Source: an uncultured Chloroflexia bacterium (GTDB lineage: Bacteria > Chloroflexota > Anaerolineae > Anaerolineales > UBA4823). Taken from it: a DNA stretch of 64,000 nt. A program made the translations under genes and the position numbers. The notes beneath the pieces were generated by a model. The model made no database searches. It was not told the DNA's origin and saw only the letters and a program-made list of their open reading frames with translations. This document shows, one piece after another, positions 1 through 64,000 of the stretch. The stretch lies in contig CAVWGW010000018.1 of NCBI GenBank assembly GCA_963754615.1, forward strand, positions 7,160 to 71,159, written 5' to 3'. Numbering within the stretch: position 1 is the stretch's first letter; the number at the start of each line of letters is the position of its first letter.

Positions 1-803
1 CCGGTTACAACGAAGGCATCTACTTCAATCAGCATCCTGAGAAAGGCAACCCGGCTCTGAAAGATGTCCGCGTCCGCCAGGCCATCGCCCTGGCTTTCAA
101 CCGCGAGAAATTGGTGCAGGATCTCCTGCTCGGGCTCACGGGAGTGGCTGCCACCGATTGGGATAACTCCCCCTGGGTTGAACCCAGCATCACGCCCTGG
201 CCTTATGATCCAGAACGTGCCAAGGCTCTCCTGGAAGAAGCCGGCTGGGTGGATACGAATGGCGATGGAACAGTTGATAAAGATGGGGTTGAGCTGGAGT
301 TGAGCTACGGCACCACCAATCGCGAAGTACGCCAGGATACCCAGGCGGTTATGCAGCAAGATCTGGCCCAGGTGGGCATCAAGCTGGACCTGCAGAGCTA
401 CGAATTTGATCTCTTTTTCTCTTCGTATGCTGATAATGGTCCCTCAGCGAACTTCTCGTTGGATCTCATCCAGTACTCGGACTCGCCAGACTTCCCCGAT
501 CCCAACGCCGTCGTCTGGTTATGCTCGGAAATCCCCTCGGATGAAAACCCGGTTGGCGTCAGCCCTACGGGTTTGTGTGATGAAGAGCTCGACGGTCTGT
601 TCCAGAAGCAGGCCACCCAGGTTGATTTTACTGAACGCCAGCAGACTTTCTACCAGATTACCAAGCGCATTTTCGAGCAGGTCTTCTGGTTGGGTGTCTG
701 GCAGGACCCTGATTTGTTCGGTTTTAGTGATCGCGTCCAGAATGTCAAGATGTCTGGCGCGACACCCTTCTTCAATATCGCTGAGTGGGATCTGGTCAAA
801 TAG
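1..803 (+). CDS. ABC transporter substrate-binding protein, family 5 (peptide/oligosaccharide type); C-terminal part, 5' end lies outside the window
   Basis: Frame +3 is open from the window edge (GYNEGIYFNQHPEKGNPALKDVRVRQAIALAFNREKLVQD...) and ends at TAG 801-803. The sequence is typical of a family-5 SBP C-terminal lobe, and permease and ATPase genes follow directly. Confidence 0.85.
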   Translation, partial: GYNEGIYFNQHPEKGNPALKDVRVRQAIALAFNREKLVQDLLLGLTGVAATDWDNSPWVEPSITPWPYDPERAKALLEEAGWVDTNGDGTVDKDGVELELSYGTTNREVRQDTQAVMQQDLAQVGIKLDLQSYEFDLFFSSYADNGPSANFSLDLIQYSDSPDFPDPNAVVWLCSEIPSDENPVGVSPTGLCDEELDGLFQKQATQVDFTERQQTFYQITKRIFEQVFWLGVWQDPDLFGFSDRVQNVKMSGATPFFNIAEWDLVK

Positions 804-871
804 GTAATCCAACTAAGGTATGGGTGTGCAGGTTTTCGTAACACCTGCACACCATCTCCAGAGAAAACCCA

Positions 872-1904
872 ATGTCCCGGTATATCGTCCGCCGCCTGCT
901 GCAAGCCATCCCTCTGCTTTTTATCATCAGTGGGGTTTTGTTCGTTCTGATGCAGAATATGGGTGATCCTGTGGCCACCATGGGCGGGCGTAAGGTGACG
1001 CGGCAAAGAAGATCGCATCCGGCTTGAACGCCAGCTTGGGCTGGATAAACCCATCTACCTCCAATATGTGTTTTGGTTGATTGGCAACGACTGGACAAAA
1101 ACGGACATGGATGGGGATGGTGTGGCAGAGACCCCTGGGGTGCGAAAAGGTGTTCTGCGCGGCGATTGGGGTATCTCACTGGTCAATAGAAAGCCCGTCA
1201 CTCAGGTGATCGGCGAGCGCTTGCCCAACACCTTGCTGCTGATGATAACGGCTGAAATTGTCGTAATCTCCTCAGCTCTCTTGATCGGCATTTATTCTGC
1301 TTTGCACCAATATTCAGTGATGGATAATACCATCACAACCATTACTTTTATCATGTATTCCATGCCGGTTTTCTTCTTTGCCTTGCTGGCCATGTACATC
1401 TTTGCCGTCAATTTTAAAAAATGGGGACTGCCTTACTTACCGACGGTTGGCATGTTTGAGCCTGAAGCTGGTCAGTCCTTTGGCCAGGTGATGTGGCACA
1501 TGGTTCTGCCCGTTGCCACGCTCTCTTTTGGTTTTATCGCCGGCTACAGCCGGTATATCCGCAGTACCATGTTGGAAGCCATGGGTCAAGATTACATCCG
1601 TACGGCACGCTCCAAAGGTCTGCCCAGGCGGCAGATTGTTTACCTGCACGCCCTCAAAAATGCAGCCTTGCCGATTGTCACCCTCGTTGCTCTGGACTTG
1701 CCTTTCTTATTAGGAGGCGCCATCGTCACCGAACGCATCTTCGGTTGGCCTGGCATGGGTAGGTTGTTTTTAGACCATGTCTCCCGCTCAGATACTGCAG
1801 TGGTCATGGGCATCTTGATGATGATCGCTGTGGCGGTGATTCTCTTCCAAATCCTGGCCGATGTCACCTACGCCTGGTTGGATCCAAGGATTCGCTATAA
1901 ATGA
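872..1904 (+). pseudogene. ABC transporter permease (OppB/DppB-like), interrupted by a +1 frame change near nt 1004
   Basis: A typical N-terminus MSRYIVRRLLQAIPLLFIISGVLFVLMQNMGDPVATMGGR reads in frame +2 and stops at TGA 1025-1027. The continuation KEDRIRLERQLGLDKPIYLQYVFWLIGN... and the rest of the permease read in frame +3 to 1904. The two frames are both open only between 999 and 1027. Confidence 0.7.
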
Positions 1905-2857
1905 GCAGCCTGGCAGATTCTCCCTCCAATGTGATCCAACCTCATTTGGATGAGCTGGAAACGCCGCCTCTCTCTCTTGGGCAGCTGGCCTGGCGGCGTT
2001 TTCGCCGGCATAAGATGGCCATTTTTGGCACGGTCATGATCATCCTGATCTTTTTATATTGTTTTGGTGGAATGCTGGTCTTCAGTGAAGCCGATGCCAA
2101 CTTTAATGATACCAGTGACCGCTTGCAGCCTCCCTCGCGTGAACACCCCTTTGGCACGGATACCATCGGGCGTGATATCATGATCCGCACCATTTATGGT
2201 GGCCAGATTTCGCTCATCATCGGCTTGACTGCTATGCTGGTAGAGCTCATCATCGGTGTCTCAATTGGAGCTTTGACAGGGTACTTGGGCGGTTGGGTAG
2301 ATAGCGTCCTCATGCGAATGACAGAAGCCGTATTGGTCATCCCCCAAATTTTCCTGCTTTTGGTGATGGCTAAATATTTTGCGCAGTCGATCCCGAATAT
2401 CGAATTCTTAGGGCGCACTTTTAGCGGCAGTGTCCTGGTTATCATCTTTGTGATCGGTATCACGAGCTGGCCTTACCTGGCGCGTATCGTTCGCTCGCAG
2501 TTCCTCTCGATCAAAGAGAATGATTTTATCCTGGCAGCCCGCGCCACTGGCACCTCAACCCGTGAGATTATCTTCCGCCATATCCTGCCGAACAGCATTG
2601 CTCCCATCATTGTCTCTGCCACGCTCAGTGTCGCCGCGGCCATTACCCTGGAGGCATACATCAGTTTCTTGGGGTTGGGGGTGCGCCCTCCGACGGCTAC
2701 CTGGGGGAACATGCTGGAAGGCGCCTACAAATATGTTCAGTCTGCCTGGTGGCTTTGGTTCTTCCCTGGGCTGCTGATTGCCTTGACCGTCTTGAGCATC
2801 AATTTCCTGGGTGATGGTTTGCGCGATGCCCTGGATCCGCACAGCCGCGCCGTATAA
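1901..2857 (+). CDS. ABC transporter permease (OppC/DppC-like)
   Basis: 318-aa multi-TM ORF whose ATGA overlaps the preceding permease. It has the N-terminal motif of the OppC type (PFGTDTIGRDI) and an EAA-loop region (AARATGTSTREIIFRHILPN). Confidence 0.9.
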   Translation: MSSLADSPSNVIQPHLDELETPPLSLGQLAWRRFRRHKMAIFGTVMIILIFLYCFGGMLVFSEADANFNDTSDRLQPPSREHPFGTDTIGRDIMIRTIYGGQISLIIGLTAMLVELIIGVSIGALTGYLGGWVDSVLMRMTEAVLVIPQIFLLLVMAKYFAQSIPNIEFLGRTFSGSVLVIIFVIGITSWPYLARIVRSQFLSIKENDFILAARATGTSTREIIFRHILPNSIAPIIVSATLSVAAAITLEAYISFLGLGVRPPTATWGNMLEGAYKYVQSAWWLWFFPGLLIALTVLSINFLGDGLRDALDPHSRAV

Positions 2858-2875
2858 TCAAGGATCGAGACGCAC

Positions 2876-3868
2876 ATGACTTCTGAGCTTCTCCTTGAAA
2901 TAAAAGACCTCCGCACTCGTTTTCACGTGGCTGAAGGGACGGTTTTTGCCGTCAATGGCATCTCGCTTTACATCAATCAAGGTGAAACGATTGCTGTCGT
3001 AGGAGAGAGCGGCTGTGGAAAGTCTGTGACGATGCTGTCCGTGCTGCGCTTGATCTCCATTCCCCCTGGCGAGATTGCCTCTGGAGAGGCGCTCTACCTC
3101 GGGCGCGATCTGTTCAAGCTTCCAGAAGCAGAAATGGAACGTATCCGGGGTAAAGAAATTGCCATGGTTTTTCAGGATTCCATGACCTCGCTTAACCCGG
3201 TATTAACCATCGGTCGCCAGATTATGGAACCGCTGCAGACCCACCTGGGGTTGGATAAGCAAAAAGCCCGCCAGCGCGCCATCGAGCTCCTCGAGCTGGT
3301 GGGCATCTCTGACCCTGCTCGCCGGCTGAGCGAATACCCTCACCAGTACTCTGGGGGTATGCGCCAGCGTGTCATGATCGCCATGGCGTTGGCTTGCATG
3401 CCCAGCTTGTTGATTGCCGACGAGCCGACCACCGCGCTGGATGTGACGATCCAGGCTCAGATCATCGAGCTTGTCGAGCACCTGCGCGAAAAGCTGAATA
3501 TGTCCGTGATCTGGATCACGCATGACCTCGGCGTGGTCGCTGAAATTGCAGAGCGCGTCATTGTGATGTATGCTGGTTTCATTGTTGAAGAAGCCCTGGT
3601 GGATGATTTGTACGAAGAACCTCGCCATCCCTATACACAGGCTTTGTTGTCTGCTCTGCCGCGGATTGAACAGCGCAGAGACCAGCGCCTGCGTTCCATC
3701 CCCGGCGCGCCCCCCAACTTACTGATTGAGCCCAAGGGTTGCCCCTTTGCCGCCCGCTGCGAATATGTTTTCGAGCATTGCCTGTCTGAAATGCCCCCCT
3801 TGATCCCTGTAGGTCCCAACCATCAGTGCGCCTGTTGGTACGATTTATCTGCCGGGAAGCCCCGCTAA
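2876..3868 (+). CDS. ABC transporter ATP-binding protein (OppD/DppD-like)
   Basis: Walker A GESGCGKS, signature YSGGMRQR and Walker [13 protein letters not shown] are present. The C-terminal oligopeptide-type extension carries a Cys motif (CPFAARC...C). Confidence 0.9.
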
Positions 3869-3884
3869 CCGCAGGAGTCATGCT

Positions 3885-4916
3885 TTGGAAGATATCCAAC
3901 CTACGCCCCAAGCTGCCCATGCACCCCTGATACAGGTACGTAATCTCGTTAAGCACTTTCCGATCCGCCAGGGTTTGATCTTTGAGAGAGAAGTTGGCTC
4001 CGTCAAGGCTTTGGATGGGATTACATTCGACATCCACCGCGGAGAAACGTTGGGACTGGTGGGGGAGAGCGGCTGCGGAAAGACGACCGCCGGGCGCACG
4101 ATCCTGGGGTTGTATCCTCCGACCAGTGGTTCCGTGCTCATTTCAGGGATCGAGCTCATCGGCGCCAGTAAAGAACACATCCAGCTTCTGCGCCGCAAGG
4201 CACAGATGATCTTCCAGGATCCTTACTCTTCGCTAAACCCTCGCTGGACGGTGAATGCCATAATCGGTGAGCCGCTGCATGTGCACAAGCTGCTGCCAGA
4301 TGAGGCTTCCCAGTCCGAGAGGGTCCGCGAGCTGATGCTGAAAGTTGGGCTCAGCCCCAGGCTGATCAACCGCTTCCCCCACGAGTTCTCCGGTGGGCAG
4401 CGCCAGCGCATCGGTGTGGCGCGTGCCCTGGCTTCGAATCCTGATTTCATCGTCTGTGATGAACCCATCTCCAACCTGGATGTTTCTATCCAGGCTCAAG
4501 TCGTCAACTTGTTGGAAGATTTACAAACCGAATCGAACCTGACCTACCTTTTCATTGCCCATGACCTGTCCATGGTGCGGCATATTTGTGACCGGGTGGC
4601 AGTGATGTACTTGGGGATTATTGTAGAATTGGGCGACCGCGATGAGCTGTATGAGAACCCCCTCCATCCTTACAACATATCTTTACTCTCTGCTGTTCCG
4701 ATCCCCAACCCCAAGTTGAACCGCGGTCGCCAGCGCATCATCCTCACCGGAGATGTGCCCAGCCCCATTAACCCTCCCTCGGGCTGCCGCTTCCACCCGC
4801 GTTGTCCCGTTGCCCAGAAAAGCCAGGCAATCATGGAACACTGTTCCCAGGTGGCCCCTGAATGGCGTGAAATCCGCCCCGGTCATTGGGTCGCCTGCCA
4901 CGAAGCCCAAGCTTAG
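3885..4916 (+). CDS. ABC transporter ATP-binding protein (OppF/DppF-like)
   Basis: TTG start 7 nt after GCAGGAG. Walker [10 protein letters not shown], signature FSGGQRQR, Walker [13 protein letters not shown] and a C-terminal CRFHPRCP motif are present. Confidence 0.9.
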
Positions 4917-4964
4917 TAATTAGCCGATGTTTAATCTAAACTTTATTTAGCCTGTTTCCAGTTA

Positions 4965-4984
4965 CAGGCTGCAATTCATTTGCA
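4965..4984 (+). repeat. Short dispersed hairpin repeat, copy 1 (CAGGCTGCAATTCATTTGCA)
   Basis: The core CAGGCyGCAATTCrTTTGCr is found three times in the window, all intergenic and all on the + strand. This copy has stem TGCAA/TTGCA with loop TTCAT. Confidence 0.6.
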
Positions 4985-5030
4985 ATCTTTGGTGTTTTCT
5001 ACCTTGATGATAAAATCAATGTGTTATCCG

Positions 5031-5052
5031 AACACGCTTTAGCGTGTTTTTC
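5031..5052 (+). terminator. Probable intrinsic terminator after the ABC importer operon
   Basis: AACACGC-TTTA-GCGTGTT forms a 7-bp stem and is followed immediately by TTTT. Confidence 0.6.
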
Positions 5053-5056
5053 GTAT

Positions 5057-5076
5057 CAGGCCGCAATTCATTTGCG
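5057..5076 (+). repeat. Short dispersed hairpin repeat, copy 2 (CAGGCCGCAATTCATTTGCG)
   Basis: Same core as copy 1. The stem is CCGCAA/TTGCGG, so the T:A pair of copy 1 is replaced by C:G. Confidence 0.6.
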
Positions 5077-5117
5077 GTATAAACAGGAACCAGTCTAATT
5101 CCACTCCGGAGAAGTCT

Positions 5118-6737
5118 ATGCAATCCAAAAACCCTGCCTGGCTGGAGACAGCCGTTTTTTATGAGATTTACCCCCAAACCTACTACGATTTCAATGGCGA
5201 TGGCATCGGCGACATACCTGGGATTATTCAGAAGCTCGATTACCTGGTCTCGTTGGGGACGAATGCGCTGTGGTTGAATCCTTGCTTCGATTCGCCCTTC
5301 GGTGATGCTGGTTACGATGTTACCGATTATTACAAAGTTGCTCCGCGCTACGGCACCAATGCTGATCTACGCCAACTGTTCGAGGCCGCCCACCAGCGCG
5401 GCATCCGGGTTTTGCTGGACCTGGTAGCCGGGCACACCTCCCTAGAGAATGCCTGGTTCAAAGAGTCCTGCAAAGCGGAGAAGAATCAATACAGCGAATG
5501 GTTCATCTGGACCGGTTCCGTCTGGACGCCGCCTTTGCCCGAGCTGCAAAACGTGCGCGGCTACGCAGAACGCGATGGCGCGTATATCGTGAATTTCTTT
5601 TATATGCAGCCCGCCTTGAATTATGGTTTCGCAAATCCCGACCCTCGTTATCCCTGGCAGCAGCCCGTAGATGCTCCCGGACCTCAGGCTGTCCGCCAGG
5701 AGATGAAGAATATCATGAAATTCTGGCTCGATATGGGCGCCGACGGCTTTCGCGTCGATATGGCTGCCTCCCTGGTCAAGCTTGATCCCGGGCACCGCAT
5801 GACTGCAAAATTCTGGCAGGATGTGCGCCAGTGGCTCGACCAGGAATATCCGCAGGCCGCCCTGGTCTCCGAGTGGTCCAACCCGAGTGAGGCCATCCCC
5901 GCTGGTTTCCATATGGATTTCACCCTGCATTTCGGCATGGCTGGCTACACCGGCTTGTTCCGCAAGCCCTTCCGCAGCTCCTTCCAGGGTGGTGATCGCT
6001 ACGGGTGGAGTTATTTTGATAACTCCGGGCGTGGCAATATCCGCCAGTTCCTCGATGAGTACCTGCCGCACTACCAAAAAACGAAAGATCAGGGTTATAT
6101 CTGCATTCCTTCAGGCAATCATGATATCTCGCCTCGCCTGGCAAACGGCCGTTCTGTGCAAGATTTGAAGGTGGCTTTCTTATTCCTGCTCACTATGCCT
6201 GGCGTGCCCTATATCTATTATGGCGACGAGATTGGCATGCGCTTTGTTGAAGGGTTGCCTTCCAAAGAAGGCGGTTATTATCGCACCGGCAGCCGCACCC
6301 CAATGCAGTGGGATGATGCGCCGAACGCCGGCTTCTCCACTGCCCCAGCAGAGCGCCTGTATCTCCCCATCGACAGCCTCCCTGGTCGCCCAGATGTTGC
6401 ATCGCAGCAGTCCGATCCGGCTTCCCTTCTCAACACGCTCCGTAAGCTGATTGAGCTGCGTAAAGCCCACCCAGCCCTGTGCGCTGGCGGTCTCTTTGAG
6501 CCTGTAATTGCAGAGGCCGGTCAAAGTTTATTCGTATACCGCCGCACGCAGGACGCTGAGGATTTGCTGGTTGCGCTCAATCCTGCGAGCGATCCGGTGG
6601 AAGCGCGTTTGCCGGCTGGCCTGGGTAAAAAGCTGCCCCAGGTTTTGTATGGTCATCCTGGCGCGTTCGTGCAAGACAGTGATGGTTGGATTCTGCGTTT
6701 GCCAGGCGTCTCGGGCGGCGTGTACCAGCTTTCATGA
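5118..6737 (+). CDS. GH13 alpha-glucosidase / oligo-1,6-glucosidase family enzyme
   Basis: N-terminus AVFYEIYPQTYYDFNGDGIGDIPGIIQKLDYLVSLGTNALWLNP. Catalytic regions GFRVDMA, ALVSEWS and SGNHD are present. RBS GGAGA lies upstream. Confidence 0.9.
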   Translation: MQSKNPAWLETAVFYEIYPQTYYDFNGDGIGDIPGIIQKLDYLVSLGTNALWLNPCFDSPFGDAGYDVTDYYKVAPRYGTNADLRQLFEAAHQRGIRVLLDLVAGHTSLENAWFKESCKAEKNQYSEWFIWTGSVWTPPLPELQNVRGYAERDGAYIVNFFYMQPALNYGFANPDPRYPWQQPVDAPGPQAVRQEMKNIMKFWLDMGADGFRVDMAASLVKLDPGHRMTAKFWQDVRQWLDQEYPQAALVSEWSNPSEAIPAGFHMDFTLHFGMAGYTGLFRKPFRSSFQGGDRYGWSYFDNSGRGNIRQFLDEYLPHYQKTKDQGYICIPSGNHDISPRLANGRSVQDLKVAFLFLLTMPGVPYIYYGDEIGMRFVEGLPSKEGGYYRTGSRTPMQWDDAPNAGFSTAPAERLYLPIDSLPGRPDVASQQSDPASLLNTLRKLIELRKAHPALCAGGLFEPVIAEAGQSLFVYRRTQDAEDLLVALNPASDPVEARLPAGLGKKLPQVLYGHPGAFVQDSDGWILRLPGVSGGVYQLS

Positions 6738-7903
6738 TCCGCTCCCTCACCCCAGCCTATCGAGGGGCGCTCTTCTATACCGCCTTCTGGGGCATCATGG
6801 GGGTCTTCGAACCCTTCGTGAATGTATATTTCTCCCGCCTGGGTCTGAATGGGCGGGAGATTGGCCTCCTCTCTGCCATCTTCCCGCTGATGGTAATGGT
6901 TTTCGCGCCCGCTTTCTCTGCCCTGGGTGATCGGAATGCCTGGAGGGTGCGCCTTCTCAGCCTTGCTTTGCTTGGGACGGCTGGGGTTTTAATGTTCATG
7001 AACATCCCCACCAAGTTCAAAGCCTTGCTGCTCCTGGTCGCGCTGTATGGTTTCTTCCGCAGTCCCATTCTCCCGATTGCCGATAGTTTGGTCGTACGCA
7101 TGTGCCTGCGTTATAACCTCGATTATGGAAGGCTGCGCCAGTGGGGATCGTTTAGTTTCTCGGTGGTTGCGGTGGCGTGCGGAGCGCTGTGGGATCAAGT
7201 TGGCCTGGCAGCCATGTTCCCTCTCGCTGGCATACTGCTCATACCGGTTATCTTTGCTGCCCGGGGATTGGAAGAAGGTCCCAAGAAGGAGAAGCAGCAC
7301 CAGCGTCCAATCCGCCAGATTTGGCGTGACTCGGGGCTGATTGTGATCCTCCTGGCGACTTTTCTGGTCGAAGCGGCCTTGTTTGTTACCGGTGTGTTTG
7401 GGGGCGTTTACATGGATTCTTTAGGAGGCGGCTTGTGGATGGTGGGCCTGTTCTATGGCCTGTCCGCGTTGGCGGAGATGCCTGGGATGTACTACAATTC
7501 CGCCCTGCGGTCGCGCTTCGGAGGCCCAGGTGCATTGCTGTTCGCCTATTTTTTGACCGCGGTAGGCGTGGTTGGACAGGCCCTGGCTGCTTCTCCCTGG
7601 GTCTTGTTGGCCTCCACCACGCTGCGCGGGGCGGGTTTTGGCTTGTTTTTCTCGGTCACCGTCCGCCTGATCGATGAGCGCGTGCCCGAAGAGTGGTCTT
7701 CGACCACCCAGGCGATCTTGCAGGCTGGGGCCTGGGGATTGATCCCGCTGATCGCTGCACCACTTTCTGGTCTGGTTTACGACTTGGCTGGCGGTCCGGC
7801 CCTCTTTTGGAGTGGGGCAGTGCTGGTCGGTTTGGCGATCCTGGTTATTCTCCTGGCTTCTGCCAGGGGGCTATTTTCTATCAGCCCGAAAATACCTGAG
7901 TAA
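6734..7903 (+). CDS. MFS transporter
   Basis: About 12 predicted hydrophobic helices. I chose the start at the ATGA overlap with the GH13 stop (MIRSLTPAYRGALFYTAFWG...); the ORF track offers an earlier in-frame start at 6686. Confidence 0.75.
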   Translation: MIRSLTPAYRGALFYTAFWGIMGVFEPFVNVYFSRLGLNGREIGLLSAIFPLMVMVFAPAFSALGDRNAWRVRLLSLALLGTAGVLMFMNIPTKFKALLLLVALYGFFRSPILPIADSLVVRMCLRYNLDYGRLRQWGSFSFSVVAVACGALWDQVGLAAMFPLAGILLIPVIFAARGLEEGPKKEKQHQRPIRQIWRDSGLIVILLATFLVEAALFVTGVFGGVYMDSLGGGLWMVGLFYGLSALAEMPGMYYNSALRSRFGGPGALLFAYFLTAVGVVGQALAASPWVLLASTTLRGAGFGLFFSVTVRLIDERVPEEWSSTTQAILQAGAWGLIPLIAAPLSGLVYDLAGGPALFWSGAVLVGLAILVILLASARGLFSISPKIPE

Positions 7904-7931
7904 AGCCTCTCCACCCGAAAATACAGAGCTG

Positions 7932-8243
7932 CTACCGGGCAATCCGCTGGCTGCGTGCCGCATCTGTCAGGAGGTCGATCAAAGGCTGCAGATGTTCCGG
8001 CGTGGCGCTTTCGCTGGTTTCCACCGTGTGGAACTGGTCGCCTTTCTCCACGGTCAATTTATATTGAAATCGGTCTACGCCTTCCATTTGTGGTTTCAAA
8101 ACCGGCGGCAGGTCAAAAAAATGTGCCCCTTCGACCAGTGTTTCCATTTCATCCGCCTCCGCCGGCGTTAAGGTTTCTGTCATCACCTCAACTGCCAGGC
8201 GCATTCCTAGAAAGCCTCCCGTCCGCTCAAAATTAATGCGCAT
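7932..8243 (-). CDS. Small protein resembling emfourin (protein inhibitor of protealysin-like M4 proteases)
   Basis: 103 aa, MRINFERTGGFLGMRLAVEV...FQYKLTVEKGDQFHTVE. It lies 53 nt downstream of the M4 protease on the same strand and has its own RBS (GGAGAAGGG). Size, position and the N-terminal pattern match my recollection of the emfourin family. No search was run. Confidence 0.5.
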   Translation of the reverse strand: MRINFERTGGFLGMRLAVEVMTETLTPAEADEMETLVEGAHFFDLPPVLKPQMEGVDRFQYKLTVEKGDQFHTVETSESATPEHLQPLIDLLTDAARSQRIAR

Positions 8244-8296
8244 ATTTTTTACCCTTCTCCGCAGATGTTTGTTATTGCATCGATTAGCGGATTCTG

Positions 8297-9457
8297 TTAC
8301 TTTTTCGCAGCTTCTTTCGGCTTGAACAGGGATTGGATCATGGTCACTGGCGCCGCCAGGCAGCCCTGGTTATCGCTGGGTTCAGTACCAATCAGAATTC
8401 CTACTGTACTCCAGCCTTTTTCCACGGCCTTTTGCTCTGCACTGCCCTCTCCGTACAGCTCGCCGGCTGCCTGGTAAGTGGCTTGTGCTGCTGCTAGAAA
8501 ATTGGAGCTTGATGACAGCTTGTCTCGCAGCGTCACATACCAGATCCGCCCCGCTTTTTCCCAGGCATATCCACCCATTTCGGTGGCAGCGATATAGAAC
8601 GCACGGTTTGGGATCCCTGAATTGATGTGCACGCCGCCATTATCTTCATAGGTGCTGACATAATCTTTCATATGCGCGGGTTGAGGATCCTTCCCTAAAA
8701 CGGGGTCATCATAAGCTGTTCCAGGCGCCTTCATCGAGCGGATGCCCACGCCGTTGACCCGGCTGGTGAAAAGACCCGCCCCGATGATCCAATCTGCTTC
8801 TTGAGCCGTCTGGTTCAGGCTTTTCTGCTTGACCATCGCGCCAAACACATCCGACATCGACTCGTTCAATGCCCCTGGTTGTCCCTGGTAAGCCAGGGCT
8901 GCTTCGTATTGCGTGACGCCGTGTGATAGCTCATGACCGATTACGTCGATAGAGATTGTAAACCGGTTGAATAACCGCTGCTCCTCGGGGATATCCTCAT
9001 CCCCGTCCCCGTAAACCATCTGTTTCCCATTCCAAAAAGCATTGTCATAGCCTTTGCCATAATGAACCGTGGAATCCAGCCGCAGCCCGTTGCCATCGAT
9101 CGAGTTGCGCTGGTAAGCATCCAGGAAGAGGTCAAATGTATAGCCAGAGCCATCATATGCCTCATTTACTGCCACATCGGAAGACGGAGGCGCGCCTTCT
9201 TCACGGACTTTTACACCAGGCAGCGTCGTCCCAGAACCTGCATCGTAAATTATGCGTTGTTTAACCGCTGGACCGGCTGCCGCCAGAGGCCCATATTTTG
9301 GCATTTCGGTGAGAGCCTGGCGCTGGCCTCGGAACTGCCCGGAAACCGATAGCGATTCCAGGGCACGCCCTTTTTGGATGGGGGTGCCGTTCTCCACAAT
9401 ACTTCGCAGCATGTAGGGCGGAATAATACATTGAGAATAAGGAATTGGGTCGCTCAT
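8297..9457 (-). CDS. M4 (thermolysin-family) zinc metallopeptidase, protealysin-like
   Basis: Motifs HELSHGVTQ (HExxH), GALNESMSDVFG (third zinc ligand Glu) and GGVHINSGIPNRAFY are present. The N-terminal extension is short, lacks a signal peptide and contains IIPPYML (compare the PPL motif of protealysin-like propeptides). I chose the start at MSDPIPYS because GGAGA lies 7 nt upstream; the ORF track start is 9508. Confidence 0.85.
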   Translation of the reverse strand: MSDPIPYSQCIIPPYMLRSIVENGTPIQKGRALESLSVSGQFRGQRQALTEMPKYGPLAAAGPAVKQRIIYDAGSGTTLPGVKVREEGAPPSSDVAVNEAYDGSGYTFDLFLDAYQRNSIDGNGLRLDSTVHYGKGYDNAFWNGKQMVYGDGDEDIPEEQRLFNRFTISIDVIGHELSHGVTQYEAALAYQGQPGALNESMSDVFGAMVKQKSLNQTAQEADWIIGAGLFTSRVNGVGIRSMKAPGTAYDDPVLGKDPQPAHMKDYVSTYEDNGGVHINSGIPNRAFYIAATEMGGYAWEKAGRIWYVTLRDKLSSSSNFLAAAQATYQAAGELYGEGSAEQKAVEKGWSTVGILIGTEPSDNQGCLAAPVTMIQSLFKPKEAAKK

Positions 9458-9628
9458 CTGATTGTCTCCTTTGTTTAACACTTTAGCAGGAATCGTGTAG
9501 AAATGCAAGACCCAAATTCGATAAAAACACTCCGTTTTATGGAATTGTCATTGCGGCATGTGAATCCTTGTTGACGTGCATCCTTATATCATCTAAAATA
9601 AAACCGAATAACATAAAAGGAAGGATCT

Positions 9629-10699
9629 ATGAAGGATCAAATCATTTATCTCTACCCAGAAGTCTTTTCCGAAAAAGAAAAAGTTATCCTCTCTGCCGCT
9701 CCCTTCACCGCCTCTGTTTTTCGTTTTCCATCCGGTGTGTGTGGCCTGCGCATGAAAAACGACCAGGGCGCTTTGGTGATGCTTCCCTTTCAGGGTCAGC
9801 AGATCTGGACGGCAGAATTTAGTGGTCGAAACCTGACCATGAAATCCATGTTCGATGGACCTCATCCCACCCGTGTCTATTTGGAGAATTATGGCGGATT
9901 TTTACTGCACTGCGGGGCGACAGCGATGGGTGTGCCTACCGCTCAAGATACCCACCCGCTGCACGGAGAGCTTCCCAATGCCCCCTATGATGAGGCTTTC
10001 CTGGTTCTCGGAGAAGATGCGCGCGGTCCTTATCTTGGTTTAGGAGGCCGTTATCGCCATACGGTTGCCTTCAACCATAACTACCTGGCTGAGCCTCTGG
10101 TGAAGCTGTATGCTGCATCTACAGTCTTCTCGGTTGCTCTCACCATCACCAACCTCAAGCATTCACCCATGGAGCTGATGTATCTGGCGCATATCAACTT
10201 CCGCCCCGTTGTAAATGGTCGCCTGGTTTATAGTGCCCTCTGCACTCCAGAAACGGTACGCGTGCGCGGCAGCATTCCCTCCCATATCCGCCCTGGACCG
10301 GGTTACGCAGAATTTCTGCAGGAGCTCAAGAGCCATCCTGAAAAACATCATGTGCTGTCACCCGACCTGATGTTCGATCCGGAGGTTGTTTTCACCATCG
10401 AGTATCTTGCCGACGACAAGGGTTGGGCGCATACCCTTCAGATCCACCCCGATGGCAGCGCTGATTATGTTGCCCATCGCCCAGATCAGCTGGATAAAGG
10501 TGTACGCTGGATCTGCCGTACTGCCGACCAGGATGCCATCGGAATTGTCCTGCCAGCTACGGCTGAGCCTGAAGGTTACCTGGCGGAGAAATCCAAAGGC
10601 AACCTGAAATCCATTTCGACACAAGGTCAATTTACCTGTGAAATGCTGGTAGGTGCTCTCGGACCTTTACAGTGCCAAAGAAATGCAAGCCACCATTGA
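9629..10699 (+). CDS. Aldose 1-epimerase-like protein (DUF4432 type)
   Basis: 356-aa ORF with RBS AAGGAAGGA. The sequence pattern (HGELPNAPYDEAF..., YLAHINFRP) resembles a galactose-mutarotase-like fold, and a paralogue sits at 41148-42182. The C-terminus may continue in another frame (see findings). Confidence 0.6.
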   Translation: MKDQIIYLYPEVFSEKEKVILSAAPFTASVFRFPSGVCGLRMKNDQGALVMLPFQGQQIWTAEFSGRNLTMKSMFDGPHPTRVYLENYGGFLLHCGATAMGVPTAQDTHPLHGELPNAPYDEAFLVLGEDARGPYLGLGGRYRHTVAFNHNYLAEPLVKLYAASTVFSVALTITNLKHSPMELMYLAHINFRPVVNGRLVYSALCTPETVRVRGSIPSHIRPGPGYAEFLQELKSHPEKHHVLSPDLMFDPEVVFTIEYLADDKGWAHTLQIHPDGSADYVAHRPDQLDKGVRWICRTADQDAIGIVLPATAEPEGYLAEKSKGNLKSISTQGQFTCEMLVGALGPLQCQRNASHH

Positions 10700-10825
10700 T
10701 GCACATTTTGAGGGCTTGATCGATATCCTTGACCATCCCCCAACAGGACTGGAAATTAACTCATTTCCTTTCCACAGAAATCTCAATCCCACTGCAAAAG
10801 CAAACTTCTGAATAAGGAGAGAACG

Positions 10826-12652
10826 ATGTTCGATATCAAAAATTTTCAGCCACTTCCGCCTGTCAACCGTCTGATCGGCGAAATGCCCAAGATCGGCATC
10901 CGACCCGTTATCGACGGGCGGCGCAAAGGCGTCCGCGAATCCCTCGGAGGATCAAGACCATGGCGCTCGCTAGCACCACAGCTGATTTTTTGAGCGCCAA
11001 TCTACGCCATTCCAATGGACTGCCAGTCGAATGTGTTATCTCCGATACCTGCATTGGGGGCGTGGCGGAGGCAGCTCAATCTGCGGAGAAATTTGCTCGC
11101 CTGGGCGTGGGTGTGTCGCTGACCGTAACCCCTGCTGGTGTTATGGCTCTGAGACGATGGATATGGATCCGCTGATTCCGAAGGCAGTGTGGGGTTTCAA
11201 CGGCACCGAGCGCCCTGGGGCAGTTTACCTGGCTGCTGTGCTGGCTGCCCACAACCAAAAAGGCCTGCCTGCCTTTGGCATCTATGGACATGATGTGCAG
11301 GATGCCGGAGACACTACCATCCCTGCCGATGTCCAGGAGAAGCTGCTGCGCTTTGCCCGCGCTGGCCTGGCTGTAGCTGCGATGAAGGGAAAATCATACC
11401 TCTCGATGGGTGGCGTTTCAATGGGCATCGCCGGCTCGATCGTCAACCAGGATTTCTTCGAGAGCTACCTGGGCATGCGTGTTGAAGTCATCGATGAGAG
11501 CGAGTTCATCCGCCGTATCCACGAGACGCATCTATGATCCCGATGAATACCAGCGCGCTCTCAAGTGGGTCAAGGGATACTGCAAAGAAGGCCGTGAATA
11601 TAATCCGCCCGCCATGCAGCGCAACCGCGCTCAGTAAAGATAACGATTGGGAATTCGTCGTTAAAATGACCATGATTGCCCGCGATCTAATGATCGGCAG
11701 CCCGCGCCTGGCGGAGATGGATTTTGGCGAGGAGGCCTTGGGACATAATGCTCTGGTTGGCGGCTTCCAGGGGCAGCGCCAGTGGACTGATCATTTCCCC
11801 AACGGCGATTTTATGGAAGCCATCTTGAACTCATCCTTTGATTGGAACGGCATTCGGGAGCCTTTCGTCTTGGCGACAGAAAACGATAGCCTGAACGGCG
11901 CTACGATGCTCTTTGGGCACCTGCTTTCCAATACCGCCCAGGTTTTTGCCGATGTCCGCACATATTGGAGTCCAGAGGCTGTCCAGCGGGTCACAGGTTA
12001 CCAGCTCTCGGGTCTGGCAGAGAACGGCTTTATCCACTTGATCAACTCAGGCGCGGCCACCCTGGATGCTACGGGGATGCTCAAGCGGGAGGGGGAGCCG
12101 GTCATGAAACCTTTTTGGGAGATCACCGCAGATGAAGTTGCCCAGTGCCTGGAGGCTACCACCTGGTATCCAGCCCGTACCGAATATTTTCGCGGCGGCG
12201 GGTACTCTTCCGGTTTCCTGACCCGCGGCCAAATGCCCGTTACCATGTCGCGCCTTAATTTGGTCAAGGGTCTTGGCCCGGTTTTACAGCTTGCTGAAGG
12301 CTATACGGTGGACCTGCCTGATGATGTTTACCAGAAGTTAAATGAGCGCACCGATCCCACCTGGCCTACCCACTGGTTTGTGCCTCGCCTTACCGGCAGC
12401 GGTCCTTTCCGAGATGTGTATTCCGTGATGAATCACTGGGGCGCCAACCACGGGGCGTTAAGCTATGGTCACATCGGCGCGGACATGCTCTCCCTGGCTT
12501 CTCTATTACGCATTCCGGTCACCATGCACAATGTTTCAGAAGAGAAGGTTTTCCGTCCCAGTGTATGGAATGCATTTGGAGCCCAGGATCCGATGGGCGC
12601 TGATTACCGGGCTTGCGTAAATTTCGGACCTCTTTATGGAAAGTGGGCATGA
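10826..12652 (+). pseudogene. fucI: L-fucose isomerase, split over five frame segments (four single-nucleotide frame changes)
   Basis: The segments join end to end against E. coli FucI as I recall it:
- 10826 to ~10949, frame +2: [26 protein letters not shown]
- ~10951 to 11132, frame +1: [42 protein letters not shown]
- 11133 to ~11525, frame +3: [43 protein letters not shown]
- ~11527 to 11634, frame +1: [18 protein letters not shown]
- 11636 to 12652, frame +2: [43 protein letters not shown]
RBS AAGGAGA is at 10814-10820. Confidence 0.8.
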
Positions 12653-14136
12653 GTCCTGACAAAGCGGACTTGTTGGCTTTCGACTTGGGGGCTGAGAGTG
12701 GGCGAGCCATCCTCGGGCATTTCCGAGATGATTTGCTCAAGTTGGAAGAAATTTATCGCTTCCCAAATAATCCAGTGCAGGTTCAAGGCAGCCTGCACTG
12801 GGATGTTCTGCAGCTTTGGAGTGAAATTCAGCAGGGCCTGAAGTTGGCTGCACAGTCTTGCGGGAGTGATCTGCGCGGAGTGGGGGTGGATACCTGGGGG
12901 GTTGATTTTGGCTTGTTGGCTGAAGATGATACCTTGATCGGCAACCCTTACCATTACCGTGATAGCCGTACAGATGGAATGGTGGAATGGGCCTTCCAAC
13001 GTCTGCCTCGCCAGGAGATCTACCAGGTGACCGGCATCCAGTTCATGCAGTTGAACAGCCTTTTCCAGCTGTTGGCGATGGTGAAAAGCCGCGCCCCGGC
13101 CCTGCGAATTGCTAGGCATTTCTTGACCATGCCCGATTTGTTCAACTTTTGGCTCACTGGGCGCAAAGCGAATGAGTTCAGCATTGCCACGACCACCCAG
13201 TGTTTAACCCCAATTTGGGAGATTGGGCCTGGGAGATGCTCCGGAAGCTGGATATCCCCACGCATCTTTTTGGCGAGGTCATACAGCCCGGCACCATCGT
13301 CGGCGAGCTGCGCCAGGCGATTGCAGAAGAATGCGGCTGCGCTCAAATTCCCGTGCTGGCTCCCGCCACGCACGATACCGGTTCAGCAGTCGCAGCTGTG
13401 CCTGCCAGGACTCCCGATTATATCTTTCTCAGCTCGGGCACCTGGTCTTTAATGGGGGTAGAGCTGAGCCAGCCTCTCATCACTCCCGAATCCCTGGCCT
13501 ATAATTTCACCAATGAAGGGGGCGTTTGTGGTACCATCCGTTTCTTGAAGAATATCATGGGTCTTTGGTTGGTGCAGGAGTGCCGCCGCGATTGGGCGCG
13601 GGCGGGATTATCTTACACCTACAATGAGCTAACGACCATGGCCTCCCAGGCTCCAGCCTTCATGGCTTTTATCGATTTCGAGCGATGCACGCTTCCTGCA
13701 TCCCGGCGATATGGTTTCTCGCCTGCAGGATTATTGCCAGGAGACCGGCCAGCCTATCCCTGAAACACCCTCAGCCATCATCCGCTGCTGCCTGGAATCC
13801 CTGGCACTCGAATACCGTTGGGTTGCCGAGAGCCTCGAAAAGCTTCTCGGGCGTTCCCTGCCCGTCATCCATATTATTGGAGGCGGCTCGCAAAATACCC
13901 TGCTGAACCAGTTTACCGCCGATGCTGCCGGGCGTGAGGTGGTCGCCGGACCGGTTGAAGCCACTGCCATCGGTAACCTGCTCATCCAGGCTTTAGGCTT
14001 AGGATTGTTCTCTTCCCTTTCCGAGGCGCGGGCGGTGGTTCGGAATTCATTCGATGTTTCGCATTACTCGCCCAGGGATCATCACGCCTGGGAAGCTGCT
14101 TACAGCACCTACCTGAAGCTCAAGAAAGCCTCTTGA
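12649..14136 (+). pseudogene. Rhamnulokinase-family FGGY kinase (L-fuculose/L-rhamnulose kinase), split over three frame segments
   Basis: ATGA overlap with the fucI stop. Frame +1 reads [31 protein letters not shown] to ~13203. Frame +3 reads FNPNLGDWAWEML..ATHDTGSAVAAVP..LSSGTWSLMGVE..FTNEGG..LKNIMGLWL..AFIDFE to ~13682. Frame +1 resumes with DARFLHPGDMVSRLQDYCQETGQPIPE..IHIIGGGSQN..VVAGPVEATAIGN to 14136. Confidence 0.8.
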
Positions 14137-14183
14137 AAAACTGGTAAAATCTTTGTGTTAAAATCACCCTTTGAGGATTAATC

Positions 14184-15323
14184 ATGCCAAAGAAAGTATT
14201 CGTCAGCGGGTGTTACGATTTATTACACAGCGGTCATGTGGAGTTCTTTCAGGAAGCTGCCAAATTTGGCGACCTATATGTCGCCTTGGGTTCGGATAAG
14301 ACGGTATATGATTTAAAGGGGCGTGTACCCGTAAACAACGAGGCAGAGCGTCTTTTCATGGTCAAGTCGGTGGCTTGTGTAAAGGATGCTTTCATCTCCC
14401 AGGGCTCCGGAATGCTGGATTTTCTTGACGAGCTGAAGCAGATCAAGCCGGATTATTTTATTGTCAACGAAGATGGCAACCTCCTGGAGAAGAAGAAGCT
14501 GTGCGATGAGCTGGGGATTGGATACAAGATCTTGAGGCGGGAGCCACATGCCGGGCTGGCTCCCCGCTCGACGACTTCGCTGCGCGCTATCAACACCATT
14601 CCCTTTCGTATCGATGTGGCAGGGGGATGGCTTGACCAGCCCTTTGTGTCAAAATATTATCCTGGTCCGGTCATCACGATTTCCCTTGAGCCAACCGTGG
14701 ATTTTAACGATCGCAGCGGCATGGCTTCCAGCACGCGCCGCAGTGCCATTGACTTGTGGGGTCCCCGCCTGCCTGCCGGCGATCCGGAGAAATTGGCAAA
14801 GATCTTATTTTGTTATGATAACCCCCCCGGCACGAAAGAAATCTCCGGCTCTCAAGACGCCATTGGGATTGTCTTTCCGGGTTTGAATAAATCCTGGTAT
14901 GAAGGTGAGTATTGGCCATCCCGTATCGAATCCGTCCAGGATGAGCATACCTTGCAGTTCATTGAAAAATCTTTGAACCTTGTACCCTTAGCGCCGCGTG
15001 CCTCTGGTTTCAGCGTTCTGAGCAATACCTCCATTGACCGGATGCGCGCCAAAGATTTATCGGATGCTGCCGAAGGCTGTTGGGATGCCATCCTTCGTCG
15101 AGATGTTGTTCAATTCGGGCTGTACTTTCGTAAAGCCTTTGAAGGTCAAATTGCCATGTTTCCCAACATGATGAATGATATGGTCGTCGAGTTGATCGAG
15201 CAGTACCGTTCCCAGGCTTTGGGGTGGAAGCTGTCTGGAGCAGGAGGTGGCGGTTATTTGATCCTCGTTTCTGATCGGCCGATCGAAAATGCCATCCAGA
15301 TTCTCATCCGCCGCAAGGATTGA
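14184..15323 (+). CDS. Fusion protein: N-terminal cytidylyltransferase-like nucleotidyltransferase plus C-terminal GHMP-kinase-like (fucokinase/heptose kinase-like) domain
   Basis: The N-terminus VFVSGCYDLLHSGHVEFF carries the HxGH motif of the CTP-transferase-like family. The C-terminal half has SGMASSTRRSA (GHMP motif II-like) and KLSGAGGGGYLILV (GHMP motif III). Confidence 0.7.
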   Translation: MPKKVFVSGCYDLLHSGHVEFFQEAAKFGDLYVALGSDKTVYDLKGRVPVNNEAERLFMVKSVACVKDAFISQGSGMLDFLDELKQIKPDYFIVNEDGNLLEKKKLCDELGIGYKILRREPHAGLAPRSTTSLRAINTIPFRIDVAGGWLDQPFVSKYYPGPVITISLEPTVDFNDRSGMASSTRRSAIDLWGPRLPAGDPEKLAKILFCYDNPPGTKEISGSQDAIGIVFPGLNKSWYEGEYWPSRIESVQDEHTLQFIEKSLNLVPLAPRASGFSVLSNTSIDRMRAKDLSDAAEGCWDAILRRDVVQFGLYFRKAFEGQIAMFPNMMNDMVVELIEQYRSQALGWKLSGAGGGGYLILVSDRPIENAIQILIRRKD

Positions 15324-15352
15324 AAATAAATTTTGAATAAGGAGGAAAGATA

Positions 15353-16309
15353 ATGAAAAAAGCGTTGGTTTGTGGTGCTGGTGGCTTCATTGGAGGTCAC
15401 CTGGTTAAGAAACTAAAGCAGGAAGGTTACTGGGTACGTGGAGTGGACATTAAAGAGCATGAATTTGAGGTCACCCATGCCGATGAATTCTTGCGTCTAG
15501 ATTTGCGGGTGCCTCAGAACTGCCAGGCTGCCCTGACCCTCTCAGGAGGGAAGTTGGATGAAGTGTATCAGCTGGCAGCCGACATGGGTGGGATGGGCTT
15601 TATTCATTCTGCCGAGTGTGAGATCATGCACAACAGCGCCTTGATCAACATCTATATGACTCACCATGCTGCAGAGATGGGCATCCCGCACTACTTCTTT
15701 TCTTCCTCGGTGTGTGTCTATCGCGATATGCAGCCCGGTGAGCCAGAGATGACAGAAGCCCAGGCTATCCCAGCCCACCCGGATAATGAATACGGCTGGG
15801 AGAAGCTCTATTCGGAGCGCATTGCAATGGCCTATGCCCGCCGGTATGGTATGCAAGTCAGGATTGCGCGCTTCCAGAATTGTTATGGTCCTTACGGAAC
15901 CTGGCGGGGTGGGCGCGAAAAAGCCCCGGCTGCCATCTGTCGTAAAATTGCCGAAGTAGAAGATGGTGGAACTATTGAGGTATGGGGCGATGGCTCAGCG
16001 ATACGTTCTTACACCTATGTGGCGGATATGGTCGATGGAATCTTTCGCTTGATGCACTCTGACCTGGAAGGCGCGGCGAATATTGGCTGCCCGCAGTATG
16101 TCACTGTCGAGGAGCTGGTCCGAACCGTCGCCGATGTGGCTGGAAAAACCATCCATGTAAAGCACGTTGCTGGACCGGTGGGAGTACAATCGCGCAATTT
16201 CAGCAATGCCCGCATCGAATCGCTCGGCTGGCAGGCAAAATATTTCTTGAAAGACGGCATTTCCCAGACTTATCCTTGGATTAAATCCCAGGTGAAAGCA
16301 TTAAAATAA
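15353..16309 (+). CDS. GDP-mannose 3,5-epimerase-like NAD-dependent epimerase (SDR, extended)
   Basis: GAGGFIGGHL Rossmann motif. LAADMGGMGFI, YGWEKL, GPYGTWRGGREKAPAAICRK and VWGDGSAIRSYTYV track plant and bacterial GME closely as I recall them. Confidence 0.75.
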   Translation: MKKALVCGAGGFIGGHLVKKLKQEGYWVRGVDIKEHEFEVTHADEFLRLDLRVPQNCQAALTLSGGKLDEVYQLAADMGGMGFIHSAECEIMHNSALINIYMTHHAAEMGIPHYFFSSSVCVYRDMQPGEPEMTEAQAIPAHPDNEYGWEKLYSERIAMAYARRYGMQVRIARFQNCYGPYGTWRGGREKAPAAICRKIAEVEDGGTIEVWGDGSAIRSYTYVADMVDGIFRLMHSDLEGAANIGCPQYVTVEELVRTVADVAGKTIHVKHVAGPVGVQSRNFSNARIESLGWQAKYFLKDGISQTYPWIKSQVKALK

Positions 16310-16328
16310 AAGAGCATCTCTCTCATTA

Positions 16329-16375
16329 GATTTTCACCGCGTACGCCGTGGTTTCGCGGTGAAATCTTTATTTTC
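16329..16375 (+). terminator. Probable intrinsic terminator after the epimerase gene
   Basis: TTCACCGCG (16333-16341) pairs with CGCGGTGAA (16355-16363), followed by TTTATTTT. It overlaps a minus-strand ORF (16334-16858) that I consider spurious. Confidence 0.6.
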
Positions 16376-16390
16376 AAAAGGAACTCCTGG

Positions 16391-18376
16391 ATGGTTAAAA
16401 CCTTTTCGAAATTTTATGAGCTTCCCATCACTTCCATCCAGCCGCGCGGCTGGCTGCGTGGGTACCTGGAGACCCAGCGCGACGGCCTGACCGGTCACCT
16501 GGAAGCCGCCGGTTTCCCTTTCGATCAAGGTGGCTGGGCGAACCATGCGATCAGCCACCAATCCGGCTCCACCTGGTGGCCTTATGAGCAGACTGGTTAC
16601 TGGTTGGATGGGATGGTGCGTTGCGGGATCTTGCTGAATGATCCCTTCCTGATCGAGAAAGCTCGCCAGCCCATCGAATATACCTTGCAGCACGCCGATA
16701 CCGACGGTTACCTTGGGCCTGCCTTTATGAAGCAGCCCCTCCCTGGAAAACGTTGGGGCAGCAACAATCGCTGGCCCCATACCATCTTCTTCAGGGCGCT
16801 GATCGCCTATGATCAGTTTATTGGCGGAGACCGCCTCGCTCAGGCGGTGAGGCGGCATTATCTTTCAGAGACCAGCCCTCATTCCGAAGCGCGGGACGTA
16901 ACCAATGTAGAGACGATGCTGTGGGCATATGATCGCACCGGCGATGACCGCTTACTTGAATTGGCAAAGAGCGCCTTTATTGAGTATAACCAGGGAAAGC
17001 CACTCCCAGATACTTCGCTGGCTGACCTGCTCTCTGACAGGCGTGCCACAGTCCATGGGGTTACCTTCAACGAGATTGGCAAACTGGGCGCGGTTTTATA
17101 TCGGTATACTGGTAATCGGATGTACTTGGATTCTACAGTGAACGCCTATCGCAAGCTCGATCTCGACCAGATGCTTGTCGACGGAGTCAACAGTTCCTCA
17201 GAAGCCTTGCGCGGTAAGGATCCCCTCGACAGTCATGAAACCTGCGATATCGCCGATTACACCTGGGGGGTAGGCTATCTCCTGTTGGCTCTGGGTACAG
17301 GCGATTATGCAGATAAGATCGAACGTGCCTGTTTCAATGCTGCTCCGGGTGCTGTGCGCAGCGATTTCAAAGGGCTGCAGTATTTCTCCTGCCCAAACCA
17401 GGTGGTTGCTACCCGTGCCTCCAATCATAATAAATATTTCCACGGCAGCTCTTGGATGTCGTACCGGCCCAATCCAGGCACGGAGTGCTGCCCGGGTGAG
17501 GTCAACCGCATCATGCCCAATTATGTCTCCCGCATGTGGCTTTCCGACGGGCAGGGCGGCCTGGTGGCGGCCCTGTATGGTCCCAGCCAGGTGACGGCCC
17601 GCCTGGGCGAGGCTGCGCAAGAGGTAACCATCCTGGAAGATACTACCTATCCTTTTTCTGAGCGTATCGATTTCCAACTAAAGATGTCTGAGCCGGTTGA
17701 ATTTCCGCTTTCATTACGTATCCCGGGCTGGTGCAAGGCGGCAGAGCTCTTGCTTAATGGGCAGCCTGTCAAAATGACTCATTCTCCGGGGCGTTTTGTC
17801 ACCCTGGAACGCCGCTATCGTGATGGGGACCGCATCTCCCTGCTGTTGCCGATGTCTTTGCGCATGCAGCACTGGCCTCGTGCTGGGGTTAGCCTGGAAC
17901 GCGGCCCACTGGTTTTTTCGTTGCGTATTGAAGAAGATTGGCAAATGGATCCCGATGACCTGCGCTCGACGCCAGATTTTCCTGCCTGGGATCTTTACCC
18001 GGCTTCCACCTGGAACTATGCCCTGGCCCTCGACCCAGAGAACCTCGAGAAACAGGTGAGAGTCATCCAGGGGGAATACTCGGATCATCCCTGGAGTATT
18101 GCTGCCGCTCCGCTCACTTTGCAGGTGCCTGCCCGCCGCCTCATTGGTTGGAGTGTACAGAAAAAGACCGGCATCCTCACCTCTTTTGGCCGGGTGAATA
18201 AGCGCATGAAAGGCAGCTTTGTCTTCACCCCCCAGCTTCCCAACCCCGATGGAATTGCGCAGCGCCTGGGTAAGCAGGTAGAAATGGTCACCCTGGTCCC
18301 GTATGGCTGCTCCAAGCTGCGCATCACGATCTTCCCCTTCACTTATACCCCCCGTCAATCTACAGATATGGATTAA
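16391..18376 (+). CDS. GH127-like beta-L-arabinofuranosidase family protein (DUF1680)
   Basis: 661 aa. The N-terminal pattern is WLRGYLETQRDGLTGHLE..WWPYEQTGYWLDG. The Cys-rich catalytic/zinc region SHETCDIADY ... GTECCPGEVNR matches the Cys3-Glu arrangement of HypBA1-type enzymes. Confidence 0.75.
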   Translation: MVKTFSKFYELPITSIQPRGWLRGYLETQRDGLTGHLEAAGFPFDQGGWANHAISHQSGSTWWPYEQTGYWLDGMVRCGILLNDPFLIEKARQPIEYTLQHADTDGYLGPAFMKQPLPGKRWGSNNRWPHTIFFRALIAYDQFIGGDRLAQAVRRHYLSETSPHSEARDVTNVETMLWAYDRTGDDRLLELAKSAFIEYNQGKPLPDTSLADLLSDRRATVHGVTFNEIGKLGAVLYRYTGNRMYLDSTVNAYRKLDLDQMLVDGVNSSSEALRGKDPLDSHETCDIADYTWGVGYLLLALGTGDYADKIERACFNAAPGAVRSDFKGLQYFSCPNQVVATRASNHNKYFHGSSWMSYRPNPGTECCPGEVNRIMPNYVSRMWLSDGQGGLVAALYGPSQVTARLGEAAQEVTILEDTTYPFSERIDFQLKMSEPVEFPLSLRIPGWCKAAELLLNGQPVKMTHSPGRFVTLERRYRDGDRISLLLPMSLRMQHWPRAGVSLERGPLVFSLRIEEDWQMDPDDLRSTPDFPAWDLYPASTWNYALALDPENLEKQVRVIQGEYSDHPWSIAAAPLTLQVPARRLIGWSVQKKTGILTSFGRVNKRMKGSFVFTPQLPNPDGIAQRLGKQVEMVTLVPYGCSKLRITIFPFTYTPRQSTDMD

Positions 18377-18477
18377 TTTTAAAAAAATCAGCGCTCTCAG
18401 CGACCCTGCGTTAAAATGATCTCGTATGAGATCGAATTTCTCATAAGCATCTTTTGTTTTATCAAGGAGAATTATCC

Positions 18478-19500
18478 GTGCTTCAAGCTGTCATGACTGC
18501 CCCCGGTCAAATTGAGTTTCACCAGGTCGAAAAGCCTTCTCCCCGTCCGGGTGAGGTTTTGATCCGCATGCGCCGCATTGGCGTGTGCGGTTCCGATATC
18601 CACGTCTTCCACGGCAAACACCCCTACACCAGCTACCCGGTCGTCCAGGGACACGAAGTCTCCGGTGAGGTAGCCCAGGTGGGGGAGGGTGTGAAAGGTC
18701 TTCAACCCGGCGACCTGGTCACCTTCACGCCCCAGGTCACCTGCGGTGTGTGTTATCCCTGCCGCCACGGTATGTACCACATCTGCGACAACCTGAAGGT
18801 CATGGGCTTCCAGACTGGCGGCGCCGCACAGGAATACTTCCCCGTCCCGGTCGAAAAGGTTCTCAAGCTCCCGGCTGGGATCACCCCCGATCAGGCCGCC
18901 ATGATTGAACCCGTCTCGGTGGCTGTGCATGCCCTGGGCCGCGTTGGCGATGTCGCTGGGAAACAGGTGCTCGTCTTAGGTGCCGGCACCATCGGCAATC
19001 TCGTTGGCCAGGTGGCTAAAGCCCTCGGCGCTCGTAAAGTGCTCATGACTGATGTCAGCGCTTACAAATTGGAAAAGGCCCGCCTCTCCGGCATCGATGC
19101 CATTGTTAACACCCAAGCTGAAGAGCTCGGACCTGCTCTCTTGCGGGAGTTCGGCCCCGATAAAGCCGACCTTATCCTCGAATGCGTTGGTGTGCAGGAA
19201 ACCATCACCCAGGCGGTCTCGTTAGCGCGCAAAGGCTCAACCATTGTGGTTGTAGGTGTCTTCGGTCAAAAACCCCAGGTTGACCTGGGATTGGTGCAGG
19301 ATCGCGAGCTGAGCCTCGTGGGAACGCTCATGTACCAGCGCTCCGATTATGTCCAGGCTATCGACTTGGTCTCGCAGGGTAAGCTGAACCTGGATGTCCT
19401 TGTGTCTGATCATTTCCCCTTCGCCCAGTACTTAGAGGCTTATCATAAGATCGAAGCTGCCCAGGGAAACATCATGAAGGTGATGATTGATCTGGGCTAA
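18478..19500 (+). CDS. Zn-dependent medium-chain alcohol/polyol dehydrogenase
   Basis: GVCGSDIHVFHGKHP, GHEVSGEV, the structural-zinc Cys cluster CGVCYPCRHGMYHIC and GAGTIGNL are present. I preferred the GTG start at 18478, 7 nt after AAGGAGA; the ORF track TTG start is 18454. Confidence 0.85.
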   Translation: MLQAVMTAPGQIEFHQVEKPSPRPGEVLIRMRRIGVCGSDIHVFHGKHPYTSYPVVQGHEVSGEVAQVGEGVKGLQPGDLVTFTPQVTCGVCYPCRHGMYHICDNLKVMGFQTGGAAQEYFPVPVEKVLKLPAGITPDQAAMIEPVSVAVHALGRVGDVAGKQVLVLGAGTIGNLVGQVAKALGARKVLMTDVSAYKLEKARLSGIDAIVNTQAEELGPALLREFGPDKADLILECVGVQETITQAVSLARKGSTIVVVGVFGQKPQVDLGLVQDRELSLVGTLMYQRSDYVQAIDLVSQGKLNLDVLVSDHFPFAQYLEAYHKIEAAQGNIMKVMIDLG

Positions 19501-19512
19501 AGGTTCCCAATT

Positions 19513-21003
19513 ATGAAAACTGCTCGTTTTGAAGTGTTGAGTCAAACTGAGATCGAACGCATCCATTCCGCCTCGATGGAAATTCTAGCCGATGTGGGTA
19601 TCAAAGTCAATTTCAAGAAAGCTCGCGACATATTCCGCGAAGCTGGGGCCGATGTGGATGAGCAGTCCCTGGCGGTCAAGATCCCAGAGAAGCTCGTTCG
19701 TTGGGCGGTGGACCAGGTGCCAAAACAGTTTTCTCTCTTCGGGATCGATGGCGAATTTCATCTGAATATCGGCCCTGATCAAACTGCACCTGTCTTTGCT
19801 GGCCTGGGAACTCCCACACGGATGATCGATTTGGAAAGTGGTGCAATCCGCCCCGCGACCAAACAGGATATGATCGATCATATTATTTTGATAGACGCTT
19901 GCAGCCATATCCACAATTCCCAAATGGACATTTGGCCTGACGATATCCCCATGACGACCATCCACTCGGAGGCGATTTGGGCCTGGGCACACCATAGTCG
20001 AAAACCCTATGGCATGGGTTGTTATGGCTATCTGCCCACTTGGGATATGATGCGCATGATGGCGATTGCGGTTGGCGGAAAGGAAGAGCTGAAGAAACGA
20101 CCGCGCTTCTTCGCGATTTGCTCTGTGGTCAGCCCGTTGCAAATGGATCAGGCGCAAGCCGAAGGGTTGTTGATTTGTGCCGAATACGGGCAGCCGGTCA
20201 CGCTGGCTCCTGAAGCCATCGCTGGATCTACAGCACCTGTGACCTTAGCTGGTTTGGTTGCCCAGGAAAATGCAGCTATTTTGGCGCATATCACCCTGGC
20301 GCAAATCTTCCGCCCTGGAACTCCGGTTATGTATGGGACAGTCTCTACCACAGCCAATATGCGTTATGGTACGGTCACCCTTGGGTCGATGGAAACGGGC
20401 TTGATCACCGCGGCCTCTGCGCAGATGGCTCGATTTTATGGGTTACCGATCCGCAGCGTGGGTGGTGCCACCGAGGCCAAGCGCGCGGACCTGCAGGCAG
20501 GTTTTGAGCGCATGGGTACACTGCTCCCGGCAGTATTGGCAGGAGTTAACCTGATCACCTGTGCGGGCACCCTTGACAGCACCATGCTGGAGAGTCACGC
20601 TCTACTCTTGCTGGATGATGAGATCTGTGGAGCAGCTCTTAGGTTAGCACGCGGCATTTAGGTTAATGAAGATACGCTTGCTCTAGATTTGATCAAGAAG
20701 GTGGGCTTTTCAGGCAACTACATTTCTGCGAAAGAAACCTCCCGGCTTTTTCGTAAAGAGTTATTTATCCCGACCCTGTTTTCACGCGAGCCCTTTGAAA
20801 CCTGGGAAAAAGAAGGCAGCCGGCTTGCCATCGACCATGCTCGAGATCGCGCAATTGAAATTCTTGCCAAACACCAACCTCGTGAAGTGGACCCAATTCT
20901 TGAAAATGAGTTGGATCGCTTCCGCCAGTCCGTCGCGGCGCGCAACCTGGAAGATTTTTATCTTTTCGAGACCGAAGAAAAACAGGATTACACCGCTTTA
21001 TGA
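19513..21003 (+). pseudogene. MttB-superfamily methyltransferase (non-pyrrolysine type) containing one in-frame TAG at 20659-20661
   Basis: ORFs 19513-20661 and 20689-21003 are in the same frame, separated only by TAG and in-frame sense codons (...ALRLARGI-TAG-VNEDTLALDLIKKVGFSGNYIS...). Together they give about 496 codons, the normal MttB-family length. The canonical Pyl position (AGSOSDAK in M. barkeri MttB as I recall it) reads VGGATEAK here. Confidence 0.65.
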
Positions 21004-22361
21004 GTACAAAATCACAATCTAAGCTACCCTTGCGTACGAAGCTTCTTTTCAGCACTGGCGATCTGAGCACCAGCATCCCCCTGGCAATCCTGATGTTCTT
21101 CCAGCTCTATTTCCTGACGGATGTAGCCGGTCTCCGCCCCGCGTATGCCGGGTGGGCCATTGGCGCCAGCCGTTTATGGGATGCCGTCAACGATCCCCTC
21201 ATCGGCTTGCTCTCAGACCGACTCCGCACCCGTTGGGGACGCCGACGGGTTCTGTTGCTCTTTGGCGCAGTTCCATTGGGTGTCTTTTTTATGCTCATGT
21301 GGATTGTTCCGGCACTCAACCAATTCTGGATGGCGGTCTATTACGCAGTGACTTTCATCTTATTCGACACGGCCTTTACGGTCGTGCATGTCGGATATAA
21401 CGCCTTAACCCCCGAAATGACATCCGATTATGACGAGCGCAGCTCGCTGAACGGTTATCGGATGGTGTTTTCGATTGCTGGTTCTTTGGGTGCGATCATC
21501 CTTGCCACCGTGTTGGGGTGGAGAATCACGGATCCTCGTTTGCTTTACCTCATTCTGGGGATCGGCTTAGGCATCATCTCCATGATCCCGCCGTTTATCG
21601 TTTTCAACATAACCCGTGAACGGCCTGCCGATGAGCTTCCCAGGTCTTTACCGTTTGGTCAAGCCATCAAACAAACCCTGGGCAACCGCCCTTTTCGCCT
21701 AGTCATGGGCTTATATTTGCTAAGTTGGACGACTGCCAGCATCCTGGCAGCGGTATTAATTTATTTTGCCACCTATTACCTGCGCATTCCTGACCAGGCC
21801 AATTACTTTGTATTGGTGGCGCAGGGTATGGCGATCTTGTTCATCCCTGTGATTGTTAAAATCTCCCAACGCCTCGATAAGCGGCGCTCTTTCATGATCG
21901 GATCCCTTGCCTGGGTAATCGCCCTTCTTGGCATCTCCGCTCTGCGCGCTGACCAGTTTATTCTGGCCTATTTCCTGACAGCGCTAGCTGGTTTTGGTAT
22001 TGCCACCGCTTATGTGGTGCCTTGGGCTATGGTGCCGGACGTAATTGAATACGATGAGTTGCGCAGTGGGCAACGCCGAGAGGGTTCGTACTATGCATTT
22101 GCATCCTTTTTCCAGAAGCTGGCTACGGGGGTGGCTTTATGGGGAATGGCACAGGCTTTTGCTTTGACGGGTTACCTGACACCCTCTCTTTCTGAACCTG
22201 TACCCGTTCAACCCCAGGTAGCCATTAACGCCATCCGTATGTTTACCGGACCCATCCCGGCAATTTTGCTGATCTTGGCTGTAGTGTGTGCCTGGAAATA
22301 TCCCATCACGCGTGAAAGCCACCAGGCCACTCTGAAAGCGTTGGCTGAACGGGAAACATAA
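21000..22361 (+). CDS. GPH-family (glycoside-pentoside-hexuronide) cation symporter, MFS
   Basis: ATGA overlap with the MttB-family stop. The MelB-like N-terminus is FSTGDLSTSIPLAILMFFQLYFLTDVAGL...WDAVNDPLIGLLSDRLRTRWGRRR, with about 12 TM helices. Confidence 0.85.
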   Translation: MSTKSQSKLPLRTKLLFSTGDLSTSIPLAILMFFQLYFLTDVAGLRPAYAGWAIGASRLWDAVNDPLIGLLSDRLRTRWGRRRVLLLFGAVPLGVFFMLMWIVPALNQFWMAVYYAVTFILFDTAFTVVHVGYNALTPEMTSDYDERSSLNGYRMVFSIAGSLGAIILATVLGWRITDPRLLYLILGIGLGIISMIPPFIVFNITRERPADELPRSLPFGQAIKQTLGNRPFRLVMGLYLLSWTTASILAAVLIYFATYYLRIPDQANYFVLVAQGMAILFIPVIVKISQRLDKRRSFMIGSLAWVIALLGISALRADQFILAYFLTALAGFGIATAYVVPWAMVPDVIEYDELRSGQRREGSYYAFASFFQKLATGVALWGMAQAFALTGYLTPSLSEPVPVQPQVAINAIRMFTGPIPAILLILAVVCAWKYPITRESHQATLKALAERET

Positions 22362-22362
22362 A

Positions 22363-23619
22363 ATGGACGATTACGATTTCGAGACCCTGGCAGTCCATGC
22401 CGGTGAAGAGGCTGATCCCTCTACCGGAGCTCTGCGCCTGCCTTTGCACATGGCTACCACCTTCAAGCTGCCCAAGTTCGGGATCAAGCTGTTCGATGCC
22501 CTGACAATGGATTCAGCCAACCCGCCCTTTGCTTATACGCGCTGGGGCAATCCTACCTTGCGCGCTTTAGAAGAACGCCTTTCTGCGCTGGAAAGTGCTG
22601 AAACCGCTGTTGTGACCGCCAGCGGGATGGCGGCAGTATCCGCTTTGATTTTCACCTTCTTGAGCAGCGGTGACCACCTGATCGCTAGCGAAGTCTGTTA
22701 TGCAGGTACGGTCGAGCTGTTTGGGCTGTACCTGAGGCGTTTCGGTATCGAAGTCAGCCTGGTAGATACCAGTGATTTAGAAGCGGTTCAAGCAGCACTC
22801 CAGCCTAATACAAAGATGATCTATGCTGAAACACCCGCTAATCCCATTCTGCGCATCTCGGATATTTCGGAACTATCCAAGATCGCACATGCAACCGGAG
22901 CCTTGCTGGCAATTGACTCCACTTGGGCTAGCCCTGGCTTGCAAAAGCCTATCGCACTGGGCGCCGACCTTGTTGTGCACAGCCTGACGAAATACTTGAA
23001 TGGGCATGGCGATGCTTTGGGCGGCGTTGTACTCGGCGCGCAAAGAAACATACAGCGCATCCGAAAAGAGATGCTGGTACACCTGGGCGGCGCCCTCAGC
23101 CCTTTCAACGCCTGGCTCATCCTGCGTGGCCTGGTCACGTTGCCCATGCGGATGATGCAGCACTGCCAGAACGCTCAGTCAATTGCTCAATTCCTGGAAA
23201 GCCATCCCAAGGTGGAGCGAGTGTTGTACCCGGGGCTGGAAAGTCACCCACATCATTTACTAGCCGCTCGTCAAATGACTGGTTATGGGGGGATGCTCAC
23301 TTTCCGCCTCAAAGGTGGGTTGGGTGCAGCCATCACGCTGGCAGAAAAGATCCGCTTGTTCTCTTATGCCACTTCACTCGGGCATGCCCACAGCTTGCTG
23401 TTTTTTTACCCAACCGATCTATACATCGATTCTTTACCTTTCTACACCCCTGAGCAAAAAGAGCGTATCCGCGAATGGACTGGCGAAGGGATCATACGTG
23501 CCAGTATTGGTTTGGAAAATGTTGATGATTTGAGACGCGATTTAGACCAGGCGCTATACGCACGCACCTTTAAGGGATGGCTCGGTCCGCTGGCATACCG
23601 AGTTATGAGGAAGCGTTAG
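22363..23619 (+). CDS. PLP-dependent Cys/Met-metabolism enzyme (methionine gamma-lyase / cystathionine gamma-synthase family)
   Basis: Starts 1 nt after the preceding stop. YTRWGNPT, the PLP-lysine context HSLTKYLNGHGDALGG and C-terminal IRASIGLE are present. Confidence 0.85.
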   Translation: MDDYDFETLAVHAGEEADPSTGALRLPLHMATTFKLPKFGIKLFDALTMDSANPPFAYTRWGNPTLRALEERLSALESAETAVVTASGMAAVSALIFTFLSSGDHLIASEVCYAGTVELFGLYLRRFGIEVSLVDTSDLEAVQAALQPNTKMIYAETPANPILRISDISELSKIAHATGALLAIDSTWASPGLQKPIALGADLVVHSLTKYLNGHGDALGGVVLGAQRNIQRIRKEMLVHLGGALSPFNAWLILRGLVTLPMRMMQHCQNAQSIAQFLESHPKVERVLYPGLESHPHHLLAARQMTGYGGMLTFRLKGGLGAAITLAEKIRLFSYATSLGHAHSLLFFYPTDLYIDSLPFYTPEQKERIREWTGEGIIRASIGLENVDDLRRDLDQALYARTFKGWLGPLAYRVMRKR

Positions 23620-24514
23620 TTACCTTTTCCCTCTCCGAGAGCACCATCCCAATCAAGATCAGCGTCATGCCGATCCCGCCCACCAGCGTAACGGTCTCGT
23701 GCAGCACCAGTACCGACGCAATTATCGTGATGATTGGCACGATGTAAATATATACGCTGGTCTTCACTGGGCCTAGGAGGTAGACTGCATAATTCCAGGT
23801 GAAAAAGCACATTGCCGAAGCCACAATCCCCAGGAAGATCAGGTTGAACAGGTTCGGCAGCACAGCCAGGCGCGCCAATCCCAGGTGGAAGTCGAAAAAA
23901 GGCAGGGTGGGAAGCAAGAAAAGAAAACCATAGAAAAAAACCTTGGCTGTCACGGCCAGCATCGAACTTTGCTGGGCACTGATTTTCTTGATTAACACGC
24001 TGTAGAACGCCCATACCAGCGCCGCTAGGATCGAGAGCAGATCACCCAGGGGATTTAGTTTTAGAACAACGCTTCCGTTAAAAGCGATCAGGATGATGCC
24101 TGTGATGGCTGCCGTGAAACCGATGAAGAAGTTGGCTTTGAGCTTTTCTTTCAAGAAGAGACGGCTGACCAGCGCGGTGAATAACGGGGCTATCGAAACC
24201 AGTACGCTGACATTGGCTGCCAGGGTGTAAGACAAGGCGATATTCTGGAACAGGAAATAGAGGGTCACGCCGCACAAACCTGCAGCCATAATTTTCCATT
24301 CATCTCTCAGGGTAGGTCTATCCAGTTTGACCTTGGATAGGCGCGGCGGGCTGACAATGAGCAGCACTAGAACGGCCAGGATCAGCCGGTAGAACATGAT
24401 CTCAACCGGTGAGAAGGGGACCAGCAGCACCTTGATGGAAATAAAGGTAATACCCCATACGAAGATCGTGAAAAAGGCGGCGAGATGCCCCAGGACTTGT
24501 TTTTGTGGTTTCAC
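23603..24514 (-). CDS. DMT-superfamily (EamA-like) transporter
   Basis: 303 aa, about 10 hydrophobic helices, two EamA-like repeats. Its 3' end overlaps the convergent PLP enzyme by 17 nt. Confidence 0.85.
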   Translation of the reverse strand: MKPQKQVLGHLAAFFTIFVWGITFISIKVLLVPFSPVEIMFYRLILAVLVLLIVSPPRLSKVKLDRPTLRDEWKIMAAGLCGVTLYFLFQNIALSYTLAANVSVLVSIAPLFTALVSRLFLKEKLKANFFIGFTAAITGIILIAFNGSVVLKLNPLGDLLSILAALVWAFYSVLIKKISAQQSSMLAVTAKVFFYGFLFLLPTLPFFDFHLGLARLAVLPNLFNLIFLGIVASAMCFFTWNYAVYLLGPVKTSVYIYIVPIITIIASVLVLHETVTLVGGIGMTLILIGMVLSEREKVTNASS

Positions 24515-24646
24515 TGGTGTCAGGTTATACCACTTTTTTAGATAAGTTTACAAAAGTGAAAGCTAACCCCGCCTTTTCTTTGGTTCTTGAAAAAAAAGTT
24601 ATATACTCAATTTTATAGAATCACAAGAAGACGTAAGGGAGAATTT

Positions 24647-27600
24647 ATGCCTAATCCTAATTTGCTGATTTATAACGCCACCTCTCAACAATGGGATCGT
24701 TTTCCGCTAAATCGTCAGGATTTTTCTATCGGGCGCACGGGCGATAATGACCTGGTGTTGGATAACACGCTGGTGTCCCGCCAGCATGCCCGCCTGCACC
24801 TGGATAAGCGAGGTGTGTGGATTATGGATCTCAACTCGGCGAATGGCGTGCTGATTAATAATACGCGCATCCAACCCGGGCAGTGGGTGCTGCTTCCCGG
24901 CAGCGCAGCAATTAATATAGGCCAGAGCACGCTGCGCCTGGAGCTTGCCTCCCAGCCAGTTCAGTCAATCAAGCCGGCCCAGCCTGCTCCTCGGACTCCC
25001 CAGAAAAATAAATGGCTGCCGGTCTTGGGCGTGTTTGGGGTTGTTTTGTGTGTGTGCCTGGCTGCCTCCGCGGGAGTGGCAGCCTGGAAGAATTACCCAA
25101 AGCTGGCTGGTCTCCTCCCTGGCCAGACCGCTCAGACTCAATCTCAAGATCCTGTGCCAACCCCAAGCGCGGAACCCATGACTCCGCCGCAGACGGTAGA
25201 AACGCTGCCAGTCAGCGCGGGTGGCCTTGCGGTACAAGACAGCTACGGTGTTTCCGTAGAAATCCCGGCCTCGGTGCTCCCAGAGGGTCAGTCTGCCAGC
25301 CTGGAATCGGCCAGTTTCAGCCAGGGGATGCAGCAGGAGCTTGAAAAAGCTTATACAGTTAACACGCTGGCATACAGCGTGACGGCTGTGGATCAGGATG
25401 GTACCGGTCAGGTTAATCTGAGCTTGCCGGCGCCCTCGGCTGACTTGCGTCTGGCAGTGCTGGTTAACGACAAATACACCGGTGTGTTGGATGTTGAACC
25501 GCAGAATGGCCTGCTGCAGTTGAATCTTTTCCTTGGCGCACCGCTGCAAGCCAGCAGCGCCCCGACGGAGACTCAATACATCGCCTCTAACCGCTATTTT
25601 GTCGTTACCCCCAAAACCGGCGCATCGATTCCGTCTCAAGGTAACAATCTGCGGATCAGCTTCTCCATGCAGGCGGAGGACCAAGGTGGGAAGTCTTGCA
25701 TCACGGAATTCTGGTTGCAAAGTCACTGTTGGCGAAATCAAGCCGGTACTGTGTACGTCTTCTGGGAAAATAATGTGCCTGCTGACCTCAAGGACACCGA
25801 ATACCTGCGCATTGAGGACATGATCAAAGCAGTTGAGGAAATTATGCGAGCGTACCACCAGGATTGGCATTTCAATAACGCCGCGATCAGCAAGAGCAAC
25901 CCGGTCTATATCATCATCGACCCGAGTGAGCCTGAACCGACCTACAGCCAGAAAACCGGTAATGTTTACCTGAACTGGGGTGTGGTTGGTTCGATCTCCA
26001 GTCAGGAGAACCACTGCGCCCTGGCGCATGAGCTGATGCACTGGACCGAAGACAGCGCTTATACCATGAACGCAGCCGCTTTATCTAACAGCAAAGCCTG
26101 GTGGTTAGAAATGGCAGCTGAGAACGGTTCCTTCATGATCGATTCGGCTTGCATTGATCGCAATCTGGAGACTTATGGACACGCAGTCACCAGCAGCGAC
26201 TTGCTGCCTCTCCAGTCAGAGTCCCTGGTTTGGGAGAGCAAGGAGGGGGCGCGCTATATCCAAGCTTTGCAGGTCTATGTCTCACTTTGCTCAGGTGGTG
26301 CAAACTGCGCCATGAGCCAGGATCAGTTTGTTGCCGCTATCAATGCAGGCAGTTACCCCTTTGATGATGCCGGTGTGCTCAGCACCTACCAGCGCAGCGC
26401 CAAGGATATGGGATTGTTCATGATGGGTAAGCCCCCGGCGGAGGCAAACACCTCCGCTCATCTTCCACCGTCCACCAACGAGGGCGGTGCTTTTCCCGAA
26501 TATATCTGGCTGAAGGCCGTCCCAGCCCCTAAGATCGAAGTCAGCGATACCACGAAACAGATCCAGTCTACCAGCAGCACAGAGGCAGCCGTCAATGCCT
26601 CCATCGCCCAGGGAGGCGTTTATCCACTGTGGGTGAGCAACGGCAAGGGGTCGCCAGGAAATCCCCGTGAAGGGTATACCTCTTTGCCTGTCATGTTGAA
26701 GATCGATGCTGGCACCAGGTTCTGGTACGAATTGGACTCTGGCGAGGCGGTCTTCCACGACGGTGGTAAGGAGCTGACTCTGGGTCCGCTGTCTGATAAG
26801 CTGGGTACCGGGTTGGTCAGGCTGGTGGCAGTCGCGCCAGATGCTGCAGCTACCTTCAATGCCAAGGTCAATCCTGTAGACTTGAGCGGGGATTGGGTTG
26901 CGCAGCTCAGCAATCCCTCTGTCAACATCATCGACTGTCCCTCATCAACGGACGATGATAGTGAAAACGGTTTTGATACCAGCGAAGTTGACAAGATTGA
27001 GATGCTGTCGATCTTAAGCGGATACGGGACATATGCTGCCGATCCCGCGGTGAGTGATGGATCTCACCTGATCTGGCAGGGCACCCTGCCAGAAGGGGCT
27101 ACTGCCGAATTGGATATTACCATCAAACCTGAAGTGATCGAAGTCAAATACCGGATCGACATCCCCAGACCAGACAGTGAGGGGCTGCTGCCGCCCTGGC
27201 TCGGTCCAAAGTTTGGGCAGACCTGGCCGCCTCGCTTGCAATCTGCAGGCTGGCTGAACAGCCTGTCAGGCAGCCCGGTTGGTTTTGCGCTAATGGCTGG
27301 GTCCCTCCTGCTGGCTTTGGTTTGGCTGGTCGGGATACCCAGGCTTAAGGCCTATCAGGAAGGTCACCTAGCTTTCTCGCCCAGGGTGGTGCGTTTTGGA
27401 AATACGGCCCTGTTGTCTCTGGCTCTCCTTGTTGGGGCTGTCTGGCTGTCAGGATGCGTTGGCTTTGGAATTTATGGTAACTTTGAGGGGACCATTACCT
27501 TCAATAAGCTGGAGTATTTGGATCCCGACGCACCAGCCTCTGCGGTTGTTCCAGGAGGAGAAGCTGTAGAGGGCCTGACCTGGAAGCTGCATGAAGGACA

Positions 27601-27757
27601 AGAGGTGAACACCATGGACATCTTCATCGAGGTCAGCAGCACCGATGCGGATGGTAAGGAGACCAGTGAAGTGCATGAGTGTAAATTCACGGTTACCTCT
27701 TCGGCAGACGGTGTTATCGGGCCAGCCGATATGGTGAATTTGAATCAAGGTGAGTGA
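24647..27757 (+). CDS. Large membrane protein: N-terminal FHA domain, TM helix, ~700-aa region with HExxH (gluzincin-like), two further TM helices, acidic C-terminal tail
   Basis: ATG at 24647 lies after AAGGGAGA; the ORF track start is 24587. The FHA region is FSIGRTGDNDLVLDNTLVSRQHARL..DLNSANGVLINN. TM1 is WLPVLGVFGVVLCVCLAASAGVAAW. HELMH is at nt 26027-26041, followed by WWLEMAAENG. The C-terminal TMs are FALMAGSLLLALVWLVGI and ALLSLALLVGAVWLSGCVGFGIYG. Confidence 0.8.
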   Translation: MPNPNLLIYNATSQQWDRFPLNRQDFSIGRTGDNDLVLDNTLVSRQHARLHLDKRGVWIMDLNSANGVLINNTRIQPGQWVLLPGSAAINIGQSTLRLELASQPVQSIKPAQPAPRTPQKNKWLPVLGVFGVVLCVCLAASAGVAAWKNYPKLAGLLPGQTAQTQSQDPVPTPSAEPMTPPQTVETLPVSAGGLAVQDSYGVSVEIPASVLPEGQSASLESASFSQGMQQELEKAYTVNTLAYSVTAVDQDGTGQVNLSLPAPSADLRLAVLVNDKYTGVLDVEPQNGLLQLNLFLGAPLQASSAPTETQYIASNRYFVVTPKTGASIPSQGNNLRISFSMQAEDQGGKSCITEFWLQSHCWRNQAGTVYVFWENNVPADLKDTEYLRIEDMIKAVEEIMRAYHQDWHFNNAAISKSNPVYIIIDPSEPEPTYSQKTGNVYLNWGVVGSISSQENHCALAHELMHWTEDSAYTMNAAALSNSKAWWLEMAAENGSFMIDSACIDRNLETYGHAVTSSDLLPLQSESLVWESKEGARYIQALQVYVSLCSGGANCAMSQDQFVAAINAGSYPFDDAGVLSTYQRSAKDMGLFMMGKPPAEANTSAHLPPSTNEGGAFPEYIWLKAVPAPKIEVSDTTKQIQSTSSTEAAVNASIAQGGVYPLWVSNGKGSPGNPREGYTSLPVMLKIDAGTRFWYELDSGEAVFHDGGKELTLGPLSDKLGTGLVRLVAVAPDAAATFNAKVNPVDLSGDWVAQLSNPSVNIIDCPSSTDDDSENGFDTSEVDKIEMLSILSGYGTYAADPAVSDGSHLIWQGTLPEGATAELDITIKPEVIEVKYRIDIPRPDSEGLLPPWLGPKFGQTWPPRLQSAGWLNSLSGSPVGFALMAGSLLLALVWLVGIPRLKAYQEGHLAFSPRVVRFGNTALLSLALLVGAVWLSGCVGFGIYGNFEGTITFNKLEYLDPDAPASAVVPGGEAVEGLTWKLHEGQEVNTMDIFIEVSSTDADGKETSEVHECKFTVTSSADGVIGPADMVNLNQGE

Positions 27758-27795
27758 GAGTAGGGATGTACTTTGCTTTATTCATCTTTGCATTA

Positions 27796-27815
27796 GCAGG
27801 CCGCAATTCGTTTGC
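27796..27815 (+). repeat. Short dispersed hairpin repeat, copy 3 (CAGGCCGCAATTCGTTTGCG)
   Basis: Same core as the copies at 4965 and 5057, with stem CGCAA/TTGCG. It is nested inside a 7-bp outer stem, TTTGCAT (27786-27792) with ATGCAAA (27823-27829). It lies 3' of the FHA-HExxH gene. Confidence 0.6.
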
Positions 27816-27891
27816 GATTGCCCATGCAAAATCTGCATCAAGAGATTAGTGTAAGATTGGTGTAAATTCGTGGATTCTTTCCCACCGCCAT

Positions 27892-28704
27892 TCACTTGAT
27901 GAACTCCGCCACATCCTGTGCGAACTCCTTCTCCCCCATGACCTCGTGCCCCCTGCCTGGGTAAATCTTGAGCCGCGCCTCCGGGATCATGGCCGCCATC
28001 TCCTTGGCTGAATCTACCTCGAAGTAAAAATCGTTCCCACCGATCAAGATGAGGACCGGAGTTTTGATCCGTTTTAAGCTCTCAGTTGAGTTGTGGTTTA
28101 ATTCCGCCCTGATTTCGACCAGCACATCTTGCCGGTAGGTCGGGCTGGGAATGCCGAGCAGTGCGCCTCCGAGCAGCCATGCTACCCCTCGCATGATCCA
28201 GCGGATAGGTCCGGGTGGGTATAGCTCTTGAACGATCAAGGCTGCCGCCTCCCGGCTTTTCCCCTGGCTGAGCAGCTCAGCATATTGGGTATCCAGCAGC
28301 TTGCCTGCCTCCGTGATTTTATGAGTGGCCATGGCAATGATCAGATGGTCGCAAAGGTCGGCGTGATCGGCTGCGAAGTGTTGGGCAATGGTCCCGCCAT
28401 AAGACATCCCGATTACAACCGCCACATGCCCGGCGAATTGCATCTGGATGAGTTCAGCGATATCATCTGACATATCCTTCGTAGTGTGCCCCTCGGGTAA
28501 GCCTGATTTTCGGCTGACCATATAGAGGGTATATTCGCTGAGAAAACGTTTCAAGCTCCCGATCATCATATCGAAGCCCATCCCCATGGGAATGCTGTTT
28601 CCTGGACCACCCATGAGCAGCAGCATGATTTTTTTTCCCTGGCCGGTGCGTGCATAGGGGATGTTATTGATTGTTATTCCGTAGAAGGGTTTGGAATTTG
28701 ACAT
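27892..28704 (-). CDS. Alpha/beta-fold hydrolase
   Basis: 270 aa. The nucleophile elbow is GMSYGG, the oxyanion region is LLLMGGPGN, and a C-terminal His lies in GRGHEVM. Confidence 0.75.
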   Translation of the reverse strand: MSNSKPFYGITINNIPYARTGQGKKIMLLLMGGPGNSIPMGMGFDMMIGSLKRFLSEYTLYMVSRKSGLPEGHTTKDMSDDIAELIQMQFAGHVAVVIGMSYGGTIAQHFAADHADLCDHLIIAMATHKITEAGKLLDTQYAELLSQGKSREAAALIVQELYPPGPIRWIMRGVAWLLGGALLGIPSPTYRQDVLVEIRAELNHNSTESLKRIKTPVLILIGGNDFYFEVDSAKEMAAMIPEARLKIYPGRGHEVMGEKEFAQDVAEFIK

Positions 28705-28738
28705 GTGCGTAGCTCCTCACCACACAATAAATGCTAAA

Positions 28739-29212
28739 TCACTTTTCTTTGCTGATTTTCACCCTCATCCTCCCGATGAAGGCTTCCCACACCGGGTAAT
28801 GGCTTCCCTTCCAGATCTGCCCCCGAAAAGCCTCTGCCTGTTCTTCTGACCAGCCCAGGTTTTTCTGCGCGTAGAGCGAGTAAAATGCCGTTGCCCGGTA
28901 ATTCGCCGCGCAGTGGAGCAGGATTTTTCTTTCCATTAACTGTTTCATACGCTGGTCGAAAGCCTCAAAATCGCTCTCCTTTGGATTTTCCCAATCCACC
29001 GGAATGTGGGTATAGTCCATCCCAAGCGAATGCACCAGTCCCGCCTCGTCCTCCAGCGAATACTGCCGGTCGAGCGTCGCCAGGTTGATCACCGCCTCGA
29101 AACCTTCTTCCGCGGCTGCCTTCAGCTGCTCCTCCGTCGGCTGCCCGCCAGTGATAAGCTGATCGTTCACTTGGATATAGTTATATATTTCATCCGTGCT
29201 CATGCGATCCAT
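28739..29212 (-). CDS. Small phosphatase-like protein (DUF442 / dual-specificity phosphatase-like fold)
   Basis: 157 aa. The pattern LITGGQPTEEQLKAAAEEGFEAVINL ... LLHCAANYRATAF is a P-loop-like Cys-Arg motif. The assignment is by pattern only. Confidence 0.45.
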   Translation of the reverse strand: MDRMSTDEIYNYIQVNDQLITGGQPTEEQLKAAAEEGFEAVINLATLDRQYSLEDEAGLVHSLGMDYTHIPVDWENPKESDFEAFDQRMKQLMERKILLHCAANYRATAFYSLYAQKNLGWSEEQAEAFRGQIWKGSHYPVWEAFIGRMRVKISKEK

Positions 29213-29265
29213 CCTTTATTTCTTACTCAAAATTCATCGCCTCTCTTTGACCGCCCTTCACATGC

Positions 29266-30138
29266 TCACAGCAGCCTCAGCAGCTCTCCCAGGTTTTCCA
29301 AGATCAGGTCCGGCGCTGGCGCGGCCTCTTCAGCTTGCTTGCGGCTTGATGCACCAGTCAATACCACCGCTGCATGCATGCCCGCCTCAATTCCCATCTT
29401 CACGTCCGTTTCCAGCCGGTCGCCGATCACCAGGCAGCCCTCTGGCGGTAATTCCAAACACTGCATCGCCACTTCCATCATCACCTTTCCAGGCTTGCCC
29501 GCCAGCACCTCCACCTTGCGTCCGGTCAGGTGCTCCAGTGCTGCCAATGTCGCTCCGGCGTCAGGGATGCCGCCTCCAGGCATGGGACAGGTTTTATCGG
29601 GATTGGTGGCAAAGAAGCGCGCCCCATGCCTCAGCGCCTGGTAAGCGGTGTTCAGCTTGCGGTAATCCAATGTGCGGTCAAAAGCGATCACCACTGCGTC
29701 GATCCCGCTCGGTTCGATAACAGATTTCTCGTCCTGATCCCAGAGCTCCTCCTGAACCTTCAATCCGAAAGCCCTCAGCTCCGCTTTCAAGTTCTCCTCG
29801 CCCACCACGTAATATGCCAGGTCTGGGAAATGCTGCGAGAGGTAGGTTCCCAGCACGTATCCCGAGGTGATCACCTCGGCAGCAGAGGCGGGAATCCCCA
29901 GGCGGGTGAGCTTGGCTGCATAGCTCTGAGGTGGTTCCAGCGGTTTGTTTGAGATAAAAAGGATGCGCTTGCCTTGCTCCCGGATCGCCTGGATGGTTTC
30001 GGCTGCATAGGGCAGCACCTTTTCCCCTAAATAAAGTGTGCCATCCAGGTCGAAGATGAACCCTTGGATCTGATGGATAAATTCTTGATCCTTTATTGGC
30101 TTAGATTGGCGAAGATTAGCGGATTCTTTCTTATTCAT
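29266..30138 (-). CDS. HAD-IIA family phosphatase (NagD-like)
   Basis: FIFDLDGTLY (DxDGT), ISNKP and GDRLETDVKMG are present. The start overlaps the upstream kinase stop by 8 nt. Confidence 0.8.
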   Translation of the reverse strand: MNKKESANLRQSKPIKDQEFIHQIQGFIFDLDGTLYLGEKVLPYAAETIQAIREQGKRILFISNKPLEPPQSYAAKLTRLGIPASAAEVITSGYVLGTYLSQHFPDLAYYVVGEENLKAELRAFGLKVQEELWDQDEKSVIEPSGIDAVVIAFDRTLDYRKLNTAYQALRHGARFFATNPDKTCPMPGGGIPDAGATLAALEHLTGRKVEVLAGKPGKVMMEVAMQCLELPPEGCLVIGDRLETDVKMGIEAGMHAAVVLTGASSRKQAEEAAPAPDLILENLGELLRLL

Positions 30139-31666
30139 ATTCTGTCAGCTCCGTTAATCTCCTTAAGTACTTCTGTAGCGCTGGGAACAGGTTTACATAG
30201 ACTTCATCATAGATCTGCTGGTAGTAGGTCTGCCGGCTGCGGTCTGGCTCGATCCCTTGCACTTCGGTGTGTGCCATGGCCTGGGCAGCCCGGCGGGTGT
30301 CGGGGTGCAGCCCCGCTGCGCTGGCTGCCAGGATGCCTGCTCCCAGGGCAGCACATTCTTGTGACGTGGAACGGAAGACCGGGATGCCCGTGATATCTGC
30401 AACGATCTGGCGCCACAGGTCATTCTGCGCTCCGCCGCCTGCAGCGATATATCGTTGGGTGCGGGTTCCCAACACACGCTCGACTCCTCGTGTATTCAAG
30501 CACTGTTCGAAGGCAATTCCTTCCAGGATCGAGCGATACAGGTGAGCGCGCCCGTGGGCACCGCGCCAGCCGACCACGATCCCGCTGGCGGAGGCATCCC
30601 AATAGGGTCCCATGGCGCTGTTCCAATAGGGCACCAGCAGCAAGCCAAGCGACCCAGGCGGAATTTTACTGGCTTCTGCCTCGAAGAATGCCTCGAGGGA
30701 AATTCCCTGCGCTTGATCATCCAAGCTGCCAAAATTCTCGACGAACCAGCGAATGATATAAGATCCGCCCAAGATGGCTGTCTCGATGAAATAGGTCCCG
30801 GGGATTCCGGCATACAGGGTGCGGAAGGCCGGATCAACCTGGTAAGTTGCGCTGAAAACACCCGAGATGAAGCTGGTGCCCATACTCAGGTAGGCTTCAT
30901 CTTGCCGGGTGATGTTGGCGCCCAACCCGGCTGCCTGCCCGTCTCCCAACCCGGCTGCTAATAGAACACCTGGTTCAAATCCGCATGTGCTGGCTGCCTG
31001 GGGAGTTAATTCCCCGAGGATCGCTCCGGGTGGAAAGGCTTTTGGAAGCTGCTCTAGCTTCAATCCAATGCCGGTGACCAGCTCCTGCGACCAATCATTC
31101 ACCTTAATGTCGAACAACCCCATCGGGTCTGCACAGCCCCATCCGGTAAGGATCTTTCCCGTCATCCGCTGGACCAGGTAGGCGTGTACATCCAGGAAAT
31201 AAGCAGTCCGCTCGACAACCTCCGGCTCATATTCCTGCAGCCAGGCGATCTTGGCGATGCTTAAATTTCCCGAGAGCGGCTTGCCAGTGATCTCGTGAAA
31301 GCGTTCGAAACCGAATTTCTGTCTTAGTCCAGGTATCAGAGGGCGGGCGCGCTCATCCATCCACAAGATGGCATTGCGCAGCGGTTGATTTTTCTCATCT
31401 ACAGGCACGAAGGTCTCGCGCTGGTGTGAGATCGAGATGGCAGCGATCCGTTCTGGATTGACCTGTTCTGCCACCTGCCGCAGTGCGGCGCTGGTCGCTC
31501 TCCACCAATCTTCTGCGTCCTGCTCGTGCCAATCAGTTCGCGGCCTCAAGAGCGCCAGGTTGCTGCGTCCAATGGCGGCTGCATTCCCCTCCTGATCCCA
31601 GGCGATCGCCTTGACTCCGGTTGTGCTGCAGTCGATACCAATAACAAGATCAGCGCTCATGTTCAT
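30131..31666 (-). CDS. FGGY-family carbohydrate kinase (xylulokinase-like)
   Basis: VIGIDCSTTGVKAIAW and C-terminal AAGGGAQNDLWRQIVADITG are present. I chose the start at MNMSADL (ATGA overlap with the upstream gene stop); the ORF track start is 31714. Confidence 0.85.
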   Translation of the reverse strand: MNMSADLVIGIDCSTTGVKAIAWDQEGNAAAIGRSNLALLRPRTDWHEQDAEDWWRATSAALRQVAEQVNPERIAAISISHQRETFVPVDEKNQPLRNAILWMDERARPLIPGLRQKFGFERFHEITGKPLSGNLSIAKIAWLQEYEPEVVERTAYFLDVHAYLVQRMTGKILTGWGCADPMGLFDIKVNDWSQELVTGIGLKLEQLPKAFPPGAILGELTPQAASTCGFEPGVLLAAGLGDGQAAGLGANITRQDEAYLSMGTSFISGVFSATYQVDPAFRTLYAGIPGTYFIETAILGGSYIIRWFVENFGSLDDQAQGISLEAFFEAEASKIPPGSLGLLLVPYWNSAMGPYWDASASGIVVGWRGAHGRAHLYRSILEGIAFEQCLNTRGVERVLGTRTQRYIAAGGGAQNDLWRQIVADITGIPVFRSTSQECAALGAGILAASAAGLHPDTRRAAQAMAHTEVQGIEPDRSRQTYYQQIYDEVYVNLFPALQKYLRRLTELTEYE

Positions 31667-32055
31667 TTGAGTAATTCGCCCGTCCAACGATCTCGGTTTT
31701 CCCAGTAAGGGCATAGGGGGCAGGCTTCTCCTTCAGGATAATCGATCCCCTCTTCGTGCGGACAGCCGATGATGCGATCGACCATGGTTACTCGCTTTGC
31801 GCCTTTCTCCTGGAAAAATTTGAGCATCTCTTGGCTGATGCTCACATCTTGTCGGACATCAACCCCCGAAGAGAACCATTCCTTGAATTCAGCTGCATCC
31901 TCGTCTTTTTCGGTAAGGATGATCCCTACGACCACTTTCGATGCGAAAAGGTGATCCGGACCATAATATGCAATTGTCGCGACAGGATATTCAACCATTT
32001 TTCGGCGAGCTTTCTCTTCTAAGGTATAACGAGGGTTGGGAGTTGGGGTCATCAC
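31663..32055 (-). CDS. Hypothetical protein with C-terminal Cys motif
   Basis: 130 aa, translationally coupled to the downstream kinase. I recognise no family. The C-terminus is GCPHEEGIDYPEGEACPLCPYW. Confidence 0.5.
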   Translation of the reverse strand: MMTPTPNPRYTLEEKARRKMVEYPVATIAYYGPDHLFASKVVVGIILTEKDEDAAEFKEWFSSGVDVRQDVSISQEMLKFFQEKGAKRVTMVDRIIGCPHEEGIDYPEGEACPLCPYWENRDRWTGELLK

Positions 32056-32071
32056 TCATCTCCTTTCTGGT

Positions 32072-33673
32072 TCATTCCCCAATCCGTCGAACAATACAGA
32101 AATCAGCTCCATCTTTTCCAACACTTAAGACGAGCGGTTCATAATAACGAATGTTTTGATCATCATCAAAACGGGTGGTAAAGAGCATGATGCTTCCCTC
32201 CGGTATCTGGTCTTTGACCGGCCATAAATCTTCAATAAGGAGTGAATCACCGGCAACTTCGGCTGCCAGATCTGGGTTTCGCAATACATAGACTTTGGTC
32301 ACTTCAGGCCGGGTTTTCTGAATCTCTTCGAGGGCTTCTTGATAGCATGTCAACCAGAAGTCAGTTTCAAAGCGCCGGAACGCACCACCCGTTCCGCCCA
32401 CAAAGCTGTTGTAATAAGTATATTCGTAAGGAAATAACCTGAGAATGCCAAAGATCCCAGAGAATACCATCACCGTGACCAGGATCACCTGCATCCAGGT
32501 CTTTCTCACCCAGGTGAAAAGGCGCTCAAAGGCAAACCCGGTGAAGATGAAGATGGGAGGCAGAATAAACATAAAATGTCTCAATCCATCATAAAGCGGT
32601 GGTTTATTGATGATCACATAAAAAAAGGGCAACAAGAACCAAAGCAGCACCGGTAAAAGCGACTGCCACTCGATCTTCTTGTAGGATTTCTTCCAGGCCA
32701 GTGCAGCCAGGCCGGAGAGGAAGAGCAGCCAGACGACCTCGGTGAAATTAATGAAAACCGTCACTGGAAAATAGGTGAATGGCAGGTGGTTCGAGCGATA
32801 GTAAACCCCCTGGAAAAGGACTGAGACGATGACGGGGTTTTTGGACATGTATTGAAATACTTCGAGATATCTGGTGATCGGGTTATCCCATAAATAAGGC
32901 CAGGTCAGGTAATTTACCAGGAAGGCAATCAAGACCATGGTCACCAGATTCGGGATCGACCTCCGGCCATATTTAACCAGTGCATAAAGGGCGATGAGGA
33001 TACCAGCGAATGGTCCCAGCATACGGATTGAGGCCAACAACCCGAGTGTGAGCCCTGCTGGCAGCATGTCCAGGAATAAACAAGCCAGCCGGGTAGTGAA
33101 TTTCGGAGGGCGATCCTTACCTTTCCCCAGGCGATCGATGCACCAGTAGCCGAGGTAGATGGCTGCCAGGAAGAAGCTCATGAAGGGGATATCCTTCGGG
33201 TTGATAAAGGCATGCCCCCAGAATATAGGCTGGGTTGAGAATAAAAGCGCCGCGGCAAAAGCGGCTCTCTTACTCATCCAGCGTAAACACAGGAGGTAGA
33301 AAAAAATGATCCCAGCCTGAAATGAGAGAAAGTTGATGATGTGCCAGCTTGGATACCAGGGCACTTGGAATATGGAGGTCAAAACCCTAACCAGCATCCC
33401 CGCCATCAAGAGGTAAGCTGGGCCGTACATTTTATTGCCTTCTTGAGGTGGTCCAAAAGCTTTCTCAATCTGAAACTGCCCGTTCAAGCGTTCCTGGATC
33501 GAGTATGCATAGGAAATTGTGGAGGCATATCGATAAAACCCAGGTTCGTCCCACGAGGCGCCGTATACCTGGAAGGTAAAGATGCCAATGATGAGATTGA
33601 TCAGGATTAAAACGATGAAAGGAAGATGAGGCAGGCGTGTCAAACTGCGAACGTCAAAGCTGAGACGAGGCAT
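32072..33673 (-). CDS. GT-C fold membrane glycosyltransferase (GT39/ArnT/PMT_2-like)
   Basis: 533 aa with more than 10 TM helices. The first periplasmic loop carries SWDEPGFYRYA (the acidic DE motif typical of polyprenyl-phosphate-sugar-dependent GT-C enzymes). The C-terminal soluble domain is about 120 aa. Confidence 0.7.
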   Translation of the reverse strand: MPRLSFDVRSLTRLPHLPFIVLILINLIIGIFTFQVYGASWDEPGFYRYASTISYAYSIQERLNGQFQIEKAFGPPQEGNKMYGPAYLLMAGMLVRVLTSIFQVPWYPSWHIINFLSFQAGIIFFYLLCLRWMSKRAAFAAALLFSTQPIFWGHAFINPKDIPFMSFFLAAIYLGYWCIDRLGKGKDRPPKFTTRLACLFLDMLPAGLTLGLLASIRMLGPFAGILIALYALVKYGRRSIPNLVTMVLIAFLVNYLTWPYLWDNPITRYLEVFQYMSKNPVIVSVLFQGVYYRSNHLPFTYFPVTVFINFTEVVWLLFLSGLAALAWKKSYKKIEWQSLLPVLLWFLLPFFYVIINKPPLYDGLRHFMFILPPIFIFTGFAFERLFTWVRKTWMQVILVTVMVFSGIFGILRLFPYEYTYYNSFVGGTGGAFRRFETDFWLTCYQEALEEIQKTRPEVTKVYVLRNPDLAAEVAGDSLLIEDLWPVKDQIPEGSIMLFTTRFDDDQNIRYYEPLVLSVGKDGADFCIVRRIGE

Positions 33674-33697
33674 AAAATGATTATAACAAGGAAAGTG

Positions 33698-35206
33698 TCA
33701 GGCTTCAGGCGCGAACACCCGCCTGTAGAATTCTTTTTGGGAGCGGAGCATGGCTTGGAAGCGCAGGTGCCTCTCAGCATCTGGCTTGTAAGCTTCTCCG
33801 ACAGAGGGAATGAAATCGCCCGCTTCCTGGATGATCCCAAGCGCTTCCAGGGCCAGCAGTGCAACCCCACGGGCTGACACCTCTCCCATCGTGGATGGAT
33901 AAACTGGTTGTCCCAGGGCATCTGCCAGCCTGGAGAGCATAAACGGTGAATGCATCGCCGCTCCTCCGCTGGCGATGATCTGAGGCTGCGCTGGGAGTGC
34001 CTGCCTCAAGAGCTCATAAACTTGCGCGATACGGCATATCACTCCCTCCAGTCCAGCTTGCAGCAGGTCGAGCGGCGTGGTTGCTAAGGTCAAGCCGGTT
34101 ATTGATCCAGTCGCATTATCTGCCCAGCCTGGGCTGCGTTCCCCGGCGATCATAGGTAGAAAAGTGAGACCGTGTGTGCCAGGAGTTGTCTGGAGTAAGG
34201 CGGTTTCTAAGTCAGAGATGGGGTCAATTCGGGTCAGCTTCTTCAACCAGTTGAAAAAGTTCCCTCCTTCGGTCAGTGCTCCTCCCAGTAAAGCACGCCC
34301 TCGGTCCACGCGGTAGCACCACAAGCCTGCTGGAATGTGTTCTATCTCATTCTTGAAGACTGCGCGAACTGCGCTGGTGCTCCCGAGGGAGATTGTGACC
34401 CGTTCTGCGGAGGTACACCCGCTGCCAATGTTAGCAGCCGCTCCATCACCGATGGCAGGGAACCAGGGGATCTCAGCCAGGGTAGGCCAGCGCTGCCGAA
34501 AAATCGCTTGTAGGCCCTGGTTGGGTTGGTCGATATCACACAACGGTGAAAGGTTGTTAGCCTTGACCGGCAGGCGTTCCAATAATTCCTCATCCCAAAC
34601 CAGGTGCTTTCGATCCAAGAGACCCGTCCACGAAGCTGCCGAATAGCTGACAGCCGCGTTTCCAAACAATTTAAGCCACATATATTCACCCAACGAAACC
34701 CAGCGTACCGCTTTTTCAAAAACATCGGGATTAATGCGGTGCAGCCAGAGCAAGCGGGCTGGAAGATAGCTGGAATGAAAATAACACCCCAAGCGTTGGT
34801 GGATGGTTTCCTCATCAAACTGCTTCCGTAAACGACGAGTTTCATCTTTAGGGCGGGTATCAGAATAAAGGAACAGGGGGGTGACCGCGGTTCCGTCTTG
34901 GTTAATCCCCAGGATATTACTCACGAATGTGCAGGCTGCAACGCCGGCAATTTGCCCGGCCAGGCTGCCAGATTGTTGGATTGCCAGGTCGATGCTGCGG
35001 AAGACCTGGTTCATCAGCGCTTCTGCATCTGCTTCGATGCCTTCCTCCGGCAGGATGGTGAACTGGTAGGGCTGGCGACCTTCGATTCCCGGAACCGCAT
35101 TTCCGTGCCTGTCAAAGAGCAGTGCTCGGGCGTGGGAAGTGCCAATATCGAGCGCAAGAATATACGGAGGGTTTGCAGCGCTATGCTGCGGCTGAAGAGG
35201 ATGGAT
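33698..35206 (-). CDS. FGGY-family carbohydrate kinase (gluconokinase-like); no canonical start codon, possibly ATC-initiated
   Basis: The ORF track begins at Met 35014, but the same frame is open upstream to 35272. That upstream stretch encodes the expected N-terminal ATPase motif PPYILALDIGTSHARALLFD. There is no in-frame ATG, GTG or TTG there. AGGAGG (35217-35212) lies 5 nt before an in-frame ATC (35206-35204). Confidence 0.7.
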   Translation of the reverse strand: MHPLQPQHSAANPPYILALDIGTSHARALLFDRHGNAVPGIEGRQPYQFTILPEEGIEADAEALMNQVFRSIDLAIQQSGSLAGQIAGVAACTFVSNILGINQDGTAVTPLFLYSDTRPKDETRRLRKQFDEETIHQRLGCYFHSSYLPARLLWLHRINPDVFEKAVRWVSLGEYMWLKLFGNAAVSYSAASWTGLLDRKHLVWDEELLERLPVKANNLSPLCDIDQPNQGLQAIFRQRWPTLAEIPWFPAIGDGAAANIGSGCTSAERVTISLGSTSAVRAVFKNEIEHIPAGLWCYRVDRGRALLGGALTEGGNFFNWLKKLTRIDPISDLETALLQTTPGTHGLTFLPMIAGERSPGWADNATGSITGLTLATTPLDLLQAGLEGVICRIAQVYELLRQALPAQPQIIASGGAAMHSPFMLSRLADALGQPVYPSTMGEVSARGVALLALEALGIIQEAGDFIPSVGEAYKPDAERHLRFQAMLRSQKEFYRRVFAPEA

Positions 35207-35244
35207 GGTTGCCTCCTGGCAGTTGCCTGATTTTTCTGAGCGGT

Positions 35245-36612
35245 TTACCAGAAACCTTCGGGCAGCCCAATTTCATTGAACATTGCCCAGGCTTTATCGA
35301 TGGGAAGGTGGGTGGTGGGATCGTTGAACACCGCCTGGAACGCCAAATCTTGATCTCTTTTCAAAGCGGCTTCGATGATCATCTCCTGGTTTGCCACATG
35401 CCTGGAGACCAATCCCAGCACTCCCGGGGGCAGCGCACCAGCCGTTAGAGGGGTCACACGGTTGCGGCTGAAATGGGCATTTGTTTCGACCACTGCATGG
35501 ATAGGCAAATTGGAGACCTGCCCGGTGTTTTCGGCATTGACATTGGTGATGAAATCCTCCAATCCCAGGAGGGCGCGAATTTGACGTAAAGCCTCTTCAC
35601 CAGAATCCTGGGGTTCCCACTTCAATAAGCCATCGAGATAGTTCTGCGCGATCTGCGGGGCAGTCTTCCAGCGCTCGATCCGCCAGGCAACCGGCGTGCG
35701 AATGATTCCCCAGCGGAATAACTCATCGGGAGAATGGGTGAAGCCGGGTACAAACTCCGAGAGGTGCCGGTCGCCAGCCGCTGCCAGGTTGCCGAATCGT
35801 TTGAGCAGCTCGAACTTGATCTGGTGGTGGTCCTGAAACCACCCTCCGCTGTTTTCTACTTCCTCCTGGGTGTAGTCCCGCAAGATGCCTGGCTTTTCTA
35901 TGTGCTGGCGAGCGATTGATAACAGGTCATGTCCTTGGAAATCACTGCGGTCGATCCAGGTGAAATGGTTGATGCCAAAAACGTTCACCCGAATATCATC
36001 CCGCTTGGGGGTTTCCTCCAGTCCAAGGGCTTCTTGTGCCAGGCCTGCCAGTAAGTGTTGGGTTCCGAATACTTCATGGCAGCAGCCAAAGACTTTCAAG
36101 CTGGGCTCAACCTTCGTCAGGGTGCGCGTGCAGATGCTCATGGGGTTGGAGTAATTGATTACCCAGGCTTCTGGGCAGTGATCTGCAATGGCATGGGCGA
36201 AACCTTCATATGTGATCGCTGAGCGCAGGCCGCGCATCAAGCCTGGTGCTCCCGTGGTATCCCCTACAGGGTAGAACATGCCGTATTTTTCTGCTACAGC
36301 AACCTCATGTTCCATCATCTCCAAAGGTCCAGGCTGGATAGAGATGAACACAAAATCAGCGCCTTGAAGGGCTTCTGGGAGGCTTTCAACAGCCCGGTAA
36401 TCCCACCTCGACAGTACTCCTGGCTGAGTCTGCAGCCAATTGCCCAACTTCTCGTTCAGCCGGGCTGCCTCCAGGTCAATGTCGTATAGGTGCACTTCAC
36501 CGCAAAGCTCAGCGCATAATGCCAGGTCATTCATCAGAATATGCGCCCAGCCGCGGCTGCCTCCCCCGATATAGGCAATTTTGAGATGGATTTCAGCTTG
36601 TTTTATCATCAT
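35245..36612 (-). CDS. GH4 family glycoside hydrolase (NAD+/Mn2+-dependent alpha-glucosidase/alpha-galactosidase type)
   Basis: KIAYIGGGSRGW dinucleotide fold, NYSNPM and the FGCCHEVFG metal-binding Cys-His motif are present. Confidence 0.85.
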   Translation of the reverse strand: MMIKQAEIHLKIAYIGGGSRGWAHILMNDLALCAELCGEVHLYDIDLEAARLNEKLGNWLQTQPGVLSRWDYRAVESLPEALQGADFVFISIQPGPLEMMEHEVAVAEKYGMFYPVGDTTGAPGLMRGLRSAITYEGFAHAIADHCPEAWVINYSNPMSICTRTLTKVEPSLKVFGCCHEVFGTQHLLAGLAQEALGLEETPKRDDIRVNVFGINHFTWIDRSDFQGHDLLSIARQHIEKPGILRDYTQEEVENSGGWFQDHHQIKFELLKRFGNLAAAGDRHLSEFVPGFTHSPDELFRWGIIRTPVAWRIERWKTAPQIAQNYLDGLLKWEPQDSGEEALRQIRALLGLEDFITNVNAENTGQVSNLPIHAVVETNAHFSRNRVTPLTAGALPPGVLGLVSRHVANQEMIIEAALKRDQDLAFQAVFNDPTTHLPIDKAWAMFNEIGLPEGFW

Positions 36613-36840
36613 AACCTGAACCTAACCTGGAATTGTAAAGAGGATGCATACCCGATTTATTACCGCTTTGGCAACGTCTTCACGGTTTATCTTTCCTTTT
36701 GCGTCGAGTGGGATGCCAAAATACTGGTTATAGTTTTACCCCGAATCGGGTCTTATGGCAACTGATAAAAGAGATAATATTGGGGTTACAGATGTATAAT
36801 CTAAGCAAGGAATATAATAACCCATCTTCACAAATTCACT

Positions 36841-37269
36841 ATGGAGATGATGATGCCAAATATAAAAATTAGAACTGGCATGCAGGTGGAGATTGAGCTG
36901 GTCGACCTGGAAGGCAATGCTGAACACCAGGTGCTCGTTATTGTGCCAGATAAACTGGCCGATTATGCTCATCACTTATTAGGAGAAGGCACTCCGCTGG
37001 CAAAAGCTTTACTGGGTAGAACAGTAGAAGAAGAGCTTCCCTATCGTTTAGACGATATTATCAAGGTGCGTATTCTGGATGTTCGTTCAGTGGTTTCAGA
37101 TGCTACTTTCGATGCAGTATCCCAGCGTGAAGCCGAATATCGGCAAGCACTTGCCGACTTTGAAAAGCGCAATGCCGCCGCTTTTGCATCTTCGTTCAGC
37201 GGGAAATGGGGTGATTATGACCCGGATGGCGTAGAGAAATGGGAAAACGAACAAAAGACCAAAGAATAG
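36841..37269 (+). CDS. GreA/GreB C-terminal-domain-like protein
   Basis: IRTGMQVEIELVDLEGNAEHQVLVIVPDKLADYAHHLLGEGTPLAKALLGRTVEEELPY fits the GreA C-terminal FKBP-like pattern. Four in-frame ATGs lie at 36841-36855; ATG 36853 has GGAGA 5 nt upstream. Two TATAAT boxes lie upstream. Confidence 0.55.
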   Translation: MEMMMPNIKIRTGMQVEIELVDLEGNAEHQVLVIVPDKLADYAHHLLGEGTPLAKALLGRTVEEELPYRLDDIIKVRILDVRSVVSDATFDAVSQREAEYRQALADFEKRNAAAFASSFSGKWGDYDPDGVEKWENEQKTKE

Positions 37270-37282
37270 TTCGGTATTTGCT

Positions 37283-37942
37283 TCACTTCATCCCGCGTGC
37301 TTCTTGAATCCATCCTAACATATGGGTCACACCTAGACGAATCGAGTCATAATCGCCAGAGGCCAGGGCTTTTTGGTTGATGAGTTGGCTGCCAACCCCC
37401 AGCCCGCAAGCCCCAGCTTTGATCCAGGTACGCACGCTTTCTGGCGTGACCTCTACGCCACCTGCCGGCATGAGCCGAGACCAGGGCATGGGTCCGAGCA
37501 CGGCTTTGATAAGCTCTGGGGAAGGAGGAAATACTTTTACAATTTCTGCGCCAGCTTCTTCGGCATTTGAAATCTCAGTGGGGGTCGCACAACCTGGGAT
37601 GTAGGGAATTTTTCGCCGGTTGCACAGTCGGGCGATCTCGGAGTTGAAGGTTGGGGCAACAATAAACTTTGCCCCTTGGGCGATAAACAAAGCGGCTGTC
37701 GGTGCATCCAAGATAGAACCGATTCCCAAGATTAAAGAGGGGTTTGTATGGCGGAATTTTTCAACAAGAACTGAGAACACCGCCAGGGCGCCCTCTCCCC
37801 GGTTGGTGAACTCCACCACTTTAGCTCCGCCATCAGCGCAGGCGGCAACGGTTTGCCGGGCAACTTCCATATCAGGATGGAAGAACAGCGGAACTAACCC
37901 CGTGTCGAGGATCGTTTGAATTACGGACATGCGATCGGACAT
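37283..37942 (-). CDS. eda: KDPG/KHG aldolase
   Basis: 219 aa. VVEFTNRGEGA, IVAPTFN and the Schiff-base lysine context EIVKVFP are present. Confidence 0.85.
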   Translation of the reverse strand: MSDRMSVIQTILDTGLVPLFFHPDMEVARQTVAACADGGAKVVEFTNRGEGALAVFSVLVEKFRHTNPSLILGIGSILDAPTAALFIAQGAKFIVAPTFNSEIARLCNRRKIPYIPGCATPTEISNAEEAGAEIVKVFPPSPELIKAVLGPMPWSRLMPAGGVEVTPESVRTWIKAGACGLGVGSQLINQKALASGDYDSIRLGVTHMLGWIQEARGMK

Positions 37943-37991
37943 AAATTTCCTTCCTCTTTATAGAAACCTTGAACTAAAGCCTTGTCTAGTC

Positions 37992-38639
37992 TTAATGAAT
38001 ATGTAAAATACCAAAATGGGCTGGGCGATGAAAGTCTGGCACCGGGGTCATGACCGGAGACCAACAGCTGAACTCAGGAGCCTCGTCATGCGGACGTTCG
38101 ATGCGGTAGAAATTCACCCGCCAGGTATTGGGCAGGGTAGAGGCGCTGGTTAGCGATTGCCAGGGAATGGCTACTACTGCCCACCACAGTTGGTGAAGAT
38201 CTTCGCGCCCGGCATCCCATTTAATTCCGGGGCAGTCCCAGGTTATGTCCCCGGTCATTTGATGGGTATTTCGACCGTCTGGATTGTGGATTTGCGCATC
38301 GAAAAGAACACCATTGGGGCTGATTTCAAATTCAAAATAATCGATTGGGTCAACCTCCGTTGGGGCAATGAAAACTTCGACGGCTTCTTCGTTGTAAATT
38401 GGATCATCTCTGCGGGTATAATTCCCCCAGATATCTCGATCCTGGCAGTCAAAGCGGACAAACAGGAACTGGGAAGTTTGGCAGAGACGCACCGTCGTTT
38501 GCTGCCTGGCTTCTTGGCTGCCATCTGCCAGGATGAAAGGTGAAAGCACCGGAAGATCGCTCCAATCCAACTTGTGTAAATCTCCAGATCTGGTCCAGGC
38601 TTCTGACCTGGAAATTAATAACCATTCTTTCATGCCCAA
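37992..38639 (-). CDS. Carbohydrate-binding family 9-like domain protein
   Basis: The pattern FVRFDCQDRDIWGNYTRRDDPIYNEEAVEVFI...YFEFEISPNGVLFD is typical of CBM9/DOMON-like modules. There is no signal peptide. Confidence 0.5.
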   Translation of the reverse strand: MGMKEWLLISRSEAWTRSGDLHKLDWSDLPVLSPFILADGSQEARQQTTVRLCQTSQFLFVRFDCQDRDIWGNYTRRDDPIYNEEAVEVFIAPTEVDPIDYFEFEISPNGVLFDAQIHNPDGRNTHQMTGDITWDCPGIKWDAGREDLHQLWWAVVAIPWQSLTSASTLPNTWRVNFYRIERPHDEAPEFSCWSPVMTPVPDFHRPAHFGILHIH

Positions 38640-38647
38640 ATTCTACT

Positions 38648-39751
38648 ATGAAACTACCTACCATTGAAAAACCTACCCTCCTTCTGGATCCCTCCCGAGT
38701 ACAGATGAATATTCAGCGCATGGCTCAAAAAGCCCGCACGCAGGGGATCCGTTTTCGCCCACATTTTAAAACCCATCAATCCGAACACATTGGTGAGTGG
38801 TTTCGCGAGCAGGGCGTTAGTGCCATTACCGTTTCCTCGGTGGATATGGCCTTATATTTTGCAGCCTGCGGCTGGCAGGATATCACCATCGCTTTTCCGG
38901 TTAACTGGAGACAGGTAGAAAAGCTTTGGTCTCTGGCGCAGTCGATCCAGCTGGGTTTATTAGTCGAATCCCATGAATCAGTGGAGTGGCTGGAAAAAAA
39001 CTTAGGTGTTCCGGCCAATGTCTGGATTGAAGTGGATGAAGGCTCTGGTCGTTCTGGTATTCCCTGGGATGATACAAATACTTTACGCTATCTTGTTGAA
39101 CGAATTGGCATGTCTTCCCCTCACCAGTTTAAAGGTTTACTGACCCATGCGGGCAGGATTTATGGCTCCAGCACGGTCGCTGAGATCGAGAACGTATATA
39201 CTCAGACGGTCCAACGCCTGAACTTGGCCCGCAATTTCTTATTAACCAATTCGGTTGAGAGGTGTGAAGTGTCGATTGGGGATACGCCAGGCTGCAGTCT
39301 GGTCTCAGACCTGGGCAAAGTGGATGAGATCAGGCCGGGCAACTTCGTTTTCTATGATGCCCAACAGCTCCGCCTGGGGTCCTGCCAGCCAGAAGATATC
39401 GGAGTTGTCCTGGCTTGTCCCGTGGTTGCGAAGTATCCTACCAGAGGCGAGGTCGTTATTTATGGTGGAGCTATTCACCTCTCAAAAGATACGGTGATCG
39501 ATCAGGGAAACCCCGTTTACGGTCTGGTGGCTTCGCTTGGAGAGAAGGGTTGGGGAGCACCGGTGCTGGGCGGATACGTGGCACGCTTATCTCAGGAGCA
39601 CGGAGTTGTTCACCTGCCCGAGCCTTTTATGAGCCAGGTATCGGTAGGGGATCTCCTATTTATTATCCCGGCGCATTCCTGTCTGTCCGTCAGTGCGCTG
39701 AGCGAATACCATACGCTAGATGGGGAAATTATCCCGGCTTATCGTGGTTAG
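38648..39751 (+). CDS. D-TA family PLP-dependent enzyme (D-threonine aldolase / D-serine dehydratase-like, alanine racemase N-terminal fold)
   Basis: MKLPTIEKPTLLLDPSRVQMNIQRMAQKA...FRPHFKTHQS carries the PLP lysine in HFKTH. I chose ATG 38648 so that the gene does not overlap the divergent neighbour; the ORF track start is 38540. Confidence 0.75.
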   Translation: MKLPTIEKPTLLLDPSRVQMNIQRMAQKARTQGIRFRPHFKTHQSEHIGEWFREQGVSAITVSSVDMALYFAACGWQDITIAFPVNWRQVEKLWSLAQSIQLGLLVESHESVEWLEKNLGVPANVWIEVDEGSGRSGIPWDDTNTLRYLVERIGMSSPHQFKGLLTHAGRIYGSSTVAEIENVYTQTVQRLNLARNFLLTNSVERCEVSIGDTPGCSLVSDLGKVDEIRPGNFVFYDAQQLRLGSCQPEDIGVVLACPVVAKYPTRGEVVIYGGAIHLSKDTVIDQGNPVYGLVASLGEKGWGAPVLGGYVARLSQEHGVVHLPEPFMSQVSVGDLLFIIPAHSCLSVSALSEYHTLDGEIIPAYRG

Positions 39752-40979
39752 CTAGCCGGTATAGATATTCTCCGGCACGGCGCACCACCAGCAGGTCTGG
39801 ATCATTCTTTGCTTCCCATTCAGAGGGGGTAATCTGCTTTGGGTCGCGGTATCCAAGGTTGATCGACCGGCAGAGATCCTCAGGGAGGCTTGTCGCCAGG
39901 GTAACCTCGATGCGTGGGCGTTCGATGCCTGTATTTACATCGTATTCCCCGATACCGCGTAGCTGAGTGGAATGCCCCAGCACGCCCCATGGCAGGTGCT
40001 TGAACTGCTCCCACTGGGTGATGAAATAATCGAGCACATGGTAGCCGATCTGCCGGATTACTTTCCCATGCGTCTGGCTGATTTCATGAATATGAGGTGC
40101 ATAGAGGATCAGCTCACCTCCATCCGCAACCACCGGCTCCAGCTTATACATGCCCTTGCCTCCCACCCAAACTTCCTGGTACATCTCTGGCAAAACGGAT
40201 AGCACCTGGCGGTAAGGTTTTTTCACCCAGCGAATGTGCACTTGAGCGGAAAGGTCTGCTGCATGTGTAAAAGCTTCTTCTGGCGTACCGAAAAAGCATC
40301 CGGCAATCCCTTCGTGCATGACAACGCAGCAAAAGGCATGCCGAGGCGTGGGGATCAGTGTTGCAGCGCGGTCAATCACTTTGCGCACTGGCGTGTCGCG
40401 TGTGCCGATAATCGTATGGCAGGTGATCAAGGCGCCTAACCAATGGGTAAAGTCGATGATCTCGGATCCGGCAATTCCTGGGAAGAAATATTTATTTCCT
40501 CCAGAAAAACCGACCACCTCGTGCGGAAAAACCGGTCCACAAATGAGCAGGTGATCGTAATCCAGGACCAAGCGGTTCAGCCGCACTTCCACATCCATGG
40601 TTAAGCGAGCCTCAGTGAGATCTGCCATCTCCCTGGCTGAGATGGTACCCAGGGTCGTGAGCGCTCCAGGATCCTTCCAGGCATGGTTGAAGATCTGAAC
40701 ATCCCGATACTTCCCCGCGCGTTCCTCCGCTGAGATCCCGAAGTGTTTCAGTATGGTTGGCTCGTCGAGTGGTGGGTGGGTGCCGAGAGCGACCAGGAAA
40801 TCAAGCCTCTGCACAGAACCTTTGAGGTGCCGGGTCAGCAGTTTAAAGAACAGCGGTACAGGCATTGTACGTGTCGGATCGGGTACGATCACCAGAACCC
40901 TTTTGCCTTTTAGTGTAAGAGCGTCCAGCCCTTCTACGACGATTTTTTCCAGATCAGTTTCGCTTAGCAAATTCGTCAT
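39729..40979 (-). CDS. LarA-like (nickel-pincer cofactor-dependent) 2-hydroxyacid racemase/epimerase family protein
   Basis: The DUF2088-type N-terminus is RVLVIVPDPTRTMP...LVALGTHPP. I chose the start at MTNLL (GGGAGA 8 nt upstream); the ORF track start is 41048. Confidence 0.7.
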   Translation of the reverse strand: MTNLLSETDLEKIVVEGLDALTLKGKRVLVIVPDPTRTMPVPLFFKLLTRHLKGSVQRLDFLVALGTHPPLDEPTILKHFGISAEERAGKYRDVQIFNHAWKDPGALTTLGTISAREMADLTEARLTMDVEVRLNRLVLDYDHLLICGPVFPHEVVGFSGGNKYFFPGIAGSEIIDFTHWLGALITCHTIIGTRDTPVRKVIDRAATLIPTPRHAFCCVVMHEGIAGCFFGTPEEAFTHAADLSAQVHIRWVKKPYRQVLSVLPEMYQEVWVGGKGMYKLEPVVADGGELILYAPHIHEISQTHGKVIRQIGYHVLDYFITQWEQFKHLPWGVLGHSTQLRGIGEYDVNTGIERPRIEVTLATSLPEDLCRSINLGYRDPKQITPSEWEAKNDPDLLVVRRAGEYLYRLANHDKPG

Positions 40980-41147
40980 TGGAATGTCTCCCGAATGCGG
41001 TCTTTTATATCTTGGCTTCAGAGCTAAGTATACTCGATTGTTGCTCACAAGCTTCTCCGGGCAGGGTTATAATTATTTCGTTGTCTTTCGTATCTTTCCG
41101 AAAATTGTCGGCTCTTTTAAGTCATGGCATATATCAGGAGGATGAAG

Positions 41148-42182
41148 ATGGTGCAGCTCTTTGGCAAGTATTTATCACCCCAAGACTTACTCCGCCGCCT
41201 TGGTGACATGAACCAGGTGGCAGGGGTGCAACCGCTTGAGCTTGTGGATGGCAATGAACGCGGAGTGCGTGCGGTGAGCCTCTACAATGCCGCCGGCTTG
41301 GAGTTGATGGTGGTACCCGACCGCGGTATGGCAGTCACTCGCTTATCTTACCGAGGTGTACCGCTGCCGCTCCTCAGCCCGGTGGGAACAGCGCACCCGG
41401 CCTATGCCGAGCCGCGCGGGTTAGGCTGGCTGCGGACCTGGCCAGCGGGTTTCCTGACCCCCTGCGGTCTGACGCAAGTTGGCTCTCCCTGCCTGGATGG
41501 TAACGAAGAGCTGGGGCAGCATGGACGCGTGGCTCAGATACCGGCGCACCAGGTTTCTTGGGGGGCGGAGTGGCAAGGAGATCAGTATGTGCTGTGGGTG
41601 GAAGGCAAGGTACGCGAGACCGCGGTGTTCGCTGAGAACTTGCTCTTATACCGCCGTATCTGGACGACGTTGGACAGTGCCACTTTTTGGATCGAGGATC
41701 GCCTCGAAAACCAGGGATTTTCTCCTGCCCCGCATATGTTTCTGCAGCACATCAACCTGGGCTACCCACTTGTCGATGAGACAGCCCAACTGGTGTTGCC
41801 CGCCCATACCACCCAACCCAGGGATGAAGCTGCTCAGCTTGGCCTGGAAAGCTGCTGCGAGTTTTCAGCCCCGGTTCCTGGCTATCTGGAGCAAGTTTTT
41901 TACCATGATCTGCAGCCCGATGTAAGTGGGCAGGTGGAGGTCCGATTTGAGAACCCCGCATTTGAGCATGGTCGCGGCCTGGGCGTTGCTCTGCGGTATG
42001 CGAAAGCAGACTACCCGATTTTTATCGAGTGGAAGATGATGGGCGAAGGCCTGTATGTTGTCGGTTTGGAGCCTGCCAACTGCCATGTTGGCGGGCGCTG
42101 CCAGGAGCGAGAGAAAGGCACACTGCCAATGCTTGCTCCGCAGGAGAAAAGGATTTACAAGTTAGAAGTCGAAGTTTTTTAG
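41148..42182 (+). CDS. Aldose 1-epimerase-like protein (DUF4432 type)
   Basis: Paralogue of 9629-10699 (LELVDGNERGVRAVSLYNAAGLELMVVPDRGM..., QHGRV, FLQHINLGYP). AGGAGG lies 6 nt before ATG 41148; earlier in-frame ATGs are at 41124 and 41142. Confidence 0.6.
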   Translation: MVQLFGKYLSPQDLLRRLGDMNQVAGVQPLELVDGNERGVRAVSLYNAAGLELMVVPDRGMAVTRLSYRGVPLPLLSPVGTAHPAYAEPRGLGWLRTWPAGFLTPCGLTQVGSPCLDGNEELGQHGRVAQIPAHQVSWGAEWQGDQYVLWVEGKVRETAVFAENLLLYRRIWTTLDSATFWIEDRLENQGFSPAPHMFLQHINLGYPLVDETAQLVLPAHTTQPRDEAAQLGLESCCEFSAPVPGYLEQVFYHDLQPDVSGQVEVRFENPAFEHGRGLGVALRYAKADYPIFIEWKMMGEGLYVVGLEPANCHVGGRCQEREKGTLPMLAPQEKRIYKLEVEVF

Positions 42183-42196
42183 AGGAAATAGAATCT

Positions 42197-42898
42197 ATGA
42201 AACGCTCTGAGATCAATCAAATCTTGCGTTCCTCCATTCAATTCATTCATGATCATCACTTTGCCCTGCCCCCGTTTGCATTTTGGACCCCTAAAGAATG
42301 GAAATCGAAGGGTGAAGAAGTACGCGAAATTGTAGATCGCAGGCTGGGTTGGGATATCACCGATTTTGGCAGCGGTGATTTCGAACGGATTGGTCTTTTC
42401 CTGTTCACCATTCGAAATGGCAGCCCCGAAAACCTGAAAACCTTGCTGGGGAAGCTGTATGCAGAAAAGCTGTTGATCATCCAGGTTGGCCAGGTGACGC
42501 CCTTGCATTATCATGCCAATAAAATGGAAGATATCATCAACCGGTCTGGAGGTAGGCTGGGGATTGAGCTTTTTGAGTCTTTGCCGGATGGAGGTTTGGA
42601 CCGTGCTGCAGAGGTGTTGGTCTCACTGGATGGCGTCCAGCACCGCCTGCCGGCAGGCAGCCAGGTTTTTCTAACGCCAGGTGAAAGCATTACCTTAACG
42701 CGGGGCTTGTACCACCGCTTTTGGGCTGAGGATGCCCCCGTGTTGGCAGGCGAGGTCTCTTCGGTCAATGATGATGACGCTGATAATTTCTTTTATGATT
42801 CTCCGGGTCGCTTTCCGGTGATCGAGGAGGATGAGCCACCGCTGTATTTGCTGTGTAATGATTACCCTCTTTATTACCACCCTGAAAAGAGGGTGTGA
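42197..42898 (+). CDS. D-lyxose/D-mannose ketol-isomerase family (cupin)
   Basis: MKRSEINQILRSSIQFIHDHHFALPPFAFWTP...EKLLIIQVGQVTPLHYHANKMEDIINR...VNDDDADNFF matches the YdaE-type lyxose isomerase pattern. The ORF track start at 42029 would overlap the previous gene. Confidence 0.75.
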   Translation: MKRSEINQILRSSIQFIHDHHFALPPFAFWTPKEWKSKGEEVREIVDRRLGWDITDFGSGDFERIGLFLFTIRNGSPENLKTLLGKLYAEKLLIIQVGQVTPLHYHANKMEDIINRSGGRLGIELFESLPDGGLDRAAEVLVSLDGVQHRLPAGSQVFLTPGESITLTRGLYHRFWAEDAPVLAGEVSSVNDDDADNFFYDSPGRFPVIEEDEPPLYLLCNDYPLYYHPEKRV

Positions 42899-44092
42899 TG
42901 GTTAGAAAGTGCGCCGTTGTTGCCGGTCATATCTGCCTGGATATTTTTCCGGGCCTGGAACATCTCTCGCCAAGTGGGTTCGGAAAACTTTTTGAGGCCG
43001 GCCAATTACTGATCGTTGGACCAGCAGCCATCTCAACAGGTGGACCGGTCTCGAATACCGGGCTGGCATTGCATACACTGGGAATCTCCATGCGCCTTAT
43101 GGGAAAAGTAGGCGCGGATATATTCGGACATGTGATCCGAGAAATTATTAAATCATATGCGCCTGACTTGGCGACGGGTATGGTGGTCGACTTACACGTA
43201 AATACTTCTTATACGGTGATCCTGAGTTTTCCAGGAGAAGACCGCACTTTTATACACCATCCTGGCGCTAACGACACCTATGGTGTAGAAGATATTAACT
43301 ACAACTTGGTCGCGCAGGCGGATCTTTTCCACTTCGGGTACCCACCTGTGATGCGCAGGATGTACTCGGAAGGAGGACAGGAGTTAGCAGAAGTCTTTCG
43401 CCGGGCGAAGATGACCAGTTTGACACACAGCCCGCTCACTTCGTTGGATATGACCTTTCCAGACCCTGGTACACCTGGAGGTCAGGCCGACTGGCGCCTG
43501 ATTTTGAAAAGGGCGCTGCCGCATGTGGATATCTTTCTGCCCAGCCTCGAAGAGTTGTTATACATGCTGCACCGGGAGCAGTTCGATGAGCTTGTCAGGT
43601 GCTTTGGAGCAGGGAATCTGACCTGAAGCTGTATCGCCTGGTCTCCTGCACCGGTTGAGCAGCGAGCTGATCGAGATGGGGGTTAAGATCGTGGCGATCA
43701 AGCTGGGCGGGCGCGGGCTTTACCTGCATACCGCTTCCTGTGAGACGATGGATCCGCTGGCAGGCAGCCTGGATATTTCTGCCTGGAGCGGGAAAGAGCT
43801 TTGGGCGCCTTGTTTCCAGGTGCAGGTGGCTGGCACGACCGGCGCAGGGGATGCCACCATAGCCGGTTTCTTGAGCGGGCTGCTGCGCGGCCTCCCCCCA
43901 GACGAAGCAATGACCATGGCAGTGGCAGTTGGGGCATGCAACGTAGAGGCCGTCGATGCCTTAAGCGGGATCTGCTCTTGGGAAGATACAGAAGCGCGGG
44001 TGAAGGCTGGCTGGCAGCGCCATGTGATGTGGCTGGAAGAGCCTGGCTGGGAATGGGACCCGGCAGCCGGATTATGGGTAGGGGAGGGTTGA
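42895..44092 (+). pseudogene. PfkB-family carbohydrate kinase, split by a +1 frame change near 43621
   Basis: Frame +1 runs 42895-43626 (...ELVRCFGAGNLT-stop). Frame +2 is open from 43622 (PEAVSPGLLHRLSSELIEMGVKIVAIKLGGRGLYL...) through the PfkB signature GTTGAGDATIAGF to 44092. Confidence 0.7.
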
Positions 44093-44181
44093 TAAACGAG
44101 AATGGCTCAGATATTGCACTGGAGAGAAGGAGATTTTAGGCCAAACAGGCTGCGTATAGATTATTAACAGAGCAGCCTCCC

Positions 44182-44209
44182 TTGACACTAGAATACCCTG
44201 AATTACAAT
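44182..44209 (+). promoter_or_regulatory. Sigma-70-like promoter candidate
   Basis: TTGACA (44182-44187), a 16-nt spacer and TACAAT (44204-44209), about 30 nt upstream of the small FHA gene. Confidence 0.5.
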
Positions 44210-44237
44210 CTGCGCTGCGATGGGACAGGAAGAGCCG

Positions 44238-44654
44238 ATGAGCGAAGTAAACGAACCAACAAACCCCGATGCTTATCTTCACGTGCAGCGGGGGCCTTTA
44301 GCGGGTATTATCATTCCTATTGACTCGGGGGCGAATATCTTTGGCAGGGCAGAGGGGCACATCCTGCCGGATGAGCATGTGTCCCGGCGGCATGCCACCA
44401 TCAATGCGCTCTCTGGCGAATACATGCTGATTGACCTGGGAAGCTCAAACGGTACGGTCGTGAATGGTCAAAAGATCACTGGACCGGTGATGCTCCAACA
44501 CGGAGATGTGATCCAGTTCGGGGGAACGATCATGGGATTTTATATCCGGGGGATGGAGGGCAGCTTGATGAAGGGAACGGGGGCTGCCACACCGGCAGCA
44601 GCTCCGAACCAGCTTTCAGAAAGCACCCTTACGATTGTGAAGAACCCAAAATAA
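44238..44654 (+). CDS. Stand-alone FHA-domain protein
   Basis: GANIFGRAEGHILPDEHVSRRHATI..IDLGSSNGTVVNGQKI is an FHA core. ATG 44238 follows AGGAAG; an alternative in-frame ATG is at 44220. Confidence 0.8.
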   Translation: MSEVNEPTNPDAYLHVQRGPLAGIIIPIDSGANIFGRAEGHILPDEHVSRRHATINALSGEYMLIDLGSSNGTVVNGQKITGPVMLQHGDVIQFGGTIMGFYIRGMEGSLMKGTGAATPAAAPNQLSESTLTIVKNPK

Positions 44655-44675
44655 AGATAAGCTAAAGAGAGACGC

Positions 44676-46367
44676 TTATGCCTTCTTAGCAGGGTCGATC
44701 TTGGCCCAGGTATCTCTTAGGGGCAAGGTCATGTTGAAGACCAGGCCCGAGGATGATGTATCTGGATCGACGCAGAAGAAGCCTTTACGCTCGAACTGGC
44801 AGGACAATCCTGCCTTGGCGCCTACCAGACTGGGCTCCACCTTGCAAGCAGTCAGCACCTTGAGCGAATTGGGATTGAGATAATCGAAGAAGGTCTTGCC
44901 TTCTTCGGGGCGGTTTGGATTCGGTACACTGAAGAGCCGATCGTATAGGCGCACTTCGGCATTTAGGGCGAGCTGGGCGGAGACCCAGTGGATGGTGCCC
45001 TGCACCTTGCGCCCGTCGGGGGCGTTCGCGCCGCGGGTCTGGGGGTCGAAGGTACAGTGTACCTCCTCGACTTCACCGGTGAGGGGGTTCGTCACGTAGT
45101 CTTCACATTTGATGATATAGCCGTAGCGCAAGCGCACCTCGCGCCCGGGAGCCAGGCGGAAGTACTTGGGCGGTGGGTCGACGCGGAAATCATCTTTCTC
45201 AATATAGATTTCGCGCGTGAGCGGTATCTGGCGAGTTCCCGCCGCAGGATCCTCAGGGTTGTTGATAGCTTCGAGATCCTCGACCTTGCCTTCAGGGAAA
45301 TTGGTGAGCACCACTTTCAGCGGCTCCAGCACGCCCATGACGCGTGGGGCACGCCGATTGAGAACCTCACGCACGTTGAACTCCAGCAGAGCCACATCAA
45401 CCAGGTTCTCTTTTTTCGAGACGCCGGTCATATCGATGAAATTGCGCACGGCTTCGGCTGGATAGCCGCGTCGGCGCATCCCGCATAGGGTGGGCATGCG
45501 CGGGTCATCCCAGCCGCGCACGGTACCCTGATCAACGAGCTGCTTGAGGAAGCGCTTGCTGAGAATGGTATAGGTGACATTCAGGCGAGAAAACTCGATC
45601 TGCCGGCTGCGAAAGATATCCAGCTCGTTCAGAAACCATTCGTAGAGCGGGCGGTGGTCTTCATATGCCAGGTCGCAGAGCGAGTGGGTGACTCCTTCCA
45701 TTGAATCGGACTGACCGTGGGCAAAGTCGTACATGGGGTAGATGCACCACTGGTCGCCGGTGCGGTGGTGAGAGGCGTGGAGGATGCGATACATCACCGG
45801 GTCGCGCAGGTTCATGTTGCCAGAAGCCATGTCGATCTTGGCGCGCAGCACGCAAGCGCCATCGGGGAATTCGCCTTTGCGCATGCGCTCGAAGAGGGCG
45901 AGGTTCTCCTGTACTGTGCGATTTCGATAAGGGCTCTCCTTGCCGGGCTCGGTGAGGGTGCCGCGATACTCCCGGATCTGGTCGGCGCTCAGGTCGTCGA
46001 TATAGGCTTTCCCCTTGCGGATCAGTTTGACGGCAAACTCGTAGAGCTGCTCAAAATAATCGGAGGCATAGAGTTCTTTACCTGCCCATTCATAACCCAG
46101 CCAGTGGATATCTTCTTTAATTGCCTCCACGTATTCCACGTCTTCTTTAACAGGATTTGTGTCATCGAATCGCAGGTTGGTCGTGCCGCCGAAAGCCTGG
46201 GCAGTGCCGAAATCGATGCAGATGGCTTTGGCGTGCCCGATATGCAAATAGCCGTTTGGCTCCGGAGGAAAGCGCGTACGCACGCTCTGGAAGCGCCCAC
46301 TTTGCAGATCTTCTTCGACCGCTTCGCGGATAAAGTTGGTGGGGGTTGAATGGGTTTCGTCTGTCAT
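44676..46367 (-). CDS. glnS: Glutamine--tRNA ligase
   Basis: 563 aa. [17 protein letters not shown] (HIGH), VTYTILSKR (the MSK-type second signature) and a class I Gln/Glu-type catalytic core plus anticodon-binding beta-barrels track E. coli GlnRS. Confidence 0.95.
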
Positions 46368-46384
46368 GATCCTATTCCTTATAT

Positions 46385-46415
46385 AGAGAAAACACCCTGG
46401 AAGGTTGGCAGGGTG
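46385..46415 (-). terminator. Intrinsic-terminator-like hairpin between tRNA-Gln and glnS
   Basis: The minus strand reads CACCCTG-ccaaccttc-CAGGGTG followed by TTTTCTCT. The T-tract ends 17 nt before the glnS ATG. Confidence 0.55.
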
Positions 46416-46429
46416 CTTAATCCAGAAGG

Positions 46430-46500
46430 CTGGGGGCAGAGGATTCGAACCTCTATAGGCAGATCCAGAGTCTGCAGTCCTGCCATTGGACGAGCCCCCA
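46430..46500 (-). tRNA. tRNA-Gln (anticodon CUG)
   Basis: Folded by hand from UGGGGGC-UC-GUCC-AAUGGCA-GGAC-U-GCAGA-CUCUGGA-UCUGC-CUAU-AGAGG-UUCGAAU-CCUCU-GCCCCCA-G. All four stems are fully paired. The T-loop is UUCGAAU, U33 is present and the discriminator is G. CCA is not encoded. Confidence 0.9.
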
Positions 46501-46512
46501 ACAGCGGCTGTT

Positions 46513-46541
46513 ATTTTATCATGGAGGTATGGGGGTGTCTA
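46513..46541 (-). promoter_or_regulatory. Sigma-70-like promoter candidate for tRNA-Gln (and possibly glnS)
   Basis: The minus strand reads TAGACA, a 17-nt spacer and TAAAAT. The -10 element ends 12 nt before the mature tRNA 5' end. Confidence 0.45.
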
Positions 46542-46934
46542 TGATAATTGTTAGGGTCTTCATAGAATCAAGGCATTTGGCTCTCAAAACTTGAAATCAT
46601 CCATAATGCCTATCTACTTCGAAAATGATCCCTGCTTGTATGCCTTTCTTCATGGTGACTCTCCTCAGCTTGTGCCATATACGAGGCTTAAGCATAGAAG
46701 TTCGCCTATCATCAATCCTCTCTGCCCTTAAGCACACCCTTATATAATGACAAATGATACGTGACTCACCATCGAAAAAGTGCCATAATAAAACCATAGA
46801 TTCCCCCCTGTGATATAACACTGAAATGGCAGGAACATGTCGTGACAATAAAACCGGATGATCATAAAAAACCCAGTCGCGGTTTTCTAAAAAATTACCG
46901 GAGTAATTCCATCTCAATACATAAGGAGTGCAGT

Positions 46935-47744
46935 ATGAAAATAAAAGGGCGACCTGAGTCTGTTTCATTGTTTATTGTGGCATTGATCATCATTATATTT
47001 GTGACTGGGAATCATTCAGCAGCAAGCGCGTCTTTAACTACAAAATTGGATATCCGGTCAGGAGGCCGCTTAGATCAGATACCTTTTCCATTTGATCTGA
47101 CAAGGAATCAGGTTAAATTTCAGAGTGAAAAGGGTGCAAGCGTAGGCGATGAACTTAATTTGTTCATATATCTGCCCATCATCCTTAAACCTCTCCCCTC
47201 CCCTGTGCTGTCCCCGATTAACAACCCAGATGGTGATGCAAACTACTCTGTAAGTTGGAATTCAATCGATCTTGCTACTTCATATGTGCTGGAAGAAGAT
47301 GATAACGGAGCGTTTTCCAGCCCAATGAGTGCTTACAGCGGTGCTTCTACATCCTGGTTGGCATCCGGTCATGCGGTGGGCACGTACTACTACCGGGTCA
47401 AAGCGCGTAACTCCTCGGTAGAAAGTGCCTGGAGTAACATTCAGTCGACCACAGTGGTCCCCCCTCAAAGCAATGCTTACGTAAGCAACGATACCGGCTG
47501 TACCCTTTGTTTTGAAGTCTTCGATACCGGTATTGGGCAAAAATGCTTCTCCTCCGCAGGTGACCATTTCTATGGCTCTTTCCCGGTTGGAAATTACAAG
47601 TGGACTGCATCTGCCTGCTGCGGATCCATGAGTGACACTGAATACTTTGGAAGCACCTGGAGTTATCGTTTCTTTTGTAGATCTTCGGTAACCCCTCAGG
47701 AGGTTCCTCTGCGCTGCAATGCACGCCACTATCAAATGGATTGA
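46935..47744 (+). CDS. Hypothetical secreted or membrane-anchored protein with FN3-like repeat and Cys-rich C-terminus
   Basis: AAGGAG lies upstream of ATG 46935. The N-terminal hydrophobic segment is SLFIVALIIIIFVTG. The middle region NYSVSWNSIDLATSYVLEEDDNGAFSSP...YYYRVKARNSSVESAWSN looks FN3-like, and the last ~90 aa contain 8 Cys. The region is visibly AT-richer than its surroundings. Confidence 0.5.
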   Translation: MKIKGRPESVSLFIVALIIIIFVTGNHSAASASLTTKLDIRSGGRLDQIPFPFDLTRNQVKFQSEKGASVGDELNLFIYLPIILKPLPSPVLSPINNPDGDANYSVSWNSIDLATSYVLEEDDNGAFSSPMSAYSGASTSWLASGHAVGTYYYRVKARNSSVESAWSNIQSTTVVPPQSNAYVSNDTGCTLCFEVFDTGIGQKCFSSAGDHFYGSFPVGNYKWTASACCGSMSDTEYFGSTWSYRFFCRSSVTPQEVPLRCNARHYQMD

Positions 47745-47882
47745 CTCAATCGGATAGCACTCAACTGCCTTGAATTCTATACCATCGCCTCCAACCTAGA
47801 TAGGAAGTGTTTGATCAGCGATTAGGCTTGCACCAGTCAGCCGTTTTGTTCCATTCCTGGCGGGAGGCGGGACTGATCCAAT

Positions 47883-47919
47883 CCGCTGGCGGCCATGAAC
47901 TTTAGCTGACCGCCAGCGG
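47883..47919. other. 10-bp perfect inverted repeat (possible bidirectional terminator)
   Basis: CCGCTGGCGG (47883-47892) and CCGCCAGCGG (47910-47919) are separated by a 17-nt loop, between convergent genes. There is no adjacent T-tract. Confidence 0.4.
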
Positions 47920-47962
47920 CTGCTGGTTCGCTGAGGAGGTGATGAGAGAGCAGGGTTAGATC

Positions 47963-48352
47963 TTAGTGATGGGCGTGTATTTCAGCTTCTTCGGCTTCAG
48001 CTTTCGTTTTGTGGACGGTACCATCAGGGTGGTTAGGAGGAGAATATACGGTATAAAGCTTCAGCGATTTGGTTTTTAAGGCATTGATAACATTGTGATA
48101 AGTGCCTGCCGGCACCACAACCGCTTCGCCGTTTTTAATGATATGCTCCTCAGAATCATTGAATACAAATTTTGCTTTTCCTTGTTCGATGCGGAAAAAC
48201 TGGTCTACATCCGGGTGCATTTCGTTGCCGATTTCTTCCCCCGGCTGCAGGCACATGACAACGAGCTGGCAGTGTTTCCCGGTGAACAAGACCTTACGAA
48301 AATAGTTGTTTGCTAGGGTTTCGTCTTCTATGGGTCCAACATATCCGGTCAT
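47963..48352 (-). CDS. Cupin-domain protein
   Basis: GEEIGNEMHPDVDQFFRIEQGKAKF...VVVPAGTYHNV is a two-motif cupin, with a His-rich tail. I chose the start at MTGYVGPI to avoid overlapping the kinase gene; the ORF track start is 48421. Confidence 0.7.
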   Translation of the reverse strand: MTGYVGPIEDETLANNYFRKVLFTGKHCQLVVMCLQPGEEIGNEMHPDVDQFFRIEQGKAKFVFNDSEEHIIKNGEAVVVPAGTYHNVINALKTKSLKLYTVYSPPNHPDGTVHKTKAEAEEAEIHAHH

Positions 48353-48381
48353 TTGCTCAAATCCTTTCGTTAGTCGAACAT

Positions 48382-50253
48382 TTAGGGTTGCTTGATGATT
48401 GGCAAAGTAATGGTAAAACAAGTGCCCTGACCTGGTTGGCTGCGCACGGCGATTTGACCGTTGAAACGTGTGACGATGTCTTTGACAATGGTCAAACCAA
48501 GGCCGGTGCCTTCGTGTTCCATCTCTTTAGCGTTTGGAGCGCGGTAAAATTCTTCAAATAAGTGTTGCATGGCCTCCTCAGAGATGCCGATGCCGGTGTC
48601 CTCGATCATTACTTGAGCTTCTTCCCCATTCAGAGAGAGCGTAACAGTTGCTTTTCCTCCAGGCAGGGTATATTTGACTGCGTTCGAGATCAGGTTGTTG
48701 AAGAGCCGGTCTAAATCTTCTGGAATGGCTAAGACGAGTACATTTCTCTCGCCAGTATTTTTGTAGTAAGCGAGGTTGAGCTGTTTTTCTTGTGCAGGAA
48801 CTGAGAAGCGGTTGACGACCTTTTGAACCACCTCCTCCAACACAACGGGTTCTAAATTACGCTGGTCGATGGCCTTCATTTTACCAGCTGCCATATCGAG
48901 CAGATCATCGATCAGCTTTTGGAGGTAATCGGCGCGGCGGCTGGCGCGTTCCAGGATATCCTTCTGCTGCGGACTGATCTCACCGGCATACCCGGCGGTG
49001 ATGGTGCGCAGCAGGCTGCGCGTCACGCTGACCGGAGAACGCAGCTCGTGGGTGACCATGCGCACGAAGGTGCTTTTATTGGCATCCAGGTCTTCGATCG
49101 CTTGGTAAGCCAGGGCATTTTCGATGGCGATGCTGCCCTGTGCAGCAATGGCTGCCAGGAAGGTCTCATCATCGGTAGTGAAATGATTCCGCTCTTCGGA
49201 ATAGGCGCGCAAGATACCCAAGGTTGCGTTCTTGCCTGCCAGAGGTGCTGACAGCATGGAGGCAATGCCCTCCTGCACAGCCCAATCGGGGTATTGCAGT
49301 AAGGTGGTCTGCCGAACGTCTGGCACATGGACAATCTTGCCAGCCAGCACTTCGCGTGCCAGGGGGTTGCTTTCTAGGTCGATGGGTCCTTTTTCCAGAT
49401 AAGCCTGGCTCAGGCCATAGGTGGCAACTGGATCGAGCCTCCGGCGCTCTTTATCTAGAAGCCGGATTGAACAAGCGCGCACATCCATGACTTGAGCAGC
49501 ACTCTTCACCAGGCTGTTGAGCACCTGGGAGAGCTCCAGGGTGGAGTTGACGGTGAGGGCACCTTCATTTAGCGCTTGCAAGCGCGCGGTGGCACGCTGC
49601 AGGTTCTCAGTCAACCGCACCACTTCCCGCTCGCGGTGACGGAGGCGCTCTGAGATCGTGATGACCAGGTAAGCAACAATCAACGCGGTGCTGTTGAAGA
49701 AAAACAGGATGGCAGCTACGTAAAATGGGTTATCGAACAATGGTACAGGCAGATACCCAACGATGACTTCGTGAGGCAGGATTTTAAAGAATTCCAATAA
49801 GGCAATGCTCGATAGGAGAACGACAGCCAAAACAGAGAAAGAAAAGGCGACGCGTGGGGAATAGAGCGTGGAGACGATGACGATATGAAAGATAAAAAAG
49901 AAAATGGCTGGGCTCTCGATGCCTCCAGAAAAATGGATCAGTAGAGTCATCGCCAGCCAGTCTAAGGTGACCTGCCAAAGGCCTGGTTTGAGGTAAGCTT
50001 CGGGAGGAGACTGGTTTTTCTTTAATTGACGTTCAATGAGGAAGAATAACAGGTTGTATGAAAGGATCGTTGCGCCGATAATGAAAAGCGGTTGGACCGG
50101 GACCTGTAATCCCAAGAGAGGGCCGATTAATAGGGTGATCAGAAGAACGCCTGCGCCAGCCAACCAGCGCAGGCGAATCAGCCAGCCGAAGCTTTCGATC
50201 CATTCGGCTTCGACCAGAGACTTTGTCCTTTGTTCAGATGGTTCGCGGCTCAC
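48382..50253 (-). CDS. Sensor histidine kinase (multi-TM N-terminus, GAF, HisKA, HATPase_c)
   Basis: About 6 TM helices and a GAF-like region. The H-box is VTHELRSPVS, the N-box NLISNAVKYT, and the G-boxes DTGIGI and GTGLGL. Confidence 0.9.
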   Translation of the reverse strand: MSREPSEQRTKSLVEAEWIESFGWLIRLRWLAGAGVLLITLLIGPLLGLQVPVQPLFIIGATILSYNLLFFLIERQLKKNQSPPEAYLKPGLWQVTLDWLAMTLLIHFSGGIESPAIFFFIFHIVIVSTLYSPRVAFSFSVLAVVLLSSIALLEFFKILPHEVIVGYLPVPLFDNPFYVAAILFFFNSTALIVAYLVITISERLRHREREVVRLTENLQRATARLQALNEGALTVNSTLELSQVLNSLVKSAAQVMDVRACSIRLLDKERRRLDPVATYGLSQAYLEKGPIDLESNPLAREVLAGKIVHVPDVRQTTLLQYPDWAVQEGIASMLSAPLAGKNATLGILRAYSEERNHFTTDDETFLAAIAAQGSIAIENALAYQAIEDLDANKSTFVRMVTHELRSPVSVTRSLLRTITAGYAGEISPQQKDILERASRRADYLQKLIDDLLDMAAGKMKAIDQRNLEPVVLEEVVQKVVNRFSVPAQEKQLNLAYYKNTGERNVLVLAIPEDLDRLFNNLISNAVKYTLPGGKATVTLSLNGEEAQVMIEDTGIGISEEAMQHLFEEFYRAPNAKEMEHEGTGLGLTIVKDIVTRFNGQIAVRSQPGQGTCFTITLPIIKQP

Positions 50254-50370
50254 GGAATCCTTCTGCAGGAAACTAGTTCACACATGATCACGGATAATGT
50301 TCTGTAAGGTTTCTTGATTGGCCTTTTTTATCGAACAGATCCATGCCAGAATGTCACGGACCAGGTTTGA

Positions 50371-50772
50371 TTATGCGGTGAGATGCTTGAGAACGGTTGC
50401 GAGCAGGACCTCTGGCTCGACAGGTTTCTCCAAGAATTCGTCAACGGGCAGGTAATCTTCCTCAGGACGAAAACGCATGGGGGTCGTGCTGTGTATGGCT
50501 GTCAGCATGATGATGGGCGTTTTGCAGAAATCTTTATAGGGAGACTTAGTCTCGTTGCTGCGAAGGGTCAGCGCGAACTGGAAGCCGGCTGTCATGGTAT
50601 CCATCATCACATCCAGGATGACTAAATCGGGCTTGAACTTTGTGACCGCTTGTAAGCCGTCATCCAGGCTTGTGGCTTCGGAGATGGCATAGCCAGCATT
50701 TTCCAAGGGCAGCCGGAGCGTCAAGCGTTGATCTGGATCATCATCGACAAGGAGTATTCGTTTTTGGTTCAT
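50371..50772 (-). CDS. Single-domain response regulator (receiver only)
   Basis: ILLVDDDPD, the phospho-acceptor context DLVILDVMMD and IIMLTA are present. There is no output domain. Confidence 0.9.
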   Translation of the reverse strand: MNQKRILLVDDDPDQRLTLRLPLENAGYAISEATSLDDGLQAVTKFKPDLVILDVMMDTMTAGFQFALTLRSNETKSPYKDFCKTPIIMLTAIHSTTPMRFRPEEDYLPVDEFLEKPVEPEVLLATVLKHLTA

Positions 50773-50827
50773 AGTTGGGTCCTTCCTGAGGAGCGATTTT
50801 CGTTATGAATTGAGTACAGAGATAAGT

Positions 50828-51601
50828 CTAATCCAGTTTCATATTTACTGCCATCTCGATCTCCTGAGCAATCTTGTTGGCAGTATCAATAACCTGGGGA
50901 CCGATTTCAATCATTCTCTCCCGAGAAAGCCGGTATGCGGGTCCAGCAACAGAGACCGATGCAACGGGCAGATTGCTGCGGTCGAAGATAGGTGCAGCGA
51001 TCGCGTTAATCCCATCTTCAAATTCTTGTTCTGAGATAGCATAACCTCGCCCTCGAGTTTGACGAATATCCGCAAAAAAATCTTCTGGTGATGAGATGGT
51101 ATGCGGTGTGTATCTGGGCATACTGTGTTCTATAATCCGTGTCACACTTTCTTCTGGCATAAAAGCCAGGATAGCTTTACCCGAAGCCGTACAAAAAGCC
51201 GGCAGTCGCTGTCCAGAGGAAGCTGCCAATTTGACGCGTTGGGGACTCTCAACTACCTCCAGGTAAATGACATCGTTACTGTCCAAAATAGCGAGGTTAG
51301 CATTCTCGCGCTGCAGCTCGCATAATTGGCGCAAATAGGGACCCGCCAAACGACGTAAATCATTTTGCTCCAGCGCAAGGTAAGCCAGTTGGAGAAGGCG
51401 AATGCCAGGCTGGTAGATACCTGTGAGCGGGTCTCGTTCAACAAAACGCTTTTTTTCTAGAGTAGCTAACAAGCGATGAATTGTGCTCTTGTTAATTCCA
51501 ACTTGCTCTGCAATTTGAGTCATGGTCAACTCAGGTGTTTGCTGCGTGAAACAAAGCAGAACATCCAGAGCACGTTCAACGGCGCGAATTGATTCACTCA
51601 T
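50828..51601 (-). CDS. IclR-family transcriptional regulator
   Basis: The N-terminal wHTH is RALDVLLCF...LTMTQIAEQVGINKSTIHRLLATL, followed by a C-terminal IclR effector domain. Confidence 0.9.
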   Translation of the reverse strand: MSESIRAVERALDVLLCFTQQTPELTMTQIAEQVGINKSTIHRLLATLEKKRFVERDPLTGIYQPGIRLLQLAYLALEQNDLRRLAGPYLRQLCELQRENANLAILDSNDVIYLEVVESPQRVKLAASSGQRLPAFCTASGKAILAFMPEESVTRIIEHSMPRYTPHTISSPEDFFADIRQTRGRGYAISEQEFEDGINAIAAPIFDRSNLPVASVSVAGPAYRLSRERMIEIGPQVIDTANKIAQEIEMAVNMKLD

Positions 51602-51685
51602 TTATATACCCGCTTTCAATACTCGAATGGGGCTATTTTAACCCATACTGAAATTGTAAACGAAAAAAGATGAGATGTAAACTTA

Positions 51686-51714
51686 TTGACAATTGTATTA
51701 GTTTATGTCATACT
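51686..51714 (+). promoter_or_regulatory. Sigma-70-like promoter candidate for the nitroreductase/CoA-transferase operon
   Basis: TTGACA (51686-51691), a 17-nt spacer and CATACT (51709-51714). CGTTTCAT at 51740-51747 lies just downstream. Confidence 0.45.
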
Positions 51715-51783
51715 AGGGGTGTATCACCACATAAAACATCGTTTCATTTTATCATAAAGCTTTTCCAACCAGGAGGATAGAGG

Positions 51784-52458
51784 ATGTCAGAAACCTACAG
51801 TCTGGTCGATGCGACAATGAAAGTCATCCAAGATCGCCGCAGTATTCGGGAGTTTACGGACGAACCGGTATCGGACCAGGATCTCGATATGATTCTGGAA
51901 GCTGCCCGGCAGGCCCCTTCAGGTGAGAATGCACAACCATGGCGTTTTATCATCGTAAAAGATGAAGTCATGCGTAAGAAAATAGGTGCCATAGCTGGCG
52001 GTGGAAGCGGACGCCGATTCACAAGTGAGTTTGTTACCAAGAAAATGCAGGAACGCTTTGCAAACTTACAAGATGAAGCCAAAAGACAAGCTGCATTCGC
52101 CAAGCTGACCTCAGGCCAGGTTTCTGCATTTATGGCAGATGCTCCTGTCAATCTTGTGGTGTGTGGCAAAAAAGATGTTTGGGATATGCCCTACGATACC
52201 TCTGCAGCCATTGAGAATATGTTGTTGATGATAACCGCATTGGGACTCGGGGCATGCTGGGTGATCGCGCCTTGCATTGATATCCGAGATGAAGAACGCA
52301 TCAAGACCTTATTAGCAATTCCGGAAGGGTTTAAAGCGGTAAGCATTCTTTCAGTCGGGCATTCTACCAGACCACACCGGCAGCGTCCTCGTCTTCCAAT
52401 CAACGAGCTAGTTTTTAATGAGAAATGGGGAGACCCTTATTATAAGGAGACAATATGA
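51784..52458 (+). CDS. Nitroreductase-family flavoprotein
   Basis: RRSIREFTDEPV and APSGENAQPWRFIIV are present. AGGAGG lies upstream. Confidence 0.85.
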   Translation: MSETYSLVDATMKVIQDRRSIREFTDEPVSDQDLDMILEAARQAPSGENAQPWRFIIVKDEVMRKKIGAIAGGGSGRRFTSEFVTKKMQERFANLQDEAKRQAAFAKLTSGQVSAFMADAPVNLVVCGKKDVWDMPYDTSAAIENMLLMITALGLGACWVIAPCIDIRDEERIKTLLAIPEGFKAVSILSVGHSTRPHRQRPRLPINELVFNEKWGDPYYKETI

Positions 52459-52919
52459 GCGATAAGAATATTCCCCTGGATTATGCCAATAGCCTCATGT
52501 ACGAGTTGGAGAAAGCTTTTTGGGATGAGAGAGGCAAGGGCGCACGCTTTCGCATGACCAACGTTGGTCAACAATTTTATAATGACAATATCCTCCCTTT
52601 ACTCAAATCCTCTGAGATTGATCACATCCTGCAGACCATCCGGAGTGTGCTTCAGAGCAATAAGATTGTCGGCAATGTTTCGTACAATCAGGAAGATCGA
52701 TTGCTCCGAGTTCGAGTAGAGGGGTGCATTCACAGATCCGTTGAAGACAAAATGACTTCACTGGCTATAGAACCCTTCACCTGCGTGCCAGCCAACTTGA
52801 TCGTATTGGCTATTGAGCAGAAATTAAATGTCCCCGTTGAACTGGCTGAAATCAAAGTCGAAGAAGGTGCTTGCCAACTCCTCCTCGTGATGTTTGAGAA
52901 GCAGCCCGTGCTTGACTAG
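52455..52919 (+). CDS. Hypothetical protein (possibly V4R-like small-molecule-binding domain)
   Basis: 154 aa, ATGA-coupled to the nitroreductase gene. Cys spacing (VEGCIH...FTCVP...EEGACQLLL) and size are reminiscent of V4R domains. This is a weak, pattern-only call. Confidence 0.4.
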   Translation: MSDKNIPLDYANSLMYELEKAFWDERGKGARFRMTNVGQQFYNDNILPLLKSSEIDHILQTIRSVLQSNKIVGNVSYNQEDRLLRVRVEGCIHRSVEDKMTSLAIEPFTCVPANLIVLAIEQKLNVPVELAEIKVEEGACQLLLVMFEKQPVLD

Positions 52920-52928
52920 GAGGCATGC

Positions 52929-53822
52929 ATGTCAAAGCTAACAACCCTGACTGAAGCTGTGGCATCTATTCCTTCTGGTGCGCATATTGCCTTATCTGGA
53001 TTTGCGATCACACGGTGCACCATGGCTTTTGCACATGAGATCATCCGGCAAGGAATAAGAGACCTGACTGTCTCGCAATGCGTTGGCGCCATGGATGCTG
53101 ACATGCTGGTTGGAGCCGGCGCAGTCAAGCGCATTATTTATGGTGGGGGCTCCCTGGACCGCTTTGGGCGTCTGGCTTGTGTAAACAGGGGTATTGAACA
53201 GGGTACTCTGATTGCTGAAGAATATAGCAGCTTGTCGGTTACTTTTCGTTACCTGGCAGGTTCGTTGGGACTGCCCTTCATGCCCATCCGTTCGCTGCGA
53301 GGTTCTGACCTAATCGCACGGATCGAACAAAGTGGCGATGTTGCCAACCTCACTGACCCCTTCACAGGCGAAAATTGGCTGGTTTTGAAGCCACTCATCC
53401 CAGATGTGACGGTTGTGCAAGTGCAAAATGCAGATGAAGAAGGGAATGCCTGGATCTTGGGGCCCAGGTGGGATAATACCGAGCAGGTCAAAGCCAGCCA
53501 GCGGACGATCGTAATTGCTGAACATATTGTTCCCACGGATTTTATCCGCCAGAACCCAGAGCGTACCGTTATTCCAGGTTTGATGGTTTCACATGTTGTC
53601 GAGCTGCCCTTCGGAGCGCACCCGACTTCGGTTTATCGTGAGTATGATTATGACTCTGAGCAAATCGAGCACTACGTAAAGGCAACGCGCACCCCCAAGT
53701 CTTTCAAGGCTTTTCTTGATGAGTATGTATACAGTGTCAAAGACCACTGGGAATATCTTGACAAGGTCGGCGGGATGCATCATCTAACGAGCCTGAGGGC
53801 GGATCCCATTTTGGGGTATTAA
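52929..53822 (+). CDS. CoA-transferase subunit A (glutaconate / 3-oxoacid CoA-transferase family)
   Basis: LTEAVASIPSGAHIALSGF... and the overall pattern and length fit an alpha subunit. A beta-subunit gene follows. Confidence 0.75.
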   Translation: MSKLTTLTEAVASIPSGAHIALSGFAITRCTMAFAHEIIRQGIRDLTVSQCVGAMDADMLVGAGAVKRIIYGGGSLDRFGRLACVNRGIEQGTLIAEEYSSLSVTFRYLAGSLGLPFMPIRSLRGSDLIARIEQSGDVANLTDPFTGENWLVLKPLIPDVTVVQVQNADEEGNAWILGPRWDNTEQVKASQRTIVIAEHIVPTDFIRQNPERTVIPGLMVSHVVELPFGAHPTSVYREYDYDSEQIEHYVKATRTPKSFKAFLDEYVYSVKDHWEYLDKVGGMHHLTSLRADPILGY

Positions 53823-53835
53823 GGAGAGACAAGCC

Positions 53836-54599
53836 ATGGGTTTTGAATATACCTCCTCCGAGTTGATGGCTGTCGCAGGCGCCCGAGAGCTGGTCGATCG
53901 CCAGGTCGTGGCGGTTGGCTTGGGTTTGCCTGTTGTAGCCTCCTTCTTAGCCAAACTGACGCATGCCCCAAGCATGACGATGCTCTTTGAATTAGGGGTC
54001 ATTGACCCACAGCCGGTGGATGCTGGCGTCGGTCTGGCTGACCCACGAGTTTGGTACCGAGCCAAAGTGCTGAGCAGCTTTGTGGATATCCTGGGTGCAA
54101 TCCTGCATAAAGGTCTGGTAGATGTGGGGTTCCTGGGCGGTCTTGAAACGGACCAATTTGGGAATCTGAATACGACCCTGGTTGGCGACCCGCGGGGCGA
54201 ATTCCGCCATATGGTGGGCAGTGGAGGCGCCAATGATATTGCTTCGTGCGCAAAGAGAACTATCATCATTATGCGCCATGAGGAACGCAAACTCAAGAAA
54301 GCTATTTCCTTCGTTACCAGCCCTGGGTACATCTCGGGAGGTGAGAGTCGAGTTCAAGCCGGGTTAAAGGCGGCCCGAGCCGGGTGATTACAGACAAGGC
54401 AATCTTCGGATTCCATCCTGAAACGAAGCAAATGATGCTTATGTCTATTCACCCCGGTACTACCTTGGATGATGTGCTCGGAACGATGGGCTTTTCCCCA
54501 GTTGTCCCTGAGCACGTTCCTTTAACGGAACCCCCCACCCAAGAACAGGTGCGTTTAATCCGTGAGGTGATTGATCCACACCGGATGTATATGGGATAA
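53836..54599 (+). pseudogene. CoA-transferase subunit B, split by a -1 frame change near 54369
   Basis: Frame +1 runs 53836-54387 (...SRVQAGLKAARAG-stop). Frame +3 reads GGPSRVITDKAIFGFHPETKQMMLMSIHPG... to 54599. The junction lies in the run AAGGCGGCCC, where one extra G would restore GLKGGGPSRVITDKA. Confidence 0.7.
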
Positions 54600-54640
54600 A
54601 TTCATAAATTATTGGTATGAGTCGATTTTAGAGGTGAACA

Positions 54641-54865
54641 ATGCCATACGTCATTACCAGCGAATGTATCCTATGTGGAGCTTGCGTGGTTGGCTGCGAA
54701 AGCAATGCGATCACGGAAGGCGATACCCAATCGAATATTGACATCGATGTCTGCGTTGAGTGCGGTACCTGTAAGCGCAACTGTCCTTCTGATGCAATTA
54801 TTTTCATGGATGAGGCCGAGTATGAAGCCTGGCTCTCTTCATTAAGTGGTAGCCGTTCGCCTTAG
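54641..54865 (+). CDS. 2x[4Fe-4S] ferredoxin
   Basis: CILCGACVVGC and CVECGTCKRNCP motifs are present. Confidence 0.85.
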   Translation: MPYVITSECILCGACVVGCESNAITEGDTQSNIDIDVCVECGTCKRNCPSDAIIFMDEAEYEAWLSSLSGSRSP

Positions 54866-55056
54866 TTAATTGGTTCTGTCTCAATAGTTACATCAGCGAT
54901 GGCCTGCCTATAAGGCGGGATTTTTATAGTCTAGGTGAGATTACTTCCTTCTAAGTTAAAAATCTGTAATGGTTTCATGACCCGGTTGGTACTTAAAACC
55001 TCATAGTATAATGCTCTCAACATGGAAACGAAATATTTTTGGGAAATGAATAAGCT

Positions 55057-55827
55057 ATGAAGGATCCGAACGATTACAATGTACGCGCAGTTGAAAGAGC
55101 TCTTCAAATCTTGGGCTGCTTTGACGATGAACACCCTGAAAGAGGTATTTCTGAAATTGCCCAGGTCGTGGATTTACATAAAGCCACAGCTCACCGGATC
55201 GTGACGACGCTGGTTAATTACGGTTTCCTCGAGCGAGCTTCTGATGGGTTAAAGTACCGTTTGGGCTTGGAGTTGACGAACCTGGGATTTAAGGTAATCC
55301 GTCGTATGGATCTTCGCAGGGAGGCTCGTCCGTTCTTGGATCAACTGGTTCAGAAATGGGATGAAACCTGCGATCTCAGTATTTTCGACAAAGGTGAGGT
55401 TTTTTACATCGAGGTGCTCCGGGGCAACCGGGCGCTTACCATTGCCGCTGCAATTGGACAGCGCCTGCCTGCGCATTGCACTGCCGGCGGAAAATTATTT
55501 CTAGCCCACCTCCGTTCGACCGAATTGGATGCCATCCTTTCTAGACCATTCGCTTCTTATACTTCGAAGACAATCACCTCTCCCGATGAGCTCCGCAAGC
55601 AGTTGGTCGTCATTCGGCAGCAGGGGTATGCCATTGACGATGGAGAAATGGAAGAGGGAGTTTTCGCTGTGGCTGCTCCCATTTACAACCGGCAGGGAAC
55701 CATGGTCGCAGCAGTAAGCGTCCCCAGTCCCACCAGCCGGATGACCCCGGAGCGCATTCCCGATATTGTGCAAGCGCTTAGGGAAGCTGCCAAAGGAATA
55801 TCGCTCCGCATGGGCTGGAGGGGATAA
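55057..55827 (+). CDS. IclR-family transcriptional regulator
   Basis: RALQILGCF...ISEIAQVVDLHKATAHRIVTTL wHTH plus an IclR effector domain. It is a paralogue of 50828-51601. Confidence 0.9.
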   Translation: MKDPNDYNVRAVERALQILGCFDDEHPERGISEIAQVVDLHKATAHRIVTTLVNYGFLERASDGLKYRLGLELTNLGFKVIRRMDLRREARPFLDQLVQKWDETCDLSIFDKGEVFYIEVLRGNRALTIAAAIGQRLPAHCTAGGKLFLAHLRSTELDAILSRPFASYTSKTITSPDELRKQLVVIRQQGYAIDDGEMEEGVFAVAAPIYNRQGTMVAAVSVPSPTSRMTPERIPDIVQALREAAKGISLRMGWRG

Positions 55828-55856
55828 ACTCCCAGGTGTGTTTTTAAACCAAATCC

Positions 55857-56963
55857 TCAGAAGCCCAGCTCGTGCCCAGAAATTTCCAATTCATCTCTTA
55901 ACGTATTTAGAGCACTTTGTACACCGGGCGTGATTTCAACCCCCTCAGCCCTGACTTGCTGTGTATGGTAGTATTCTTTTTCTCCTGCAGTATAGATGCG
56001 AGGCTGCCCGGGAGCCTTGTTTGAATTTCGCAGTTCCCTCATGATTTCGCCAGTGATCTTCTTAAAGGCATCCAGTGGGATGAAATGTTCGATGTCGATG
56101 ACCAGGAAGAAATGCCCGATGCGCAGAAACTGGGGATTACCATCGTGGTCGTTATCGTGAAGCATGGATAAAAAAGCACCGTTCTGGAAAGCGGCTGAAA
56201 AAATTTCGACCATGGTCGCCAGTCCGTAGCCTTTATGACCGCCCATCAGCTCTCCCATCCCGCCGACGGGGAGCAAGGCGAGCTTGTCTTGATTCATTTC
56301 GGCGATCATACTGCTGCTATCCGTCGAGCTGATGCCTTTCTGGTTAATGACCCATCCTTCAGGGATGGGTTTATTTGCCCGTGCCGCGACCTCGATCTTG
56401 CCGCGCGGGACAATCGATGTGGCAGCATCGTACATATACGGGAACGGCTCATCGGTCGGAGTCGCGATGGCGATGGGGTTCGTCCCTAACAAGGGTTTAA
56501 CGCCGAAGGTTGGCGCTGTAGAAGGATGAGCATTGGTGACACTCAATCCCACCATACCCTCCTGCACCGCCATCAAAGGGTAATAACCAGCAACACCATA
56601 ATGGCTGGAATTACGAACCGCCACGGCCCCCAACCCATTCTGGCGGGCTTTTTGGATTGCCAATTTCATTGATTGGTAACCAACAACCATGCCCATCCCG
56701 TTCCCACCATCGATAACCGCCGTGGTCGGCGTGTCTTTTACAATGCTCCATTTCGTGACCGGTAATTGAAGCCCTTTCTTCATGCGCTCATGATACATCT
56801 TCAAGTGCGCTACGCCGTGTGAGCGGACCCCCCACAGGTCGGCTGTGATCAAGACGTCCGCGATGATGTGGGCATCTTCGGTTGGGATGCCCATTGCAGC
56901 CAGGGCATCCACCATAAAGCGTACCAATTTATCAACGGGGACATAGATATTTTGCTCTGACAT
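55857..56963 (-). CDS. Ldh_2-family (malate / L-lactate / sulfolactate dehydrogenase type 2) oxidoreductase
   Basis: 368 aa. GVRSHGV, NSSHYGVAGYY and GGHKGYGLA are typical of the Ldh_2 family. Confidence 0.85.
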   Translation of the reverse strand: MSEQNIYVPVDKLVRFMVDALAAMGIPTEDAHIIADVLITADLWGVRSHGVAHLKMYHERMKKGLQLPVTKWSIVKDTPTTAVIDGGNGMGMVVGYQSMKLAIQKARQNGLGAVAVRNSSHYGVAGYYPLMAVQEGMVGLSVTNAHPSTAPTFGVKPLLGTNPIAIATPTDEPFPYMYDAATSIVPRGKIEVAARANKPIPEGWVINQKGISSTDSSSMIAEMNQDKLALLPVGGMGELMGGHKGYGLATMVEIFSAAFQNGAFLSMLHDNDHDGNPQFLRIGHFFLVIDIEHFIPLDAFKKITGEIMRELRNSNKAPGQPRIYTAGEKEYYHTQQVRAEGVEITPGVQSALNTLRDELEISGHELGF

Positions 56964-56984
56964 GGTTGACTCCCAAAGATGGAT

Positions 56985-58367
56985 TTATGCCGGGAAAATT
57001 TTCCCGGGATTCAAGATATTCAACGGATCAAGAGCTTGCTTGATCCGACGCTGGACATCAATAGAGATAGGGCCGAGGGCGCGTTCCAGGTAAGGACGTT
57101 TGAGCACGCCAACACCGTGTTCCCCTGAAAGGGTGCCTCCCAGGGCAAGTGACGCCTCGAATATTTCCGGGATCATCTGCTCAACTTTAGCCCATTGTTC
57201 TGGCTGGCGCTTATCAAAAAGGATATTGGGGTGTAAATTACCGTCCCCCGCGTGGCCAAAAATAACGATTGGTAATCCATATTTCGCACTGATGAGACGC
57301 AGCTGCTGGATCACTTCTGGGATGGCACTGCGAGGCACGGTGATATCTTCACCAAGCTTATTTGGTGCTTTGCGTGCCAATGAAGGTGAAATCGAACGGC
57401 GGGCTTTCCATAAACCGCTGCGCTCGGCCTCGTTTTGGGCTAGTTTTACCGAGCGGGCCCCCGTTTCATGGCAGATTTGGGCGCAGGCTTCGATCTCGTG
57501 CAGAACTGTTTGCTCATCTGCTCCGTCGGTCTCAACGATGAGCGAAGCTTCAACATCGGTGTTTAATCCCAGGTGCATGGCTTCTTCAATGCAGATGATG
57601 GCAGTCTGATCCATTAATTCCAATGCCGCAGGGACAATGCCTGCCGTCAGAATGGTATTGACGGTGCGCGAGGCATCTTTCAGCGAGGTAAATTCGACTA
57701 ATGCCGTCCGAGTATGACTGGGTTTGGCAACCAGGCGCAGCAGCGCCTCGGTGATCAGCCCAAGGGTTCCTTCAGAACCGGTAAAGAGTCCATTCAGGTC
57801 GTAGCCAGTGACATCCTTGATGGGTTTGCCCCCGGTTTTCAAAATCTGCCCATCAGCCAGCACCACTGTCAACCCTAACACGTAGTCGCCCGTCACCCCA
57901 TATTTTAAACAGCGTGGCCCTCCTGCGTTGCAGGCAATATTGCCTCCAATCGTCGAGTGGCGGATACTGGAAGGATCGGGGGGATAAAAAAGCCCTTGCT
58001 TTTCGACTTCCGCTTGCAGGTCCGCAGTAACAACCCCGGCTTCGGTCCATATTGAAGCGTTCTGCGTATCGATCTCCAGGATATGGTTCATGCGGGTCAG
58101 GCTGAGCACGATGCCGCCCGACATGGGAATCGATCCAGCAGCCAGTCCCGATCCCATGCCGCGTGGCACGATATGCACACGTGCCTCGGCCGCCAGCTTG
58201 ACTACCTGGGCGACTTGATCCGTCGATGCAGGTAAAACGATGACATCTGGCTGTCCTTCTGCAAAGGTTCCGTCGTAACTGTAAACAGCCAGGTCCTCTG
58301 GCGTATGCAGTACATACTCTTTTCCTATTGTGCGAGCCAGCTGTTCAATAAGTTGCTGATCCATCAT
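56985..58367 (-). CDS. FAD-linked oxidase, GlcD-like (glycolate / D-lactate dehydrogenase subunit)
   Basis: An FAD-binding PCMH domain (PRGMGSGLAGGSIP, STIGGNIACNAGG) and the C-terminal GEHGVG are present. I chose the start at MMDQQLIEQL; the ORF track start is 58409. Confidence 0.85.
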   Translation of the reverse strand: MMDQQLIEQLARTIGKEYVLHTPEDLAVYSYDGTFAEGQPDVIVLPASTDQVAQVVKLAAEARVHIVPRGMGSGLAAGSIPMSGGIVLSLTRMNHILEIDTQNASIWTEAGVVTADLQAEVEKQGLFYPPDPSSIRHSTIGGNIACNAGGPRCLKYGVTGDYVLGLTVVLADGQILKTGGKPIKDVTGYDLNGLFTGSEGTLGLITEALLRLVAKPSHTRTALVEFTSLKDASRTVNTILTAGIVPAALELMDQTAIICIEEAMHLGLNTDVEASLIVETDGADEQTVLHEIEACAQICHETGARSVKLAQNEAERSGLWKARRSISPSLARKAPNKLGEDITVPRSAIPEVIQQLRLISAKYGLPIVIFGHAGDGNLHPNILFDKRQPEQWAKVEQMIPEIFEASLALGGTLSGEHGVGVLKRPYLERALGPISIDVQRRIKQALDPLNILNPGKIFPA

Positions 58368-59637
58368 TTGCCTCGTAAGCTTCGTCCAACAATGTGATGG
58401 GATGTACAACCCGGACGTTAAGTCCGCGGCGTTTGATGCCGGTATTCAATTGCATCTGGCAGCCTGGGCAGCCTGATGCAATGATTTGTGCGTTTGTACT
58501 AACGAGCTGATCCATTTTACGATCCAGAACCTTGAGCGATGTTTCGTAGTGGGTAATCAGCTGGCTGCCAGCCGAGCCGCAGCACCAATCTGCTTCTGGC
58601 AGCTCGATCAAATCAAGCCCATCGATTAGCCCCAGCAGAAAGCGTGGCTGCTTCCACACCTTTTGCGCCCGGCGTAAGTGGCAGGGATCGTGATAGGTCA
58701 CCCTCGCCCGGATTTGCCCCTTGGGTTTTTCCAGTGGGATTTCCGCTAGAAACTCGCTCACATCTCGGACTTTCTTGCTGAACACCTCTGCCCGGGCAGC
58801 CCATTCGGGGTCATCCTTGAGGAAAGCATCATACTCCTTCAAAGACGATCCGCAAGTAGCACAATCGGTGACAATCACATCTACTTCAGATTTTTCGAAT
58901 AAAGCAATATTGTGTTGTGCCTGTTTCCGAGCCAGGTCCAATCGCCCATAACCACGCGCCGGCATCCCGCAGCATTCAACTTCCTTTGGCGATATGACAG
59001 TGCAGCCATTTCGTCTCAATACCCTCACCGTCGCTCCACTCTCCCCAGCGAAAAGCAGACTTTGGGCGCACCCAAGGAAAAAACCTACCCGGTTGTTCAC
59101 TTCTCCATATGCTGGAGCGACAGTTGGTAACACCTGGCGCAGAGGTCGTTGCGGGATGCGCGGCAGCATCGCTTCCATGTCACGGATTTTACCGGGCAGG
59201 ATGCGTCTCAAACCCAGGGTATAGACCAGCCGGCGAAATCCTAGCGTCTGATATAAACGCAGCGGCCAGGTTGCGGTTTCCAAGCGAAGCGGGTGCGGGA
59301 TGAGGCCCTCGAAGAGGGTTTTCTTCCATCGCGCCGGTTGTCTCTGTTCCTGAACGTAACGCATGGCGAGTGCTAATTCGGCGGGTTTGATACCGACCGG
59401 GCAGATCTCATCACAGGCCATGCAGGCAAAACAGCCATACATCTGCTCAATGAGATTGGGGCTGAGCTCAAGCTGCCCATCCAGGCCCTTGCGCGCCAGC
59501 GCTACTCGCCCGCGAGGTGAGGCAGTCTCTTTTAGATACTCCCGGTAAGTTGGGCAGACTGCCAGGCACAACCCACAACGAATGCAGTTCAAGTAAGCTT
59601 CTTCAGCAGGTTTTTCTAGAGAAGTAGTCAGTTCCAT
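58345..59637 (-). CDS. Fe-S oxidoreductase, GlcF-like (two 4Fe-4S motifs plus two CCG domains)
   Basis: CIRCGLCLAVCP and CFACMACDEICP are present. The CCG motifs are VECCGMP and DWCCGSAG. Confidence 0.8.
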   Translation of the reverse strand: MELTTSLEKPAEEAYLNCIRCGLCLAVCPTYREYLKETASPRGRVALARKGLDGQLELSPNLIEQMYGCFACMACDEICPVGIKPAELALAMRYVQEQRQPARWKKTLFEGLIPHPLRLETATWPLRLYQTLGFRRLVYTLGLRRILPGKIRDMEAMLPRIPQRPLRQVLPTVAPAYGEVNNRVGFFLGCAQSLLFAGESGATVRVLRRNGCTVISPKEVECCGMPARGYGRLDLARKQAQHNIALFEKSEVDVIVTDCATCGSSLKEYDAFLKDDPEWAARAEVFSKKVRDVSEFLAEIPLEKPKGQIRARVTYHDPCHLRRAQKVWKQPRFLLGLIDGLDLIELPEADWCCGSAGSQLITHYETSLKVLDRKMDQLVSTNAQIIASGCPGCQMQLNTGIKRRGLNVRVVHPITLLDEAYEANDGSATY

Positions 59638-59640
59638 GCA

Positions 59641-60624
59641 TTACCAGATTTTCATGTCTAATAGAGCTTTGAGGATACCATCCTCATGACGTTCGTACAG
59701 AGTAAAGGCTTTCTCTGCCTCTCGAATGGGGAGACGATGGGTAACTAGCGGCTCCAGTTCTGCGCGGGAGGATAGAAAAACATCCCTGGCTTTTGCCAGG
59801 TATTCACTCCAGTCAGGCGTGACAACAGCTAACAGGTGTGCATTCTTGCGGAAGAAAGTTTCGTATTCAACCGCATAGACAGGCTGGTCAGGGACGCCAA
59901 AAGCCAGGATCGTTCCGAATTTTTTTACGAGTTCGAGGCAATCGTTGAGCGTATCCATCTGATGACCGACTGCCTCGATACAGATATCGGGTGGTTCCCA
60001 CTCACCCTGATTCCGGCTTGCGGTTTGCAGAATCTCCAGGCTGCGCGACGGGTAAACCCGGGTTGCTCCCATCTCCTCTGCAATTCGACAGCGCTGCACA
60101 GATGGATCAATACCGATGATGTTCCCTGCTCTCCGTTTTTTGAGCAGCCAGCAAAATAACAACCCAATAGAACCTAATCCAATGACTGCAATCGATCTTC
60201 CTTCCACATTTCCCAGGCGGTCGACTGCGTTGATCACCGTTGAGAGTGGCTGGATCAAGCAGCTTGTTCCGTTATCGTCCAATGTAGCAGGTAACTTCAC
60301 TGCCTTGGCAGCCTGCGCTCTGAAAAACTGAGCCAGTCCCTGGTCACCTTCTGGAATGGCAACCACCCGGTCACCAGGTTGGAATGAGGTGGACGAGCTT
60401 TCGACTACCCGCCCTACACACTCATGAATTGGGGCCCCCACAGGCAGTGGATAAGACATCTGTCGCTTGCTGCCAGTGAAAAAGGGAATATCACTGCCGC
60501 ACATCGAGACCCACTCCGGCTGAACCAGAATATGTTCTGGGTACTCAGCGTTCAACTCTGGGACTGGAACTTGTTGTTGTTCAAAACAGCGTGGTTTTAC
60601 AACCTGGAGGGCTTTCATTTGCAT
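59641..60624 (-). CDS. Medium-chain Zn-dependent dehydrogenase/reductase family protein
   Basis: MCGSDIPFF and the GLGSIGLL Rossmann motif are present, at 327 aa. Confidence 0.75.
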   Translation of the reverse strand: MQMKALQVVKPRCFEQQQVPVPELNAEYPEHILVQPEWVSMCGSDIPFFTGSKRQMSYPLPVGAPIHECVGRVVESSSTSFQPGDRVVAIPEGDQGLAQFFRAQAAKAVKLPATLDDNGTSCLIQPLSTVINAVDRLGNVEGRSIAVIGLGSIGLLFCWLLKKRRAGNIIGIDPSVQRCRIAEEMGATRVYPSRSLEILQTASRNQGEWEPPDICIEAVGHQMDTLNDCLELVKKFGTILAFGVPDQPVYAVEYETFFRKNAHLLAVVTPDWSEYLAKARDVFLSSRAELEPLVTHRLPIREAEKAFTLYERHEDGILKALLDMKIW

Positions 60625-60632
60625 TACGATTA

Positions 60633-61946
60633 TTATCCTTGGGGTTGGATTGAATTGACAATGGGCAGGGTTAGCAGGGCATGGGGCACCAGCAACACCT
60701 GACAGGATGAGCCCAATTCTACTTTAGCAAGCTCAAAAGCATCATCCATTGTTGCGGCCGGGATCATTTTACAGGCTGCCACCAACTCTGGACATTCACT
60801 CCCAACAATTACTACATGCACCTGTTCAAGCACCTTTGCCATTACAAATGCTCTCTGCTGACCGGGTGGATACCCATTACGGCGGGCATCTTCTAAAATG
60901 TACTGGATATTCGGCGCGTCTCGCATTGCAGCCAGGAATCGTTGCTCCCCAATCCCTGCACCTGCACCTTCCTGGCAGCGAGCCGGAATGATCATAAATC
61001 CGCCAGGGCGCACGACGGGTGTCGGTGCAAAGAAAAGATAGGATGGAGCGCGGCTGGCCTGGTACAAATTGGCATCCTTGGGAAAACCGACTCCGCCGAT
61101 GGCAATATCAACCTGTTGGGGAATGGGTACCTCGTATACAGATTTGGCAAAATTCACCAGGTCTTGAAAGGCAAGCTCTGGATTGCCGGCAGTGACGCGC
61201 AGGATGCGTTTGTCGTCATCCATTACCACGTTCAGGATGAAGCGTAGCCCAGCGCGCCGGGCTGCTTCAGTTACTGCCTCATGAAATGGGTTACCCGCGA
61301 TGCGCCCCAGGCGTGTACCGGGATGGTCCACGAACGCTGGTCCATGGGTGTAGGCGATCAAGTCTTCTCCGGCTGCCCCTACGGCAACTGTTTTGCGCCC
61401 CCCAGAATAACCCGCATATTGGTGAGGTTCTACAATCCCTGTGGCGATGAGCAAGTCTGCTTCTACGACAGCACGGTGCAGGAGGACCGGGACACCGCCC
61501 GGTGTGCTGCCCAGATTTACCAGGGCTGCCGGATTTTGGGGCTCGTTGTCGATCACGCGGTAACGGGATAGGATGTCTGCACCCAATTTGGCAACTTTTT
61601 CTTCCTGTGTAGAAGGCCGGTGCATCCCAACCCCACATAGGAGGGTGATGTGCTCCGTCAGCACCCCGGCTTTTTCCAACTCACTCAACAATGCCGGGAC
61701 AAGTAGATGATCCGGGCTGGCGCGCGTAATATCGGTAAATACGATGCAGACACGTTGGTCGGCCCTGGCAATCTCTCGCAGCGGTAGGGTTCCAAGGGGG
61801 TGATCCAGGGCTTCCTGGATTGCTCCTGGAAAATCTCTGAGTGGATTGGTTGGCTGCGAAACAGCCACTGTAGCTTGCATGGTGGCAGGCAGAGAGAACT
61901 CAAGGAACGATTTGCTATAGGGAATCTGATATTTTCTATTTTGCAT
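60633..61946 (-). CDS. LarA-like nickel-pincer cofactor-dependent 2-hydroxyacid racemase/epimerase
   Basis: RVCIVFTDITRASP...LCGVGMHRPSTQEE and HQYAGYSGGRK follow the LarA N-terminal and catalytic-region patterns. First gene of a five-gene minus-strand operon. Confidence 0.75.
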   Translation of the reverse strand: MQNRKYQIPYSKSFLEFSLPATMQATVAVSQPTNPLRDFPGAIQEALDHPLGTLPLREIARADQRVCIVFTDITRASPDHLLVPALLSELEKAGVLTEHITLLCGVGMHRPSTQEEKVAKLGADILSRYRVIDNEPQNPAALVNLGSTPGGVPVLLHRAVVEADLLIATGIVEPHQYAGYSGGRKTVAVGAAGEDLIAYTHGPAFVDHPGTRLGRIAGNPFHEAVTEAARRAGLRFILNVVMDDDKRILRVTAGNPELAFQDLVNFAKSVYEVPIPQQVDIAIGGVGFPKDANLYQASRAPSYLFFAPTPVVRPGGFMIIPARCQEGAGAGIGEQRFLAAMRDAPNIQYILEDARRNGYPPGQQRAFVMAKVLEQVHVVIVGSECPELVAACKMIPAATMDDAFELAKVELGSSCQVLLVPHALLTLPIVNSIQPQG

Positions 61947-62079
61947 TGTTTTACCAGATGAAATAAGGTTTCATACAATAGAATAACACCACTCATTTGC
62001 TTCGTCAAGTTCAAATATTATCATGGATTCCTGCATGAAAGTGATCTGTTTTTATTATGGTTTCATTGAGTGAAAGTGA

Positions 62080-62108
62080 TTGACACCAGGCAAAACAAAT
62101 GCTACAAT
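62080..62108 (+). promoter_or_regulatory. Near-consensus sigma-70 promoter for the cupin operon
   Basis: TTGACA (62080-62085), a 17-nt spacer and TACAAT (62103-62108). Confidence 0.55.
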
Positions 62109-62115
62109 TTGTTAT

Positions 62116-62143
62116 ATGAAACTCAGTTTTGCTAGATGAAACT
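62116..62143 (+). promoter_or_regulatory. Direct repeat ATGAAACT x2, candidate operator overlapping the transcription start
   Basis: ATGAAACT occurs at 62116-62123 and 62136-62143, spaced 20 bp centre to centre, immediately downstream of the -10 box. The motif or its complement GGTTTCAT recurs in this and two other IclR-associated intergenic regions. Confidence 0.4.
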
Positions 62144-62175
62144 ATTTTCCTCATTTCACATTGGAGTAATTCAAA

Positions 62176-62544
62176 ATGGAAAAACTACCTTTCGCCAAAG
62201 CTGCAGATGTCCAGGGGGAATTTCGTGTTCCGGCGCGTGTTTCCAAGCTCTTGTTAGCTCCCAAATTCGGTGGTGTGAAAAACGTTTCGATGGGGATGAA
62301 TATTACCGAAGTCGGCAGCATGATCCCTGATCACCAACATGATGAATCCGAAGAAGTTTTGTTCCTCATCAGTGGGCGTGCCAAGATTGTGATCGAAGGG
62401 GAAGGGGAATGGGAAATTGGTCCAGAAACCGCTTTTTACTCTCCTCTGGGTAAGAAGCATCGTGTAGAAAACATTGGCGATGAGCCGCTCCGCATCGTTT
62501 GGGTGTATTGCCCACCTTTGCCTGCCCATCGCTCTAAATCATGA
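62176..62544 (+). CDS. Cupin-domain protein
   Basis: GSMIPDHQHDESEEVLFLISGRAKIVIEGE...YSPLGKKHRVEN is a two-motif cupin. Confidence 0.75.
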   Translation: MEKLPFAKAADVQGEFRVPARVSKLLLAPKFGGVKNVSMGMNITEVGSMIPDHQHDESEEVLFLISGRAKIVIEGEGEWEIGPETAFYSPLGKKHRVENIGDEPLRIVWVYCPPLPAHRSKS

Positions 62545-62569
62545 CACTTATTACATCAGGAGAAAAATT

Positions 62570-63484
62570 ATGTTTGAAGAAACCCGTCAATATCTAAAGA
62601 AGATTGGCATGCCCCAAGGTGATGCCTATGATATGCCCTCATCGCAATTGCGGTTCCCAGATGGTGCAGCCTTTCGAATTGAAGTACCTACGGTGAATTC
62701 AGCCGAGGCGGTAGCAGCCCTTTTAGAAACAGCCACTAAGGATGGCATCACGATTAACCGTGTCACTGAGACCTACGGTATGTTCCGCCATACACGCGAT
62801 GAAATCAAGGAATACTGCCGCTTATGTAATGAGTATGGAGCTGAATTGTTGATGTCGACCGGTCCACGGGCTACATATGATACCGGCGCTACTGTTCTTT
62901 CTCCCCAGGGTGTTCGCATCAGCTACCGCTTGCGCGGTATGGATCAAATATTGCGAGCGGTGGAAGACATCAAACGTGGTTATGACCTGGGTGTGCGTGG
63001 TTTCCTGATATACGATGAAGGCATGCTGTGGCTGGTAGGCCAGATGCGTAAAGATGGAGCATTGCCGAAAGATATCATTTTCAAGACCTCTGCGCACCTG
63101 GGACAGTGCAACCCTTGCTCCTTCAAGCTCTTAGAGAGCCTGGGGGCAGATAGTATCAACCCGGTGCGTGACCTGCAAATCCCCATGATCGCTGCCTTGC
63201 GCCAGGCGGTCAAAACCCCGCTGGACGTACATACCGATAACCCACCAGGATCGGGCGGTTTCATCCGTGTTTACGAAGCCCCGGAGATTGTACGCGTCGC
63301 CGCGCCGGTGCACTGCAAGACCGGCAACTCAGTCGTCAGCGGGCATGGTGAAATGACCTCGGCTGCCGATGGTAAGCGGATGGCTGATCAGGCCGCGATC
63401 GTTGTAGAGATGGTTTCTCATTATTATCCGGAGTTCAAGCAAACGCCGAAGGGATCCAGCGACCTGCATCTCCCGGCTGTTTAA
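62570..63484 (+). CDS. Hypothetical protein (unassigned)
   Basis: 304 aa from ATG 62570, after AGGAGA; the ORF track start at 62474 overlaps the cupin gene. Composition is even and it is co-oriented with its neighbours. I recognise no family. Confidence 0.5.
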   Translation: MFEETRQYLKKIGMPQGDAYDMPSSQLRFPDGAAFRIEVPTVNSAEAVAALLETATKDGITINRVTETYGMFRHTRDEIKEYCRLCNEYGAELLMSTGPRATYDTGATVLSPQGVRISYRLRGMDQILRAVEDIKRGYDLGVRGFLIYDEGMLWLVGQMRKDGALPKDIIFKTSAHLGQCNPCSFKLLESLGADSINPVRDLQIPMIAALRQAVKTPLDVHTDNPPGSGGFIRVYEAPEIVRVAAPVHCKTGNSVVSGHGEMTSAADGKRMADQAAIVVEMVSHYYPEFKQTPKGSSDLHLPAV

Positions 63485-63530
63485 TTGGATCCTGAAGTGT
63501 GCCAACTGATCTTCAAGAAAGGAGAACAGG

Positions 63531-64000
63531 ATGGATAAATGGCAGTTACCGCCCGATAGTGGTCACATGGAACGCCCCGATGGGGTGTACCTGCAAACCA
63601 TGAACATGACTGAAATCAATGCCCGCCTTAAGACGAATGATCTTATCATCATTCCGGTCGGCAGTACGGAATGCCATGGCGCTGCCCAGCCTCTGGGGGA
63701 AGATACTTTTCTGGTGACCCGCATGGCTGAGCAAGTGGCGCTTAAGATCGGCTGCACGGTGGCAGAGCCTGTCTGGTATGGCTCTCATCCTTACAACCAT
63801 CTGGGAATGCCGGGTACCGTGGTTGTCCCTGAAGATGTGTTCCTGGCAAACCTGCGCGCGATCATCGCAGGGCTTTGGAACATGGGCTTCCGCAAGCAAA
63901 TATTTTTGAATGGTCACGGTCAGGAAGAAGTCATCCCCCTGGCCCTCCACCAATGGGCTAAGAAATACCAGGTGCCCTGCATTCTGATCTCCCTCCACTG
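63531..64000 (+). CDS. Creatininase-family amidohydrolase; N-terminal part, 3' end lies outside the window
   Basis: It is absent from the ORF track because there is no stop codon before the window end. ATG 63531 follows AAAGGAGA. The translation is MDKWQLPPDSGH...DLIIIPVGSTECHGAAQPLGEDTF...IFLNGHGQ, which shows the creatininase-family metal-binding pattern. Confidence 0.8.
   Translation, partial: MDKWQLPPDSGHMERPDGVYLQTMNMTEINARLKTNDLIIIPVGSTECHGAAQPLGEDTFLVTRMAEQVALKIGCTVAEPVWYGSHPYNHLGMPGTVVVPEDVFLANLRAIIAGLWNMGFRKQIFLNGHGQEEVIPLALHQWAKKYQVPCILISLH

Follow-up and report, generated by a model that had tools for sequence, protein, structure and literature searches.

FKP of Bacteroides fragilis (PDB 5yys, 9iip, and 9iit; NF009948) is a bifunctional L-fucokinase/L-fucose-1-phosphate guanylyltransferase of approximately 950 aa, in which a GlmU-like transferase with a beta-helix (PF07959), a linker helix domain, and a GHMP fucokinase form a single polypeptide. 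It accepts L-fucose, L-galactose, and D-arabinose, and its pocket for the C5 substituent makes no specific contacts. HldE/RfaE, a heptose 7-phosphate kinase/heptose 1-phosphate adenylyltransferase, is also bifunctional and combines a kinase with an HxGH transferase acting on a beta-sugar-1-phosphate. Its N-terminal PfkB-type kinase phosphorylates O7, and a separate phosphatase and isomerase are therefore needed. We know of no HxGH-fold enzyme that uses GTP with a sugar-1-phosphate; the nearest characterized HxGH relative, HldC/RfaE-II, is ATP dependent. To our knowledge, the only bacterial route for L-galactose is oxidative. In Akkermansia muciniphila, loss-of-function mutants of Amuc_1591, a putative "fucose-nucleotidyltransferase," are resistant to D-arabinose, with growth rescued by L-fucose, and formation of NDP-fucose has been proposed (Gut Microbes 2026, PMC13313206).

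Here, we analyzed a stretch of 64,000 nucleotides (the window) from an uncultured Chloroflexia bacterium that carries a gene for a 379-aa protein joining a nucleotidyltransferase domain to a sugar kinase domain. Its sequence suggests that this fusion protein is probably a compact functional analogue of FKP, that is, an L-fucose/L-galactose 1-kinase and sugar-1-phosphate guanylyltransferase.

The fusion gene and the adjoining epimerase gene

The coordinates and motifs of the fusion gene quoted in an earlier note on this DNA were reproduced exactly when the open reading frame was reread, and the 379-aa product contains VSGCYDLLHSGHVEFF, SGMASSTRRS, and KLSGAGGGGYLILV. The features of the cluster, all on the + strand where a strand is given, are as follows.

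9571-9599: promoter-like site ahead of the DUF4432 gene (consensus scan)
9629-10699, +: DUF4432 protein at the head of the cluster (Pfam PF14486, E 5e-17; syntenic in the related loci L092 and L093)
10826-12652, +: L-fucose isomerase gene (fucI), interrupted (Pfam Fucose_iso domains over two ORFs; frame changes by tblastn)
12613-14136, +: FGGY sugar kinase gene of the rhamnulokinase/fuculokinase type (fucK), interrupted (Pfam FGGY_N/C over three ORFs)
14173-14176, +: ribosome-binding site GAGG, 7 nt 5' of the fusion-gene ATG (read from the sequence)
14184-15323, +: fusion gene for the predicted two-domain enzyme (ORF, 379 aa)
14184-14582, +: N-terminal HxGH nucleotidyltransferase domain with cytidylyltransferase fold, aa 1-133 (Pfam, fold match, conserved motifs)
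14586-15323, +: C-terminal compact GHMP sugar kinase domain, aa 135-379 (structure alignment, HMMER, MAFFT)
15353-16309, +: SDR of the GDP-mannose 3,5-epimerase (GM35E/GME) type, 318 aa, starting 29 bp past the fusion gene
16344-16361, +: terminator-like hairpin and T-rich tail 3' of the epimerase gene (consensus scan; weak evidence)
16391-18376, +: distant GH127-family glycoside hydrolase, 661 aa (Pfam catalytic domain E 9e-18, middle domain E 2.4e-21)
18454-19500, +: zinc-type alcohol/polyol dehydrogenase (Pfam ADH_N and ADH_zinc_N; best NCBIfam matches under their cut-offs)
21000-22361, +: GPH-family glycoside:cation symporter (Pfam MFS_2 E 2e-98; TIGR00792 270.6 bits, cut-off 231)

Promoter- and terminator-like sites were no more numerous in the window than in shuffled sequence. 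The DUF4432 protein is, by clan assignment, possibly mutarotase-like. Both the fusion gene and the epimerase gene are under purifying selection, with a dN/dS of 0.059 in each case.

The epimerase aligned over its full length with Arabidopsis GME (2c59; residues 4-315, E 4.4e-78 by HMMER). The GM35E fingerprint comprises, in AtGME numbering, the triad S143/Y174/K178 and the acid/base residues C145/K217 plus R306, R243, and N203 (PMC8787198), and the epimerase has the identical residue at all eight positions when aligned to 2c59 by HMMER. By these sequence features, the neighboring gene encodes a true GM35E-type epimerase, in agreement with the earlier assignment as a GME homologue and not a UDP-sugar 4-epimerase.

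Domain architecture and conserved residues

Pfam CTP_transf_like (PF01467) matched aa 7-97 of the fusion protein with an E value of 1.3e-10 and 42 bits, above the gathering cut-off of 21, and both the HxGH and R-x-S-T-T motifs expected of this family were present. The signature residues are H15-S-G-H18, K45, E55-R56, and R128-S-T-T131; among 34 diverse homologues, the HxGH, K45, R56, and RSTT residues were at least 90% conserved. In the AlphaFold model of the fusion protein (pLDDT 92), structure alignment matched the N-terminal domain to TagD (1coz; Z 18.3, rmsd 1.9), the Fom1 CyTase (5x3d; Z 17.2), and 3glv (Z 17.1). The top NCBIfam match of this domain was rfaE_dom_II (TIGR02199), at 55.9 bits far under the cut-off of 181.5. 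The protein as a whole had no PfkB match and scored 43 bits against 521 for NF008454, and its kinase is of the GHMP type, C-terminal, and predicted to act on the anomeric position, unlike that of HldE.

Residues 136 to 378 aligned to whole GHMP kinases with Z scores of 21 to 24, among them the heptokinase WcbL, FKP, galactokinases, and mevalonate kinases. The predicted two-lobe fold carries PFRIDVAGGW, SGMASST, and GAGGGGY as expected of GHMP kinases, with motif I as PFRIDVAGGWLDQP, motif II as RSGMASST, the catalytic residues as D212..G222-S-Q-D225, and motif III as GAGGGGY. By sequence alone, the C-terminal domain matched just the end of FKP (NF009948 positions 872-941; PDB 9iip, E 1.8e-10). 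Fucose-1-phosphate binding or catalysis in FKP involves R592, W599, D601, T602, E751, G759, Q761, and D762 (PMC11982464). We paired motif I with R592/W599/D601/T602 by HMMER, and the E..GxQD segment and motif III by MAFFT with FKP-type kinases. The eight positions correspond to R142, W149, D151, Q152, D212, G222, Q224, and D225 of the fusion protein, so that the residues diagnostic of the FKP fucokinase (R592, W599, D601, E751, Q761, and D762) all have a counterpart, and these sugar-pocket and catalytic positions were conserved among 34 homologues of 31 to 79% identity. The conserved pocket residues did not distinguish a preference for L-fucose from one for L-galactose.

The fusion protein differs from FKP in its size, in its N-terminal HxGH Rossmann-type transferase, and in the lack of the linker helix domain; it had no PF07959 match, and its NF009948 score of 51.6 bits lay far below the 721 required. 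It also lacks approximately 90 N-lobe residues between motifs I and II, the stretch that in FKP holds the predicted adenine contacts D644, M645, P666, and I669 (PMC11982464), so that ATP must be bound in a different manner or with help from the transferase domain or a partner subunit. The earlier note had held that loss of an intact ATP-binding P-loop would count against a kinase; in the alignments, both the P-loop and the catalytic residues were intact. Taken at the level of sequence, the fusion protein is an intact HxGH domain followed by a compact, catalytically complete GHMP kinase, and the proposed pairing of an HldE-type transferase fold with an FKP-type kinase fold was confirmed by the domain searches and the AlphaFold model.

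Two alternatives bear directly on the kinase domain. The truncated GHMP domain might not phosphorylate at all and instead bind a sugar or sugar-1-phosphate for the transferase, or serve as a sensor. The missing N-lobe residues, a Pfam GHMP_kinases_C score below threshold (17.9 against 21), and the description of the C-terminal domain as the substrate-binding part by the Akkermansia authors (PMC13313206) are consistent with such a role. However, the catalytic Arg, the Asp base, the Ser-rich phosphate loop, and GAGGGG are conserved across more than 250 clusters of the compact kinase family at 50% identity, which is not expected of a noncatalytic domain; the position of FKP Glu751 stays acidic (Asp212 here and Glu in most homologues), and stand-alone versions of the kinase of approximately 250 aa occur. 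We therefore consider a noncatalytic domain improbable. A substrate other than an L-galacto-configured hexose, namely, a heptose or a different sugar phosphate in the manner of HddA/WcbL with HldC, appears more improbable still. WcbL (4usk) was the top structural match of the kinase by VIA-align of aa 136-378, with a Z score of 23.6 compared with 21.6 for the FKP fucokinase (9iip), and the best NCBIfam match of the N-terminal domain is that of a heptose-1-phosphate adenylyltransferase. Sequence identity, in contrast, is greater to FKP (26% compared with 18% for WcbL), the FKP-specific Trp and D/Q sugar ligands are kept, the Trp being replaced by Gly in the heptose kinase 3k85, and the gene contexts contain fucosidase, fucose isomerase, mutarotase, and Gmd but never heptose genes.

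Homologues, gene order, and natural fusions

Homologues of approximately 380 aa number in the thousands and are named merely "cytidyltransferase family protein." The architecture, regarded in the earlier note as unusual, is thus very common, and it belongs to no biochemically characterized family. An HxGH-keyed scan of genome contigs returned 80 loci, mostly unrelated single-domain transferases, with approximately 13 full-length relatives. Matches to PLSDB plasmids by tblastn were set aside as relatives, being limited to the N-terminal domain and to ordinary cytidylyltransferases. Amuc_1591, the one relative with a published study, appears to share the architecture of CTase and compact kinase; an Akkermansia protein so built and taken as its ortholog, L016, aligned with the fusion protein by BLASTP over aa 3-176 only, at approximately 29% identity, with the rest unaligned, and its context is murJ and envelope genes and not an epimerase or fucose operon.

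We sampled 23 genomes of the same class, Anaerolineae, that carry a P0002-type epimerase at 70% identity or above. The gene directly upstream of the epimerase was the compact fusion in 3 of the 23 and a canonical FKP-type gene in 5, the latter with PF07959 (E 1e-72 to 1e-75) and GHMP N and C domains in 1026 to 1132 aa. The fusion and FKP thus occupy the same spot upstream of the same epimerase ortholog, which is a non-orthologous displacement. No FKP-type gene was found in the genome of the window, which is 85% complete, and canonical FKP was found neither in 41 sampled Bacteroidota genomes nor in 5 fusion-bearing genomes. Within the class, a GM35E-type gene was present in 16 of the 21 genomes that carry the kinase, compared with 22 of the 280 others. 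Of the 12 full-length fusions sampled from the class, just 3 adjoin the epimerase gene, so that the pairing is optional.

Natural fusions place the compact kinase with further partners. P0273 is a triple fusion of GDP-mannose 4,6-dehydratase (Gmd), CTase, and kinase with 47% identity to P0001; its Gmd part scored above the TIGR01472 cut-off, and it lies in an O-antigen-like locus beside a further SDR gene with Epimerase/GDP_Man_Dehyd matches that possibly encodes Fcl. Other proteins join Gmd to the kinase (P0210), a RhaM mutarotase to CTase and kinase (P0124), or a GT2 or other glycosyltransferase to the kinase. A Bacteroidota locus (L022) has the order GH29 fucosidase, fusion, MFS, and RhaM mutarotase, and the fusion occurs alongside FucI in four Anaerolineae lineages. 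The role in L-fucose/L-galactose salvage and activation put forward in the earlier note gains support from the canonical FKP that takes the place of the fusion, from the fusions to Gmd, mutarotase, and glycosyltransferase, and from GH29 genes beside paralogous modules.

Proposed route and competing readings

In the reading that we favor, the C-terminal GHMP domain would use ATP to phosphorylate a sugar of L-galacto configuration at its anomeric hydroxyl, yielding a beta-L-sugar-1-phosphate; L-fucose would be the substrate, and L-galactose and D-arabinose are likely alternatives. The N-terminal HxGH domain would then join the sugar-1-phosphate to an NTP, most likely GTP, to give GDP-L-fucose or GDP-L-galactose and pyrophosphate, and the co-transcribed GM35E-type epimerase would interconvert GDP-L-galactose and GDP-D-mannose. 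The cassette could in this way connect free L-sugars to the cellular GDP-sugar pool. In the window, L-sugars freed by nearby glycosidases and imported by the GPH transporter might be handled so that L-fucose is banked as GDP-L-fucose for glycan building and L-galactose is equilibrated with GDP-mannose. The order of an anomeric kinase, a nucleotide sugar, and an epimerase leading to a central hexose recalls the Leloir pathway (GalK, GalT, and GalE), but activation by the fusion would be of the pyrophosphorylase type and not uridylyl exchange. The epimerase is likewise of the type found in the plant Smirnoff-Wheeler pathway (GME/VTC2), whereas no VTC2/HIT-type gene was found in the genome of the window. 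It is conceivable, if doubtful, that the fusion combines the smallest GHMP kinase known to date with the first sugar-1-phosphate guanylyltransferase of the HxGH fold, and that with GM35E it forms an undescribed bacterial L-galactose route through GDP-L-galactose and GDP-mannose, a GDP-based Leloir counterpart present as three modules in one genome.

The choice of GTP as the nucleotide is drawn only from the GDP-dependent partners, namely, GM35E, Gmd, and the FKP found in the place of the fusion. The families closest to the N-terminal domain (rfaE_dom_II, TagD, ECT, and PPAT) depend on ATP or CTP, and the nucleotide was left open in the Akkermansia study (PMC13313206), so that the product could instead be ADP- or CDP-L-fucose/L-galactose, with the GME-like enzyme acting on that nucleotide sugar. 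We regard this as unlikely: all linked partners are GDP-sugar enzymes, including a full-fingerprint GM35E, the Gmd fusions, and a GTP-using FKP at the same position. The same chemistry could, more tentatively than the reading that we favor, serve Leloir-like growth on L-galactose, running from L-galactose through L-galactose-1-phosphate, GDP-L-galactose, GDP-D-mannose, mannose-1-phosphate, and mannose-6-phosphate to fructose-6-phosphate, with GDP-mannose pyrophosphorylase in reverse. The window neighbors (DUF4432, fucI, FGGY kinase, GH127, dehydrogenase, and GPH transporter) are consistent with catabolism, as are the ABC importer, DeoR, FucI, and dehydrogenase genes that flank the pair in L003 and two paralogous modules of the same genome, which are TetR/LacI controlled and accompanied by GH29 fucosidases. 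Remnants of a ManC-type gene lie 3' of one paralogous module, the same module recurs in three other genomes (G187, G132, and G283), the window's genome has a ManC-like gene, and the GM35E equilibrium probably favors GDP-mannose. Against growth on L-galactose, most epimerase orthologs lie among glycosyltransferases, ABC-2 exporters, Wzx/Wzy, and Wzz, and the Gmd-kinase and glycosyltransferase-kinase fusions suggest biosynthesis; the window contains no dedicated GDP-mannose-cleaving enzyme, no VTC2-like gene (DUF4922) was found in its 85% complete genome, and a literature search turned up no description of such an L-galactose route. A purely biosynthetic role is possible but, in our judgment, falls short of probable: the epimerase would convert GDP-mannose into GDP-L-galactose as a de novo supply for an envelope glycan containing L-galactose, the fusion would be a salvage arm feeding the same pool of GDP-L-sugars, and the fucose neighbors would be incidental. 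FKP-GME pairs head polysaccharide loci (with a flippase and GT in L119 and a UDP-glucose dehydrogenase in L118), the G132 fusion-GME pair comes after a Wzz/GNVR gene, the loci with Gmd, CTase-kinase, and a neighboring SDR offer a parallel, and a role in LPS synthesis has been proposed for bacterial GM35E (PMC6678494). The window, L092, and L003, however, have no glycosyltransferase or exporter nearby, and the pair lies amid same-strand sugar catabolic genes.

If the activity of an FKP analogue holds, it would assign a function to a widespread, generically annotated family of thousands of proteins in Chloroflexota, Bacteroidota, Verrucomicrobiota, and other phyla, and L-fucose salvage would occur far more widely among bacteria than the restricted range of FKP implies. 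A one-pot enzyme of 379 aa that makes GDP-L-fucose/GDP-L-galactose would likewise be a useful tool for chemoenzymatic glycan synthesis. The combination of the fusion with a plant-type GDP-mannose 3,5-epimerase provides a testable hypothesis for the use or supply of L-galactose in bacteria.

Among the neighboring genes, the GH127 gene beside the epimerase has the catalytic and middle domains of its family, in line with the GH127 assignment of the earlier note. Its suggested link to L-arabinose was not supported: outside the window and its closest relative, the pair has no GH127 gene beside it, and the gene in the window reached just 89.7 bits on the NCBIfam aceric acid hydrolase model (cut-off 950). 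The fucose genes, previously described as broken, do have split frames. Compared with L092, a 90%-identical relative in which fucI and the FGGY kinase gene are both intact, fucI carries five single-base indels (at approximately 10947, 10959, 11135, 11529, and 11634) and the FGGY kinase gene carries two (at approximately 13205 and 13681); the intact ortholog of the latter scored 517 bits on TIGR02627. Both genes are under strong purifying selection, with a dN/dS of 0.029 for fucI and 0.158 for the FGGY kinase, and the breaks are therefore probably assembly errors. True pseudogenes were dropped as the likeliest reading in view of the fucI value and of the L092 assembly, where frameshifts likewise disrupt genes that the window carries unbroken.

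Domain structure and active sites of the fusion

The fusion and the gene that follows it are encoded as follows.

14184-15323, + strand, 379-aa fusion of an HxGH cytidylyltransferase (CTase) domain and a compact GHMP kinase domain
15353-16309, + strand, epimerase of the GDP-mannose 3,5-epimerase (GM35E/GME) type

The fusion gene has a GAGG ribosome-binding site 7 nt 5' of it, and its product contains exactly the motifs quoted in the earlier note. Pfam detected a CTP-transferase-like domain at residues 7 to 97 (E = 1.3e-10) and, at the C terminus, a GHMP_kinases_C match below threshold only. The nearest NCBIfam models, both far under their cut-offs, were rfaE domain II for the N-terminal domain and the end of FKP, the bifunctional L-fucokinase/L-fucose-1-phosphate guanylyltransferase of Bacteroides fragilis, for the C terminus. 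An AlphaFold model based on an alignment of 34 diverse homologues had a mean pLDDT of 92. Residues 1 to 135 of the model superposed on TagD, the Fom1 CyTase and 3glv (Z 17 to 18, rmsd 1.6 to 1.9), and residues 136 to 378 on whole GHMP kinases, including WcbL (Z 23.6) and the FKP fucokinase (Z 21.6, 26% identity). Together, the domain searches and the superpositions of both halves indicate that the two-domain architecture is real, and they bear out the earlier description of a transferase with the fold of that in HldE (heptose kinase/adenylyltransferase), placed ahead of a kinase with the fold of that in FKP.

In the transferase domain, H15-x-G-H18, K45, E55-R56 and R128-S-T-T131 were kept in at least 90% of homologues of 31 to 79% identity. 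In the kinase domain, HMMER aligned PFRIDVAGGWLDQP to FKP residues 590 to 603, such that R142 matched R592, W149 matched W599, D151 matched D601 and Q152 matched T602. A MAFFT alignment that took in four FKP-type kinase domains placed D212..G222-S-Q-D225 on FKP E751..G759-W-Q761-D762 and also aligned the GAGGGG motif. The FKP equivalents of these residues hold the C2 to C4 hydroxyls of fucose-1-phosphate and include the general base (PMC11982464). The Trp position is common to FKP and the fusion family and is Gly in a heptose kinase. Loss of the P-loop, which the earlier note had named as counterevidence, is not what we observed, since motif II of the fusion (S-G-M-A-S-S-T) resembles that of FKP (S-G-L-G-T-S-S); the match was made by eye, and MAFFT misplaces the segment. 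In contrast to FKP, the segment from motif I to motif II is approximately 90 residues shorter in the fusion kinase, and the missing part bears predicted adenine contacts in FKP (PMC11982464). At 243 residues it is unusually small for a GHMP kinase and shorter than every kinase matched structurally.

The architecture, which the earlier note saw as apparently distinct from both Fkp and HldE, proved to be widespread, with at least 8,000 scored homologues in a length-matched search. The best 120 of these were all 378 to 400 aa long, 70 to 96% identical and named at most "cytidyltransferase-like protein," and the ESM Atlas holds many Bacteroidota and Chloroflexota clusters under the same generic name. 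When representatives at 50% identity were searched exhaustively, 255 clusters came up at E ≤ 1e-30; they take in stand-alone kinase forms of approximately 245 aa and longer fusions. We found no enzymology for the fusion family in the literature. A 2026 Akkermansia paper proposes that Amuc_1591 is a "fucose-nucleotidyltransferase" from D-arabinose-resistant mutants, rescue by L-fucose and modelling against the FKP structure 9iip (PMC13313206). L016, an Akkermansia protein with the fusion architecture that is presumably orthologous to Amuc_1591, is just 29% identical to the fusion, and in the N-terminal half only. The earlier observation holds and its interpretation is supported, the fusion being a widespread putative analogue of FKP assembled from other parts.

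The epimerase and its upstream partners

The epimerase matched Arabidopsis GME end to end (E = 4.4e-78) and kept all eight GM35E-defining residues (S143, C145, Y174, K178, N203, K217, R243 and R306), confirming that a GME homologue adjoins the fusion. It is neither GalE nor Fcl.

Among 301 sampled genomes of the same class as the window's, 23 carried an ortholog of the epimerase at ≥70% identity. Directly upstream of it stood the compact fusion in three genomes (the window's own, G132 and G282) and a canonical FKP-type gene encoding 1,026 to 1,132 aa in five genomes of one Anaerolineae family.

FKP-GME pairs: loci L112, L113, L114, L118 and L119 (genomes G187, G042, G085, G125 and G283)

All five FKP-type genes encode a Fucose_pyrophosphorylase domain (E = 1e-72 to 1e-75) and GHMP N and C domains. 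They end 0 to 40 bp before the epimerase gene, sometimes overlapping it, or approximately 0.5 kb before it in L119, with a small ORF between. No FKP-type gene was found in the window's genome, and we found no description of the FKP-GME pairing in the literature. Since two unrelated transferase solutions fill the same slot, we argue that the fusion and FKP are likely to do the same job upstream of the epimerase.

Natural fusions were also observed. In P0273, a genuine GDP-mannose 4,6-dehydratase (449 bits against a cut-off of 415) is joined to a CTase-kinase that shares 47% identity with the window fusion; in an O-antigen-like locus, P0273 adjoins a further SDR gene with Epimerase/GDP_Man_Dehyd matches that is possibly Fcl. 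P0210 joins Gmd to the kinase, P0124 joins a RhaM-type mutarotase to the CTase and kinase, and further kinase fusions bear GT2 or other glycosyltransferase domains. The gene order was GH29 fucosidase, fusion, MFS and RhaM mutarotase in a Bacteroidota genome and exosortase, fusion and GT4 in a Bifidobacteriaceae MAG, and in four Anaerolineae lineages FucI is a direct or close neighbour of the fusion. A GM35E-type gene was present in 16 of the 21 kinase-bearing class genomes compared with 22 of the 280 others, an association that is overstated because related genomes are not independent. Gene displacement, natural fusions, gene context and co-occurrence support the L-sugar activation role suggested earlier.

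Split modules and the direction of flux

Outside the window, its genome carries two other modules, whose components are encoded separately.

G000:C6:109391-115593 (L090), module 1: TetR, GH29, GME-like, 265-aa kinase
G000:C7:275864-282920 (L091), module 2: LacI, GME-like, GH29, kinase, tandem-CTase, ManC-type remnants, GH39

Both contain a second GME-like type, 42 to 44% identical to the window epimerase; the copy checked, that of C6 (44%), has the full GM35E fingerprint. The kinase on C7 and the melibiase on C6 are each split by frameshifts. The split module recurs in other genomes, and a GME-like gene lies within 3 kb of 11 of approximately 15 split kinases. The transferase partner in split modules is a tandem-CTase protein of approximately 280 aa (L091:10196-11017; L095, L096 and L097) with two cytidylyltransferase domains, the first of which has a degenerate motif, RSHH instead of HxGH; it recalls the pseudo-dimer of ethanolamine-phosphate cytidylyltransferase. 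Two short mannose-1-phosphate guanylyltransferase fragments (model positions 3 to 30 and 300 to 354) lie right after the tandem-CTase gene, at G000:C7:281070-281378, and are apparently what is left of a ManC-type gene that was deleted.

Across the class, the neighbours of epimerase orthologs were mainly biosynthetic, namely GT1/GT4 (7), ABC-2 exporters (5), GT2 (4), Polysacc_synt_2 (4) and Wzy_C (3). FKP-GME pairs are followed by a flippase and a glycosyltransferase (L119) or by a UDP-glucose dehydrogenase (L118), and the fusion-GME pair of G132 comes after Wzz. These biosynthetic neighbours, Wzz included, favour supply of a GDP-L-sugar. The strongest case for a catabolic use along Leloir lines is made by the sugar-regulated split modules with their many glycosidases. 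In the window, in its 90%-identical relative L092 and in locus L003, the fusion-GME pair is instead set among fucI, GH127 and genes for a sugar kinase, a dehydrogenase and transporters. As the contexts point both ways, we commit only to a shared core, in which the cassette would channel the free sugars L-fucose and L-galactose into the GDP-sugar pool, and GDP-L-galactose would be equilibrated with GDP-mannose by the epimerase; the eventual fate may be glycan building or glycolysis. The finding would gain in interest if an HxGH transferase proved to use GTP or if the L-galactose route were confirmed.

Frameshifts and the methyltransferase region

The fucose genes had been described as broken, and their reading frames are indeed split. 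In L092, fucI and the FGGY kinase gene are intact (605 and 495 aa). Relative to them, window positions 10826-14136 contain single-base indels, five in fucI and two in the FGGY kinase gene, mostly outside homopolymers. The fusion and GH127 genes had none, and the epimerase gene had a single one, at position 16299 in the divergent 3' end. In the reference frame, dN/dS against L092 was 0.029 for fucI, the lowest of eight genes tested, and 0.059 for both the fusion and the epimerase. Five indels with no surplus of amino acid change are more in keeping with consensus errors than with decay, and we regard the breaks as probable local errors of the consensus, not as marks of true pseudogenes. L092 itself has frameshifts in genes whose window counterparts are unbroken, and the window's genome has further split genes. 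A single 1,056-aa ORF at window 24587-27757 corresponds to three called L092 genes of 311, 334 and 354 aa, with an FHA domain at the beginning, indicating that the L092 assembly has frameshifts of its own.

At window 19513-21003, an MttB-family methyltransferase occupies one frame with a single in-frame TAG at 20659-20661 (..RGI*VNEDTLALD..), near positions 403 to 415 of the Pfam MTTB model. As the pyrrolysine site of true MttB lies earlier in the protein, the TAG seems to reflect a nonsense mutation or an error, and not pyrrolysine. Corrinoid-type methyltransferase parts (a URO-D/MtaA-like protein, a B12-binding protein and an MttB-like protein) recur next to the fusion-GME pair in two lineages (L003:1-7997; window 19513-21003); a role on O-methylated sugars (2-O-methyl-fucose, for instance) is pure speculation. 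Window 18340-23620 carries approximately 5.3 kb (dehydrogenase, MttB-like protein, GPH transporter and PLP enzyme) where L092, at 14142-15929, retains no more than three short pieces of the dehydrogenase gene; the difference is a recent deletion in L092 or an insertion in the window.

Follow-up and report, generated by a model that had tools for sequence, protein, structure and literature searches.

A membrane protein of uncultured Chloroflexota joining a cytoplasmic FHA domain to a probable extracytoplasmic gluzincin

The M1 aminopeptidases, which include the type II membrane ectoenzymes IRAP and aminopeptidase N/A and the bacterial enzyme PepN, share a plan in which an N-terminal beta domain is followed by a thermolysin-like catalytic domain and then by a beta-sandwich, with an HExxH motif and a glutamate on the following helix. 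In IRAP and aminopeptidase N, a single transmembrane (TM) helix joins a cytoplasmic N-terminal tail to the catalytic body outside the cell; the tail of IRAP binds trafficking regulators. The M60-like/enhancin enzymes are likewise extracytoplasmic gluzincins flanked by beta-sandwich domains; they are specific for glycoproteins or mucins and possess carbohydrate-binding modules. An N-terminal FHA domain that lies in the cytoplasm, with a TM segment after it, is found in mycobacterial FhaA, FipA/FhaB and Rv1747, in SctD/YscD of type III and TagH/Fha of type VI secretion systems, and in GltG, none of which has an extracytoplasmic zincin domain. In such membrane FHA systems, the FHA domain docks on phosphothreonine sites made by Hanks-type kinases and thereby localizes or activates envelope machinery. 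A gluzincin domain and signaling are also joined in the membrane proteins BlaR1 and MecR1 (M56), where the zincin, embedded between TM helices, faces the cytoplasm and sensing is done by a penicillin-binding domain outside the cell. We analyzed a 64-kb stretch of DNA from an uncultured Chloroflexota bacterium (the whole stretch is referred to as the window) that encodes a protein with an FHA domain, a TM helix and a predicted extracytoplasmic zincin domain. Full-text literature searches returned no characterized protein of this arrangement, in agreement with the preliminary description of the locus.

The protein consists of an FHA domain, TM1, a Pro/Gln/Thr linker, an ectodomain of ~700 aa, TM2, an Arg/Lys loop, TM3 and an acidic tail. 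The gene and its parts are as follows.

24635..24641, + strand: Shine-Dalgarno site AAGGGAG, 5 nt 5' of the ATG (direct sequence reading)
24647..27757, + strand: whole gene, 1036 codons plus stop (ATG at 24647, stop at 27755-27757)
24647..24946, + strand: cytoplasmic FHA domain, aa 1-100 (Pfam, PDB sequence matches, Foldseek)
25013..25087, + strand: TM1, aa 123-147, WLPVLGVFGVVLCVCLAASAGVAAW, with RTPQKNK just before it (inspection; Kyte-Doolittle peak at aa 126-144)
25088..25189, + strand: Pro/Gln/Thr-rich disordered stalk, aa 148-181 (AF2 pLDDT below 50 over aa 138-167)
25190..25612, + strand: N-terminal beta-sandwich domain, aa 182-322 (AF2 strands)
25724..26482, + strand: predicted zincin/gluzincin catalytic domain, aa 360-612 (AF2 block-mean pLDDT mostly above 94; Foldseek)
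26501..26875, + strand: second beta-sandwich domain, aa 619-743 (AF2 strands, block-mean pLDDT 87-98)
26888..27163, + strand: third beta/alpha domain, aa 748-839, containing C764 at nt 26936-26938 (AF2 model)
27278..27337, + strand: TM2, aa 878-897, predicted to run out-to-in (Kyte-Doolittle peak at 879-897; AF2 helix 877-896)
27338..27385, + strand: cytoplasmic Arg/Lys-bearing loop between TM2 and TM3, aa 898-913 (sequence)
27386..27457, + strand: TM3, aa 914-937, candidate internal lipoprotein-type signal (inspection; Kyte-Doolittle peak at 914-932)
27458..27754, + strand: acidic beta-hairpin tail domain, aa 938-1036, containing C1012 at nt 27680-27682 (AF2 strands over 938-1025)

The single 1036-aa frame that had been proposed is confirmed by its ATG, by a strong Shine-Dalgarno site and by the starts of ~20 full-length orthologues (identity 39-82%). 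A TTG at 24587, given as the start in an automatic ORF list, was rejected because all orthologues begin at the Met equivalent to the ATG. The gene forms a monocistronic unit, with a divergent EamA transporter gene (23603-24514, - strand) on one side and a convergent alpha/beta-hydrolase gene (27892-28704, - strand) on the other. As previously stated, the window has no Ser/Thr kinase or PP2C gene, as judged by Pfam searches on ~50 ORFs and a six-frame search for the kinase catalytic-loop motif, and a second, stand-alone FHA protein is encoded at 44220-44654. The check for such genes beside the orthologues, as proposed earlier, had a negative outcome: neither kinase or phosphatase genes nor candidate substrate genes accompany the gene in the window or at five orthologue loci. 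Comparison of the window with the orthologue loci also revealed no conserved synteny and no linkage to cell-envelope or signaling genes. The orthologue neighborhoods are without a kinase or PP2C, so the link to kinases is drawn from the FHA domain itself. Elsewhere the window encodes a peptide ABC transporter of the Opp/Dpp type (111-4916) as well as an M4 protease (8300-9508).

The N-terminal FHA assignment was borne out by profile, residues and fold alike. Residues 27-92 match PF00498 with E = 2.1e-15 (57.3 bits against a cut-off of 20.7), and a reading of the sequence finds the phosphothreonine-binding residues in place (G29-R30, S44-R45-Q-H47 with its SxxH pattern, and N66-G67); each of S44, R45, H47 and G67 is conserved at 90% or above among orthologues. 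The PDB sequence matches of this region are GarA, FhaA and EmbR. Its model has the eleven-stranded beta-sandwich of the FHA fold and superimposes on GarA, FhaA and OdhI with target-normalized TM-scores of 0.8-0.89 and an rmsd of ~2 Å (Foldseek); AF2 block-mean pLDDT is 82-97 over aa 1-100, and 92-97 from aa 11. The likeness to the membrane FHA proteins is limited to this domain, with NCBIfam scores far under the family cut-offs, and in contrast to the M1 ectoenzymes the cytoplasmic part is here a folded FHA domain.

The TM segments were located by sequence inspection and a crude Kyte-Doolittle scan (19-residue peaks), and the topology was derived from hydropathy and indirect arguments. Both ways of locating them agree with the TM helix, Pro/Gln-rich linker and two later TM helices described before. 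TM1 is predicted to be oriented N-in/C-out from the cytoplasmic FHA domain and from secreted homologues; the stalk behind it varies in length between orthologues. The HExxH region is probably extracytoplasmic, because the distant homologues P0158, P0162 and P0083 have an N-terminal signal peptide only, because its Cys pairs are compatible with disulfides, and because an Arg/Lys cluster lies between TM2 and TM3. Among 75 homologues, the Cys pairs 351/361 and 548/554 are conserved, and the pairs 457/502 and 764/1012 covary. The covariation of C764 with C1012, the latter invariant, predicts a disulfide between tail and ectodomain. The tail comprises 99 aa after C937 (about 110 in the preliminary description), is indeed acidic, with 18 Asp/Glu against 4 Lys/Arg, and is modeled with block-mean pLDDT of mostly 86-97 (one of 79). 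Three homologues without the hairpin (P0053, P0074 and P0098) fuse this tail domain directly to the ectodomain, which also argues for an extracytoplasmic ectodomain. These observations support the topology suggested earlier, with the putative zinc site outside and the FHA domain inside; BlaR1 and MecR1 have the opposite orientation, and neither sequence nor fold of the present protein matches theirs.

The full-length AF2 model has a mean pLDDT of 84.6 and a pTM of 0.74. Its N-terminal beta-sandwich (block means above 90 for aa 181-300 and 311-320, and 54 for aa 301-310) sits where domain I of M1 enzymes does in the Foldseek matches. The catalytic domain runs from a backing helix (379-406) through a three-stranded sheet (420-442), the active-site helix (453-469) and the glutamate helix (481-498) to a helical subdomain, a predicted order that fits the zincin fold. 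M1 enzymes account for 45 of the best 48 PDB matches to the ectodomain model, the remainder being two M60-like gluzincins and a GH115 protein (probability 0.21); the top matches include IRAP, PepN, ERAP1, LTA4H, ZmpA and BT_4244, with a best E-value of 1.3e-6 and probabilities of 0.9-1.0 for most. The closest structures (4z7i, 2hpo, 3mdj, 1gw6 and others; E 1e-6 to 1e-3) belong to M1, and the alignments to IRAP, PepN and ERAP1 span 560-700 columns; global TM-scores are low (~0.25), since domain orientations differ, so that the match is a local one. The best long matches in BFVD are an enhancin and a viral M1-like aminopeptidase. M60-like and enhancin structures (ZmpA 6xsx, BT_4244 5kd2, baculovirus enhancin) match more weakly than M1 and without any HMM match, and unlike those enzymes the protein has no recognizable carbohydrate-binding module. 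The model thus has the M1-type architecture of an N-terminal beta domain and a thermolysin-like catalytic domain, and is not the purely beta, adhesin-like fold against which the zincin proposal was to be checked. It lacks the ERAP1_C-type helical C-terminal domain of M1 and has instead two beta domains, a TM hairpin and the tail domain.

The earlier comparison with gluzincins, M1 peptidases being the example given, therefore stands for the fold, the best matches being M1 enzymes, but not for membership of M1. Neither the window protein nor any of 37 catalytic domains gave a Peptidase_M1 HMM match at E <= 1, the GxMEN exopeptidase motif occurs in none of 75 sequences, and the spacing from HExxH to the glutamate is x22 where M1 has x18. 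Pfam and NCBIfam hold no curated HMM covering the ectodomain module of the window protein, consistent with the earlier statement that this ~700-aa region fits no known family, and all sequence links of the window protein to known peptidase families are below significance. Its three best PDB sequence-profile matches are minigluzincins at non-significant E-values of 0.085-0.8, and three non-peptidase chains likewise pass E <= 10 (E 0.57-0.9). The alignment to the minigluzincins (selecase MJ1213, projannalysin) covers two strands and the HExxH helix; these are soluble archaeal proteins of ~110 residues, unlike the window protein. Across the family (~143 clusters, all from uncultured metagenome assemblies), seven Pfam families are weakly matched by more than one member, and six of them are zincins or putative zinc peptidases (DUF6055, MPTase-PolyVal, M9, DUF5700, M48 and M90). 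DUF6055 is the sole curated family reached by sequence: the distant member P0031 matches PF19527 across the HExxH region with 28.5 bits (cut-off 27), and hits at E <= 1 came from 5 of the 37 catalytic-domain sequences (the best at 1e-6), whereas the window protein shows no match even at that threshold. This weak link may reflect a remote relationship. DUF6055 has been equated with MEROPS M106 and called not properly described (PMC11241649). FHA domains, TM hairpins and lipobox signals are absent from the descriptions of DUF6055 proteins. We conclude that the ectodomain probably represents an undescribed gluzincin family of zinc proteases whose fold is most like that of M1 aminopeptidases.

The motifs that would form the metal site were compared in 75 homologues of 18-60% identity.

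25943..25969, + strand: edge-strand motif YSQKTGNVY, aa 433-441, preceded by P431 (conservation; AF2 strands 432-434 and 439-442)
26027..26041, + strand: HELMH, aa 461-465, with H461, E462 and H465 (invariant in 75/75 homologues)
26099..26128, + strand: glutamate helix motif WWLEMAAENG, aa 485-494 (E488 at nt 26108-26110, E492 at nt 26120-26122)

HELMH is found exactly where it had been reported. One HExxH would be expected by chance 0.012 times at this protein's composition, and its invariance in 75 diverged homologues excludes a chance occurrence. We infer that H461 and H465 are two zinc ligands and E462 the catalytic base. The proposal of a third-ligand glutamate in WWLEMAAENG was upheld as far as conserved acidic residues on this helix are concerned; the ligand itself is more likely E488 than the glutamate of AENG. 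Position 488 is acidic throughout (68 Glu, 7 Asp) and position 492 in 72 of the 75 (62 Glu, 10 Asp, 3 other), so the downstream acidic residues passed the conservation check together with HExxH; both lie on AF2 helix 481-498, and W485 is invariant. H465 and E488 are separated by 22 residues in 58/75 homologues (range 19-28). E488 is the probable third zinc ligand and E492 the probable His-orienting acid, an E488-x3-E492 arrangement that we take to resemble the thermolysin-type ExxxD. YSQKTGNVY is probably the substrate-binding strand, analogous in position to the GxMEN strand of M1. P431 is kept in 69 and Y433 in 70 of the 75, and Y472, Y537, P431 and Y433 are all at least 92% conserved.

The FHA domain is distributed more narrowly than the metal-site motifs, being present in 15 of 75 long family members (~20%). 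Other members of the ectodomain family have zinc ribbons, DUF4214 or plain signal peptides in its place, and about half or more have a very short cytoplasmic N-terminus or only a plain signal peptide. Because sister lineages carry zinc ribbons or nothing at this position, the FHA domain is an accessory, exchangeable cytoplasmic adaptor of the ectodomain family. Its occurrence in about one fifth of the family makes kinase coupling a lineage-specific add-on and not the core of the machine.

We favor, with a probability of about 0.55, a three-pass membrane protein with a catalytically competent ecto-gluzincin zinc metallopeptidase, in which FHA docks to a Thr-phosphorylated partner. The ectodomain would be exposed on the external side of the cytoplasmic membrane, its catalytic domain placed between the N-terminal beta-sandwich and two C-terminal beta domains. 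Zinc would be bound by H461 and H465 of the active-site helix and by E488 of the next long helix, with E462 as general base; E492 probably orients one of the two histidines, and the transition state is probably stabilized by Y537 or Y472. Since GxMEN is missing, the specificity is probably unlike that of M1, and the enzyme may be an endopeptidase. The ectodomain would be tethered twice, by TM1 through the flexible Pro/Gln/Thr stalk and by the TM2-TM3 hairpin, which would bring the chain back outside, where a predicted C1012-C764 disulfide would fasten the beta domain of 99 residues to the ectodomain. The FHA domain most likely docks the enzyme on its phosphorylated partner, and Ser/Thr-kinase signaling would thereby set where or when the ecto-peptidase acts.

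The same architecture can be read as that of a nutritional surface peptidase, trimming extracellular peptides for uptake by a Chloroflexota cell that ferments proteins and sugars, with an FHA domain that only clusters or positions the enzyme and has no signaling role. The M1-like fold agrees with this, many M1 enzymes being peptide-trimming ectoenzymes, as do the peptide transporter and M4 protease encoded in the window and the lack of linkage to cell-envelope or signaling genes in the window and at the orthologue loci. We nevertheless consider it unlikely: all 75 sequences lack the aminopeptidase motif, the gene lies at least 15 kb from the peptide transporter and is not co-oriented with it in an operon, and a double tether, a disulfide-locked tail and cytoplasmic adaptors would be unusual in a bulk digestive enzyme. 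The protein could also be an outside-in receptor, whose ectodomain senses or cleaves a ligand and relays a conformational change or self-cleavage to the FHA domain, which would engage or release a cytoplasmic phosphoprotein. Three membrane passes and the double tether could carry such a change, the cytoplasmic module is swappable (FHA or zinc ribbons) as in modular receptors, and BlaR1 and MecR1 show that zincin domains can serve transmembrane signaling. Yet the many members whose cytoplasmic N-terminus is very short, or that have just a plain signal peptide, imply that the conserved core works without a cytoplasmic output domain, the TM2-TM3 loop is short and poorly conserved except in charge, and FHA domains read phosphorylation and are not known to act as effectors; we regard a receptor as quite improbable. 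That the ectodomain is a dead pseudo-peptidase, which would serve for binding or as a scaffold, like an adhesin or a sensor, and keep HExxH as a relic, would account for the failure of curated peptidase HMMs to match the window protein and for the several adhesin-like beta-sandwich domains around the catalytic domain. This is very hard to reconcile with an invariant His-Glu-His triad and two conserved later acidic residues in 75 sequences down to 18% identity, which is how an active site under purifying selection looks. In pseudo-enzymes, residues of this kind are typically lost from some lineages, and we give this reading little credence.

For the favored membrane-bound ecto-peptidase, TM3 adds a feature that the preliminary description did not contain. 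By its sequence, this segment appears to be a textbook but internal lipoprotein-type signal, conserved family-wide. In the window protein it has an n-region R-VV-R, 17 hydrophobic residues and the lipobox L934-S-G-C937, which conforms to the pattern [LVI][ASTVI][GAS]C after a hydrophobic region of 7-22 residues and a positively charged n-region. It lies ~915 residues into the protein and not at the N-terminus, where a lipoprotein signal is expected. The Cys is aligned in 61 of 75 homologues; among these 61 the lipobox is canonical in 44 and position -1 is Gly, Ala or Ser in 60. The n-region has a family median of 4 Arg/Lys, and a median of 16 residues separates the last of these from the Cys. 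It is possible, though we are doubtful, that this internal signal is functional, with Lgt lipidating C937, signal peptidase II cutting before it, and the C764-C1012 disulfide holding together the two resulting chains, FHA-TM1-peptidase-TM2-TM3 and a 100-residue lipoprotein. If so, the family would use an undescribed route from a polytopic precursor to a lipid-anchored two-chain ecto-enzyme, and the cut at TM3 could also serve to mature or activate the peptidase, a step that in this lineage would be coupled to Ser/Thr-kinase signaling via the FHA domain.

The gene at 24647-27757 (+) is a single ORF of 1036 codons that stands alone, with an EamA-family transporter gene divergent upstream and an alpha/beta-hydrolase gene convergent downstream. 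The sequence AAGGGAG lies five bases 5' of ATG 24647 in an AT-rich intergenic region. The TTG at 24587, given as the start in a mechanical ORF list, was rejected, since it has no Shine-Dalgarno site and all orthologues begin at a Met equivalent to ATG 24647. Behind an N-terminal FHA domain, the product (the window protein, whose own residue numbers are used below) has a transmembrane helix (TM1, aa 123-147), a linker rich in Pro, Gln and Thr, an ectodomain of about 700 residues, a hairpin of two further helices (TM2, aa 878-897; TM3, about aa 914-936) and a tail of 99 residues, 18 of them acidic and 4 basic. The ectodomain motifs HELMH and WWLEMAAENG are encoded at nt 26027-26041 and nt 26099-26128. 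These motifs, the three helices, the linker and the acidic tail all lie where a preliminary description of this DNA had placed them.

A word-indexed search recovered about 20 full-length orthologues with 39-82% identity, and all genome matches were MAGs of Chloroflexota, Anaerolineae or Chloroflexia. Exhaustive searching of 1.8 billion cluster representatives with a profile of the ectodomain only gave 143 clusters, approximately 70 of them near full length; the members come from uncultured organisms throughout, and most of the identifiable ones are Chloroflexota. Conservation was counted in an alignment of 75 long members, which share 18-60% identity with the window protein. Residues H461, E462, H465 and W485 are invariant (75/75), position 488 is Glu in 68 sequences and Asp in the other 7, and position 492 has 62 Glu and 10 Asp. 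Thus, HExxH and an acidic residue at the downstream position, whose conservation among orthologues the preliminary description had left to be checked, are retained in every sequence. At least 92% conservation was also found for P431, Y433, Y472, W486, A491, Q523, W529 and Y537. By chance alone, a protein of this composition would be expected to contain 0.012 HExxH motifs, and the conservation of the motif across the 75 homologues excludes a chance occurrence. Family members are currently annotated as 'hypothetical' or 'FliL'. One source labels P0014, an orthologue from JGI, as 'flagellar basal body-associated protein FliL'; the sequence analysis gives no support to this name, which probably arose by misannotation.

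A full-length AlphaFold model built with the 75-member alignment had a mean pLDDT of 84.6 and a pTM of 0.74; pLDDT exceeded 90 over most of the ectodomain. In this model, the catalytic region consists of a backing helix (379-406), a small sheet (420-442), the HExxH helix (453-469) and a helix bearing W485, E488 and E492 (481-498), which we take to be the zincin/gluzincin order. When an ectodomain-only model was compared with the PDB by Foldseek, M1 aminopeptidases (IRAP, PepN, ERAP1/2, LTA4H, tricorn F3 and EryP) took 45 of the 48 best places, with E-values from 1.3e-6 to 3e-3 and with the M60-like proteins ZmpA and BT_4244 among the M1 matches. Among viral models, only enhancin (M60) and an M1-like aminopeptidase gave long matches. 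The M1 result comes from the earlier, less confident ectodomain-only model (pLDDT 71), because FHA matches swamped the search with the full-length model. Since the global TM-scores of the ectodomain matches are low (approximately 0.25), the resemblance to M1 is local and architectural rather than rigid-body.

Sequence searches placed the ectodomain outside the curated families. Pfam and NCBIfam matched only the FHA domain of the window protein and nothing over the ectodomain, and a sequence search of the PDB with the protein and two profiles returned FHA matches together with minigluzincin matches below significance. Among 37 catalytic domains compared with Pfam, the matches were scattered and weak; seven families were matched by more than one member, and six of these are zincins or putative zinc peptidases (DUF6055, MPTase-PolyVal, M9, DUF5700, M48 and M90). 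One distant family member just exceeded the DUF6055 cut-off. DUF6055 has been equated with M106, a MEROPS family that is itself poorly described (PMC11241649).

The M1-like gluzincin context proposed in the preliminary description was upheld by the fold matches, but not as far as membership of M1. M1 peptidases have a similar domain order, whereas the M1 HMM gave no match to the window protein, GxMEN is absent from all 75 sequences, and the His-to-Glu spacing is 22 residues rather than the 18 of M1. The absence of GxMEN also argues against a classical aminopeptidase. These defining features of M1 fail, and sequence and model together indicate that the ectodomain represents a new family of gluzincin type, with an M1-like domain order yet separate from M1. 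We think that E488 would be the third zinc ligand and E492 the His-orienting acid; their E-x3-E/D pattern would share one helix face, like the ExxxD of thermolysin.

Several independent features of the family bear on topology. Three distant homologues carry just a signal peptide at the N-terminus, of lipoprotein type in P0162 and of Sec type in P0158 and P0083. The ectodomain has conserved Cys pairs at 351/361 and 548/554, and a further pair, C457 (26015-26017) and C502 (26150-26152), is a predicted disulfide, since the two residues occur jointly in 10 sequences and are jointly missing from 65. The loop between TM2 and TM3 is an Arg/Lys cluster family-wide, fitting a cytoplasmic turn. The signal peptides, the Cys pairs, the covarying pair and the Arg/Lys loop together favor an extracytoplasmic HExxH module over the cytoplasmic placement that would have spoken against the preliminary description. 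The tail domain is likewise placed outside, because three homologues without the hairpin (P0053, P0074 and P0098) join it directly to the ectodomain. An analogy with M56 (BlaR1-like) proteins was rejected on topology. A sortase- or exosortase-type sorting signal at TM2 and the Arg cluster was also rejected, since a conserved domain follows and neither an LPxTG nor a PEP motif is conserved.

TM3 with its closing Cys (aa 914-937, nt 27386-27457) shows, roughly 915 residues from the N-terminus, the full set of lipoprotein (SPII) signal features. Across the family, an n-region with a median of 4 basic residues is followed by a hydrophobic stretch (median 16 residues) and L-[SAT]-[GAS]-C, which is L-S-G-C in the window protein. 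The lipobox Cys, C937, aligns in 61 of the 75 sequences, FHA-less members included; the lipobox is canonical in 44 of these 61, and position -1 is Gly, Ala or Ser in 60. Two other cysteines, C764 in the third beta domain (26936-26938) and C1012 in the tail (27680-27682), occur together in 56 sequences, are both lost in five sequences that retain C937, and are both kept in three hairpin-less sequences without C937. This joint presence and loss, independent of C937, predicts a C764-C1012 disulfide tying the tail to the ectodomain. With these two paired, C937 would have no partner at the membrane surface, which is what one would expect of a lipid-modified Cys. A search for stand-alone tail lipoproteins with a 40-sequence tail profile, among the mere 438 candidates that the word index gave, found only an orthologue fragment, P0166, and full-text literature searches found no precedent for an internal lipobox. 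An internal signal of lipoprotein type together with a covarying tail disulfide makes an unusual combination, and it raises the question of whether Lgt and LspA can process a signal 900 residues into a polytopic protein; that they act at TM3 is a tentative proposal that we consider doubtful.

The FHA domain announced in the preliminary description is bona fide. It was matched by Pfam at aa 27-92 (E 2e-15), and the phosphothreonine-binding residues G29-R30, S44-R45-x-H47 and N66-G67 are present and conserved among orthologues. The full-length model gives it a block-mean pLDDT of 82 over aa 1-10 and of 92-97 over aa 11-100, and the domain superposes on the FHA structures of GarA, FhaA, OdhI and EmbR with target-normalized TM-scores of 0.8-0.89. 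Residues and modeled fold suggest that the domain is probably functional. Only 15 of the 75 long members carry it, however; others have one or two zinc ribbons (P0040, P0064, P0031, P0100 and P0104), a DUF4214 domain (P0083), a short tail or a signal peptide only. The FHA domain is therefore an exchangeable cytoplasmic adaptor rather than part of the core, and the conserved machine comprises TM1, the ectodomain, the TM hairpin and the tail.

In agreement with the preliminary description, neither a Hanks kinase nor a PP2C gene was found in the window by a Pfam scan of about 50 ORFs and a six-frame motif scan. The second FHA protein that it listed is real, and a phosphatase-like gene also lies in the window:

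28742-29212, minus strand, dual-specificity-phosphatase-like protein of 157 aa (Pfam PTP-NADK, E 1e-8), 1 kb downstream of the FHA-peptidase gene
44220-44654, plus strand, stand-alone FHA protein of 144 aa without a TM segment and with a tail rich in Pro and Ala, adjoining an oppositely oriented gene for a class I Glu/Gln-tRNA synthetase

The stand-alone FHA protein is 17 kb from the FHA-peptidase gene, and nothing connects the two. Gene neighborhoods were compared at five orthologue loci, with three further loci from the genome scan left out. There was no conserved synteny, with no neighbors common to the window and these loci or among the loci themselves, and no adjacent kinase, PP2C, Lgt or Lsp gene. 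A homologue of the window's DSP-type phosphatase-like gene (34% identity) occurs 5 kb from the orthologue at one locus (L003, 17957-18391) and is absent from the other four, and the proximity of such a gene to the FHA gene is treated as a coincidence. Given the lack of a kinase or PP2C gene in the window and of common neighbors at the orthologue loci, the whole connection to a kinase comes from the FHA domain. At another locus (L001, 17729-23150; MAG JAKOUW010000017.1), CHAT-SIR2_2 and nSTAND1-WD40 proteins, which are typical conflict or defense-type modules, are encoded downstream of the orthologue and are not kept elsewhere.

Other genes of the window were noted in passing. A second, conventional gluzincin is encoded at 8297-9508 (-), a metallopeptidase of the thermolysin family (M4) with a match to a protealysin-type propeptide. 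A pfkB sugar kinase is split over two adjacent ORFs (42895-43626 / 43655-44092), and an L-fucose isomerase and an FGGY kinase are possibly split too (11031-11537 / 11534-12652; 12613-13452 / 13200-13763), each ORF covering only part of its Pfam family and the adjoining ORF lying outside the Pfam scan; this suggests frameshifts, through pseudogenes or MAG assembly errors. At 19513-20661 (+), an MttB-superfamily (trimethylamine methyltransferase-like) gene of 382 aa aligns to positions 28-403 of a 500-position profile; it may represent a homologue of MttB that lacks pyrrolysine, or else a truncated homologue. ORFs 32072-33673 (-), 46842-47744 (+) and 62474-63484 (+), of 533, 300 and 336 aa, had no Pfam match at the thresholds used.

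We propose that the window protein would be an extracytoplasmic zinc peptidase held near the membrane by anchors at both ends, and that in the FHA-bearing lineage its cytoplasmic FHA domain would dock onto a Thr-phosphorylated partner, so that kinase signaling could control the placement or activity of the peptidase. We give this mechanism as a whole a probability of roughly 0.55. That the protein is an active ecto-metallopeptidase is likely, and the putative zinc-site residues are invariant or nearly so in the family; a dead pseudo-enzyme is accordingly graded as highly improbable. Control by a Ser/Thr kinase through the FHA domain is an even bet. The remainder of the window is devoted to sugar and peptide catabolism (an ABC peptide transporter, glycosidases, sugar kinases and isomerases, and lactate-related enzymes), and a bulk nutritional peptidase that uses its FHA domain for positioning only is conceivable in such a setting, if unlikely. 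We regard an outside-in receptor as somewhat less likely still.

FHA, gluzincin and lipobox, the parts of the proposed doubly anchored peptidase, each belong to a known kind, and no curated entry exists for its catalytic family. Within the reach of our full-text literature searches, the FHA-TM-ecto-gluzincin arrangement has not been described, in line with the preliminary description, which knew of no characterized protein of this kind; for specialists in proteases or bacterial signaling it should be a moderate surprise. The analysis defines a family of some 140 sequence clusters, predicted ecto-metallopeptidases tethered to the membrane, that escapes the models of curated databases. A link from kinase to protease has been proposed for envelope remodeling, to our knowledge never seen in such direct form. 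The FHA branch of the family combines a phosphothreonine reader and an extracellular protease in one polypeptide, which would let Hanks-type kinases position or gate proteolysis outside the cell.
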